Below are positions 1 through 64,000 of a stretch of DNA of 64,000 nt, one piece after another. Made by a program: the position numbers and the translations under genes. Position 1 is the stretch's first letter. Every line of letters begins with the position of its first letter. The DNA is from Azolla caroliniana (Eukaryota > Plantae > Polypodiophyta), in NCBI GenBank assembly GCA_043228905.1, contig JBHGNT010000001.1:12090001-12154000 (forward strand), given 5' to 3'. The notes beneath the pieces are model-generated. The model made no database searches. It was not told the DNA's origin and saw only the letters and a program-made list of their open reading frames with translations.

Positions 1-3000
1 TAACCTGCAGTTTGCCGGGAGTGTCGATCCGACCGGTTTCGCATCTGACATGTTGAACCGTTGAAGCACCTTTGTCACGTATTTCTCCTGTGACAGTCAC
101 AATTGCTTCATTGACTGGTTCCGGATAATATGCATCCCCAGCATCTGTCTTGCTGGACCCAAGTCTTTCATTGAGAAGGTCTCGTTGAGAGCCTTCTTCA
201 GCATCCGTATTTTGGCTTGGTCCCGTCCAACTATCAACATGTCGTCCACGTATAGAAGGAGTATCAAGAAGTCGCCTCCTTCGAACTTCTTCACAAACAC
301 GCAGTGATCGGCCTGCGTCTTGTGGTACCCTTGATCGGTCATGAAGGAGTCGAACTTCTGGTACCATTGTCGGGGAGCCTGCTTCAGTCTGTACAGGCTC
401 TTCTTCAACCGGCATACCAGGTGCTCCTTCCCCTTCTCCACGAATCCTTCCAGTTGCTGCATGTAGATCTCCTCTTCGAGGTCACCGTGAAAGAATGTCG
501 TCTTCACGTCCAGCTGCTCTACCTCGAGGTCCATGCTTGCCGCTATACTCAGCACCGTCCAGATGGAGGTCATCTTTACTACCGGGGCAAATATCTCGTC
601 GAAGTCCACGCCCTTCTTCTGCTGGAACGCCTTCATCACGATCCTAGCTTTGTATCTCGGGGGGTTGCCGGCATCTCCCGGTTTCAACTTGTACACCCAC
701 TTATTTCGGAGTGCCCGCTTTCCTTTCGGCAACTCCACCAACTCGTACGTATGGTTCTCATGCAGGGAATCCATCTCATCCTGCATGGCACTTAACCATT
801 TGCGGTTGTGGGTGTCATCCTTCGCCTCTACGAAGCTTTCTGGCTCCCCCTCATCGGTTAGCAGCACATGCTCTGCATCCGGAAATCTCCGGGGGGGCCT
901 TCTCTCTCTGAGAGGATATCTCCGTCTTTGGGCTTCGGTAACCGGGCCCTCCATTCGCTCTTCATCTGAATCCGATTCAGGGTCTTGGCCGGTTCCGGTT
1001 TCAGCTTCCTCTACTTCTTCTTCCGCCGGTTCGATATCCTCACCGTAACCGCCTAGTTCCTCGAGTGCTAACCGGTCTCTTGCCAGTTGGGTCTGCTCAT
1101 TGTAGAATCAATCCTTACCGGTCGACTCGGAGTTCATTATCTTCTTCTCCAACTCCCAGTTGGCGAGCGTCTTGTCCTCCATAAAGATAATATCTCGACT
1201 CTGAAATACCTTCTTGTCGACCAGGTGCCACACTCGGTAGCCGAACTCATCGTCGTCGTAACCGAGGAATATGCATAGCCGGGTCTTTGGATCCAACTTT
1301 CCTCTCCGGTCCTTAGCAACATGCACGTACGCAAGACACCTGAATACTCTCATATGCCGGTAGGACACTTCCTTACCCGTCGAGACTCTCTGTGGCGTGT
1401 CTCCGTCCAAGGGTACTAAGGGTGATCTGTTTATCACATATGTCGGCGTCAACAGTGCCTCAGCCCAAAACTTCTTGGGTAGTTTTGCATGTGCTAGCAT
1501 ACTCCGGACCCTCTCCATTATGGTCTGGTTCATCCTCTAGGCCAGACCGTTTAGTTCCGGCGTCTTCGGCACGGTAATTCGAGCCGGATTCCCTTCAAGC
1601 GACAGTACTCCTCGAACTGCCCCCGGTATTCACCTCCGTTATCTGCTCGAACCGCCTTCAGCTTCTGGCCGGTTTCTCTTTCCACTCTCCCGTGGAGCTC
1701 TTTGAAGACGGATAGCACCTGATCCTTCGTCTTCAACGGTGTGGCCCACAGCTTCCGGCTATGGTCATCTATAAACGTCACGAAGTACTATGATCCTGCA
1801 TGTGATTTCGTGTCTACTAGACACACATCAGTATGCACCAACTCCAATGGTGCATTACGTCTCATCGGTGGCCTTGGTCGGAAGGAGGTCTGGTTTTGCT
1901 TACCGGCCAGACAATTAGTGCACTTCTCCAAGTGCACGTTCTTCACTGGAATGAGGTTGTCGTCTGCAAGCCTCTTCATCCCCTTCTCGCTCATGTGACA
2001 CAGCCTTTTGTGCCACAGCTCACCGGCAGCGTCAGATGCCACGTTCACTTCCTCCGGACATAACCGGGCATTCATCAGGTACAACGTGTTGACCTTCCGG
2101 GCCCGAGCCACAATCAGGCTCCCTTGGTTGAACTTCATAACACCATTCCAGATGTTACCCGTGTAGCCTTCATCATCTAGACGACCGGTTGATATCAGGT
2201 TCAGACGAACCTCCGGAACGTGTCGGACATCCTTCAGCAGCAACTTGCATCCGGTTGGTGTTGTCAACCACACGTCTCCTATGCCGGCAATTCGGCATGT
2301 ACCATCATTCCCCATCCGGACACAGCCGTGATCATCGGCTGAGTAGGATGAGAAGCATTTCTTGCCCGGGGTAAGGTGGAACAACGCTCCGGAGTCGACC
2401 ACCCAGGTCATCTCGTCACCAGCAAGGTTTATCTCACTCTCCTCGGTGATGAGCATCAACTCTTCTTCACTTGCCATGATTGTCGTCGTTCCCTTCCGGT
2501 CCGGCCCCCTCCGGTCTTTCCCGTTCCGGTCCGGTGTCCGCTTCGAATAGGTACCATCGGTTTCCTTGTCTTTCCGGAAATGCCGACAGTTCTTCTGGAA
2601 GTGTCCCGGCTTGCCGCAATAGAAGCAAGTAGGCCTCCCCCTTGACTTTGACCGTGTCCCCGACTTTTCCCGGTTCTGGGGACTACAGTTTCTTTGTCTT
2701 CCGCGTTCCGATTCGGTAAGGAGTGCTTTGGAGTCGGAGCTCATATCCTTATCTTTCTGACGCGCCTCCTCATCTAGCAAGCTAGTCTTTACTCTTGCTA
2801 GGGATAATCGTTTCCCTTCCGGCCCAGCATTGCCCAAAGTGACAACCAACGTCTCCCAGCTATCCGGGAGGGAACTGAGCAGGAGTAGTGCTAGTACCTC
2901 GTCGGCGAGAGGTACTTCCAATGATGTTGCCTGGTGTATTAGCCCCTAGAAGGCATTCATGTGCTCCGCCATGCTAGAGCCATCTTGGTACCGAAGTCTT

Positions 3001-4069
3001 ACTAGCTTTCAGAATACCAAAACCTGGTTAATAGCATTTTTGTTCTGAAACATAATGTCGATCTTCTCCCATAGCTCATGAGCCTTGCTCTCTTCATTGA
3101 AGTTGTTGTACAAGCTCATGTCGATGAAGCACCGTATGTACGCCGTTGTCTTCATGTGCATCACCTCCCATATCGTGGCGTCGATTTTGTATGGTCTCTT
3201 GTCCCCGAACTGAACTGGCAGCCAAAGATCTTTAACCACGAGCATGTCCCTCATCTTCGACTTCCACACTGAATAGTTGGAGCCGGTGAGCTTGAACACG
3301 CCTCCCAACGATTCGTCCATTTTCTGTGTCGTTTCGTTCTGATACCAATTTGACGGGAACTACACGCTCCGATGAACACCGCTCATCCACAACCGAGCTT
3401 AGAATCAAACACAGAAAATGGGAATGAAAGACACGACACAAAGGACAGAAGAGTACACAGGATGTTTAACATGGAAAACCCTGAGAGGGAAAATCCACGG
3501 GAGTCCACAGACTCCAAACAATCACTATATAGGAATGTACAATGGTGGAGCATCGAGGCAACGACCTCGAGCTTGCTATCTTCGCCACAGTCGGCGGTTA
3601 CAACAGAGGCAACGACCTCTTCCTCTCCCTCTCTCTCTCTTTGTACACTGTTACGCGTTGTCTAGTTTTTGCACAAACAAGAATAACAAAAAAAACACCC
3701 CACACAGTTTGCCCTAAGTCATATTTATACTAATATGAATTTTTGGCTATTTACAAATATAGTCCCGATGGACTCTCAAAAACATATTCACGAATATGTC
3801 CCTCCATCCGGTGAGCACTCCTCACCGGGCCTGCATCATCCATCCGGTGAGCCCTCCTCACCGGGCCTGCATCATCCGGCTCTTGCCGGGTACTTGTCAT
3901 CCGGTTCTCACCGGGTCTTCCGTTGCCGGGTCTTCCACATCCGGTTTCACCGGGTCTTCACCATCCGGCTCTTGCCGGGTACTTGTCATCCGGTTCTCAC
4001 CGGGTCTTCCATTGCCAGGTATTCCACATCTGGTTTCACTTCCCATCCGGAGGGACCTGTTTCCTAACA
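1..4069 (-). mobile_element. Ty1/copia LTR retrotransposon (5' LTR, PBS, disrupted gag-pol; runs off the left edge of the window)
   Basis: Minus-strand ORF pieces encode gag (3320 down), zinc knuckle CFYCGKPGHFQKNC, protease WVVDSGA, integrase (VHTDVC, RADNGGEY) and RT (YKARIV, LYVDDML) in copia order. Stops and frameshifts are present. PBS TGGTATCAGAAC at 3336-3347. Confidence 0.97.
3351..4069 (-). repeat. 5' LTR of copia element 1, with internal short tandem repeats (about 3800-4015)
   Basis: On the minus strand it starts TGTTAGGAAACAGGTCCCTCCGGATGGGAAG and ends ...CCGTCA, 3 nt before the PBS. Homologous to the LTR at 34605-35211. Confidence 0.9.
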
Positions 4070-7000
4070 TTTGGATGGTGTCCGGAACCAGGAGCCGCAT
4101 CGGAGAGACGGGCTAGATTGTAACCGGTAGGTTGTTAGAGGCCTACGAATCTAGCCTAGTACGTAGCCAACACCGGGTCATTTGAAACAGGTAATATGTC
4201 ACAATTTAAGAACAGTCTGTCCAAAAAAGGCACATAGTAGGTCATTTCACAAAACAGACCATTGCATGCGTAAAGGGTTTTGGAAATTGAATTAAAATAT
4301 ATTTATTTATACCATGTCCAAAAATTTAGGGCTTTCAAAAAATGCCCCTAATAATCGACACGTGAAATTTACAAGAGAACGTACAAAATTTAAAAAATGA
4401 CTAACATGTATATTTATACATATTTTTGAATTGTCATATTGATTTTGTTGGGAAACATGTCCCTACGGATGGGAAGAGAAGCTTAAAAGCCCTTAGTCTA
4501 GTTTTTTTTTGTAGTCATAAGTGATGTGTTTGAAACACAAGATATAGATGTGAGCTGCCTGTTTGGACAAGTTTTTGGACTAATTTGTGCAAGGAAGTTG
4601 ACACATATAAACTTCACCAAATTTACTGAGATATAGCTTGTTGGAAAACTTGGAAAGTCTACTTTTAGTGTACAAAATTTCAAAGGTTTGGTACTCGGTT
4701 CCAAAGAGCTATTGGAGTTTTAGTGGAGTATTGTAGTTGGAAAGGGCACATCATACATGTATTGTAACTAGGAGTGAAAATGATTCCATCAACCACCATG
4801 TGTTCATGTGTCATAGGTTCATATGGGTTTGTGCCAAATCCTAAGGATAATTGGTTTCCCGACTGTAGTACCTTTAACCAATTAAAATTATCTATTAATC
4901 TATCTATAAGGTTATATTTATAACACCAAAAACCCAATATACAAAACAATGTCTAGAGGCCAAAGAATTTTAAGTAAAAAATTGCTATTATTTGAGTGGT
5001 TGTTTGTTGGTTCATTTAGTATTCAAGTGTTGTTTGTTGGACAAAAGGTGCTAGGCGGTTTCATAAACTAATTTATAAGATTTTGTTTTTTTATCCTTGC
5101 TTATTAACACAACCTTTCTGCTATAATCGTATATCTCCCTTTTCATTCTACCGCATGGTGATTCTCTTTCATGAGTAATAGGCACATAAAAAATATCTTA
5201 AAGTTGGTTCGCACGTTTATTCACCTTATATTTGAACAAGCTTGTTCAAAATCAAATGGTCTTCGATGTAATAGTTGCACTATTGTAACGTGGCATGTTC
5301 TCACCTTCTATCTCATTTATAAAACACTACATGAATTTGCTGGAAGAAGTTGGTCGTCATCCCTCAACGACACTTAGGTAGCAACTTGTTGACTACTTGC
5401 CCCATTGTTGTACTATTTGCAAGGTGTTGAGGAAGTTCATGTGGCATGATTAGTGACATCCTAACCATCGAGGTGCAAGAGTGGACAAGGTGCTTGCAAG
5501 TGTGATGGAACAATTACTGCCACGTATGGATAATATCATCGATTGCACCCAAACACAGAAGGCCACCCTATTGGGCTTGGATTCAAGGGTCTTGCATTTC
5601 AACCCTTTATGTGACGAAAACACATCTAACATGGCATTATCTTGTTGTCATGTGACATAGGCTTTCTTCACTATGTAGCACTAAAAAAAGGAAGGAATTT
5701 CTAGCACAAGCTTATTCAATAGCCAAAACCTTTGAACAAACATCAAATCCAAACATAATACTGGAAAAACATTTGAAGCAACCATGTTGTTTCTTGTGCT
5801 TGTAAACTCTAAACCCTAAACATAAAACTTACATTCCAAATCCCAAGTCCTACATCCATCATATGAACAACCCCCAAACTATCAACCTCACCTGAAACTC
5901 AGAAAAAAATACCCAAAATTCTAAATCTCGATGTGTTTGAATGTTCAAAACAAAAATATAAAAACAACCTTGGATAACTAACTTAACATTCCATCATTGT
6001 CCATATATGTCTAAACATTAAGATTCTAATAGTGGGTAATGTTGTGAACTTGTGACTTGTGAGTTTAAAAGAAATAGTTTTGTGTATAAAAGTGAGTGAT
6101 TTTAAATTATCATTTAAGTGACCTCTTACGGTTTATATATGCTAACGCCTTGTTATTGAATGCATTTATGAAATATTCATCCATGCTCTCAATGTCCTTA
6201 TCCGTTAAGTATCGGAACTATTATACAATTCGAAAGTATAGTGCTTGGTGATCGCATCAATGAGAACATAACATATTGCTTGTTACAAATTAAAAATGAT
6301 CATTTGATATCAGATAAAGCACATAGTTACTATGTTTAATATTACATGATAATTTATATTAGGTTATTGCTCTTCAATTGTCGAAATTTTGGCACAATAT
6401 TTCTGACATTTCCACCATTATTTTGGAGGCGCCTAAAGTTTCAATGTTCTTTCAAGTGCATTGGAGTTCCCAACAAAAGTATTGATTGAGTTTTTTATAC
6501 TTTCTTAATTTGCTTTTTCTAATTTTGCAGTTACCTACAAGTGCTAGAATTTCCAACAATCATTTATGTTCAATGATTTCCAATACTATTGGAAGTTCCA
6601 TCATTATGTGAAAAGAACTGAAATGCCCAAAACATTATTTTAAATCGCCAGATATATTGAGGCAATAGTCATCACAAGGTCGGGCACAATAAAAGAAATT
6701 TGATTGTGAAGTATGGGCTTTAATTTTAACATGTTGATGCTTTACCCAGGAATTAACCAATGCTTCTCATGCTTCTTAGTCTTTTATTTATTTTAAATAT
6801 ATTTACTGTTTGTTATATTTGACATACTCTTGGGATTATCTTGTTTGTACACCTTTGAGGAAATCCATCTTGGAGACTCATAGACAAAAACGAACGAGGA
6901 CACCATACTTCTTGGATAAATTTGGATGCTCTTAATATGCTTCTCAACTTAATATGGAACGATTTGGCGACGAAAGGATGGGTTTTCACATTTGTGCGTC

Positions 7001-7641
7001 GTTCTTAGTCGGGATGAGCAAAATCTACCCGTGCTTATGAAAGCCTTCCCCAACGAGATAATGCTGCACCCAACCTTTTTTAATGGCACTATTCTAAGAA
7101 GGGCACAAAGCTATAAAATAATTGTGCTTGATCTATCTCGAATTGTTATCTATCTATATCGATATGAGTGCATATGGGTTATGTATGATTGGTCAAACTG
7201 CAATGCTCTGGATCTCATAAAAAGCTAGTGAGATGCTTTATGGTAGGGTTTCGTGGCACATTGAATGTGGATTATCAACCGAACGAGCTTACATTTTGGC
7301 AAGTATCACACCCTTTAATTAAAGACAACAAGCAATACATTATACATACATACTTAGCCTATCACTAATTAACAACACGATAACCACATCGGATGTGCGC
7401 ACATGCAAATTAATAGAGAGATCTCATCGCTCACTCTTTCCCGAAAAGACATCATCATCCTATGAATATGAAGCATGTGTACACACACTTTAATGCTAAT
7501 GACATTTTTTTTTGTATATGCTTCCTTCTTCTTTTTTTTATATGTACATAACTTTGGAATCCCGAAACCTGGGTTTAAAAGGCCGATGGCCCGACATTGA
7601 GAAAAAGGAAACCATACATACTATACGTACATACATACATA

Positions 7642-8107
7642 CATAGTATGAACCATACGTACCATACTTTTGTATTCATTATTTATTATAAGGTATTTTG
7701 ATTTTTTTTTAAAGCTAAGAAAGCTAAGGTAAAAGGTGTAAAAAAAAAACAAACATAAGAATGTTTTGATAACATACGCATTCGTTTGAATTCGTATGTA
7801 TACTTTTGTATTCATTATTTATTATAAAGGCATTGTTTTTTTTAAAGCTAAGAAAGCTAATGTCAAAAGTGTAAAAAGAAACAAAACATAAGAATGTTTT
7901 GATAACATACTGGTAAATACTATGTATACTTTTGTATTCATTATTTAGTATAAGGTATTTTGTTTTTTTTAAAGCTAAGAAAGCTAAGGTAAAAAGTGTA
8001 AAAAAAACAAACATAAGAATGTTTTGATAACATACGCATTCGTTTGAATTCGTATGAAGGAGAATGTTTGCCAATGCATTCGAGTATATTATGTAATATG
8101 TACTATG
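7642..8107. mobile_element. hAT-like MITE with an internal tandem triplication (about 130-bp units)
   Basis: Termini CATAGTA...TACTATG. Flanks CATACATA/CATACATT (8 bp, 7/8 match). Same termini and internal motifs as 53072-53319. Confidence 0.7.
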
Positions 8108-9063
8108 CATACATTATACATACATACACACATATATACATACATATGTATACAAACAAACAAATGCGTGCACGCACGAGATTGTACCACAAAGAGAGAG
8201 AGAGAGAAAATCAAAATCAAAGAAAGAAGAAGAACGCATTTGGGCGTCCGGACAAAGCAGACACGCAAGTGTGAAACGTCCGCGTCACTCCACTCCATCT
8301 CTCTGCAAAAAAGAAGAAGAAAAGCAGTCAGAAATCGATGGAGAGCCCATTAATTCAGCCTTCCTACTCCCCCCTTGCTCCTGCAGCAAATCCATCTTTC
8401 GACTCGCTAATCCATCTAATCAGAAAGAAAACTGAAGAAGGTCCCATGGAGACAGCGTAAAAAGCCTTCTAATAACCTCTTCTTTTCAACCAGAAGGTTT
8501 TATTTCCATCTTCATCATCTTCATCTTCATCTTCTTCTTCTTCTTCTTCTTCATTGTCAGAGAACAGACGACAGCAACAGCAACACCATCGGGTTTTGAG
8601 TGGAATTTCCTGGTTCTATCTCATTCTTATTCTCTGGTCATCGAAGAACAGAATAAGCAGCCGAATCTTCAAAAGATCCAGGTTTTCTGTAAAAGCTTGC
8701 GGTTTCCTTCATCTCAGCCAAGGAGAAGCAAGCAGAAGAAGGCGAATGCGAACACGAATATGCACAGAAAGCAAGACAAATCAAAGATTACTGAGAAGTG
8801 GAGAAGGATATTTACAGTTGAGGGACGGCAAAGTAGAGATTATTGTGGAGAAGAAGAAGACGAAGAAGAAGAAGACGACGAAGAAGAAGAATTATAGTGA
8901 AGGAAAGTTACATCTGAGATTACTGGTCGACAAGAAGAAGAAGAAGAATTTCAGACAGTGAAAGCAAGGCACACCGGAGTTTACTGTCGAAAAGAAGAAA
9001 TTGAGTGAAGTAAGCAACAATTTAGATTACTGTGAAGAAGGAGGAGGAGGAGGAGAAGAAAAT

Positions 9064-11019
9064 ATGGCGATAAGAGCAGCTCAAGCTACATCTCCTCCGC
9101 TCTCACAAATGCTATCGCTCCCTTGCATCTCTTCTGCAGATAGAGGAAACCTCACTAGCCTGTCCTTCTTCACAGGCAATGCTACTCAGGGATCACAACT
9201 CGGGAATGGCTGTGCAGACGAAACAGACTCGGACTCAGACTCAGACTCAGAATCAGAATCAGAAGAAGCTGAAGAAAGTATTCCTCTTTCCTTCAGCGCA
9301 AGCAAGAAGAAAAAAAGCGCTAAAGTAAGGCAAGGCAATCACTTCTGCGCAAAAGAAGAAGAAGCTGCAGAGGAAAGAGAAGAAGTAGTAGAAAAAAATA
9401 CACAAAAACAAGGAGGAGATGATGAAAGAGGTATAGAAGCAGAAATAGAAGTACAAACAACGCCGAAGACGAAGAAGCAGAACGTAAGAGTTTCTGCTGA
9501 ATCTTCTGCCAATTTTCCTAGTTTGATGATCATCTCGCCATCAATAATCATACCTTACAACAAATCTGCTGCAGAAATAGAAGAAACTATGCAATCAAAT
9601 AAAGAGAAAATGAAGACGAACAGGAAGACAGTTTCTGCATCTTCACATAGCCCTACAATCAGTTTGCCATTGCTGGGCCATACGATGCCTTGCATCACAT
9701 CCGCAGAGCTTCGATCTCACAATTCTCCATCGGATCTATGGGTGTCTATCGATGGCATTGTCTACGATCTCACCACATGGCTTCCTTACCATCCAGGTGG
9801 CCGTAGTATCCTCTTAAACTTCGCTGGCCATGACATCTCTGATGCTTTCTTCGCCTTCCATCCCCCAGAGACAGCTTCTTCTTTACTCCCATCCCTTATG
9901 GTCTCTAAGCTCTCTGATTACTCTCCCTCTCCCCTCTCTATCGATTATCGTCACACCATAGCTGATCTCCACCGTTCTGGTCTCTTCTCTGTCAATCTGT
10001 CCCCTTATTTCTGCCTCTTCTTTTGTCTTGCTTCTCTGTTTCTTTTCTGCATTTATGGCGTCTTTCTCTGCCACGGCACATTCATGCACATGGCTTCAGC
10101 AGTCTCTCTAGGTTTCTTCTGGTCTCAAACTTCTTTCATTATGCATGACTATGGCCATTCTCCATTCCTCAAGAAGCCTAATCTGGACAGAAACATCAAG
10201 GTACTTCTTGCTTGTTTCTTAACAGGTTTGAGCCCTAGCTGGTGGAAGAAATCCCACAATGCTCACCACGTGTCTACGAATAACCTCTCACATGACCCTG
10301 ATGTTCAGTTCATACCTTTCTTCGCCATATCCAGCAAGTTCTTCTCTTCCCTTTACTCTCATTACCATGACAGAAAAATGATATTTGACAGATTGTCTAG
10401 GTTTCTTGTCAGTTATCAGCATTGGACCTTCTATCCAATCATGCTCATCGCAAGGATCAACCTATTAGTTCAAGCGTTTGTGTTCTTTCTAAATTCAGAG
10501 GATTACAAAGGGAAAAGGATGGAGATGTGGGGGATCCTGAGCTTCTGGCTATGGTTTTCTGCAATTCTGTTGAGCTTACCTAGCAATCTTGAGCGATTAG
10601 GGTTTGTACTAGTTAGCTGTGGAGTGACCTCGATACAACATTTGCAGTTCTGCTTGAATCATTTTGCTTGCGAGGTTAGCGAAGGTATGCCTAAAGGAGG
10701 AGAGTTCTTGGAAAGACAAGTGAAAGGAACTCTGAACATAGATTGCCATAGGTTCATGGATTGGTTTCATGGTGGATTACAGTTTCAACTTGAGCATCAT
10801 CTCTTTCCTCGTTTGCCTCGCCATAACCTTCGAAAGGTTTCCACCTTAACCAAAGCCCTGTGTCGTAAGCATGGATTGCCTTATGTGAGTGTTGGATTTT
10901 GGAGAGCTAATGTAATGCTGTTTGATACCTTGAAGAATGCCGCCATGGAAGCCCGAGATTGGAAAACCCCCGTCATAGGGAAGAATTTGGCTTGGGATCT
11001 GATCAATGCTCAAGGATAA
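9064..11019 (+). CDS. SLD: Cytochrome b5-fused front-end desaturase (sphingolipid delta-8 / delta-6 type), intronless, with a long acidic N-terminal extension
   Basis: HPGG heme motif and three His boxes: HDYGH, HNAHH and QLEHHLFP. First in-frame ATG is at 9064; the canonical domain begins near ATG 9685 (MPCITSAELRSHN). Confidence 0.92.
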   Translation: MAIRAAQATSPPLSQMLSLPCISSADRGNLTSLSFFTGNATQGSQLGNGCADETDSDSDSDSESESEEAEESIPLSFSASKKKKSAKVRQGNHFCAKEEEAAEEREEVVEKNTQKQGGDDERGIEAEIEVQTTPKTKKQNVRVSAESSANFPSLMIISPSIIIPYNKSAAEIEETMQSNKEKMKTNRKTVSASSHSPTISLPLLGHTMPCITSAELRSHNSPSDLWVSIDGIVYDLTTWLPYHPGGRSILLNFAGHDISDAFFAFHPPETASSLLPSLMVSKLSDYSPSPLSIDYRHTIADLHRSGLFSVNLSPYFCLFFCLASLFLFCIYGVFLCHGTFMHMASAVSLGFFWSQTSFIMHDYGHSPFLKKPNLDRNIKVLLACFLTGLSPSWWKKSHNAHHVSTNNLSHDPDVQFIPFFAISSKFFSSLYSHYHDRKMIFDRLSRFLVSYQHWTFYPIMLIARINLLVQAFVFFLNSEDYKGKRMEMWGILSFWLWFSAILLSLPSNLERLGFVLVSCGVTSIQHLQFCLNHFACEVSEGMPKGGEFLERQVKGTLNIDCHRFMDWFHGGLQFQLEHHLFPRLPRHNLRKVSTLTKALCRKHGLPYVSVGFWRANVMLFDTLKNAAMEARDWKTPVIGKNLAWDLINAQG

Positions 11020-14000
11020 TTTCATTATGGAATAATGAAATCAACAAATACTTTGATTTCAGTTCAATTGTTCAATTCACCTATGGATGGATCCATAGAC
11101 TGATTGATTATATGAACAGAATGATTCATCAATATGTAAATTGATTGATCGATGGATCAGTTGGTTGGTTGATTCATCAATGATAAATTTGATTATATTG
11201 ATGGGTTGATTGTTGACATCGATCATTATTGTATTTGATTATTTCCATGGATTGATTGATTGACCAATTCATGGATGTATGGAATGAATCGATGCGTTGA
11301 TTGAATGCATTGATGAAAGAATAAACTTGTCTATGTGAATTCTTGATTATCGAAAGGAATAAGAACAAAGAAAATCAAGACCATTGACCTTGTACCCATG
11401 ATTAACGTAGTCCTCTACAACATAGCTTGATGAAAGATCTAATTTTGTCATAACGTACATAGCTCATCAAATTTGGGGAGCTTTTACAATCTGTCTGATT
11501 TTCTTCTTCACTTTCTCTAGTTTTGCATTCATTCATTCAATATGCACTCCTTCCAAAATCTGTGTCAAATTTTACCTCAAGGAATTGTTTTATTTACGTT
11601 ATTGATTTTACTTCAGAATTGTGTTTCTTGACCTCGGAGACTTAGATTTCTTCCACGTATTTTTTTTTTACCGCAGATCTTGTTTCTTCACCTGGAGATG
11701 AATCTTTCTTCACTTCTGTGTGACCGACCTTTTATTTTTAATCATTGCTTTGATGAATGTACCATTAACAATTTTTATCACACTAGGGTGGGTGTGAATG
11801 AGGGCTAATTATTTTGTTAACGCTCACAACATGGCGAGAGAAGCACTTGGTCCCCTAAAAGTTAAAACCCTAATTCTCAAATTATTGGAAATGTTGGGAC
11901 TTACAGAGATTATGAACCATAAATTTCAGACATATATATATAATATATATATCAATATATATCTTGCTCCTTAAATTTGAAACTGTTTTCAGTTACTTTT
12001 CTTTAACGGTCATTGAGCATAGTCTTGCTCATTAAATCTGAACCATGTTTTAAAGGTTATCTAGCTATCGTGCATAACTATGAGCGCTCAATGGTAGTTG
12101 GTTCATTAATATATGGTAAAACCCATTTATAGCAGCTAGCTAACTCTTTGGAAGTTAAAACCTGGCAATGCCATAAATCACTGACTTAGTGTGTACTATA
12201 AATGGTAGACACATACAACCATTCCACCCACTATTATTTTTGCAAGATTTTCCTCCCACTCTCCATATTTGAACTTGCTATCTTCTTTACTATGTTTCGG
12301 AGAGAGAAATTTTTTTGTTTCATGGTAAAGGTACCAATTGATATTTAGCAAGATCTTTTAAACCTACCAATAAATAAAGTACATACATACTTCCATATTA
12401 GCCATCCCAAGAGGAGCTTGTCAATTTTCTTCTCTAAATGCGAGCCTTACTTCTTCATGCACTCATATGCAATGGATACTCTAGCTTGCCAACTTCATCA
12501 TTGCATATTGCTTGCTAAATTCACTATGGCTTGCCAAGAACTTAATTAACTAAAATGTCAAAATCATTTAATACAAATCAACATACTTCATTTAATAAGA
12601 ATCATTGAGGACAAGACAAACTCCAAATACTTAAAAGTTAGGACTACAAATACATTGAGAGGGAGACGTGAAGGAAAGAGCTATAGCCTAGGGGTTCAAG
12701 TGAAAGAATCAGTAAAGGCACAAAAAGTGGGTTTTATAAGTTTTTACAATGCTTACTGCCTTTTCACACTATGGTGAGGCAAAACCTTTCTTTTTTATCT
12801 TCATTACATTTTCCCCTATTGCCCTCTTTTCCTAGCACGTACATATGTCGTATTAGTATAGTGTCAATGCAATTGCAATCAGGAGCGTGCGACATGAAGA
12901 TATGACAGGTACTTAACACGTTGTTACACAAGTCTGGAGAAGGTTCAAGAATCTAGAGTAGCTTCATTGGTTTGAGGATTGATATGATTGTGGATCTCGA
13001 AGAGAATTTCCTAGATCTCCTTAGTTTGTGGCTCAATGTTATCATGGATGTATAGGTAAATCTCTCTATTCTTTCACACATACATACCTATACCGTAGCA
13101 CACACAATATGCCCACACACACATGCATAGAATTAACTTATGTTTGCTACGAATCTATGTTCGTTGCATGTGTGTTGTGTCAGCAAAGCCATTCTTGAAG
13201 AATTAGCTCGCCCCATCAATGAGATCCGCCAATGTTTTAGTTGAGACTCTAGAAATCATCCTTACATAGAAAACGTCCACCTCCACTTCATGTCATGAAA
13301 GAAGGAAAAAGTTGAAAAGAAGAAGAAGAAATCATTGCCCGCAATGAATATGCGAATAGGTTGCACTTGCTTGATAGAGAAGCTTCATTGAAGCAACTTG
13401 TCAAGTTAAATGTATAAGATACACCATTTCTTTGTTAGAAAGGATATGGGAGGTATATCGATAACAATTTGGAGAATATTCCTGATGAAGGGTAGTCTAA
13501 CAATTTCCTTTCCCCCCATCCACCCCAATATCCTAACCCTCCATCCCATCGCCACAAGCCCTTCCCTATTTCCCCCAACCTCCCATTCTAGAAAACCCTT
13601 CTTACTATACTTGAATTGGAATGCACAATTCAACATCAATCTTAACCTTGTCCATTCATGCGTAACCCTAACTGACACCTTCGCTTTGGTTTCCATCATT
13701 GCCACCATCTACCCAGCCTTGATCTTATACTCCCCCTTTTCCTCCGCATTCTCCCCCATTGACTCCATTGTTTCTGTTGAAGATTTCCAAGTTGATCCTG
13801 AGGCAAACTTTTGACCCTACAAAGCACTTAGGAGTCTATACCCATTAGGCTATGAGGATGTTAAGCACTTATTGTACAATAACTCCTACACATATCCATC
13901 ACATAAGCAAAGACATTAGTAACCAATGAGACAATGATTAAACCATGGGAAAATGGAAGCATCACCTAGCTATGTTTATAGGTGTTATGCAAACATAATG

Positions 14001-15659
14001 TAGGTGATTATAGGTCACTAATATTTATGTAAGTGAAGGGTATGTTCACTAATGTTAGAAATGGACTAATGTGATTAGATAGAAGGAATGAGAAGTGCAT
14101 GCACTATCATGACAAACAATGAATGGAGAGTCTTTTAGTAAGGCACATCCATTCCAGGGGCTTAGGAAGAGGTATAAATATGAGGCCTAGGTACCCTCAT
14201 AAAAATTCATTACATCAAAAGGCTGCCATCTTAAGACACCTGTGACACGGGCTAGGATTTCGTCACTATGATCGTGTTATCTCTTCCAATGTATTAGTCA
14301 TCTTAATATTCTTCGGTATGGGATGTTAGTGGTAGGTTGGATATGTCTTGATCATAACTCCGGAGTGGTCGTGTAGACTAGGTTCTTCTATCCAATCTAT
14401 TTACCTTTATTTTACTTTAATTTGGTCTATTGTTTAGTACTAGACTTATAGCTTTAGAATGTTTTCAATTTAAAATAGCTTACTATGTAGGCATTTTTGT
14501 TTTGTTACTTAATCTAGGTTAACCCATGACATCAAACAACGCCAATAAATGTTCTTCCCCAAAATGAGAATTGTTTATTTTCAACTCATATGTTTACCTT
14601 GATCAACTTCAAATGTTTTTTGGTGGTGAGTGTGGTACTACAACATCTACTATTTGTGTCAAAAATTCAAGAATGTAGGTTAACGATATTGTTCATAAAT
14701 TCTAGTTACCCTATCAACCATATATATCATGATTCAGGACCACAAGTTTAAACATTGAGAAATTTAAATGGGTATCAAATCTAAAATAACATTACAAAGA
14801 AGAATTCATTTTGTATTAATAGTTTTGGAATACTTATTTACATATTTACACAAAACATGAGGTTTTGTTCAATGGTGGTGCAATACTCCAACAAATTTTA
14901 GTATTCTCAAAATCCCAAAAATGACGGCTGTTATATGAAATCATCTCTTCTCTATCCGCCACACATATTAGTATGAAGATCATTTGAATGATTAGCATTC
15001 AATTGAAGCAAAGAATGCTCAATTTTTGGTATTCTCTTTACTTGCAAATGCGATATTTTTATATGTTTGATTGCACACGCCTTTGAACTCCATCCCAAAA
15101 TGTGTTGGTAGGGATTCAAACACCTCACACATCATACTACGACAACATTTTATAAGATCCGAAAGATATTGTGATGAGAAAAACAACATTTCTCATGTCA
15201 GTATTCTTAATATGTTGGGCCACCAACGATCAACTATGACAACCAATGTGAAATTCTACACGTAAAATTATTTAAGAAATAGAGTAAAAACCTACTTTTT
15301 TAAAGGTAGGATTTCTCACAGAATCTAATAAATATATTCAAATTCTTTTTCTATGTGCATAGATTATTCGTGCATAATGAATGTTCTGCAACTTGTTACT
15401 CATTATGAGTATGTACTTATGGTAGTATTGCAATTGCAGACATTTTATTGTAAACATTAACCATTAGAAAGATATTGTATTTTTATTTAAACCAACTTAT
15501 TCTTGAACCACATTGAAGATATAGATAAACGCATATTTAAGTTTTCACTCAAAAGTTCAAGATAAGAAAGTTATAAAAACCTCAATGAAGAAAGATCAAC
15601 ACTTCCGATTAATCAAGTCGCAAAGCTAATACTGATTAAATCTTAAGATTTAACACAAT

Positions 15660-15700
<41 letters not shown>

Positions 15701-15704
<4 letters not shown>

Positions 15705-16203
15705 CTCAGTTGGTAAGGTTGCCCAATGGAGACCAGGTGGTCATGGGTTCAACCCCTACATTCCACAGTGGCATCTAGTGAGTGAATTAAGAGATATGTA
15801 TGCAATATATAATAGAGAGGTGAGTAAAATTGGGTTTCAAACCCAAGACATAGTGCCTTCTAGTGTAACAACGTACCAATAGGGTAAGCTAATTACGATA
15901 AAAAGAGAGCCACAGTGGCATCTAGTGAGTGAATTAAGAGATATGTATGCAATATATAATAGAGAGGTGAGTAAAATTGGGTTTCAAACCCAAGACATAG
16001 TGCCTTCTAGTGTAACAACGTACCAATAGGGTAAGCTAATTACGATAAAAAGAGAGCCACAGTGGCATCTAATGAGTGAATTAAGAGATATGTATGCAAT
16101 ATATAATAGAGAGGTGAGTAAAATTGGGTTTCAAACCCAAGACATAGTGCCTTCTAGTGTAACAACGTACCAATAGGGTAAGCTAATTACGATAAAAAGA
16201 GAG
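15701..16203. repeat. tRNA-like (A/B box) head followed by 3 x 147-bp tandem repeat, embedded in (GA)n microsatellite
   Basis: GTAGCTCAGTTGGTA...GGGTTCAACCCC at 15701-15760. Near-identical units start at 15763, 15910 and 16057. (GA)n on both sides. Confidence 0.85.
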
Positions 16204-16394
16204 AGAGTGTGTGTGTGTGTGTGTGTGAGTGAGAGGGGAGAGATGCTCTAGAGTAGAGTAAAAAATGAAGAACTTTTTGATAAATGTCAAGAAATGAGTT
16301 TTATACTTTTCTTACTAAAGATATTTCGCCCTCAGGTCCTTCCCACTTGTCTCGGGCACGAGGTTCTTACTCTTTAGAATCCAATGAATGTAAC

Positions 16395-16451
<57 letters not shown>

Positions 16452-17289
16452 TTAAGAAGAATGTTCTTTAGCTGAGCCTCCCCCCCCCTTCTTTTATTAG
16501 TTAGTGATTGCACATTGATTTAGATTTAAGTTATTTTATAGATTATCATTATATTTTTCATACAACATTTTGCGGATACAACATGCATGTGGTGTATATT
16601 GTATCTCTCTCTCCTCTCTCAAACATTCACGTCTATTTGCAACCAAATAGTAAAACACATACTAATAGCACACACATATTATTCTTCATCTCCTATATAT
16701 TTGATTCTCACAATATCTTTCCAACTATTTGTAGCATGACAATGTGCTTCAAGATGCCATGGCCAAGATTGAACATGGCATCATGACAAATTCTAGCACT
16801 TGCACCATGTCAACCTTCTCTGTGCCACACCACTAACCTTTATAAGCTACTGGCTCAATACCTCAATGAGGATAACCAATGCTACAAGTTGGTCCTTGGC
16901 GAACCATTTTTCTTAAGCACCTTGCACATCACACCCACAATATCCACTAACCTCACCTCACCTCACCAATCATGTTAACATCCTTACATGTTATTATACC
17001 TTTTCATTGCAATCTATCTTGCATCCTATGTATGTCTCTTCACTACCACACCATCAAATTCTGACATCAAGTCTCATACATCATGAAATTCACATGGTCC
17101 TCCTAGAATTCCATATCATCCACTCCATTACCACTCCAACTATCAGCAAGCTAAGTAGTGCACCAATCTTGTGCACACATTAGGCCCAAGGTTGGGGATT
17201 TTAAGTACTTTCCAAATGTTGCCAAATGTTAGCGCCATCAACAAATTCTCTAAGAAGTATAAACTTCTTTGACTATGTAATGTAAAAAT

Positions 17290-17760
17290 GCCCTAGAGCA
17301 CATACATATACATATGTTATAAGGGAAAGTGTCAAAGTAACTTGTGTGATTGTTATGATTCTTAGATACATTAGACTTAATCAATATTTTTTTCAAATAT
17401 ATGGATTTGGTGATGGTGATTTCATTGCTATGTTTGATGTTGATGACATGTTGACAATAGAACCTAACAAAGATTGTAGTGAAAGACACGAAGGCACAAT
17501 TGGCTAAGGATTTTGAAATGAAGGACTTGGGCTAGCATATGAGACTCTAGACTAGAGAGGGATGATAGAAGAAAAGAAGCCTAAAAAACTAGATTGGGAA
17601 AGATGAGGATAGTCTTAAACAAGTGACTACGAAAAAGGACCTATTGCAAGGGAAGCATGAGCCAAATGTAAACATGTATGCTACGTATTACTAAACATTC
17701 TACATCATAGGCAACTGGATATAGTTATTATGGAGACGTTTTAGGCTTATCAAGACTTTC
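17290..17760 (+). mobile_element. Highly degenerate copia RT/RNaseH remnant
   Basis: VKDTKAQLAKDFEMKDLG readable at about 17479-17532; the remainder is decayed and the limits are approximate. Confidence 0.45.
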
Positions 17761-18397
17761 AGAAAATGATGTAAGAGTTTCCCAATGTGGGATAGAGAGA
17801 TATCGTTTTAATGTCTACGGGATACCCCTTACAATTTATGAGAGGAGGCCTAGACCATGACGAGAATTGAACTTGGGTTCTCTCAAAAGTTATGACTTTG
17901 ATGGTATGGTGTAAACCACTTAGTCATGCCAAAGAAGGGACTAGAATGTACAATGTGCATAAAGGAGCTGAAATTCGTCTTGCATTATTCAATTTTGCCT
18001 AGCACCTCACTAACAATTGTTCTATCACACTTTCAAGCAACATGTGAGTTCCCCTTGACTCATTGTGCTATTGGATCATACGTCCCCACATGACTTTCGA
18101 TAACACTCTACAAAGTGATGGAACAATTTAGTTGGTCGAGCACTAATCTTGACATTTTACAGCGAGTCACCGTTACAAGAGCAAAAGAAGAATGGAAGGA
18201 TGCAAAAGGTGCACCATGGTAGGATGATCGAATGGTCGTATCTCTCCTTAATTGCACCATCTTGTGAACCAAGACTTATATGTATATACATTATATGTAG
18301 ATTATGCATACATACATGATGCATATGTATATATATTTGTCACTAATAAATTGGAGTTTCCAAAAAATACAATTTATTATTACATAAGATCAACATG

Positions 18398-18407
18398 ATG
18401 TCGACAT
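18398..18407. promoter_or_regulatory. Zinc deficiency response element (ZDRE) ATGTCGACAT
   Basis: Exact match to RTGTCGACAY (F-group bZIP19/23 site), about 270 bp upstream of the ZIP ATG. A G-box CACGTG lies at 18417-18422. Confidence 0.8.
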
Positions 18408-18677
18408 GATAGAGCACACGTGTGGCCGTACTATTAAATAATGATTTATGAAGTAAAAGGAAACATGAGAGCTTAAATGAAAAACCAAGTACAATTACAC
18501 ACATTATTCCATACTAAATAAATAGTATGTGATAGCGTCACAATTTCCTTTTCTTCCTTCCTTCCTTTCTCTAGATTATTGTGAAGCTTCTTCTTTGTCA
18601 TCAACATCCATCTTCATGGCAAGACCTTAAAAAGACAGTCTACAACAATCTATATTATTCTAACACATCAAGCCCAT

Positions 18678-21043
18678 ATGGATTGCTCTGTAGAAGCTCT
18701 TTCCACTCTCATTGGTTGTGGAGACGAGCGGGCCGCGCTACAACTCAAGTTCGTTGCGATCGCAACAATCTTGGTTGCATGTGTCCTCGGGGTCTCGATG
18801 CCGATATTGGGTCGCTTCCTCACCTTCTTCCACCCCCAATCCGACCTCTTCTTTGTAGTAAAGGCGTTTGCGGCAGGTGTCATCCTAGCTACCGCGTTTG
18901 TGCACATGCTTCCCACTTCATTTGAGGCGCTCGGCAATCCTTGCTTGGCACAAAACCCTTGGGGAAAATTTCCTTTTGCGGGGTTCGTCTCGATGGTAGC
19001 TACACTTTGCACACTTTGCATTGATTTTTGGGCTACCACATACTACGAGAAGAAGCATCTTGTGGTCATCCATGCTGGTCCTTCTACTTCTATTACCTCC
19101 ATATGTACTAGTGTGCAAGAGTTTCCTTATGATGATGATAATTATAATTCTAAAGGGAAAAGGCAAGAGATTTCGCATCATGGTAGTGTTAAGCCTATTG
19201 CACTAGACAATAAGGAGAAGCTTTCTCGTGATAGTATTAATATTGCGCTACGCACTAATGTAGTTAGTGGTCATCATGCATGTTGTAGTGTAGATAATAA
19301 AAGTAATGTCAATATTCGTGATGAGAATGATGCGTCCTTGTATAATGTTGAGCATGCCAAGCTGGATAATGTTGTCAAGAATGCGGATCCAATATATCCG
19401 ATTGATGATCATAGCCTCATCAATTCCGAACTTACCACAAATGTTATCGACTACCATTCACACGCAATCAATGACTCGCGTGTTGCCACCCAATCTCAAA
19501 TTCGACAACGAGTTATATCACAGGTACTATTTTTCGATTAGGTATCAATTGCCCTTTGTTTTCCATTTTTATTGGTACATGATCTCATAGCATATCGGTT
19601 AACTTCATCAACTCATGCATTGATAATTGTGAAAAACTATGTTGCGCGGTTTACATTCTATGTTAAGAAGCCATTGAAACCCTACAATGCCTCGATCAGA
19701 ACACATGAATGATGATGACAAAAAACAAAGCATCAATGAAATGTTTCATATGCATCCCCTTTTTCTTGATGCAAAATGAACTATAATGCCTTTATGAAAC
19801 AATTCATATATATTACCGAGTGAAAACCAACCTCGGTTTCTAAAGGGTTGATGACAAATAAGACATGGAAGTGGGAATCCTCCAAATATATCGTGGTCAA
19901 TTTTATTCTCGCCAAAAGTTTCCTTTTGCCAACCCCTTATTATTGTAGAATCGAAGTAGCATCATGTGCTTGCACTATTGATTTGATTTTTACTTTGTGT
20001 TTGATTGAAAAAATGTTGACCCTCTTCTCTAATATATTTACATAGAAATTAGCTCCAATGTTGTGATTAAAATATCATATTTTCAAAGTATAATAGTTCC
20101 AATTTCCAAATGTTATTTTATCAAGCATTAGCTTATTTTGATATGTTAGGTTTATAAGAACTACATTGTTAGTTAAACTATTTCCATAGTTAATGCGGTT
20201 AACATGCTATTTGATTTCTTTTCCTTTCATAGAGAGCAACTTAAGATCATACTCACCTAACATTGTGTGATAGGTTCTAGAGCTTGGAATAGTTTCTCAC
20301 TCAATCATCATTGGTATTTCCCTTGGTACCACAAAGAGCCCATGCATTGTGAGGCCGTTGCTAGCAGCACTCACCTTTCATCAGTTCTTTGAAGGTGTAG
20401 CACTTGGTGGATGCATAGCTCAGGTAAAAGCATGTCACCAATGTATATTATTAACATCCGCAAGAGACCATATACATTATATGGAACCTCTCTTAATTTT
20501 ATGACTTTGAAAATAGGAACAAATGTTGAGAGTTTATTTTGTGGTCTGCATATTCATGTGCATTTATTTTTCTAGCATGTATATATGTAGTGTACATTGT
20601 ATATTGCATGTATATGTATACCACATACATACATATGTATGTATGTATTTATATGTGCACACCAATAAGATGTGACTTGTCAAAGCCAACACATAGTTTT
20701 TGGAAAAAAAAGCCAACACATATATACACACACATATTTTTGTATATGTTCAAACATATATTAAAACAAAATGTATATGTGATACCTAAACATTAACATG
20801 TATATGTATGTATATGTGTGTGTGTGTGAGAGAGAGCAATTGGTAAGGTTGCCGTAGTGGTAGTAGTGTAAACAACTTACCACTAGAGTAAGCTAATTAG
20901 GATGAGAGAGAGAGAGAGAGAGCATAGTGGTAGTAGTGTAAACAACTTACCACTAGAGTAAGCTAATTAGGATGAGAGAGAGAGAGAGAGAGAGCATAGT
21001 GGTAGTAGTGTAAACAACTTACCACTAGAGTAAGCTAATTAGG

Positions 21044-21086
<43 letters not shown>

Positions 21087-21772
21087 TGTGTGTGCATATT
21101 TCTATGTATTCTACACACATGTAGAGAGAGAAAGCTCAATAACTACGCATGTTTCTATGTATACATGTGTGTATGTCTCTATGTATGTTACATGACAATA
21201 ATGCATACATACCATTTTGTTTTACGTCAAAAACAATTCCCAAATACCAACACTATGTTTACCAATACTTTGGGTGCCTTTTATGTTGTCACAAACTCTT
21301 ATCACTAGTAATGCCAAACCCTCCAACATTCCTTGTGTCTTATACATGTATATATACAAATATACAAATATACAAATATATATGTGTTTGTGGTGTTCAT
21401 GCATTTACATATATTTTAATAAAGAATTTGTGAATGAGCCTTGAGCATGAGGACGTGTTTTTGCAGGCTGGTTATCATAGATTAACATCAGTTTTAATGG
21501 CCTTCTTCTTCTCAGTGACGACGCCTTTAGGTATAGGCATTGGAATTGGGATATCTTCAAGTTACAATGAGAATAGCCCAACAGCTCTTATTGTGGAGGG
21601 ATTGTTTGACTCCATTTCAGCAGGGATTTTGGTTTACATGTCTTTGGTGGATCTTATTGCCACAGACTTTCTTAGCAATAGGCTTGAAAGCAACCTACAT
21701 CTACAACTATACTCATTCATTGCTCTCTTTGTTGGTGCCGGTTTTATGTCAGTAATAGCATATTGGGCTTGA
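18678..21772 (+). CDS. ZIP: ZIP family Zn/Fe transporter (ZIP4/IRT3-like), 3 exons: 18678-19523, 20274-20423, 21467-21772 (about 433 aa)
   Basis: Motifs [44 protein letters not shown] and [17 protein letters not shown] introns join in frame. Confidence 0.95.
20837..21080. repeat. 3 x about 70-bp tandem repeat with (GA)n in ZIP intron 2; related to the 15701-16203 repeat
   Basis: Units TAGTGGTAGTAGTGTAAACAACTTACCACTAGAGTAAGCTAATTAGGAT(GA)n start at 20855, 20925 and 20997. Confidence 0.85.
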
Positions 21773-22759
21773 TCATCTGCCTCTTGATGTTAACGTTGAA
21801 TGAAATAAGTTCTTTGAGATTGTATTGCACCAATTCCCAACAACATAAAAAATATAGAACCATGGGAATTGATCTATTGTCTTTGTCAAGTGGAATATTC
21901 AAAATCATTATTTTATTTAAGCTCTTTGAATGGAGATTGTGTATAATGTGTGAGGATGGCTATCAAGATCCCGAAATTCAAAATGTAATTCTATTATCTA
22001 CGTAAGGACTAGATTTACATGTTCTGAATTTATTGCAACCTCAATATATAGTTATATTCAATCTTCATAAGCCAACAAACCTTAAATAATTTGATCAAAT
22101 GTTAAAAGAAAAGTCATGGATACACATGGCAATAGGAACAAAAGGCTAATGTCCTTAGACATAGTTTATTAGCTATGCAAGAAGCTATATGTCCTTTAGT
22201 TGTTTGGCTTGTAAAGTTGTAATGTCATTGATTATTTATGATCTTAAGTAAGGACATAAATAAGTTTTGAGGACAAATAATATGATCCACTAAAAAAAGG
22301 GAAACAAAAATCTAGGTGGATTCCTTGCCCTTAGCTTAATCACTAAGGTAAAGTTGGTGGCGTGAGCCCTACATTCTTATTTTTTTCCCCTACTATCATT
22401 CTTGGCTATTGTCTGTTGCCTCTCCACTCACCTTGCTACCATCACTCTTTCCTTGCTCCTTCCTACTATTGTTCTTCTTTGTTGTGTGGTTTCCTCTACA
22501 CAAATGCCTCTATCGCTCCTTGGTCCTCCTCCTTGTAGTCCTCGTCTATTATGTGTTCACCTCTATACACACTAAACCAATTTGAATATCTTATTATTTG
22601 GTTAGTGAGGATTGCCTAATCAATACTATAGGATGGCCCATACAATTTATGACATTAAACTCCAATTTGGTCCCATAGAACTTTCTATAGTTCAAGAACC
22701 AATTACCACATGCATTCAAGCATAAACATATTTAGAGCGTAAAAATATATACATGTAAA

Positions 22760-22895
22760 TTTATATATATATCTATATATCTATATATATATCTATATAT
22801 CTATATATATATCTATATATCTATATATATATCTATATATCTATATATCTATATATATATCTATATATCTATATATCTATATATATATATATATA
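22760..22895. repeat. (TA)n/(TATC) compound microsatellite
   Basis: Direct reading of the sequence. Confidence 0.9.
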
Positions 22896-23399
22896 GGCAA
22901 TCAAGCAAGAAGGGATCCTGTCACACTTCTCTTTCCCCTTTCTCCACAAAGGGTTGTTATGAGTGACCCTAGACGACCTCTAGTGTACCAAAGAGGACAC
23001 AATCCTTGAACTCAAATCTTGGAACAAAGAGATCGATCATTAGTTAGAGTCCACTAAAGACAAGCGCCCAAGGAGTGTGCATAGGTTCTTGATTTGAAAT
23101 GGCTTGCAAGCACACGTAATAATGTTGAAAGAGGAAATAGCTAAGGTTTGTGAACACTGGATTCGTACCACCACATTCGAATAAAATAAATAATTGCCAC
23201 AACCAATCCTGATTTCCTCGTCTACCCGAGGTGTGTGCAAAGGATGAGGCTCTTTACTCACTTCCAGGAGTTTGAAAAGGTTGTGGAGCTGGAAGAGATA
23301 GCCCAAAAGAAGACAATCTAAAGCACGATGCAACTTTTGTGGGTACGTTGTCATGATGTGGTGTGTCAAGTGTGAGAAAATGACGAAAAGTGAGGTTCC

Positions 23400-26300
23400 T
23401 GTTACCCCGTACGAGATGTACGGAGAGTCAGTGTGATGAGCAAGGGTCGAATGTTATCATGATGTTGTTGTGTATGTGTAGGGGACATAAATGTAATTAT
23501 GAGTCTATACGTATGTGAAAACATGCACACGTGTGTGCATGTGGATGGATACGAGGATGTGTGAGTGAGTGTCCAGTATGAATGCTCGAGGGGGCTTACA
23601 CCCCTATGTATCTACCCCCTCTTGTACTATTTAACCCCTTATGGGGAATGAATGAAATATGAATGAACATTTTCTCTCTAATCTCTCTCTCTTTGACACC
23701 TTTTCTCTTCTCTCTCTCTCTTTGACACCTTTTCTCTTCTCTCTCCCTCTCTCACGTTGAACCCCCTTGGGAGGGGGGTGGGGCCATTCTAGGCACCACC
23801 CCCCACCCCGCAATGCTTCTCTATATGATCTCTCTCACCATCATACTCTCCATCACCATGTCTATCTTCATTACCAATCATCATAGTTATCATTCATCAT
23901 CATCATCATCCTTAACCCTAACCCTAAAACCTACAACACCTTTTGGCGACCACTAAGGCGACCCCCCTTTGGAGACGAAGTCGAAGATTAATACGTGGCA
24001 GAGACAACAACGACGAAATGTGTGATAATGGTGACGATGATGTGCGAGAAATCGAATTTATGATGAGTAGCAAATCGAATCGGTAATGTGCAAGAAATGG
24101 CGACCACAATGTGTTGGAAATGGCCATGTTAACGAAAAAGAAGAAGAAACAATCATAGCGATAACTGGAATGACAGAGATTGACAACAACGATGGCCGGA
24201 CCGAAGATGTGCGGGACGACAACAACCGGACAGCCGGAAAGACATGGTCGTTTGTGCCAAACAACAACGAAGATGGAGACGGCCGGACAACAGTTTGAGC
24301 GGTCGGATAGGCCGGAGAGTGACCGGACAAGAGCAACCGGAGCGGCCGAAGTGGCTGGAGAGCAGTCGGAATGGCCGGACAATTGCTGAAGAGCAACCAG
24401 ACGACGATCGGACGGTGACGGGCGAACCTCAGCCAAAATAGACGACCGACTGCAAACTGGCTGAACAGGGCCAACAAGGCCGGCGACAGAGACATTTGGA
24501 GATTGACCGCACAGACATGGCCAGACGAGCCAGACAGCGGAAAGAGCGGCCAGTAGGGTCGAAAACCGGCCGGAATAGCCAGACAGTGGCTGGAGCGGCC
24601 GGAGAACCGGACAGATGACTTGGAAAACGGACTGGACGCACAGTCGGAAGACAACAGACAGACATCCGAGGAGCGGCCGAAATGCACAGAAATGGCCAAA
24701 GTGGCTGGAGAGCGGTCGGAGTGGCCGAACGGTGCCGAAACGGAGGCGGCCGGACCGGACGGGCCATACAATGACGACGCTGGACAACGGCGATGGAGAC
24801 ACTAGGGAAACAAGACAACTAACAAAGATGAGAGATTCGGCCAGAGTAGCGGAAAAGCGAGGGCCGGACAACATTAGAAGCGGAATAGAGGCGGTCGGAT
24901 GAACGACGGCCGGACGGACACGTCAGGAAAAACGAAGGAGGCCGGACAACAAGCGGCAGCGGCGGCGGCAAAAAAAGCAGCAACACCGGACTATGGCTGT
25001 ACAGAGATGGCAATGGAGCCAGATACACAGAGGCGGACTCAAACGGACGGAAACCGACAGAGACGGTGATGGAGTCCGCAACAAAGGCAGCCGGACAGCA
25101 GCCGAGACAATGATGGAAAAGGCCGGTGAGGCCGGAAGGGCGCGGCCACACCGATTGTCGAATAGTGGACGAGACGGCCGGGACGACGGACCGAACGCAC
25201 AATCGGAAGAGGAGGACGACGACCGGACACCGACAGAGACGGAGGAGAGGCCGGAGCCGGAACGACGGACGGGCGGGCCAAATAGTGGCAAAGGAGCGGC
25301 CGAAGCAGTTGGAATAGCCGAATAGTGGCCAGATGGGCTGGACAGAGAACCGCCAAACGACGACCGGAATGGGCCAAACAGTTGAAACGGTGACGGAGCC
25401 GGGACAACGATAGGACGGCGGTGGCCACATAGCAACAACTAGAGTGGTGGCTGACCAATAGCGGTCCGGTTGGTTCGAGACAGCGACAGGCGCCAGATGG
25501 AGCAGCAGTCGTATAGTGGCAACGACAGAGCGGCAGCCGCCGGATAGGGGCTGGATCATAGCAACAACTAGAGTGGTGGCTGACCAATAGCGGTCCGGTT
25601 GGTTCGAGACAGCGACAGGCGCCAGATGGAGCAGCAGTCGTATAGTGGCAACGACAGAGCGGCAGCCGCCGGATAGGGGCTGGATCAATTTCCGGAATGT
25701 GCAAAGACACATAACGGTCAGAGTGGCCGAACGGTGAGAAACTGGAGGCGGACGGACCGGATGGGCTAGACAAACGAACGGAGGACCGGAAAGATAGGGT
25801 CGAACACAGACAACTACCGGCGGCAAAAATCAACGACCGGACAGACAACCGGAATGGCCCTAGAAGCGGCTAGACAGCAACCGGAACGATGACACCATGC
25901 CGAAAAGTGACAGGAATTGTCGGACAGCCGACGGCCGAAACGGCGTTGACGCTGAAACGACGGGTCGGACAACGGAATAGTGGCCGGAGGGCCAGAAAGA
26001 CAATAATGACCGGATCAAATAGACGGATGGGACAGAGTCGGAGACACAGACAGACAGTGCTGGACGAGGACGAACTGACGGACGACAGTGACGGACAGAG
26101 ACAATGACGGCCGGAGACAGAGATAGAGATGCAGACGCATACGCAAATGGGACGACAACGACAACGTCCAGATGGCGACGGTGCAGGACACCGACAACTG
26201 GATGATAGCCGAAACGGTGACAAAGATGGATGACGTGCACGGAGAAGGAGAGCAACAACAAGAAGAGCAGCAGAAACTAAGAAGAAAGAGAGATGGAATC

Positions 26301-27532
26301 GAAGACAAAAGCAAGGAAGAAGGAAAAAGAAGAGGACGAAACCGCAAGAAAATACACTGATGAAGAAGAAGAAATAGAGGATAAACAGAAGATAGGGAAG
26401 ATGAAGAAGCAAATGAAACAACGTGGACAGAAAGGAAAACGAGGGAAAAAGAAAGAAGAATAGAAACGAACAAGAAGAAAGAAAAAGTAAACCTGGCAGT
26501 GGGAAAGAAGAAAACGGAGAAGAGGAAGCAAAGAATGATATCAGAGACAGGAAAAAAGAAGAAGAAGAAGAGAGAACCATAGGAATTTCGAAACTACTTT
26601 CAAAAAAAGAAAAACTTAAGGGCATTGTTGGAATTATAAAAACATGAGGGTACATGATACAAATTTCAAAATCCAAGGGCATTGTCATTGGTTTAGAAAA
26701 TTTCAGGCTACAATACTTAAATTTAAAAACTCATCCACCTAAAGAAATGGACGTGATCGACCACGACAACTCACAAAATCAACAAAAGGAAGATACACAT
26801 ACACACAACATTTTTGGACCCATGAAGAAGTTCGTAAGTCGACAGAATGAGAATGTTCGTGTCGCGGAAGATTTGCTGACCAACAAAGATGGTCGAGTCA
26901 AGCACTCCGATCGAGGGAGTCGATCGTTGAAAGGACCGATGGAAGTTCCGGTCAAAGAAATATCATCATCAAGGCATGTGGGATCGACGTGCAAGGCACT
27001 CTCCCACGGGCGTGCCATATTGTGTTACCCCGTACGAGATGTACGGAGAGTTAGTGTGATGAGCGAGGGTCGAATGTTATCATGATGTTGTTGTGTATGT
27101 GTAGGGGACATAAATGTAATTATGAGTCTATACGTATGTGAACACATGCACACGTGTGTGCATGTGGATGGATACGAGGAGGTGTGAGTGAGTGTCCAGT
27201 ATGAATGCTCGAGGGGGCTTACACCCCTATGTATTTACCCCCTCTTGTACTATTTAACCCCTTATGGGGAATGAATGAAATATGAATGAACATTTTCTCT
27301 CTAATCTCTCTCTCTTTGACACCTTTTCTCTTCTCTCTCCCTCTCTCATGTTGAACCCCCTTGGGAGGGGGGTGGAGCCATTCTAGGCACCACCCCCCAC
27401 CCCGCAATGCTTCTCTATATGATCTCTCTCACCATCATACTCTCCATCACCATGTCTATCTTCATTACTAATCATCATAGTTATCATTCATCATCATCAT
27501 CGTCCTTAACCCTGACCCTAAAACCTACAACA
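23400..27532 (+). mobile_element. Non-autonomous, non-coding LTR retroelement (LTRs 23400-23938 and 27023-27532)
   Basis: Near-identical TG...CA LTRs and a 5-bp TSD GTTCC (23395-23399 / 27533-27537). PBS-like TGGCGACCAC follows the left LTR. The GC-rich internal region lacks gag/pol motifs and has a 129-bp tandem duplication at 25428-25687. Confidence 0.92.
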
Positions 27533-28360
27533 GTTCCATATATGAAATAAAATAAATAATTGTCAATGGCCTAGTGGTTAGGGTCATTAAGTGTGTATAG
27601 AGTGGTGCAGAGTTTGAGACTTTGTTAACTAATAACGTGTATTAAAGAGTATTTTATTCCCCCTTTTTCTTTTGTTTGAGACAAGGGAATAATAAAAGCA
27701 TTGAATGCTAAAATAGGTGCCATACCCTCTTTTTCCTCTATAAAAAGGGGAGAAGAGGGCTTATTTCAGGGTCACCCATTTTGCCGTAGGAGGTGTACCA
27801 TTTAGGGTTGAGACTTTCTCTTTCTCTGTCTACGTCTATTTCTTCTTCTTGGTTTTAGGGTTCATGAGTTGTTTAGTTATTTTCTCATCTTCCTCTAATT
27901 GGGAGTTTAGGGTTTCATTCGCTTCTTTTCTCCCATCTTTGTCTTACTCGGAGAGGTTCAAGATTCCCTTCTTATTGTGAGAGTTATGAGCTTAGGGGTT
28001 GTGAGTTTGGTTTCTACTCTCTTCTTACTCAAGAGATTTTGGCTTTGGGTTTCTTAAACAAAGACTTCTTCAATTTTTGATGGCGGTCTACTTGGTGGCT
28101 CGGTTGTCTTCTCCACGATAGAGAATGTTACAGGTGTCGACGGTTTCGGGTTAAGGGTGGACTAACTCGATGGCTGGTTGTGGAAAGGAGGTTGTAGTGG
28201 CATGAGAGCTTCCTCAATTCAAGGCATTCACCAAATTATTTTAGCCCCCTTGTGTTGGTTTCTTTGTCGATTTATGTATACTGATTGATTGATTTGTACA
28301 AACCACTAAAATCGTGGTATTATGCCGATTCGTTGTAAGAAACCCCATTTTTTTGTATCA
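27533..28360 (+). repeat. Older interspersed repeat (probable LTR) into which the 23400-27532 element inserted; second copy at about 63110-63945
   Basis: Shared ordered motifs between 23345-23399 + 27533-28360 and 63115-63945: GTCATGATGTGG, CTAGTGGTTAG, GCATT.AATGCTA, CTATAAAAAG, GAGGGCTTATTTC, CCCATTTTTT. Confidence 0.6.
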
Positions 28361-28969
28361 TAACTTATGTTTATTTTCCCCATGATTTTTCCTTAATCTC
28401 GTGTTTAATCCCTTAACCAAGTGTTAAACTTCACACGGTTCATCATGCTGATCGTGTCCGAAACCCTAACTTCGTCGCCGAGCGCAAACACTCGACAAGC
28501 CCCAAAGCTCGACGAGCTCCTAAGCTTGATGAGCCTCTTACTCAGTGAGCGGCTACTCGATGAGAGAGAGAGATATAGATAGATTATAATTATCAACACG
28601 TTCGCGTTCACAAGTGGAAGGATTGTGCATTCCACTTGTAGAATCATCTTAAAACGAAGCAAATACACCCTCTCTACAAAAATTGGATGCACTAGTATCA
28701 CATGTTCCTCAACTTGATGAGAATTTGCAAATATAAAAATACATGATAGATCTACGAGTGGAGATCATTAGAAATCATGCAAGTTTAGACGCGTTGATAA
28801 GTTAATGTAGGCATAATAAAGTTCAACAATGGCTCAATATGTCACTACTGTGCGACAAGGGAAACACTAACTTAAAGACTTATATTAATTAGGTAAGTTT
28901 TACAAAAATATCAGGTGTACTTGTATCCATACTAATAAAATGAGTTATAATTTATACTTTGACCCATAC

Positions 28970-29250
28970 GTGCATGTATGTAATTGTGGAAAATGTAGGA
29001 TAGTGCACATTAGGATAAGTGATTGGAATAACTAACTTATTAAAGTATTCAATACTTGTATTTAAAGTTGATCTAATCTATTCCTCAGTTTGTTCATATG
29101 GGATCAAACCATATGTATATAATTGTGGACAATGTAAGGCAGTGAACTTTAGGATAATGTCGTGGAAATAACAAACCTATTAGGCTTTCATACCTGTATT
29201 TAAAATTGATCTACTCTATTGCTTAGGTGATTCACACAGGATCAAACTCC
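28970..29250. repeat. Degenerate tandem duplication (about 138-bp unit) in the left arm of the transposon
   Basis: Two copies of TGTAT.TAATTGTGGA.AATGTA...TAGGATAA...TGTATTTAAA.TTGATCTA...GGATCAAAC. Confidence 0.7.
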
Positions 29251-29640
29251 GAACGATAACGCAACTGGAACCATTATCAACACACTACACAATCTAAGCA
29301 GCAATGGAATAGAAACATAATAGTTTTAACAATAGAAGACAAAGATCCATAATAACAACATGGACAGTCATGGCAACAATTGTAGGGCCATGTTCTGTTA
29401 AGGTTAGCTTGGACCAAAATCAGCCTCAATTTAAACTAATTCATGTTTCTCCATAAATTTGGTAGTCAACTATGCACGCGGTGAAACCAATGTCATAAAT
29501 CTACTAACCAAGTATATAAAAATAAAATTGAAACATATAGAAGATTATAAAGAATAGAATCCACTAGGTAAAACCCAAAATTTGTATTAATAATGTGAAA
29601 TCCTAACAAATCGTCAGTGTCATTTTCTTCATAGAGTCTA

Positions 29641-30525
29641 TTACATAGCAATCAATTCATCAACGTCATTTTCTTCATCATCTTGTGTAGAACTCTCTTC
29701 GGCTATACGTGCATTGGCTTCCCCTGTTAGCCGAGCCAACGAAATATCTTCTATAAGCTCATCATCAAGCTCTATTAGCTCCCCCGGTTCGCCGGCTAAC
29801 GGAGGAATAGGCTCTCGCGAAGCAGGTTGAAACCTTTCTGTATTAGTGAGGTTCTTTGCACCGACCTCCTCATCCTGGTCTGGGCACTCCCACAAAGCCT
29901 TAATCCGCATATTAATAAATATAACCTGGTCCTGGTCCTTCTCCAATGCAATTGTATTTCTAAAGAGCTTCAATGCACATGCAGACGTCGTTCCTGTGAT
30001 GTAAGTAACAAGAAGATTTAGTTGTCAAACGAAAAAAAAAGGGATTGGTTATCTCAAGATCGTTACCCTAGTTCAAGGAATACCCGTGCCAGAAAAGAGA
30101 TCTAATATCCAGTCTCCTTTGATAGAAAACATCTCGATCAAGCGCATCATAAGTCGTTGAGGTTTTTGATATGGGTTGACAAGTCCCCGTTTTGTCGTGG
30201 TGACATGTCGCAATTTCCGTGTCACTGCTGGATATACCAACAGATTTGAACCTCCCACTTCATTAGAATGCTCCTTGATTCTCTGTTTCTTAACTTCATT
30301 GAAGTAGCCAACCGTGATGTATTCAATGGCATTAACGAACCGAAAAGTTGGCCCTCTATTTACATTGGTCTTGATCCTATAAAAAATAATACATCGAGTT
30401 AAGAATAGATTGAACAACCTTAAGAAATGCAATATAGTGAAAGACACCTATAAATAATCCTTACCATGCAAGGTTCTTGATGCCATGGCAACGAGATCTC
30501 AAAGCTTGAGCTACCGAGTACCCTT
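29641..30525 (-). pseudogene. 5'-truncated, spliced beta-class N4-cytosine/N6-adenine DNA methyltransferase (exons 30525-30465, 30376-30084, 29993-29641)
   Basis: Spliced translation: ...LAWIKTNVNRGPTFRFVNAIEYI...NPYQKPQRLMMRLIEMFSIKGDWILDLFSGTGTTSACALKLFRNTIALEKDQDQ...R. Two GT-AG introns (88 and 90 bp) join in frame through W-I-K and G-T-G-T-T. The catalytic (D/S)PP(Y/F) region is missing beyond the copia junction. Confidence 0.85.
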
Positions 30526-33500
30526 GGTCGGATCGACACTTTCGGCAAACTGCAGGTTATCCGGTAAGCAAAGCCCGAAGACAAAAGCAGAGAAGGCGGA
30601 TATGAGGAAAATTCCATATGCCTCTGCCGTCGGGAGCTTAATGTACGCAATGGTGTGTACCCGACCGGATATAGGATACGCAGTCGGAGTGGTGAGCCGG
30701 TTCATGAGCAATCCCGGCAAGGAGCACTGGAACGTAGTCAAATGGATACTCCGGTACTTGAAGGGCACTTCGAACATGTGTCTCCGATTCAACTTCAGAA
30801 AACCTCAACTTGACGGTTTTACCGATTCGGACATGTCGGCTGATGTGGATACCAGCCGGTCTACATCTGGGTATGTAATGACATATGCAGGGGGAGTTGT
30901 TTCGTGGCAGTCGAGGTTGCAGAAGACGGTTGCGTTGTCAACCATAGAGGCGGAGTACATGGCGGCTGTGGAAGCCGGCAAGGAAATCTTATGGATGAAG
31001 GACTTCATCGGAGAGCTCGGTATCCGGCAAGATGAATACCGGCTCTATTGCGACAGTCAAAGTCCCATCCACCTTGCTAAGAATGTGGCCTACCATTCCC
31101 GGACGAAGCATATCCAGCGCAGATATCACTGGATCCGGGAAAGAGTAGATGACCAGGAGTTCGCACTGACGAAGATCCACACGGCTGAGAACGGGTCAGA
31201 TATGCTGACCATAGTGCTGATACCCGACAAGCTAGATGCATGCCGAAAGAGGATCATTCTAGTAAGACACCCCATGCTGGAGTGAAGGGGGAGTTTGTTC
31301 GGAGACAGGTCCCTCCGGATGGTTGCCGGAAGTGTCGATCCGACCGGTTTCGCATCTGACATGTTGAACCGGTGAAGCACCTTTGTCACGTACTTCTCCT
31401 GTGACAACCATAATTGCTTCGCTGACCGGTTCCGGATAATATGCATCCCGTCTTTCATTGAGAAGGTCTGGTTGAGAGCCTTCTTCAGCATCCGTATTTT
31501 AACTTGGTCCCGTCCGACGATCAACATGTCGTCCACGTACAGAAGGAGTATCAGGAAGTCGCCTCCATCCGGACGGTGCTGAGTATATCGGTCATGAAGG
31601 AGTCGAACTTCCGGTACCATTGCCGGGGGGCCTGCTTTAACCCGTAGAGGCTCTTCTTCAACCGGCAAACCAGGTGCTCCTTCCCTTTCTCCACGAATCC
31701 TTCCGGTTGCTGCATGTAGATCTCTTCTTCGAGGTCACCGTGAAGGAATGCCGTCTTCACGTCTAACTACTCTACCTCGAGGTCCATGCTTGCCGCTATA
31801 CTCAGCACCGTCCGGATGGAGGTCATCTTTACTACCGGGGCAAATATCTTGTTGAAGTCCACGCCCTTCTTCTGCTGGAAACCCCTTCACCACGATCCTG
31901 GCTTTGTATCTCGGGGGGTTGCCGACATCTCCCGGTTTCAACTTGTACACCCACTTGTTTCGGAGTGCCCGCTTTCCTTTCGGCAACTCCACCAATTCGT
32001 ACGTATGGTTTTCATGCAGGGAATCCATCTCATCCTGCATGGCACTTAACCATTTTTGGCTGTGGGCGTCTTCCTTCGCTTCTTCGAAGCTTTCCGGCTC
32101 CCCCTCATCGGTCAGCAGAACATGATCTGCATCCGGAAATCTCCGGGGGGCCCTTCTCTCTCTGAGAGGATATCTCCGTCTCTGGGCTTCGGTGACCGGC
32201 TCATCCATCTGCTCTTCATTCGAATCCGATTCGGGGTCTTGGCCGGTTCCGGTTTCAGCTTCCTCTACTTCTTCTTCAGCCCGTTCGGTATCCTCACCGT
32301 AACCGGCTGGTCCCTCGAGTGCTAACCGGTCTCTTGCCGGTTGGGTCTGCTCATCGTAGAGTCGATCCTTACTGGTCGACTCAGAGTCCATTATCTTCTT
32401 CTCCGACTCCCAGACGGCGAGCGTCTTGTTCTCCAAGAAGATAATATCTCGACTTCGGAATACCTTCTTGTCGACTAGGTCCCACACTCGGTAGCCGAAC
32501 TCATCGTCACCATAACCGAGGAATATGCATGGCTGGGTCTTTGGATCTAACTTTCCTCTCCGGTCCTTAGCTACATGCACGTACGCGAGACACCCGAACA
32601 CCTTCAGATGCCGGTAGGATACTTCCTTACCGGTCCACACTCTCTGTGGCATGTCTCTGTCCAAGGGTACTGAGGGTGATCTATTTATCACATATGTCGC
32701 CGTCGACAGTGCCTCAGCCCAAAACTTCTTGGGTAGTTTTGCATGCGCTAGCATACTCCGGACCCTCTCCATTATGGTCCGGTTCATCCTCTCGGCCAGT
32801 CCGTTTAGTTCCAGCGTCTTCAGCACGGTAAATTTGAGCCGGATTCCCTTCGAGCGGCAACACTCCTTGAACTGCCCCCGGTATTCTCCTCCGTTATGTG
32901 CTCGAACTGCCTTCAGCTTCCGGCCGGTTTCTCTTTCCACTCTCGCATGGAGCTCTTTGAAGACAAATAACACCTGATCCTTCGTCTTCAACGGTGTGGC
33001 CCACAGCTTCCGGCTGTGGTCATCTATGAACGTCACGAAGTACTGTGATCCTGCATGTGATTTCGTGTCTACTTGACACACATCAGTATGCACCAACTCC
33101 AGTGGTGCATTACGTCTCATCGGTGGCCTTGGTCGGAAGGAGGTCTGGTTTTGCTTACCGGCCAGACAATTAGTGCACTTCTCCAAGTGCACGTTCTTCA
33201 CTGGAATGAGGTTGTCGTCTGCAAGCCTCTTCATCCCCTTCTCGCTCATATGACACAGCCTCTTGTGCCACAGCTCACCGGCAGTGTCGAATGCCACGTT
33301 CACTTCTTCCGGGCATAACCGGGCATTCATCAGGTACAATGTGTTTACCTTCCGGGCCCGAGCCACAATCAGGCTCCCTTTGCTAAACTTCATGACACCG
33401 TTCCGGATGCTACCTGTGTAGCCCTCATCATCTAGCCGACCGGCTGATATCAGGTTCAGTCGAACCTCCGGAACGTGTGAGACATCCCTCAACAGCAACT

Positions 33501-35211
33501 TGCATCCGGTTGGTGTCGACAGCCACACGTCTCCTATGCCGACAATTCGGCATGTACCTTCATTCCCCATCCGGACACAGCCGTGATCACCGGCTGAGTA
33601 GGATGAGAAGCATTTCCGGTCCGGGGTAAGGTGGATCGACGCTCAGGAGTCTACCACCCAGGTCATCTCGTCGCCGGCAAGGTTTATCTCACTCTCCTCG
33701 GTGATGAGCATCAACTCCTCTTCAGTTGCCGCGATTGTCGTCGTTCCCTTCCGGTTCGGTCCCCTCCGGTCTTTACCGTTCCGGTCCGGTGTCCGCTTCG
33801 AATCGGTGCCGTCGGTTACCTTGTCTTTACGGAAGTGCCGACAGTTCTTCTGGAAGTGTCCCGGCTTGCTGCAATAGAAGCAAGTAGGCCTCCCCCTTGA
33901 CTTTGACCGTGTCCCCAACTTCTCCCAGTTCTGGGGACTACGGTTTTTATGTCTTCCGCGTTCTGATTCGGTAAGGAGCGCTTTGGAGTCGGAGCTCGTA
34001 TCCTTATCTTTCCGACGCGCCTCCTCATCTAGCAGGCTCGACTTCACTCTTGTTAGGGATAACCGTTTTCCTTCCGGCCCGACGTTGCCCAAAGTGACAA
34101 CCAACGTCTCCCAGCTATCCGGGAGGGAACCGAGCAGGAGTAGCGCTAGTACTTTGTCGGCGAGAGGTACTTCCAATGATGTTTCCTGGTGTATCAGCCC
34201 CTGGAAGGCATTCATGTGCTCCGCCATGCTGGAGCCATCTTGGTACTGGAGTCTTACTAGCTTCCGGAATACCGAAACCTGATTAACAGCATTCTTGTTT
34301 TGAAACATTATGCCGATCTTCTCCCAGAGCTCATGAGCCTTGCTCTCTTCATTGAAGTTGTTGTACAGGCTCATGTCGATGAAGCAGTGTATGTACGCCG
34401 TTGTCTTCATGTGCATCACCTCCCATATCGCGGCGTCGATTTTGTCCGGTCTCTTGTCTCCGAACTGAACCGGCAGCCAGAGGTCTTTAACCACGAGCAT
34501 GTCCCTCATCTTCGACTTCCACACCGAATAGTTGGAGCCGGTGAGCTTGAACATGTCTCCCAACGAATAGTCCATTTTCTGTGTCGTTTTGCTCTGATAC
34601 CACTTCACAGGAACTAAACGCTCCCCTATACGCAACGCTCGGCCACAACCAAGCTTAGATTCATACACAGAAAAACGGGCAATTAAAGCACGACACAAAG
34701 AGGAGAAGAGTACACGGGATGTTTACGTGGAAAACCCAAGGAGGGAAAAACCACGGCAGCCCACAGGCTACAAACTATCACTATGCTAGAATGTACAATA
34801 GTGAGTTCACGGAGGCCATGACATCGTGCTCACGATCCTCGCCACAGGCGGCGGTTACAACAGAGGCAATGACCTCTTGCTCTCTCTCTCTCTTTGTACA
34901 CTGTTACGCACTCACTCTATTCTTTCCCCAACAAGAATAACAACAACGATCAATCATCAAAACACACTCAAAAAAGGTTTGCCCTAAGTCATATTTATAC
35001 TAATATGACTTTTCGGCTATTTATAAATATAGCCACGATGGACTCTCAGAAACATATTTACAAATATGTCTCTTCATCTGGAGAGCACTTCTCACTGGGT
35101 CTGCACCATCCGGTTCTCTGTAGCCAGGTCTGCGCCATCCGGCTCTTCGTAGCCGGGTACTCCTCATACGGTTCTTCTCCCTTCCCATCCGGAGGGACCT
35201 GTCTCCCAACA
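30526..35211 (-). mobile_element. Rearranged Ty1/copia element 2 (5' LTR 34605-35211, PBS 34591-34602, gag-pol on the minus strand; 3' segment 30526-31322 inverted)
   Basis: Same family as element 1. RT end, RNaseH, PPT and the first about 25 bp of the 3' LTR lie on the plus strand (30526-31322), while the rest is on the minus strand. No TSD. Confidence 0.93.
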
Positions 35212-35286
35212 ATATCTTTTCCACACAATAATTAATTGTTGCCCCAAAAACACAATTTTTCTCTTTCAGAGCCTTCTTTTATATAG

Positions 35287-35873
35287 GAACTCGATACGGC
35301 GTATCGAGTTCTGGTTTAAAGTCTAGGTTTTAAACACAAACTCGATACACCGTATCGAGTTCCTGTGATTTCTTTGCTTTTTAAACAGGAACTCGATATG
35401 GCGTATCGAGTTCCTGTTTAAAACCTACACTTTAAACACGAACTCGATACGCCGTATCGAGTTCGTGTTTAAAACCTAAACTTTAAACGAGAACTCGATA
35501 CGGCGTATCGAGTTCCTGTTTAAAAAGCAAAGGAAACACAAGAACTCGATACGGTGTATCGAGTTCCCGTTTAAAGTTTAGGTTTTAAACAGGAACTCGA
35601 TACGCCATATCGAGTTCCTGTTTAAAAAGCAAAAAAAAAAAAGAACTCGATACGGCGTATCAAGTTCCCATTTAAAGTTTAGGTTTAGGTTTAGGGACCT
35701 CGATATGGCGTATCGAGTTCTTGTTTAAAGTTTAGGTTTTAAACAGTAACTCGATACGCCGTATCGAGTTCCTGTTTAAAAAGAAAAAAATATATATGAA
35801 CTCGATACGCCATATCGAGTTCCTATATAAAGTTTGTATTGTATACAGGAACTCGATACGGCGTATCGAGTTC
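35287..35873. repeat. Array of 12 palindromic 25-bp repeats GAACTCGATAC-NNN-GTATCGAGTTC at a 51-bp period
   Basis: Starts at 35287, 35338, 35389, 35440, 35491, 35542, 35593, 35643, 35696, 35747, 35798 and 35849. Spacers are AT-rich and 25-28 bp long. Confidence 0.97.
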
Positions 35874-35899
35874 TTGAGCGAAAAAACATATTTACAAAA

Positions 35900-38747
35900 A
35901 TGTCCATAGTGTCAGAGGCCTACCTGGAGTCCTCGCGCTCGATTCTCTTTGAAGACATGGTTGATCGTGTGGTAGTGGAGGCGGAGATCGCGCTTTTGTG
36001 CTTTGTGTTGACCGTTCTCGATTGAAGAATATTGTTTGTCATCAGACTCATCGTTTTCTACTAAAGAGTATTGTTTGTCGACAGAGTCACCATATTCGAT
36101 TGAAGAATATTGTCTGTCGACAGACTCACCATAGTCTATCGAAGAATATTGTCTGAGCTCATCTACAGGGAATGTAAATAATGACACATGTGAAGAGTTC
36201 TCTATTGAAGAATACGATATTAATAAAGATACGAAGAATGAAGGTAGTGCCAAGGAAACATTGAATAACATTGGCGATGGTCACAATAGAGAATTAGATT
36301 GTAACAAGGTTACACCAACCTCTATGCAGGAAGAGAAATCTGGGAGCCCTATGCATATTAGAAGAATCCCATGAAGAATTCATTTGGCTAGATTTAGCTT
36401 GGTGACATCAGATAAACAGATTGGATTTGATGTCAAAAAAATTGGAAAATCAAAGTTGCGAGAATTAAGGCGATACTATTTTTCGATGACCGGTGATGAG
36501 CAAGACACTTACCTCAGGTCACTTATGCAACTAGTATCTGACAAATGTACGGGGATCAAAGTATCATTCGAGTATTATATCTTCCATGTGCAACAGATAT
36601 GTAGAGTTGCATTCAAAATTGCGTTATGTGTTAGTAACATGCGGCTACATAGAGTACAACAACGTCTACTTAGCAGGGATCAGATGCTCAATTGTAAAGA
36701 GGTTCCAAGTATGAAAGGTGCAATTGGAAGACATGCTATTGGTTGGATGAAAACTTACTTTCAGTTAAATTGTGAAGTAATGCCCACTACAGGTAGGATG
36801 CACCTTTCTGATAATTATACACGTCGGGAAGTTTATGATGTCTATCGATCTGATATGCTGGGCTCACGTAATAAGTCTATCACCTATATCCAATTCACAA
36901 GATTATGGAGAGCTCGGTTTTCAAATGTTATTATTCCTCGTAAAGTACGTATGGGGTATTGCTCCATTTGTGCAAATCTTAAAAGTTTGGGTAAAGGTGC
37001 AAAGACATCAATGGAAAAGGATATGAGTAAGAAGTTACTACAAGAGCATCGTGAGGCACAATCCTTAGAACGAAAGAAGGCGATGCATCATAGAGAGAAG
37101 TGTTTGAAGAGGCCCGAACAATACATGTGCTTAATGATAGATGGCATGGACCAGAAGAAGACATGCTTGCCGCATATGCGAAGGCTCCCCAAAGATGTCA
37201 ATGATGAGTGCCTTGTTCAAATGCACTTGGTGGGATGCTTGGCTTATAATAGGTTTGTTCGACCTCACGTCTTCATTACTTACCCCAATGTTCACAATGA
37301 CCCTAACCTAACAGTTACAGTCATTCACCGAGTTTTGATGTCTTGGGGCCAACATTTCCCCCCTGTTCTATACATTCAATTGGACAATACTGCTAGAGAG
37401 AACAAAAATTCAACTGTATTTGGCTATTTAAGTATGTTGGTCAACCAAGAATTGTTTAGGAAAGTGAAAGTCAATTTCCTTTTGGTTGGCCACACACATT
37501 ACCATATAGATCAGATGTTTAGCACATTCTCCAGACAATTGTCTCGGCATGATGCTTTCACTTTACCTAAACTATTTGATGTCATTTGTGATGCACATAC
37601 ACCACGCCCAAAAGTGTTACACTTGAAGGAGGTATATGACTTTAAGAGATATATATCAGATGGGGGTGGTGGGAATGTTAAAGTGCTTGCTCAGTTAAAC
37701 AATATAAGTTTCAATCACATTTTTATGATAAAGAAAAATTGAATAAGTGGTTCTACACTTTTGTATGCTAAACAATATTCATATTCTACAACATGGGAAC
37801 CTGAAGGTGGTTGCTAGTTATTACTTTGTATGCCGAGTACAATTGACCATGGAGCTAAGCAAATGCCAATTGAGAAGAAAGGACAGTTGCAGAGCGACTT
37901 TGTATCAGAACAAAAACGGTCATGGCTCCAAGCCTTTGAAGAAAAAAGAAAGCATATTGAGGCCGCCAAGAAATATGCCGCACAACAAGACACGTCATGG
38001 TGAGATGTATTTTATAGTGATCAGAAAGAAATTATAGACAATTGTGTATCTGTTGATAATTGGAATTTGGAAACGTCATTCACATGGTCGCTGCAACATG
38101 ATCGCGTAAATAGAACTCCGGAGCAACTAGTAAATGCGATTAATGACAGCTTAGTCCATCCACAACAAAGAGACATTTATGTGGGACCAAGGATGACCAA
38201 AGCAGCCGAAGCTAGATGGCAAGGCAATTTGCAAGAGCTCACCGCGGGGATGTTGATTGCAACGTCGGCTGATGAGAACTCACATGGCCACCAATTTTGG
38301 GTTGGTAAAATTCTAGAAGTGCTAATGCATGAAATAGAAAACACGATCAAGTCTATAAATGTTCATTGGTACAACACTAGAAGTGCAAATGCTTTTACAG
38401 GTAAGTATACATTGGAGATGATTGAATGCCCAACAAGAAGGGGAGGTAGGAAGAGGAAGCGAAACATTCGTAACACCTCGACCCTTGATATCTCTGATGT
38501 GGATATTATCGTGTACGACTTCACACTTACAAAAGCCGGATGATTAAGGAAGTCAACAATAGATATAATAAAAGAAAAATTACCAGGTCTACAAGGTGGC
38601 TCGAGTCAAAGGCAAACGAGATCTGCTACATATAATCTAGAGTCAAACCATTTGGTTTATGACGAAGATAATGCACTGATTGGTACATCCGAGGATGATG
38701 AGGAGGAATCGTCATTGTATATTAGTTATAGTAGTGATTCTCCGTAA
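35900..38747 (+). pseudogene. Sola-like (DUF7869-type) DDE transposase with premature stops and frameshifts; core ORF 36384-37742
   Basis: CSIC..H zinc-binding motif, IDGMDQKK, YIQLDNTARENKN and FLLVGHTHYHIDQMFS, all inside TIRs. Family assignment is from recalled motifs, not a search. Confidence 0.82.
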
Positions 38748-39299
38748 AGGAGTGATCATGAATGTATATTTGGCTATTAAGTGTAACTACATTCCGCTTG
38801 TAACAAATCGAATAATATAAAAGCATGTGTTTTGAATTCTTATGATTTCTAAAAAATCGTTTCTTATAAAATAACATTGGTTGTAAAGTTTGTGATATAA
38901 ATTGAGAATGTATCTTTTTGAAATTCATCTTTTTTTAGTTACTTCTAAATCACGAAAATAGTGGATTTTTAACCTTTTTCATAGCATGTTTGAACATGTA
39001 TGATAGTGGTATCAATGTGTTTTGTAAAATCATTGAAAAAGCCCTAAAATTTCCCTTATCCTTCCATTTATGCGCGATCCTTCCACTTGTGAACGCGAAC
39101 GTGTTTATCTTCTTCGAAGGTCAAATATGACCTATGAGACCAAAAATATTACATTTCACGTGATACATGTGAAAGTGAGTAATGACTCTCGATGTTCAAG
39201 AACTTTACCGATAACTTTGGCATTGCAATTGAGAAATAATAACCTGCAATTGACTTTGGATATCCAAAAGCTCCTCATCTAACGGTGCATGTATTAATA

Positions 39300-40276
39300 A
39301 TGCATTAGATCTAGAGAGAACTTGTGAGAATTGTCGAAGAAGACATCTTCTTCGTTGAGCATTAGTTACTCCATACATACGATGAATGATCTTAATGTTT
39401 CATAACGTGATATCCCATGCTTTAACTCCTTTAAGATTCACTTCTTGTGAAAAATTTACCAAAATTTGCTCCATGAGAGAATCAAAGTGAGGTTGAAGCA
39501 AAAGAGAAGAGTTAAAGCGTAATGGAGGCTTTCCAAGTAAGGATTTATACATGTCAATTGTATGACCACAAACCTCCAAACAAATAGGAAAGTGATCTAA
39601 AGTTCCTACATCTTGTAGAACTGTCATACGAAGTGATGTTGATAAAAAAGAATCATCATGCATCACATACATTCTATCTAACGGACTCCATGTTTGTCTA
39701 TGTTGAGCAGATTGGAAAGTAAAACCTAGATCATTCCCATGCAACCATGTCCAAACATCCAATTTCAGAATCTCCATAGTCAATGAATCCCAAGCAAGTT
39801 GCTCAGTATTATCCATGATTGAATGTTCAAAAATAGATTGAGATGCATCAACACACATGTTAAAAACACCCATAAGTAATCATGGATGACCCACGCATAG
39901 GGTTTGAAGGAGTCAGCCCCATAATGCAATACGTTGAGTGGCTTGGTTAGGGGCATAAATCCCAACCGCCCACACAACCCTCGCCAAAAAATGTGATTTC
40001 TAGAACCAAAAACCGACCCTAAAGATCATTATGCACCACTTGAGGATAATATTTATCCCGCGCGATTAATACCACACTTGAATAATGATTATTAAGATGT
40101 CCTGCATAGAATGATAAATATCCATGCAAATGAATTGTGGATCCTGCTAACTCATGACACTTATGCTCAACTGCACATAATACATCCCTTTCTTTACTTA
40201 ACAATGTTTCCCATAATATATAGTACTTCTTATGAGGAGAACATGCCCCTCTCACATTCCATGTTACCACTTTCAT
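39300..40276 (-). mobile_element. Degenerate L1-type LINE ORF2 endonuclease remnant
   Basis: MKVVTWNVRG at 40276, plus SPLDRMYV, LDHFPI and LRFNSSLL further on (APE endonuclease motifs). Confidence 0.75.
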
Positions 40277-40703
40277 TCAATCAACAATGTTATGGGTGCA
40301 CTTGCTCCTTTAGAGCAACCAATGTCATGAAACTAGTCAAAGCATGTTCTAATGTTGCATATGGATTCTCATGCACCACAACCTTAGGGTTGTCTATCAA
40401 AATCTTTTGTTTAGGTCCTCCCGCTTGACGAAAACCTCGAGAATTCAATGAATTTACAACCCGTCCCAATGAAACAAATTGTATGTGAAGGGGTAATCCC
40501 TTATCCCTAAATTGTTGTTGCCAAGGAACTTTTCAAGGACCCTCCCTAGTTCGTGAATTACCTTGCCAAGTAGTCTCATGATGTTCCTTCATCCATAACA
40601 ACCACAATATCTAACACACCAACATCTCTCCCAAATCCTTCCTTACCATTCTCTTCATTAGAAACCTCTATAGTTGAAGGACAATGACGAAGACATTCCA
40701 CCA

Positions 40704-41602
40704 GGAGAAAAGTAAAAGAAGAAAAAAGCGGGCCACCAAAACACAGTCTGAAACAAACGCTCATAACTCTTTCGTTTGTAATCCAAATATCATGTGTAAA
40801 TATGGGTTGGAAAGTGTGAAGAGAGCTATCTTTAGCTTTTTACATCTCTAAATTTGGAGCTTTGGTGAGGGAGATATGACGATTAGAAGGTTGTTATGTC
40901 ATAGCTAAAAATAGGAGATAAAAAACTTCTAAAAAAAGCGTGAAAAAGAACGCAAGGGGAAGTTATCTAGTAGAGGAGACCTTTATATAAAGCAAGAAGA
41001 GTAAGGTGGTGGGGGCTTAGTCTACTTCTTGTGGTGTTTTCTTGTCCATTCATGTAGTGTGGTTGAGTTGTTATCAATATATCTTTGTAGATTTGGATTT
41101 ATGTATCTTCTTTCTCTCTTCCTTCCATCATGATCATTCATTATCAATAGATCTTTATAAAGATAAAGAAGGATCCAAAACAACAAAGATCTATTGATAA
41201 TGAATGATCATGATGGAAGGAAGAGAGAAAGAAGATACATAAATCCAAATCTACAAAGATATATTGAAAACAACTCAACTACACTACATGAATGGGCAAG
41301 AAAACACCACAAGAAGTAGACTAAGAACAAAACCCACAACCTTACTCTCCTCCCCTTATTACAAAGGTATCATGTCTTCTATTCTTTTTCACGTTTTTTT
41401 TAGAAGTTTTTTATCTCCTACTTTTAGCTATGACACAAAGACCTTCTAATCGTCATATCTCCCTCACCAGAGCTCCAAATTTAGAGATGTAAAACGCTCA
41501 AGATAGCTCTCTTCACGAGCTTTCCAACCCATATTTACACGTGCTATTTGGATTACAAACGAAAGAGTTATGGCCCACTCTTTTTTTCTTTTACTTTTCT
41601 CC
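40704..41602. mobile_element. Fold-back / Mutator-like MITE: about 900-bp inverted repeat with a 28-nt loop
   Basis: 40704-41156 is the imperfect reverse complement of 41185-41602. Ends are GGAGAAAAGTAAAAG / CTTTTACTTTTCTCC. No clear TSD. Confidence 0.8.
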
Positions 41603-42295
41603 ATGTTTCTTGCTTTTAGTTTGACTTATCCTCAATATCGTAGTTCGTGTTCTTGCCCTCCGGATGTGAATGCTCCATACCGTATATTCTTGTAGTGTTC
41701 AATAGCTTGAATTCTAAAAACACTTTCACAATACTATGATCTAAGATATTCTTTCGGAGAGTTACGGTTGAAGCTTTACCATTGGGGGATGCATTTAAAT
41801 AATAGAAACATTGTTAGAGGAATGTGTTTCTTTGTTTAGTGAAATTGGAACATAGTAAGCATCATTTTCTTTCGTGGCTAATGACTAGAATGGTTTGGAG
41901 GTGTATCAATTTAGTGTGGATGTCTTTAACTAGGGGTAAGACTATCTTCCTTCAATTGGGTTTTCACACATATGGAGCACAGTGAACCGATGCCTCATTT
42001 CTAGATTATTTTTGAGCTCTTACGATATTAGGGCCTATGGTTCAATTAGAAGATGGCGGAATGTCGTCACTTTTGATTTGCAAGTTGGGTGTGAGAAAAT
42101 ATGTTGTAAAATTAAAAGGTATGTATATGGCATTAACAGTGCTAGAGAAGTCACAACATCTCAACTATGAAGAGAGAGAACTCTGAAAGGTCACATATCA
42201 TCATATTCGGCATTTAAATCCCTAGAAGGGTAAGTTCGTCACGGTGGTGTTTTTTCTTTTGTAATGAAAGCCATGGCTAAATACCTTGTGCGCAT

Positions 42296-42320
42296 TTTCT
42301 AGAAACATCCGAACCTTCTT
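42296..42320 (+). promoter_or_regulatory. Heat-shock-element-like cluster upstream of the sHSP pseudogene
   Basis: TTCtaGAA and GAAccTTC alternating nGAAn units, followed by a TATA-like CATATATAG at about 42346. Confidence 0.6.
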
Positions 42321-42504
42321 CTTCTTCTTCTTCTTCCTCACACACATATATAGAGCCGCCATCGCCCTTCAGCCGTTCAACCAATACGAACTCCCGATCT
42401 CTTCAAATTTTCAAGCTCATTCTAATTCTTCACTGTAGGACACCAATCACGCTCCCCTTTCTTCCCTTTCTCATTTCTATCCTGCATCCTCCCATCGCTC
42501 ACTG

Positions 42505-43009
42505 ATGACACTTTCCCTCTTCAGACTCGACGGCAATCGCAGAGCATCACAGGATCCCCTCGACGCCTTCTTCTCTAACTCCCTCTTATTCCCTTCCTTC
42601 CCTGTATCTTCTTCTTAGATGCTCTCCTCTTTTCCCGATCATCTAGGCTTTGCACGCAATGTGGTAGCAGTAGCCAACAAGCAGGTGGATTGGAAGTAGA
42701 CCGAAGATTCCCATGTGTTCAAGGCTAACTTACCTGGTAAAGATCTCTATCTTCCTAATCACGCAGGATGCAACATTCTTATCAACGCTTAATTCTGGTG
42801 GACTTGATTTGCTTCTTGTCTGTATTGGTGATATGGCATTTGATTCCCTTGGCGTTTTCAAAACTCGTGATTTAGGTCTGAGCAAGTAGGAAGTGAAAGT
42901 TCAGGCAGAGGAAGGGCGCGTGTTGCAGATCAGTGGGGAGCGGAAGAAAGAGGAGACGACATCTACGGATAGGTGGCACAGGGTGGAACGTTCCCAAGGG
43001 AGTTTCCTT
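42505..43009 (+). pseudogene. Cytosolic class I small heat-shock protein (HSP17/18-like) pseudogene; exons 42505-42736 and 42876-about 43009
   Basis: FARNVVAVANKQVDWK*TEDSHVFKANLPG|[25 protein letters not shown]...[12 protein letters not shown]. Three in-frame TAG stops; the 3' end is fused to copia sequence. Confidence 0.88.
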
Positions 43010-43825
43010 TGATGCAGATTGGTGTTGAAAGATGTGTGACACGTTCCGGAGGTCAAATTGAATATGATATCAGTCGGTCGACTAGATGATGAAGGTTGCA
43101 TGGGTAGCTTCCGGAATGGCACTCTAAAATTCTGCACAGGAAACCTGATCGTGGTCCGAGCCTAGAAGACAAACACATTACACTTAATGCATGCTCGACT
43201 ATTCCGGGAGGAAGTGAATGTGGCAGCTGGCACAGCCAGTGAGTTGTGGCACAAGAGGCTATGCCACATGAGTGAGACGGGGATGCAGAAGCTTGTCGAG
43301 GATAACATCATTCCGGAGGTGAAGAATGTGCAACTTGACAAGTGCATCGATTGTTTAACCGGCAAGCAAAACAAAACGTCTTTCCGATCCAGACCCCCAA
43401 TGAGAAAGAAGGCATCGCTGGAACTCGTGTGTACGGATGTATGCTACGTGGACACTGAGTCACATGCTGTTTCAGGAGATATATATGCAACAACCAGAAG
43501 GATTCGTCGAAAAGGGGAAGGAGAACTTGGTATGTTGGTTGAGGAAGAGCCTTTATGGATTGAGGCGGCCTCCCCGGCAATGGTACCGGAAGTTCAAATC
43601 CTTGTTTGTGAAGAAGTTCGACGGAGGAGACTTTCTCGTCCTCCTATTGTATGTGGACAACATGCTGATAGTCGGACGAGACCATATGAAAATCTAAATG
43701 CTAAAAAAGGCCTTAAGCAAGTCTTTCTCAACGAAGGATATGGGTCCAACAAGACAGATCCTAGGAATGCACATTGTCCGGGACCGAACAAAGAAATTAT
43801 TGTGGTTGTCACAGGAGAAGTACGT

Positions 43826-44683
43826 TGTCACGCAAATCCGCGGCTTGTGGGTCAGCTCGGGCGGGACCTCCGGGGTCTAGGACCAGGGAGCCTAAGGACG
43901 CGCAGTTACTAAGCTTGCAGTGGCCTATCTGGCCTGGTTACCAAAGGCCGGATACTAAGCTCATGGGTTTGCAGAACCGTATTTAATCCGGCACTGCTAC
44001 CAGATTCTGGATGTTGCGCACACAGGCTCGCAAGATTGAGTAGGAAAGCACAGAATAGAGAAGGGAAGAACAATACCTTCCAGCACCCCAGAAAAGTTAT
44101 GAATAATGAAGCAACTTAGAGAAAGACAAACAAACACCTCAGAGAAAGAGCACTCGGATGCAACAATGCTAAAATAATCGATTAAAACATAGAAGAATAC
44201 AAGGATGGCCTCAAGCCGGAAAACAGAGCTTGGTGCGCACACACACACACAGGTGAGCCTCTGGTTGGGAGCACACAGGCTTCGTATGCGAGCAGAGGCC
44301 TCACGCCACCGATCTGAACAAGAAGAATAGAAACCCCTGTAGTGCTCGAGATCACAATTCGGTAGCACCTTACCCTCAAAACCACCTCCCCATCTAATAG
44401 ACACCTTCCCTCTCTTTTATATCACCAAAGACAGGGAGGGTCGAGATTACATCAAGTTGTTAACACAACCTTACTGTTAGAGATTCCCCCAACGATTTTC
44501 TACCCTCAAATCTTATTATTCAGTGGGCCCTTGAGTACCTTTTAACTAAGTTGTCTTGTACTTTTAATACTTCGATATTTACATTTGTTTGATCATTAGA
44601 CCAAGTTCATGTGCATATATGCACACCCTTGTTCATACACTTTCGATGGGCCCTTTCCCTTGTGGCTGGAATCCTCCACAACA
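43826..44683. mobile_element. Solo LTR inserted in the RT region of the older copia
   Basis: TGTCACG...CAACA interrupts GAGAAGTACGTGACAAAGG (EKYVTK). Flanking ACGT/ATGT duplication. Confidence 0.75.
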
Positions 44684-45805
44684 ATGTGACAAAGGTGCTC
44701 CAAAGATTCAACATGTAGAATGCGAAGCCGGTTGGCTCGACACTGCCGACTAACAGCAAGCTAATCGGAAGACAATGTCCGAAAATAAAGACGGAGAAGG
44801 CTGAGATGATCAAGGTTTCCTATGCCTCAGCAATCGGAAGCCTAATGTATGCAATGGTATGTACCAAGCCGGACGTCAGATACGCGGTTGGAGTCGTCAA
44901 CTGATTCATGAGCAATCCGGGCAGAGAGCATTGGGTTGCAGTCAAGTGGATACTCCGGTACCTAAGAAGCACCTTGAGTGTGTGCCTCCGATTCAGTTCA
45001 AGTAACCCTTTTGTTAGAAGGTTTTCTGATTCAGACATGTCGGTTGATGTGGATACTAGCCGGTCCACATTCGGATATGTCATGACTTATGCATGGGGAG
45101 CCGTCTCATGGCTATCGAGGCTGCAAAAGGCCATGGCGTGGTCAACCATGGAAGTGGAGTATATGGTTGTAGTGGAAGTCGGCAAGGAAATAATTTGGAT
45201 GAAGGAGTTCATTGGAGAGTTGGAAATTCGGCAAGGGGAATTCCGACTCTACTGTGACAACCAAAGTGCCATCCACCTTGTGAAGAATGCAGCCTCCCAC
45301 TCGAGGACCAGGAATATACCGAGGAGATATCATTGGCTCCGAGAGAGGGTAGAAGAGACGGATTTTGCTCTGATGAAGATCCACACGGAGGAGAATGGAT
45401 CAGGCATGCTAACAAAGGTGCTAACAGTAGAGAAGCTGGACGCATGCAGGAAACGAGTCAATTTGATGAAGGACCCCATTCTGGAGTGAAGGGGGAGTTT
45501 GTTAGGAAATAGATCCCTCCGCATGGGAAGTAAGCATGAACCAGATTGGAGTCTGGAGAAGAAACCGGATACGGAGCCGGACCGACCGGAAGGCATCCGG
45601 TAGAATCCAGAGAGGTATCAAGAAGTGAACATATTTGTAAATATGTTTTGGCACTCCTAAGACAAGTTATATTTGTAAATTTCCCATACAATGTATAAGT
45701 ATAAATATACTTAGGTCTAATTTGTAATGTGTGATGACAGACTAAGTGTAGGAGTGAGCGAAGATAGTGTGACATTATCATAGTTGTTGTTGGTTGGTGC
45801 CTCTG

Positions 45806-48800
45806 TGTTGGGATTACGGTCCCTTCGGATGGGATGGTCGGATATCGGAGATGAATGCCGACAAGCCCGGTTTCGGTTTCGGATCCGGATGACGAAGACC
45901 CCGGCTTCGGTGCCGGATGACGAATGTACCCGGAGAGCAATCCGGATGCAGGGACATATCCGTGAATATGTTCGTTATGGGCCCCTGAGGCTATAGTTGT
46001 AAATAGCCCTAAAGTCATATATGTATAAATATGACTTAGGGCAAATAGTTTTGGTGTTGCTTCTCATTTTTCTGTTTTTCCACTTTAGAGGAGTGAAGAG
46101 AGAGCAGCCGTGAGAGAGAGAAAGAGAGAGAGCGCGAGAGAGAAAGAGGTAGACGCCTCTGTGTATTTCCGCCGCCTGTGGCGAGGACAGCGAGCTCAAG
46201 GTCGTCGCCTTGGAGCTCGTCATTGTATACTTCTCTGTATAGTGTTGTTTGGAGTCTTGTACTCCCGTGGTTTTTCCCCGTTTAGGGTTTTCCACGTTAA
46301 TCCTTGTGTACTCGCGTTTCTTCGTTTTGTTTCTACGTGTGTTTCCTATTTTCTGCTCCATTGATCCGCGATTAATCGGTTGTGGCCGAGATAAGAAGGT
46401 GGAGAGAAGCGTCAATTCTCAACAAACTGGTATCAGAGCGACTGTTGCAGAAAATGGAAGGCGGCGGCAGCGGGCAGCCGATGATGATGGTGCTGAATGC
46501 ACAGAATTACGCCGACTGGAAGATCAAGATGGAGGATCTTCTGATTGTTCGGGACCTGTACGAACCGATTGACAGGTCGGAAATACCGAAGGGGGTACTT
46601 GAGTCGGAGTGGAAGCTCCTGAACCGGAAAGCCGTAGCGACGATCCGACAATATGTCGACGTAAGCGTCCTGCAACATGTGGCGAACGACACCAACGCAT
46701 ACGAGATGTGGAAGAAGCTGTCTGGCCTCTATGAGAGGAAGAATGCGTTGAACCGGACCTCCCTGATGAGGAAGATAGTGAACCTCAAGTACCGGGACGG
46801 CGAGAGTATGGTAGAACACGTAAGCACGTTCATGGGATTCGTGAATCAGCTTGCGGCGATCAAGTTCCCGCTGGAGGATGCAATGCAAGCCATCATCCTG
46901 ATGTGTACATTGCCGGACAGCTGGGAGAACTTGGTGGTGACTCTCAGCACCTCCTGCACCGAAGATAACTTGTCCCTACAAACGGTAAAGACAAGTATTC
47001 TGAATGAAGAAGCGCGTCGGAGAGATAAGGAACCGGCCTCCGACCCGAAGATGCTGCTTACCGAATCGGAACGGGGAAGACACTGGAACCGGAGTCCGCA
47101 AAGACGGGAGAAGTCGGGGACCCGGTCGCAGTCAAGAGGAAGGCCCACGTGCTTCCACTGTGGGAAGCCGGGGCACTTCCGGAAGAATTGTCGGCATTAC
47201 CGAAAGGACAACGGAGCCGACGACACCGATTCGAAGAAGTCACCGGAGAGAAACGGTGCATATCGGGGAGCCACGGACCGGAGAGGTTCGGATCGGCGAG
47301 GGCAGGACCGGAAAGGAACGACGGCACTCGCGGCAAGTGAAGAAGAAATCATGCTCATTACCGAAGAGAGGGAGCTGAACCTTGCCGGCGTAGAGATGAC
47401 CTGGGTGGTCGATTCCGGAGCGTCGTTCCACCTGACCCCGGAGAAGAAATACTTCTCATCCTACACAGCCGGTGAGCATGGCTGTGTTCGGATGGGAAAT
47501 GAAGGTACGTGCCGGATTGCCGGCATAGGAGACGTGTGGTTGACAACCCCGACCGGATGCAAAATGCTGCTGAAGGATGTCCGACACGTTCCGGAGGTTC
47601 GACTGAACCTGATTTCGGCCGGGAGGCTAGACGATGAAGGCTACACAGGTAGCATCCGGAACGGTGTCATGAAGTTCAGCAAAGGGAGCTTGATAGTGGC
47701 TCGGGCCCGGAAGGTCAACACACTGTACCTGATGAATGCCTGGTTATGTCCGGAAGAGCTGAATGTGGCAGCCGACACTGCCGGTGAGCTGTGGCACAAA
47801 AGACTGTGCCACATGAGTGAGAAGGGGATGAAGAGGCTTGCAGAAGACAACCTTATTCCAGTGAAGCATGTGCACCTGGAGAAGTGCACCGACTGCCTGG
47901 CCGGTAAGCAAAACCGAACCTCCTTCCACTCAAGGCCACCGACGAGACGTAGCGCACCATTGGAGTTGGTGCACACTGATGTGTGTCAGGTAGAAACGAA
48001 GTCACATGGCGGAGCCCAGTACTTCGTGACATTCATTGATGATCACAGCCGGAAGCTGTGGACGGCACCGTTGAAGACAAAGGACCAAGTGTTGTCCGTC
48101 TTCAAAGAACTCCACGCGAGAGTGGAAAGGGAATCCGGCAAGAAGCTGAAAGCGATACGAGCGGATAACGGAGGGGAATACCGGGGGCAGTTCCAGGAGT
48201 ACTGTCGCTCGAAGGGAATCCGACTCGAGTTTACTGTGCCGAAGACGCCGGAACTGAACGGGCTGGCCGAGAGGATGAACCGGACCATAATGGAGAGGGT
48301 CCGGAGTATGCTGGCGCATGCGAAATTACCCAAGGGGTTTCGGGCTGAGGCAATGTCGACGGCGACATATGTGATAAACAGATCACCCTCAGTTCCTTTG
48401 GACGGAGACACGCCGCAGAGAGTGTGGACCGGTAAGGAAGTGTCCTACCGGCATCTGAAGGTGTTCGGGTGTCTCGCATACGTGCATGTGGCAAAGGACC
48501 GGAGAGGAAAGCTAGATCCTAAGACCCGGCCATGCATATTCCTCGGTTACGGCGACGACGAGTTCGGCTACCGAGTATGGGACCCGGTCGACAAGAAGAT
48601 ATTCAGGAGTCGAGACATCATCTTCATGGAGGACAAGACACTCGCCGACTGGGAGTCGGAGAAGAAGATGAAGAGCTCCAAGTCGATCGGTGAGGATCAA
48701 CTCTACGAGGAGCAGTCCCGACCGGCAAGGGACCGGTTAACACTCGAGGATCCGGCCGAAGACGGTGAAGAAACAGAACCGGCCGAAGAAGATGAAAACG

Positions 48801-51156
48801 ATACCGGAACCGGCCCCGATCCCGAAATGGATTCGGATGAAGAAGAATCGGAAGAACCAGTTACCGAAGCTCCGGAACGGAGATATCCTCTAAGAGAGAG
48901 AAGGGCCCCCCGGAGATTTCCGGAACCAGAGCACGTGCTGCTAACCGACGAAGGGGAGCCGGAGAGCTTTGAAGAAGCAAAGCATGACACCCAGAGCCGC
49001 AGGTGGTTGAGTGCCATGCAGGACGAGATGGATTCCCTGCATGAGAACCACACATATGAACTTGTGGAGTTGCCGAAAGGAAAACGGGCACTCCGTAACA
49101 AGTGGGTGTTCAAGCTGAAACCGGGAGATGCCGGAAACCCCCCGAGATACAAAGCCAGGATCGTGGTGAAGGGGTTTCAGCAGAAGAAGGTCGTCGACTT
49201 CGACGAGATATTTGCCCCGGTAGTGAAGATGACCTCCATCCGGACGGTGCTGAGCATAGCGGCAAGCATGGACCTCGAGGTAGAACAGATGGACGTGAAG
49301 ACGGCATTCCTTCACGGTGACCTCGAAGAAGAGATCTACATGCAGCAACCGGAAGGATTCGAGAAGAAAGGGAAGGAGCACCTGGTATGCCGGTTGAAGA
49401 AGAGCCTTTACGGACTGAAGCAGGCTCCCCGGCAATGGTACCGGAAGTTCGACTCCTTCATGACCGACGAAGGGTACCTCAAAACGCAGTCCGACCACTG
49501 CGTGTTTGTGAAGAAGTTCGAAGGAGGAGACTCCCTAATACTCCTCCTGTACGTGGACGACATGTTGATCGTCGGACGGGACCAGGTCAAGATACGGATG
49601 CTGAAGAAGGCTCTTCACCGAACCTTCTCAATGAAGGACCTGGGTCCGGCGAGGCAAATACTAGGGATGCACATCATCCGGGACCGGAGCAAGAAGCAGT
49701 TGTGGCTGTCACAAGAGAAGTACGTGACAAAGGTGCTTCAACGGTTCAACATGTCGGAAGCAAGACCGGTCGGATCAACCCTACCGGCAAACTGCAAGTT
49801 GTCCAGCAAGCAAAGTCCCAAGACAAAGGCTGAAAAGGAGGATATGATGAAAGTGCCGTATGCCTCAGCTGTCGGGAGCTTGATGTACGCCATGGTGTGT
49901 ACGAGACCGAACATCGGATATGCAGTCGGAGTGGTGAGCCGGTACATGAGCAATCCCGGCAAAGAGCATTGGAACGCGGCCAAGTGGATACTCCGATACC
50001 TGAAGGGCACGGCAAACGTGTGCCTCCGATTCGGCTCCGGTAAGCCCGAACTCGACGGCTTCACCGATTCGGATATGTCGGCTGATGCAGATACCAGCCG
50101 GTCCACATCAGGGTATGTGATGACGTTTGCAGGGGGAGCTGTTTCGTGGCAGTCGAGGCTGCAGAAAACGGTTGCGTTGTCAACCACGGAGGCGGAGTAC
50201 ATGGCAGCTGTTGAAGCCGGCAAGGAAATAATATGGATGAAGGACTTCATTAGAGAGCTCGGTATCCGGCAAGAGGAGTACCGACTCTACTGCGACAGTC
50301 AGAGTGCCATCCACCTTGCGAAGAACGCAGCCTATCACTCCCGGACGAAGCACATCCAGCGAAGATATCACTGGATCCGGGAAAGGATAGAAGACAAGGA
50401 GTTCGTGCTGACGAAGATCCACACCGACGAGAACGGGTCGGATATGCTGACCAAGGTCCTCACACCCGACAAGCTGGAAGCATGCCGGAAGAGGGTCGGA
50501 TTGGAGAGACATCCCATGCCGAAGTGAAGGGGGAGTTTGTTGGGATTACGGTCCCTTCGGATGGGATGGTCGGATATCGGAGATGAATGCCGACAAGCCC
50601 GGTTTCGGTTTCGGATCCGGATGACGAAGACCCCGGCTTCGGTGCCGGATGACGAATGTACCCGGAGAGCAATCCGGATGCAGGGACATATCCGTGAATA
50701 TGTTCGTTATGGGCCCCTGAGGCTATAGTTGTAAATAGCCCTAAAGTCATATATGTATAAATATGACTTAGGGCAAATAGTTTTGGTGTTGCTTCTCATT
50801 TTTCTGTTTTTCCACTTTAGAGGAGTGAAGAGAGAGCAGCCGTGAGAGAGAGAAAGAGAGAGAGCGCGAGAGAGAAAGAGGTAGACGCCTCTGTGTATTT
50901 CCGCCGCCTGTGGCGAGGACAGCGAGCTCAAGGTCGTCGCCTTGGAGCTCGTCATTGTATACTTCTCTGTATAGTGTTGTTTGGAGTCTTGTACTCCCGT
51001 GGTTTTTCCCCGTTTAGGGTTTTCCACGTTAATCCTTGTGTACTCGCGTTTCTTCGTTTTGTTTCTACGTGTGTTTCCTATTTTCTGCTCCATTGATCCG
51101 CGATTAATCGGTTGTGGCCGAGATAAGAAGGTGGAGAGAAGCGTCAATTCTCAACA
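45806..51156 (+). mobile_element. Young full-length Ty1/copia LTR retrotransposon (LTRs 45806-46424 and 50538-51156, 619 bp each)
   Basis: LTRs appear identical by eye. TSD CTCTG (45801-45805 / 51157-51161). PBS TGGTATCAGAGC (tRNA-iMet) at 46428-46439. PPT just before 50538. Confidence 0.98.
46454..50527 (+). CDS. Copia gag-pol polyprotein (1357 aa): gag, zinc knuckle, protease, integrase, RT, RNaseH
   Basis: Single open frame from the first ATG after the PBS, with all copia motifs in order. Confidence 0.96.
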   Translation: MEGGGSGQPMMMVLNAQNYADWKIKMEDLLIVRDLYEPIDRSEIPKGVLESEWKLLNRKAVATIRQYVDVSVLQHVANDTNAYEMWKKLSGLYERKNALNRTSLMRKIVNLKYRDGESMVEHVSTFMGFVNQLAAIKFPLEDAMQAIILMCTLPDSWENLVVTLSTSCTEDNLSLQTVKTSILNEEARRRDKEPASDPKMLLTESERGRHWNRSPQRREKSGTRSQSRGRPTCFHCGKPGHFRKNCRHYRKDNGADDTDSKKSPERNGAYRGATDRRGSDRRGQDRKGTTALAASEEEIMLITEERELNLAGVEMTWVVDSGASFHLTPEKKYFSSYTAGEHGCVRMGNEGTCRIAGIGDVWLTTPTGCKMLLKDVRHVPEVRLNLISAGRLDDEGYTGSIRNGVMKFSKGSLIVARARKVNTLYLMNAWLCPEELNVAADTAGELWHKRLCHMSEKGMKRLAEDNLIPVKHVHLEKCTDCLAGKQNRTSFHSRPPTRRSAPLELVHTDVCQVETKSHGGAQYFVTFIDDHSRKLWTAPLKTKDQVLSVFKELHARVERESGKKLKAIRADNGGEYRGQFQEYCRSKGIRLEFTVPKTPELNGLAERMNRTIMERVRSMLAHAKLPKGFRAEAMSTATYVINRSPSVPLDGDTPQRVWTGKEVSYRHLKVFGCLAYVHVAKDRRGKLDPKTRPCIFLGYGDDEFGYRVWDPVDKKIFRSRDIIFMEDKTLADWESEKKMKSSKSIGEDQLYEEQSRPARDRLTLEDPAEDGEETEPAEEDENDTGTGPDPEMDSDEEESEEPVTEAPERRYPLRERRAPRRFPEPEHVLLTDEGEPESFEEAKHDTQSRRWLSAMQDEMDSLHENHTYELVELPKGKRALRNKWVFKLKPGDAGNPPRYKARIVVKGFQQKKVVDFDEIFAPVVKMTSIRTVLSIAASMDLEVEQMDVKTAFLHGDLEEEIYMQQPEGFEKKGKEHLVCRLKKSLYGLKQAPRQWYRKFDSFMTDEGYLKTQSDHCVFVKKFEGGDSLILLLYVDDMLIVGRDQVKIRMLKKALHRTFSMKDLGPARQILGMHIIRDRSKKQLWLSQEKYVTKVLQRFNMSEARPVGSTLPANCKLSSKQSPKTKAEKEDMMKVPYASAVGSLMYAMVCTRPNIGYAVGVVSRYMSNPGKEHWNAAKWILRYLKGTANVCLRFGSGKPELDGFTDSDMSADADTSRSTSGYVMTFAGGAVSWQSRLQKTVALSTTEAEYMAAVEAGKEIIWMKDFIRELGIRQEEYRLYCDSQSAIHLAKNAAYHSRTKHIQRRYHWIRERIEDKEFVLTKIHTDENGSDMLTKVLTPDKLEACRKRVGLERHPMPK

Positions 51157-51462
51157 CTCTGTAACTAAGAGAATGAGAGAGAATGAGTGAGTGAGAGTGA
51201 GTATACCTCCTCTGTAACCGTCGGTCTGACGAGGAAGAACTCAAGGTCGTTGCCTTGCAGTTTTTGTTTTATTCCTTTCTCCGATAGTGCTACAGTTTGG
51301 AGTTTGTTGATTCCCGTGGTTTTTCCCTATCATGATTTCCACAATAAAAATACTTGTGACTCTGTACTTTCACTTTCTATCCTCAGTTTTTCCTGTCAGT
51401 TCGATCTTTGCACCCGTGTATGCATATGTGTTAACCGATTGTGGCTGGTAGTATCCTCAACA

Positions 51463-54400
51463 AAAGCCTTATGCAAGGGACATACCATATGCTCTTGTCC
51501 TTCGATTGCAAATCCAAGAGGATGTTCATATAAACCTCTTCTTGTAAGTCCGCCATTCAAAAAATTTGTTTTTACATCCAATTGATGCACTTTCCAACCA
51601 TAATGGGTAAGCCAATGCAACCATAGTACAAATGGTAATCGCGCATGAAGTAGGTGCAAAAGTCTCCTCATCGTCAATGCCATGTTTTTGTGCATAACCT
51701 TTTGCAACTAATTTGGCTTTGTAGCGATGCTACCATCTGACTTTCTTTTCATTTTGTAAACCCACATAGTACCAATGGCATTCTTCCCTTTTGGCAAATC
51801 AAATAACTCCCAAGTACCATTCTTTTGGATTGAATCCAATTTTGATTGCATTGCATCCATCCAATTTGAATAATCACATGCATCTTCAAAAGTGAGTGGT
51901 TCTTCATTACATGCTATTGCAATAAGAGATACATCCACAAAATCACTTGATGTATTGTGAGATCTTGATCTTCTTCTACCAAGTAAAGGAGCACTCAATT
52001 TGCTATCTTACAATGTGTTTTGCAACCATTTAGGCATAGATTGTGCATCCTTGATACACTTGTGTTCCTCATGTAATACATCATCCAAATTTACATCATT
52101 AGTGGGTTGAATATCATGCTCATTTTTAGCGATATGTGGCTGCAAGTTCTTAACTCTTTGAGCCTCATTTGGATGATTTTCATGGTCATAGTCAAACGCA
52201 CCACTTTGAAACAAAGGCATGAGTGTATCTGACACATCTTTGGAACTAGTTGTTGGTTGAAATTTGCATTCAACTAAAGGATAAGTTGAATGTTTAGTGA
52301 GTACCACATCTCGACTTACAATAATCTTGTCCATCAATGGATGATATAGTCGATAACCTTTACTCCCACTGTCATATCCAACAAATATACATTTCTTTGC
52401 CTTGTCATCAAGTTTGTGTCGTTGTTTTGATGACACAAGGGCATATGCCAAACAACCAAAATGTGCATATGGTAACCATTGGCTTTCACCGATTCCAAGC
52501 TTCATATAGTGTCATGACTCTCAATGCTTTTGTTGGGCAACGATTCAATATATAATTATCAAACATGACCTCTTCTAGCCAAAACTTATGTGGAAGGTGC
52601 TTTCCTTTAACCATACATATTACCATTTCAAGGAGTGTCCTATTCTTGTGCTCTATAACACGATTTTGTTGAGGTGTATATGGCATTGTACATTGTGAGA
52701 AATACCTCTCTCGCTAAGAAAAGCATTAAACTCATGTGACATCTATTCACCGCCCAATCCGTGCGAAGAGTCAAAAGCTTGTGGCCACAAAAATCTTGAA
52801 GTAAATAAATACTTCAATCTTTGTTTTCATAGGATACACCCATGTATGGTGTGCTCATCATCAATGAAGGTAACAAATTATGGCATCTTGATTGGTCCAC
52901 ATACATCACTATGAACAAGTTGCAATTTTCTTGAAGCATGAGTAGCACCATCTTTGGGAAAAAGCTCATGATGCATATTGCCAAGTATACAACCTTCACA
53001 TGCATGTTTTACAATGGACTCAAGTGTTGGCAAACCAATAACCATATCCTTCTTTTGCATGTAAAGCAAACCATAGTATGAACCATACACGCATTCGCAT
53101 TCGCGAATGTTTCAATCATTCGAGTATGGTAAATACCATACTTTTGGATTAACTATTTATTATGAGGTAAATAAACCTAAAAAAAAGGATAAAAACAAAA
53201 AAAAAACTTTAAAGAAGGGGGGGGGGAAAACACAAGAATGTTTGAATAACATTCGCATTCATTTTCCAACGTAGGAAAACGAATGTTATGCTAGAAGAAC
53301 ACGAATTTTACGTACTATGAAGCAAACTATGGAATTTAAATGACCAAAACGAGCATGCCATAAGTTTGTATCAACCATAGAAGGAGTGTGTCTAAGTAGG
53401 GCATTTGAGGCAACTCCCTTATATGTATCCAAACGATACAAACCATTACATAATGTCCCGGACATCACAATCACATCACCCTTGTTGAAATCATGAACTA
53501 TACATTTGTTATCAACAAAGTGTACATGAAGTCCCACATTGGCAATACTAGGAACCTTAATCAAATTTTTCTTGATACCATGTACATATAATGCATTCTT
53601 GAGGGTAACAATACCTCCATTTGCAACCATAAGCTGAATTTCACCAACTCCAACAAGAGGACATTGTTTTCACATACCACATGTCCCCCATTGGGTGTAC
53701 CTTTCAAAGATGCAAAAAAAATTTGCATGAAGGATTTGTTTTGAAGCACCACTATTAAAAAACCAATCTGAATTAACCTCATTAACAACTATGAATGATG
53801 AATCATAATTACATGTGATGACACATGCCCAAATATCTTGAGCAACATTAGCTTCATCATATGTGGCATTAGATGTGTTCTCAACAATAGACATGCCAGT
53901 TTCCTTCTTATTTTCATTATGTTTGGCAATCTTTTTACATTCATCAATAATATGTCCACCTTTTCGACGATACTTGCATCTCTTCTTCTTTTGCATATCA
54001 CCATCATGAGATGAAGAAGTGGAAGAGGAAGATTGAGGCTTTGATTTTGATGAACCCAAAGTTGAACCATACTTGCTTTTACCCTTTTGTGTAATAGAAA
54101 GATGTTTCCTCAATCAAAGTGTTTCTATTCACTCTTGATTGCTCTTCTTGCAAAAGAAGAGACAACCTCATCAAAAGCATACATATTAGGATCCCCTTTA
54201 GCAACCAAACAAAGTGTAGAGGCAAAAATTTGAAATGATTATTGAAATCTTTTGAGTAGTGCGCAAATGAACAATTTGCATTCGGAATTAGTTCATTAAT
54301 GGTTGCCAATTGCTCTTTCAAATCTTTAATGTGTGTAACGTATACATCCATTGACTCATTTTCAAGTTGCTTTCTTAAGTAAGCAACATGTGCTTCATTA

Positions 54401-54563
54401 TGCACTGCATACAATGAAGTAGAGTATCCCAAGCTTGTTTTGATGTAGCACATGACTGAAGATGGGGAATAATATGTTGCTTCACTGAATGGGCAATCAA
54501 TGCATGAGCTTGAGAATCCTTTCCATCCCATCTCAATTGCTCATGTGTGAGTGCAAAAGGCAT
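51463..54563 (-). mobile_element. Old degenerate copia element of a different, AT-rich family
   Basis: Minus-strand fragments: gag, LWHARFGHLN, LVHSDVCGP, PYTPQQN, KLDDKAKKCIFVGY, WELFDLPKGKNAIG, VHQLDVKTNFLNG. Confidence 0.85.
53072..53319. mobile_element. hAT-like MITE inserted in the old copia
   Basis: Termini CATAGTATG / CGTACTATG. Perfect 8-bp TSD AAGCAAAC (53064-53071, 53320-53327). Confidence 0.85.
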
Positions 54564-55105
54564 TATCGTTGTTGTACTTAGAACGTTGAGAACAACTTCT
54601 ATTAAGTTTGTGTGGGAGTGAGGAATCAGAAACTAGAAGCACAAAGAAGAGTGAAGAAGCAAATCACACGAAGAAGAAGAAAGAGGATAGTTGGAAGAGC
54701 TCTCAATTCACTATGATGAATAACGTCTCTATAAGTATGAGTGAAGCGAGAGTTATGTATGAAACCCTAACTTCCCTAAGTACTATGTACTACCACATAT
54801 GAGTATATCATGTATATGTGGTTACATAGGGAAAAAACCTCTAGCTAGCTCTAGAGTAAAAGTACCCATGTCTAGGGAAATGGTTCACATCAAAGCTACT
54901 CGAGGGACACATAAGTGTAACAACTTCGTCATGGCTCTAAGAAGTTGAAATGGATGTTACTAGAAATACGAGATGAATTGTGGCCTACAATCCAATGATG
55001 TTGTTTGGAAGTCCACGGGGTTGAACAATATTTGCGAGTACCATATTTGATGTATCTGCAATAGAGATGGTAATCTTCAAAATGAACCATCTTTGTAATG
55101 TGGTA

Positions 55106-55380
55106 ACGAAAGGTTTGGGATGAAGTCCTTTGGAATTGAAGTTCATGGTCGGGTTAGAACCAAAAGTGCTTGAAGGAGGTTGTAGGGATGATGATAAGGT
55201 TCTTGGAGTGAGCACAAATAACACAGTCATATGATATTACAAGTGTCATGTCATATCCTTTAGTTAATGAAAGGTTTGCGATGAAGTCCTTTGGAAGTGA
55301 AGACCATGGTCAAGTTAGAACCAAAAATGCTTGAAGGAGGCTCTAGGGACGATGACATGGTCGTTGGAGTGAGCACAAAT
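55106..55380. repeat. Direct repeat of about 115 bp (two diverged copies)
   Basis: GAAAGGTTTG.GATGAAGTCCTTTGGAA...GGAGTGAGCACAAAT at about 55106-55219 and 55266-55380. Confidence 0.75.
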
Positions 55381-55892
55381 GTTATATGATTTGATGAACT
55401 CCTTGACTAGTTGTTGCGACTACCATAAGTTTTGCATTGTTAGCTTGAGAGTTTCCAACAGGTAGAACAATATCGTTGTTGAGCTTTGATTTTGTTGGCG
55501 AGCTGATCAATAATTGTGGCCACAAAAATGTCACCAACAATTGGATTGACTGTGGGGGCGCACCAAGAGAGGGCATCCACTTTTCAATGTTGGGGGTCAG
55601 TTGTTGCATTGTTGTATGCTTTTCCTTGTTAAGCTACAAACAAAACAATTGACACTTTTCGGTATATGGTGAATGTGCCCAGTCAAATGATCCAAAGTAG
55701 GCATAAGAGTGGGATTGTTGGAAGATATACGAAAACGATCGGGCGATGTTTTTTAGGGATTTTGGTAAAAAACTAGAATGGTATTTTATAGCGAGTTTAG
55801 TAAAATAAAATAATACAAGCATTAAACCAAGTTGTGTTTACGAGGTGTGTACATAAACATTCTTTTCCTGATAGCATTTACCACATATGTAA

Positions 55893-56055
55893 GGCATGTT
55901 TATGATCGCCCCCATAAAGTAAGTAGTAGAAGGGGGGTTGAGCCCCAGGATTTGGTAGGGACATAACATATGGAATGGATGGCTTCGGCTACCAAATCCT
56001 AGGGCCCAACACCTGCTACGACTTACTTTGTGGGGGGGACGATTATAAACACGGC
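55893..56055. mobile_element. Tourist/PIF-Harbinger-like MITE in the BCKDH promoter region
   Basis: About 40-bp imperfect TIRs (GGCATGTTTATGATCGCCCCCATAAAGTAAG / CTTACTTTGTGGGGGGACGATTATAAACACGGC). Flanks TAA / TCA. Confidence 0.6.
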
Positions 56056-56345
56056 TCACAGATGTCAGTACCGACATATCCAATCAATTTTCATGCTTTA
56101 TTCGATCTTTCCGAGATCTGGTAGCCCCCTCTTTATAACTATTAATTAGTTTTCTCTTCCTCCCCCAAAGATAACACCAAATTGTATGTATATATGTATG
56201 TCAATCTCAATAGAGTCCTCTTTTTTTTGTTTTTATTCCCTCCGCCTCGTCATCATCAATATCTGTTCTGTTCTTTCTGGAGCAGTACAAGTAATCTAAA
56301 TTTATTTAGGAATCGAAACAAGAGCAGACCCGAGAAACTGTGAAG

Positions 56346-56673
56346 ATGAGGAGATCATCTTTGAACTTGAAGAGGTTTTACAGCGTAATTCATGGCAATG
56401 GAAAGCGAGGGATGTCTACCCAACAACAGCAGCAGGTGTGTGACAGCCACACCAACTTAAAGAAGATGAATATGGTCTCTGCAATTAACAATGCTCTGCA
56501 ACTTACCCTCGAGTCTGATCCAAGGTATGTAGTCCACAAAAAATTATGATATCTTCAAATTGTATAGTTTTCACGGGAAGGTTTGCATGTAAATTTGTGG
56601 TAACACTTGCATATAAGTTTATGTGGTAAGGTTTTGATGTATATAAATTCACATATTTAACTTCATTATATGT

Positions 56674-56733
<60 letters not shown>

Positions 56734-59700
56734 GTATGTATTCCTATTAACATTTACACAGATCTAAAATCGTGGTACATGCAAATTCATGGTAAGATTT
56801 GTACACATGTAAATTCATGACAAGATTGTTAAATATGTAATTTTGATGTTAGATTTGCACTATATATATTTATGGTGGATTTCAATATATAAATTCAAGG
56901 TAGATGTACATGTGATGAATGATCAGCTATGAAGTTGATGATTTTTACCTGTGAGAGCTCAAATTAGGATGAAATGGCTTAACTCTTCTAGTTCTCTTTA
57001 TTGACGGAGATAACAAATTTTTATGTGGTGATGATGGACATGGTTTATATCTGTGGTTTGATGTAAGTTTTGTATAGATTCATGGTCAATTTTCCTGCGA
57101 TCATCTAGCATGTTGATATATATTTTGTAAGGGTGCTCAAGTTATGATAGTTTATGATTTATAAGGGTGTTCATGTTATGGTAAAAAATTTATTTATTAT
57201 TTAGAAGGGTGTTCAAGTTTGATGAAAAAAGCTATTTAGCTCTTTTCCATCTGATGATAGACATGGATTAATTATGTGGTTCGATGTAGGTCATATATCT
57301 TTGGAGAAGATGTGAGTTTTGGTGGTGTTTTCCGATGTACGACAGGGCTGGCGGATACATTTGGGAAGCATCGTGTCTTCAACACACCTTTATGTGAACA
57401 AGTATTCTGATTTTCTACGTGCCTATCTGATTGTCTGGCTGTAATTGAAATAGAGTTCAAATACAGACTGAAGAAATTTATAGAAAGTGTGTAACCTACA
57501 TCAAAACCACACAATGATTCAGGGCAGCCTTGATGTATTATCCTATGCATGCATACATAACACACATAACATGCATAACGTACATGCATACCATGCAAAA
57601 TGTACAAATACATACATGCATTCATGTATATATTATACTCTTGAAAAACTGTGCTACTGATTGAGGTGATATTTTGCGAGGAGATTCATTAAATCTAAGA
57701 GTGTCTTTTCAGGGAATTATTGGTTTTGGCATTGGCTTGGCTGCAATGGTGAGGCTATTATTCTGCGATGGTAGTAATTAGTTATTCACCTTTCCCTGCT
57801 TTATTTTCTTTGGATTATTTATCTCATACTTAAAATTTCCCTTTTGGTGCTCTATATCATAGGGTAATAGAGCTATAGCTGAAATCCAATTTGCAGACTA
57901 TATCTACCCTGCATTTGATCAGGTGCTATGCTTTAAAAGATTCGAGTAAGGGTTGAGTATTAAAGGAATTATTTAAAAAAATAAAGCCGAAAATAGGATC
58001 TTTTGGATGCACAGAATGCAGTAACATGAATGTTAGGGGATAGCTTGTGACAGATAGTTAATGAAGCTGCAAAGTTCCGTTATAGAAGTGGAAACCAGTT
58101 TAACTGTGGTGGTAAGAGCATGGCATAGCTAAAGATCAATAACGAGCTATTGTTTAGTTTTATCAATATTTGTTATATATGGATTGTGTTGATTTATCCA
58201 GGTCTCACTATACGAACACCATATGGGGCTGTTGGGCATGGTGGTCACTATCATTCACAGTCCCCAGAGTCATTTTTCTGCCATGTCCCAGGTCTCAAGG
58301 TAGGTGCTCTTCACATAAGATTGAAACCCCTCTAAAATGAAGTAATGGAAATAAACAATTAAGGAAAAAATAAGGGTAGTTGAAGTGATAAACAATGACT
58401 AATGTTCCAAGTTGAACTAGCTAAAAGGAAAAGAAAAAGGGTAGTTGAAGTGATAAACAATGACCAATGTTCCAAGTTGAATTAGCTGAAAGGGAAAAAA
58501 AAACGGTAGTTGAATCCTATAATTTATCCATGTGTATCTATTAACTTTCTAAATATATGCATATATCAACAATACATATTTTAACAGCAATAGAGTTAGT
58601 ATCTCTAGTCTTTTTGAACGTTTGTAATTAAATCTCTAGAATTTAGGCAGATTGAGACTGACAAGACGCAAGGATTATTTATTTAAGGGTTCATTGTCCT
58701 AGCTTTTAGGATTTTATTCAAATCTGACAACAACTTTCTTGGAAGGAAGTTTCTTACATGTGATTGTGTTGATTAAGAAGAACGGCTTTGACTGTAATTG
58801 AAAGAACTCTTTTGCCAAATCAAGAGGATGTGCTAAAGCCTTGTTTTTCTGGAGCTAGTGTTTCGTCAAAATTAGTCTTCTTTCATCGTACTACATAGAG
58901 CTCTATTACAATCTCTATGGTTGAACTTGCCCTTACACTTGAAGGTTGATGGTGCTCATAAGTTTGATAAGAATTTAGGCTATTTAGGAAATTAGATATG
59001 TATTCAAATGAACTAAAAGAAAAAAATGCAGTACTTTCACTAACAATAAATTTACATCATTCTAAAAAACTTAGTTCGAAACCAATTATTTGGTTTAAAG
59101 TATATTTTTCTAAATAAAAGAATGTCAAGATGATTGCATATATAAAAAATGCAAAATTTGTATCAATTATTTGGAGTTTGTTTTAAAAGTAGTTCAGTTC
59201 ACTGAAAATAAAATATCAATAAATTAGTTATTATCTGATTTATATAGATTTCTAGCAAATTTTCGAAAACAAATGTCAGAATTTCCATAATCTGTATGTG
59301 ATAGGAATTGTTTCTAGATATCATTTTAGGATATGCTATTCGATAATTAGACATTCTCCTTTATAATGGAAGTTAATACTTAATTATTCTCTTCTATGCA
59401 AAGGTTGTGATTCCAAGAAGCCCGAGTCAGGCCAAAGGCTTGTTGCTAGCTTCAATTAGGGATCCAAATCCTGTAATATTTTTTGAACCCAAGGTAACTA
59501 TCATATTGCCATACTAACCGAACACCTCAATTTGGTATCCTCCATTAATTTGTTCTTAACTGTTAATTTTTATTAGTATTTACAAATTATTATGTAGTGG
59601 CTTTATCGTCAAGCAGTTGATGATGTTCGTGAAGATGACTATGTATTACCATTATCTCATGCGGAGGTATTCATTTTTTTTTATGCAAATCTAGCAACAA

Positions 59701-61663
59701 TGTATTTGTTCGGTAGCTTTGCTTTTTTAGTTTCATAACTGAGTTATGAATTATGTCACGAAGAGATGATGTATTTTATAAACTTAAAAATCGCGAATTT
59801 AATTTCTTATGTTATGCCAGATTGTTCGTAGTGGAAGTGATATAACAGTTGTCGGATGGGGAGCACAAATGGCTATATTAGATCAAGCTTGTAATGATGC
59901 AGCCAAGGTAAGAATTAAGTTGCACAAGAGTAAAATCTTCAGGACTTGCTTTTTATACGATCCAATAACAGAAAGGATCTTGACAACTTAGAGATATAAA
60001 ATCGAGGAGCAAGCATTGCAGATATTTGGAGTCTGAGAGATAGATATGAATAAGAGTGGGAGAAAAGATAACCTCAACAATTTGAGCTCTCCGTAACTAT
60101 CCTATGAATGAATAATATACGAAGGTGCAAAATATCTGTACATTAGATGCTAAATCCAGATGGAGATGGAACTTGCTATATACATATTTGATTCCTCTCG
60201 ACCAGAAACCATTCAAACTACTGGAAATTGACTAGCTAATACCCAATCATTGGACACTTGTTTACAGTGCACTGTTTGAACTAGTTATAAAATCAAGTTA
60301 ATCTTCAAATAACATTAGAAAATGATAGGTCGTTGATTAAAAAATAACTTGCTTTGTTTGCATGTAACAAGTTCTTTCGTATCACATGCTCATTTTAGCC
60401 TGCATTTCTCTTGCCCTATACTGTGATAAGCCTGCATGTATTTGGACTTACGATTTTGTTATTGTATATTATTTTGCTAAATACTTTGGTATGATCCACA
60501 GGATGGCATCTCTTGTGAGCTTATTGACTTGAGAACTTTGTTACCATGGGACAAGGAGTGTGTGGAGGCATCTGTAAACAAAACTGGACGTCTTCTTGTA
60601 GGTTTTCCAATAGAGCAAAACACCCAAAAATACCCCTTGTCAGATTCCTTTTCTAGAATATCCCCCTTATAATAGCAAATTTTCTACTACAGCTAGTAAT
60701 TTTTTTAAAGCCAAATTAGATTTCTATTTTGAGCCAAAGAAAGAGTTCTCTGTTTCACAAGTTTTTAGTTTTCTCATGTATCAGGTGAGTCATGAGGCAC
60801 CAATCACTGGTGGATTTGGGGCTGAAATTGCAGCTGCAATTGTTGAACGGTGCTTTTTACGGGTAAAATCATAAGAATGTCACTAATATGAATCGTGATA
60901 TGGCAATCTATATTATTATAAAAGTGGGTTTAAATATTTTACTGATGAAAATGATCCTTTAATAAATTATGATTCAGTACATAAGCTGATTCTCAAAACA
61001 AAAAAAATTTAGAAGTTTGAAATGGACTTTTGTGCTAAGGAATGAGATGTATTTTCTATTTTTTTAGTTGTGGATTATATTATTTTTACAGTTTCGTTTA
61101 CTATTTATATTGTTGAACTGATGCTTATGTGAAGTCTTTATCCAGCTTGAAGCACCTGTATCAAGAGTTTGTGGACTCGATACACCATTTCCCCTTGTTT
61201 TTGAACCATTCTACATGCCCACAAAGAACAAGGTAATTCTCATATTACACTCTTGAGAAAACGGAATTTGATAATACTTCCTGCCTATGGTTTTCTTCAA
61301 GTTTTGACACCAAGAATGTATGTGAAAAAAGATGTTTTAAACTAGGAAATATATGGTTTAAAAAATCTGGTGTTGTAGAGATGTGTTATTTTATCTGAGA
61401 GATAACTAATCACATGATCATATAAATGATTACATATGATTACATATAAATGAGTTTCTCCTCCAATAATCATAAAGAAATGTGGCTTTAATTTTTGCAA
61501 TTATAGGAAGGCGTGCTGTGTGCACATAACTATTTTTCTTTGTTGTTGTCTGGTGGGCATGTCTAACTAGCTTCATAGAATTGGAAAAGGAAATTAAGTA
61601 TTTCTTACGTTTTCAATGTATATACAGGTGTTGGAGGCTATCAGAGCTTCAGTTAACTATTGA
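56346..61663 (+). CDS. BCKDHB: Branched-chain alpha-keto acid dehydrogenase E1 beta subunit, mitochondrial; 13 exons (56346-56524, 57290-57401, 57713-57748, 57863-57922, 58054-58111, 58202-58299, 59404-59493, 59598-59666, 59821-59907, 60502-60597, 60785-60862, 61146-61232, 61628-61663), 361 aa
   Basis: Motifs [86 protein letters not shown] and [10 protein letters not shown]. All introns are GT-AG and the frame is intact. Confidence 0.96.
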
Positions 61664-63109
61664 ATAACGTATATATTATGATAGATACATTGTTAAGCGA
61701 TTGTCGTTTATGTAACTAATCCATTGTAAACATGTTAGAGACATTATTCCCCTCAACCAAGGGGTTCATGATGTAGAATGCTTTTTAAAGCATTCACTCT
61801 TTTAATTTGTAATATAACTAAACTATGTATATCTTGTATTACATTTGGATAACTAATCGTTTATTCTTTTTGTGTGAGTGCTGAAAGCAAATGTGGCTAT
61901 ATGCCTGTAATTTGTGTGTATATAAAATCTATGTTTGTTTAGCAATGATCAAGGAAGGCATCTTACTATCATTGTTAGACTTCGAACAAACTTCTGTGCT
62001 GCCTTTTAAATGTGCATCCTGCATTGGGCTGATATCCTCATAATTAATTGTTTATGTAAAATGTAGTGGAAGGCAAGGGATAAAATCACATTAAGGTAAA
62101 GATCATATTGTTGTATGGGACTTGTACATTTCAATGTCATGCATCTTTAATTGGAAACTAGGGACAAACAGGTTACTAATGTTTCTTCGAATTTGTGTGG
62201 AATTTGCTCCCGATTTTAAATGCTCAAGTGGTATGGAATGGTTTGTGTGTGATACATTTGGTCGGTGAAGAATGCTAAAAATGGATGTGGTTTATATAGA
62301 TAAATATACTTGTTCTGGGCTTGAAAACAGTGCTTTATTATATGACTAGATGTACTTGCAAGATGCGTCATCTTCAAATATTATTGTGTAAATGTGAGAA
62401 TTGTGGTGCTAGATTGGCTATTCAACTATATGCAATTGCAATGGTAAGAGGTTGAATGTGACCACAAGAGCAATCCCCAATAAACATTTATGGTATTTGA
62501 GGTGGGTTATATTATAACTAGGAGTGGTATTGTCACCATTGTGATTATGATTATTCGAATCATGAGGGGAAATGACATGGCAATGCTCTTTTGGTACCTT
62601 TGGAACAAGTTTCTACAAATGCTCTTCTAGTGAGTGTATCGCAAATCGTGTTGGTGGCACTCTTGGAACTCCTATGTAATGTTAGCACATAGTGTTATTG
62701 GCCATTTTAGGCCACCATTGTTGACGGTGAATGTGTTGTCACACAAACTACATACTACTAGGTTTCCCAAGCTTGCACTAGCCGATGAAAGAATCTACGA
62801 CATAATTGTGCTTATTTAATGACCAATTGTCTTCGCAAAATTGAGAAGGAAAGCTAAAGTAGTGGCTACCTATGTATTTGTCAGAGTCACATTAACCAAC
62901 ATGATTGGGTGTGATTTGACGACCCAAGTGGCCAAAGATCGACACACTCAAGTCTCCATGGACACACATCTAGGAGCCTCATACCAAACAAAAGTATTTG
63001 ACGCCATGGTCATGTGACTCACGTCTACGTTCATGTATGGTGCAAACATATAGGATTGAGAGCTCCCCTTATACCGTGAACCTAAAAAGGATGACCCCTA
63101 GTTAGGATA

Positions 63110-63945
63110 TTGTTGCGGTGTCGTGATGTGGCGTGGCCAAAGGTAGAAAAGGGAAAACTGGACCATATCCATAGAAATATATGTATATATGAAAAGATAA
63201 ATATAATAAATAAAGTGGATGACTTAGTGGTTAGAGCTATTCACTAGGCTTAAGGTAAGTGTAGCGTTTGGACTAATTATTTCCTTTCCTTTTTCGAAGA
63301 AAGATAGGGAATAAGTGCATTTAATGCTAGAATTAGGGACATCTTTTTTTCTATAAAAAGAGGATAAGAGGGCTTATTTCGAGTCGCTTTTTTTGCGTTT
63401 TGGGGTGTGACATTAGGGTTTCTTTACTTCCTCTTCTTCATTTCTAAAAGGTCGCTCATTTTGGGTTTTAGGAGCGCACCATTAGGAAGTTGTTCATTTT
63501 GTGTTTCGAGAGTTTTATTTTTTTTCTTCTTCATGAGTACTTATGGTTTTTCTTCTCATTTGTCTTCTTGTTCTCAAACGTACATTGCGATTGATTCTCT
63601 AGCGAGCACCGTTACGCGTCGCTGAATTCGAATAAGGGGTTAGGCAAACTCACACGCCAATCATTTGAAGGGAGGACGAAGTGGCACTGGAACACTACTC
63701 TGATTCGATGCATTGTAACCATCGGTTATAGTCACAATCTCGGTGACCCACTTGTCTCGCACCTTCATCGAAAATTAGGCTGACTCCCCAACTTTCATTT
63801 TGTCTCGCACCTTCTAATCATTCATTGTATCACTTCTTGTTACCCTAGTGATCTAATCACTATGTACATTTTGCAACCCTATTTTATAAAGGGATTCTTT
63901 TTCATAATCTATCGTTTCAAGCCTAAAAAGAGGCCCATTTTTTGT
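63110..63945 (+). repeat. Second copy of the older interspersed (LTR-like) repeat seen at 23345-23399 / 27533-28360
   Basis: Shares the ordered motifs listed for 27533-28360. Boundaries are approximate. Confidence 0.55.
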
Positions 63946-64000
63946 CTTAATACTATGCAAACACTTTGTAATCTCGTTTTTCTTGTGTTAATTGTGTATT

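Follow-up and report, generated by a model that had tools for sequence, protein, structure and literature searches.

An old copy of a probable Sola1-like transposon with an amino-methyltransferase gene and a palindrome array in Azolla caroliniana

Described systems

Sola1-1_Ec32 of Ectocarpus is a Sola1 transposon with an opposite-strand gene that encodes an N-terminal ParB-like domain and a predicted N4C/N6A methyltransferase, and its authors propose that this protein both binds the transposon that encodes it and modifies it (Genome Biol 2025, PMC12477816). The element described here, presumably also of Sola1 type, likewise has a methyltransferase accessory gene whose strand is opposite to that of the transposase. 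Sola1-1_Ec32 is 21.5 kb long, comes from a brown alga and encodes a 1104-aa protein, whereas the present family is approximately 9 kb long and is found in land plants at very high copy number. A phased palindrome array is present here and goes unmentioned in the cited passage on Sola1-1_Ec32 (PMC12477816); the two elements are compared here by their descriptions.

In Bostrychia moritziana and Chondrus, the Plavaka accessory protein PAG3 has an N-terminal ParB-like domain and adjoins tandem inverted-repeat arrays. It is also proposed to bind and modify its own element (bioRxiv 10.1101/2025.02.11.637652). The likeness lies in the placement of a transposon accessory gene next to inverted-repeat arrays. 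The superfamily is different (Plavaka/CACTA-like), as is the effector, which is a 2OG-dependent oxygenase; an N6-adenine methylase is found on a separate protein, PAG2. An earlier, sequence-only reading of the locus did not recognise its architecture as described, but the Ectocarpus Sola1 (PMC12477816) and Bostrychia Plavaka (bioRxiv 10.1101/2025.02.11.637652) elements are precedents for it. Because the design has been published for an algal Sola1 (2025), the Azolla copy is a land-plant case with nothing unusual about it.

The methyltransferase itself shares the motif order of the beta-class N6_N4 enzymes M.RsrI, CcrM and M.MboIIA (motif IV, then motif I), with NPYQKP resembling HPTQKP and FSGTG resembling FxGSG. 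The best solved-structure matches are M.RsrI, M.MboIIA and CcrM, and the best NCBIfam match is CcrM. Bacterial ParB_N-HTH_ParB-methyltransferase fusions are among the distant matches (P0164). Bacterial and phage N6_N4 methyltransferases, including the ParB-fused phage enzymes, have DPPY as motif IV, whereas the present family has DIPY and predicted spliceosomal introns. Marchantia DN4MT1 and bdelloid N4CMT, both host N4-cytosine methyltransferases, are likewise eukaryotic genes of prokaryotic amino-methyltransferase ancestry. DN4MT1 is a host gene that has the N4C-type motif TSPPY and is expressed in sperm. The present family begins its motif with Asp (DIPY) and is transposon-borne, and no close relationship to DN4MT1 or N4CMT was found.

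The Azolla copy

The window, which is the whole 64-kb stretch of DNA that was analysed, very probably contains a single old and inactive copy from a high-copy family of Sola1-like (DUF7869) cut-and-paste transposons that are bounded by TIRs and carry a methyltransferase gene and a palindrome array. Its features are listed below; L numbers denote contigs with related elements.

28591-28594, no strand: left target-site duplication, TATC, identical to 39106-39109
28595-28630, plus: left TIR, 36 nt; recurs in L007, L008, L011 and L012, with a read-depth step in its bin
28631-29640, minus: left arm, non-coding, from the TIR to the methyltransferase stop codon; collinear with approximately 1 kb in L008, L011 and L012
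29641-29993, minus: exon E, the last exon, with stop codon 29641-29643; matches exon E of L005 and L008
29994-30083, minus: predicted intron 2, GT..AG; nucleotide identity to L005 falls inside it and the frame is restored across it
30084-30376, minus: exon D, with the NPYQKP motif and AdoMet motif I (FSGTG); Pfam N6_N4_Mtase
30377-30464, minus: predicted intron 1, GT..AG, donor after a split Trp codon; position common to L005 and L008
30465-30529, minus: exon C remnant, 21 codons; homology to L005 and L007-L012 ends at 30529 (blastn, tblastn)
30530-31322, plus: inverted copia fragment with the pol end, polypurine tract and first 27 nt of the LTR (ORF 30485-31285)
31323-35213, minus: copia body with 5' LTR, gag, protease, integrase and RT (Pfam), without its own 3' end
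35214-35286, minus: leftover 73 nt upstream of the methyltransferase gene, from copia to array, by the L008/L010 layout
35287-35873, no strand: array of 12 palindromes with a 25-nt core and 51-bp phase (program and sequence); related arrays in the same position in L002, L008, L010 and Riccia L001
35990-38747, plus: transposase pseudogene in a single frame, natural stop at 38745 (Pfam, tblastn)
38748-39069, plus: right arm, non-coding (sequence)
39070-39105, minus: right TIR, 36 nt; inverted match to the left TIR and to relatives
39106-39109, no strand: right target-site duplication, TATC, identical to the left copy

The 36-nt TIRs and the TATC duplication described in the sequence-only reading are confirmed. 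The TIRs (28595-28630 and 39105-39070), as read from the sequence, are identical at 34 positions and contain a perfect core of 28 nt (28596-28623 on the plus strand, 39104-39077 on the minus strand), for which the chance expectation is 0 matches. Both mismatches are CpG-to-TpG changes, with T in the left arm and the C of a CpG in the right arm and in four relatives. At position 28626, the majority letter in the reads is C. Sola1 elements have 4-bp target-site duplications and defined, recurring TIRs. TATC is present on both sides of this copy, and the same TIR lies at the ends of contigs or elements in L007, L008, L011 and L012. In these four relatives, the last base of homology is also the same, and differing 4-mers follow it. 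The duplication is known from this copy only, since the relatives' contigs each show a single end.

Four DNA runs, drawn from two organisms, all show a rise in read depth of approximately 10,000-fold that falls exactly at the TIR. In run X1, the summed depth rises from approximately 16-165 to approximately 158,000 at 28552-28635, and the three other runs step likewise. The left arm, which contains a tandem duplication of approximately 139 bp at 28974-29247 (repeat families D3 and D4), is repeated as highly as the TIR, and a depth of 30,000-140,000 is maintained over the methyltransferase exons.

Both domains proposed earlier for a Pfam search, DUF7869 and N6_N4_Mtase, are matched. DUF7869 is matched by the plus-strand ORF 36384-37739 with an E value of 2.7e-49 (core at approximately 37194-37736). 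The transposase is 59% identical to that of L002 over 647 aa in one unbroken tblastn segment, and therefore contains no frameshift. The plus-strand transposase of the sequence-only reading is present, but as a pseudogene: the uninterrupted frame of an autonomous copy is lost to six in-frame stops (36132, 36372, 37740, 37815, 38001 and 38541), which were probably acquired through point mutation. Candidate acidic residues of a DDD-type core are present in IDGMDQ, QLDNT and HYHIDQ. The C-terminal module (38067-38540) has a barrel-like fold that resembles BAH/Tudor domains. The transposase is presumably Sola1-like, an assignment made from motifs typical of Sola-type transposases and by analogy with Sola1-1_Ec32.

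Of the methyltransferase gene, only the last approximately 230 codons are present. The minus-strand exon at 30076-30375 matches N6_N4_Mtase (PF01555) with an E value of 6.9e-9 and 36.4 bits (cut-off 26.7). Exon D is 90% identical to P0092, and the region aligns to residues 210-284 of M.RsrI via the Ginkgo protein P0116. In PF01555, motif I (FxGxG) lies C-terminal to the catalytic motif and is preceded by (H/N)PxQKP; exon D has both FSGTG and NPYQKP. Motif IV, (D/N/S)PP(Y/F/W), is lacking, as that part is deleted. The exon that contains it in relatives (DIPY) and the entire N-terminal part are absent. The C-terminal ELIAM of exon E is identical in L005 and L008. The introns are predicted from GT..AG boundaries, the reading frame and positions kept in L005 and L008; no RNA run contains this stretch of DNA. 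The spliced, minus-strand N4C/N6A-type methyltransferase reported earlier is therefore present only as a 3' remnant, with homology that stops at 30529.

The copia element is identified by Pfam matches to RVT_2, rve, gag_pre-integrs and SH3_retrovirus in ORF 31738-33570. Its sole LTR terminus is its right end at 35213 (TG..CA), against which the LTR start of the inverted fragment was identified. At its left junction, an internal pol site is joined to the methyltransferase exon via a GGTC microhomology at 30526-30529. The loose end of the reads at 30529 runs on into sequence coding for the relatives' WRIVVFHSM, and the loose end before 30526 runs on into copia sequence. Comparison with L008 puts the missing host-element sequence at approximately 2.6 kb. 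The nested copia of the earlier reading is thus present, but its removal does not leave one clean element of about 5.8 kb, as host sequence has been lost. The copia element very probably inserted into the methyltransferase gene of this copy, and a later microhomology-mediated rearrangement then deleted the approximately 2.6 kb with the N-terminal domain and the motif IV exon. With six stops in its transposase and a methyltransferase that lacks motif IV and the N-terminal half, this copy is unable to act.

The 12-unit hairpin array between the two divergent genes stands as first described. The palindromes are spaced 51 bp apart, with one gap of 50 and one of 53, and the chance expectation for the palindromes is 0. 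The spacers are not diverse but of two alternating, related types that stretch each palindrome to approximately 43 nt. A CRISPR-like repeat-spacer array was rejected on the grounds that the spacers are not unique and that the arrays recur within the relatives' elements. The CpG observed/expected ratio of the array is 2.13, and the majority of its variants are CpG-to-TpG/CpA changes.

The family in land plants

The family element is approximately 9 kb long and occurs in land plants at very high copy number. Four independent contigs (L007, L008, L011 and L012), each with a different flank, have the same TIR, with 1-4 mismatches in 36, approximately 1 kb downstream of the methyltransferase gene. 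All five methyltransferase exons are open in L008, L009 and L010. In L002 and L004, the transposase is head-to-head with the methyltransferase gene. In L008 and L010, approximately 300-400 nt separate the first long exon from an array upstream of it, which has the same palindrome arms as in this copy. L002 (10 copies, approximately 41-bp phase) and Riccia sorocarpa L001 have diverged arrays.

Intact members, as predicted from sequence, have two divergent genes with a phased palindrome array between them. One gene encodes the transposase. The other has five exons and approximately 930-950 codons, with a long N-terminal part, described elsewhere as ParB-like, and a C-terminal part predicted to be a beta-class DNA amino-methyltransferase. 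Over 231 codons compared with L005, pN is 0.116 and pS is 0.754 (saturated); for exon D, pN is 0.057 and pS is 0.77. The methyltransferase gene is under strong purifying selection.

These observations support the joint travel of transposase, amino-methyltransferase gene and palindrome array in one TIR-bounded element at the family level. The gene adjoins the transposase in L002 and L004 and adjoins an array in L002, L008, L010 and Riccia L001. The concerns that other members might lack the methyltransferase and array, or that the TIR might not recur, are not borne out. The three-part selfish system proposed earlier holds as a joint module of the family, with its gene under selection, but not as a capability of this copy.

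It is very improbable that a host or bacterial methyltransferase fragment was captured once, as in Pack-type elements, next to an unrelated local tandem repeat. Within the 64-kb window the gene is fragmentary and has no second copy, but its exons reach the repeat depth of the TIR in four runs, the gene-to-TIR layout is repeated in four other contigs, arrays recur next to the gene in L002, L008, L010 and L001, and selection on the gene is strong.

Activity of the accessory protein and role of the array

In the favoured, hypothetical reading of the family, the accessory protein would dock on the palindromes beside its own gene and would methylate the element's DNA. N6-adenine would be the likelier target because the motif starts with Asp (DIPY). 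The mark would tune transcription or transposition of the element. Evasion of host 5mC silencing, also suggested earlier, is unsupported here: both TIR mismatches, and the majority of variants in the array, are CpG-to-TpG/CpA changes, which is the pattern that a 5mC-methylated, decaying element should show.

A further, tentative and rather unlikely reading is that the intact family forms a self-targeting epigenetic module, in which the N-terminal domain of the accessory protein docks on the element's phased palindromes, the DIPY methyltransferase writes 6mA (or 4mC) and the C-terminal barrel of the transposase reads chromatin state. If the module reading is true, the family, at thousands of copies per genome, could contribute much non-5mC DNA methylation that has gone unrecognised in ferns, Ginkgo and liverworts, and the module could act as a transposition or anti-silencing switch. 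The locus itself is dead and of little importance; the family deserves attention. In it, a bacterial-type amino-methyltransferase gene is kept by strong purifying selection in a very abundant land-plant transposon, accompanied by a palindrome array. Transposon-borne systems of this kind have been proposed for algae. The family raises the question of whether transposons supply 6mA or 4mC marks of their own, and what for, and ferns, Ginkgo and liverworts are tractable material for it.

The family motif DIPY is close to the canonical DPPY but not identical to it, and methyltransferase activity and target base are predictions. It is possible, if doubtful, that the protein is conserved yet inactive: it would bind DNA or act as a scaffold in partnership with the transposase and make no new mark, with the palindromes as binding sites of either protein. 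Motif IV departs from (D/N/S)PP(Y/F/W), being DIPY in 81 of the 113 family fragments, NIPY in 11, DIPH in Ginkgo and DLPR in L004, and the N-terminal half of the catalytic domain gives a weak Pfam match. Against inactivity, the 81 DIPY fragments retain the Asp, the second Pro and the aromatic residue, and AdoMet motif I and NPYQKP are strongly conserved. Motifs of the form x-I/L-P-Y work in Erm/KsgA-type N6-adenine methyltransferases, which also argues against an inactive protein.

The array may instead serve chiefly as a bidirectional promoter or enhancer, or as a transposase-binding region inside the element, rather than as a docking site for the accessory protein; this is somewhat unlikely. 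The array sits exactly between the two divergent genes, and its 51- and 41-bp phases are near whole helical turns, which fits any cooperative DNA binder. A ParB-like fold of the N-terminal domain is not confirmed by profile searches or VIA-align. The relatives' proteins have no match for such a domain in Pfam, PHROGs, NCBIfam, the PDB profile search or hhalign, and the ParB_N and HTH_ParB profiles do not match it. The AlphaFold model of the domain is poor (pLDDT 56.8). VIA-align against ParB-family chains gives Z no higher than 2.5. The five best Foldseek rows for this poor model are ParB/Noc/KorB and non-significant (E 0.16-0.43). The Atlas features of the domain include ParB_N clusters (0.92) and DUF3723 (0.95). 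The Foldseek rows and the ParB_N clusters are the two results that lean towards ParB. Docking by the accessory protein is favoured by the published parallel for ParB-domain accessory genes (bioRxiv 10.1101/2025.02.11.637652). Riccia L001 has arrays to either side of the N-terminal-domain gene, approximately 8 kb from the transposase, and the arrays therefore follow this gene and not the transposase. The palindrome sequence differs among lineages, but the geometry is kept.

Ends and gene content of the transposon copy

The ends proposed for the transposon in the sequence-only reading are borne out by a 36-nt TIR pair and by TATC on both sides of the copy (28591-28594 and 39106-39109). Within the 64 kb, the 28-nt core of the TIR has exactly two copies, 28596-28623 (+) and 39104-39077 (-), and chance would give none. 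Read directly, the full TIR (28595-28630 and 39105-39070) has two mismatches. Both positions carry T in the left arm and the C of a CpG in the right arm as well as in four related contigs. At position 28626, C is the majority letter in reads. The CpG observed/expected ratio is approximately 0.7 (depleted) in the arms and the transposase and 2.13 in the palindrome array, which is still CpG-rich. Nothing supports the suggestion that the element evades host 5mC. CpG transitions account for the TIR mismatches and for most of the variants in the array. The left arm contains a tandem duplication of approximately 139 bp (28974-29247; units 81-84% identical), and one unit is skipped in some contigs that derive from other copies (joints 28966-29110).

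The transposase is a pseudogene that has decayed by point mutation. A plus-strand ORF (36384-37739) corresponds to Pfam DUF7869 (E 2.7e-49), and the window transposase aligns with a related transposase in one tblastn segment of 647 residues with 59% identity. No frameshift is present in the transposase along approximately 35990-38745. This single frame, which ends in the natural stop at 38745, is interrupted by in-frame stops at 36132, 36372, 37740, 37815, 38001, and 38541.

The methyltransferase exons of the accessory gene were searched one by one. The remnant and the adjoining copia sequence are as follows.

Methyltransferase remnant and copia sequence in the transposon copy
29993-29641 (-): exon E, which completes the methyltransferase protein
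30083-29994 (-): GT..AG intron, position common to relatives
30376-30084 (-): exon D, N6_N4_Mtase (E 6.9e-9), with NPYQKP and the AdoMet motif FSGTG
30464-30377 (-): GT..AG intron, position common to relatives
30529-30465 (-): exon C remnant, 21 codons left
30530-31322 (+): copia fragment with pol end, polypurine tract, and 27 nt of LTR
31323-35213 (-): copia body with gag, integrase, and RT

Independent evidence of three kinds agrees on 30529 as the break in the methyltransferase: the nucleotide homology with six related contigs ends there, the N-terminal and motif IV parts of six relatives have no tblastn match anywhere in the window, and reads from other copies continue past this position and encode the next residues of the relatives. 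Comparison with L008, a contig with a full accessory gene, shows that the host element has lost approximately 2.6 kb from the array to 30529, so that catalytic motif IV and the accessory protein's entire N-terminal domain are missing from this copy. The length of about 5.8 kb previously calculated by removing the copia sequence is that of a deleted element, not of an intact one.

A true LTR terminus of the copia sequence is present only at 35213. At the left junction (30526-30529), GGTC is common to the methyltransferase exon and copia pol, a microhomology characteristic of illegitimate repair. Simple inversion does not account for the rearranged copia 3' end, because the inverted piece overlaps the body's end by approximately 30 nt (30530-31350), where both encode VGSTL but with differences. 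In another copy of the family, the accessory gene has a copia RVT_2 fragment in its N-terminal-domain exon (L007:1742-2191; ENA ERZ1034413 contig).

Recurrence of the module in relatives

The left arm is present in DNA runs from 14 studies; none of the listed runs with this stretch is recorded as RNA. Across 28300-30800, contigs from four runs, representing two organisms, show a jump in summed depth of approximately 10,000-fold in the TIR-containing bin, and this level persists through the methyltransferase exons. Contigs L007-L012, obtained from several ENA assemblies via the motif IV exon, contain the full accessory gene with five open exons of 538, 73, 146, 134, and 117 codons as called. 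Downstream of this gene, the relatives' contigs contain an arm of approximately 1 kb followed by the same TIR, in which 1-4 of the 36 positions are mismatched. Beyond the TIR, each contig either ends or enters a different flank.

The transposase is found beside the accessory gene in other related loci. In L002, the order is N-terminal-domain exon, ten palindromes (approximately 41-bp phase), and transposase, with the genes arranged head to head; this transposase is 59-67% identical to that of the window. No TIR is detected in L002 within 7 mismatches, so its transposase-side end is not visible. In L004, a more distant Logan contig, ORFs for the N-terminal domain, motif IV, and the methyltransferase stand head to head with the transposase. 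A DUF7869 transposase is located approximately 8 kb from the N-terminal-domain homologue in Riccia sorocarpa (L001). No methyltransferase exon was detected near this homologue, so the Riccia locus may represent a methyltransferase-free variant of the family. Gene models from Ginkgo (Gb_37443 and paralogues) encode the same two-part protein.

Neither a family whose other members lack the methyltransferase and array nor a TIR pair that fails to recur is consistent with these data. The module of transposase, methyltransferase, and array is a feature of the family. The earlier interpretation as a three-part mobile system fits the family. It does not fit this copy, given its transposase stops and its truncated methyltransferase. 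The sequence-only reading is correct and careful as an observation, and it describes a degraded copy.

The design is already known from algae, and the land-plant family is a further member. In an Ectocarpus transposon survey (PMC12477816), Sola1-1_Ec32 carries an opposite-strand gene for a ParB-like + N4C/N6A methyltransferase protein, which is suggested there to bind and modify its own transposon. No paper on land-plant members of the transposon family was found in the literature.

Accessory protein and palindrome array

Compared with L005, a related locus, the retained exons have 71% identity in DNA, and the protein sequence of exon D has 90% identity. Substitution counts were summed over exon-wise codon alignments. 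By the Nei-Gojobori method, exon D has a pN of 0.057 and a pS of 0.77, and the 231 codons compared with L005 have a pN of 0.116 and a pS of 0.754, with synonymous sites saturated. These values point to a methyltransferase gene kept functional over a long divergence.

Where the canonical motif IV is DPPY, the family reads DIPY, which keeps the Asp, the second Pro, and the aromatic residue. Among 113 family fragments, DIPY is found in 81, NIPY in 11, and other variants in 21. Many of these 21 probably come from decaying copies. The motif is DIPH in Ginkgo and DLPR in L004. An x-I/L-P-Y motif is functional in the Erm/KsgA adenine methyltransferases, and N6-adenine enzymes, as opposed to N4-cytosine enzymes, typically have Asp first in motif IV. 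Judged from its motifs, methyltransferase activity of the family is plausible, with adenine a likelier target than cytosine. A link to Marchantia DN4MT1 is rejected, as its motif is TSPPY, in contrast to DIPY in the transposon family.

The N-terminal domain of the relatives has no match by Pfam, PHROGs, NCBIfam, PDB profile search, or hhalign against a bacterial ParB-methyltransferase. Its AlphaFold model, built from an alignment of six sequences, is poor, and the matches of this model to ParB, Noc, and KorB by Foldseek and VIA-align are not significant. Atlas features place the domain near the DUF3723 and ParB_N clusters. Because the profile and structure searches give no significant match, ParB is not claimed from these tests; "ParB-like" is used as a literature-based label, after the name of the equivalent N-terminal domain of the Ectocarpus protein in the survey (PMC12477816).

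In the array (35287-35873), a 25-nt palindrome occurs 12 times, against a chance expectation of zero. The period is 51 bp start-to-start, except for one gap of 50 and one of 53. The 26-nt spacers are of two alternating types, and their ends lengthen each palindrome to approximately 43 nt. A CRISPR-like reading is rejected because the spacers are not diverse but are these two types, which extend the palindromes. Exact palindrome and TIR patterns have no match in the fetched relative loci, and approximate matching was required. In L008 and L010, palindrome arrays lie upstream of the first exon, with arms as in the window copy and a different centre. Arrays co-locate with the 5' end of the accessory gene across lineages whose palindrome sequences differ. 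In Riccia sorocarpa CM100797, two arrays (L001:470-750 and 2500-2790) lie on both sides of the N-terminal-domain gene homologue, and the palindrome differs, with a core built on CCATGA..TCATGG and GACGTC ends.

We infer that the accessory protein would bind the palindromes of its own element and methylate that element. The 51- and 41-bp spacings are near five and four helical turns and would place the sites on one helix face, favouring cooperative loading. Binding and methylation could affect transcription of the two divergent genes or transposase action. The Bostrychia genome paper (bioRxiv 10.1101/2025.02.11.637652) describes tandem inverted-repeat arrays beside ParB-domain accessory genes in Plavaka elements and proposes the same binding/modifying idea. 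ParB-linked eukaryotic amino-methyltransferases have been traced to phage ParB-terminase loci by Iyer and colleagues.

Other observations in the window

The C-terminal module of the transposase (38067-38540, +) is conserved in 13 relatives and is modelled as an SH3-like beta-barrel (pLDDT 69.9). The best solved matches of the barrel are histone-mark or chromatin readers (DNMT1 BAH1, Orc1/EBS/AIPP3 BAH, Spindlin, and Tudor-knot), with Z between 5.4 and 7.2; Foldseek gives probabilities of up to 1.0, although E exceeds 0.03. This resemblance of the model is suggestive only; the barrel may be a chromatin-reader domain.

Outside the transposon copy, an uninterrupted 672-codon ORF (9001-11016, +) with Cyt-b5 and fatty-acid desaturase domains, of the front-end desaturase type, is apparently a host gene lacking introns. 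The ORF at 18678-19538 (+), which encodes a ZIP zinc-transporter domain, is probably an exon of a host gene. A stretch of 135 nt at 53072-53205 is 77% identical to part of the 3' arm of L009 (L009:4363-4497) and is probably another dispersed repeat. Additional copia-type retrotransposons are located at 100-2921 (-) and 43187-50524 (+). The copia-type element at 46382-50524 has an open gag-pol of 1381 codons and may be young.
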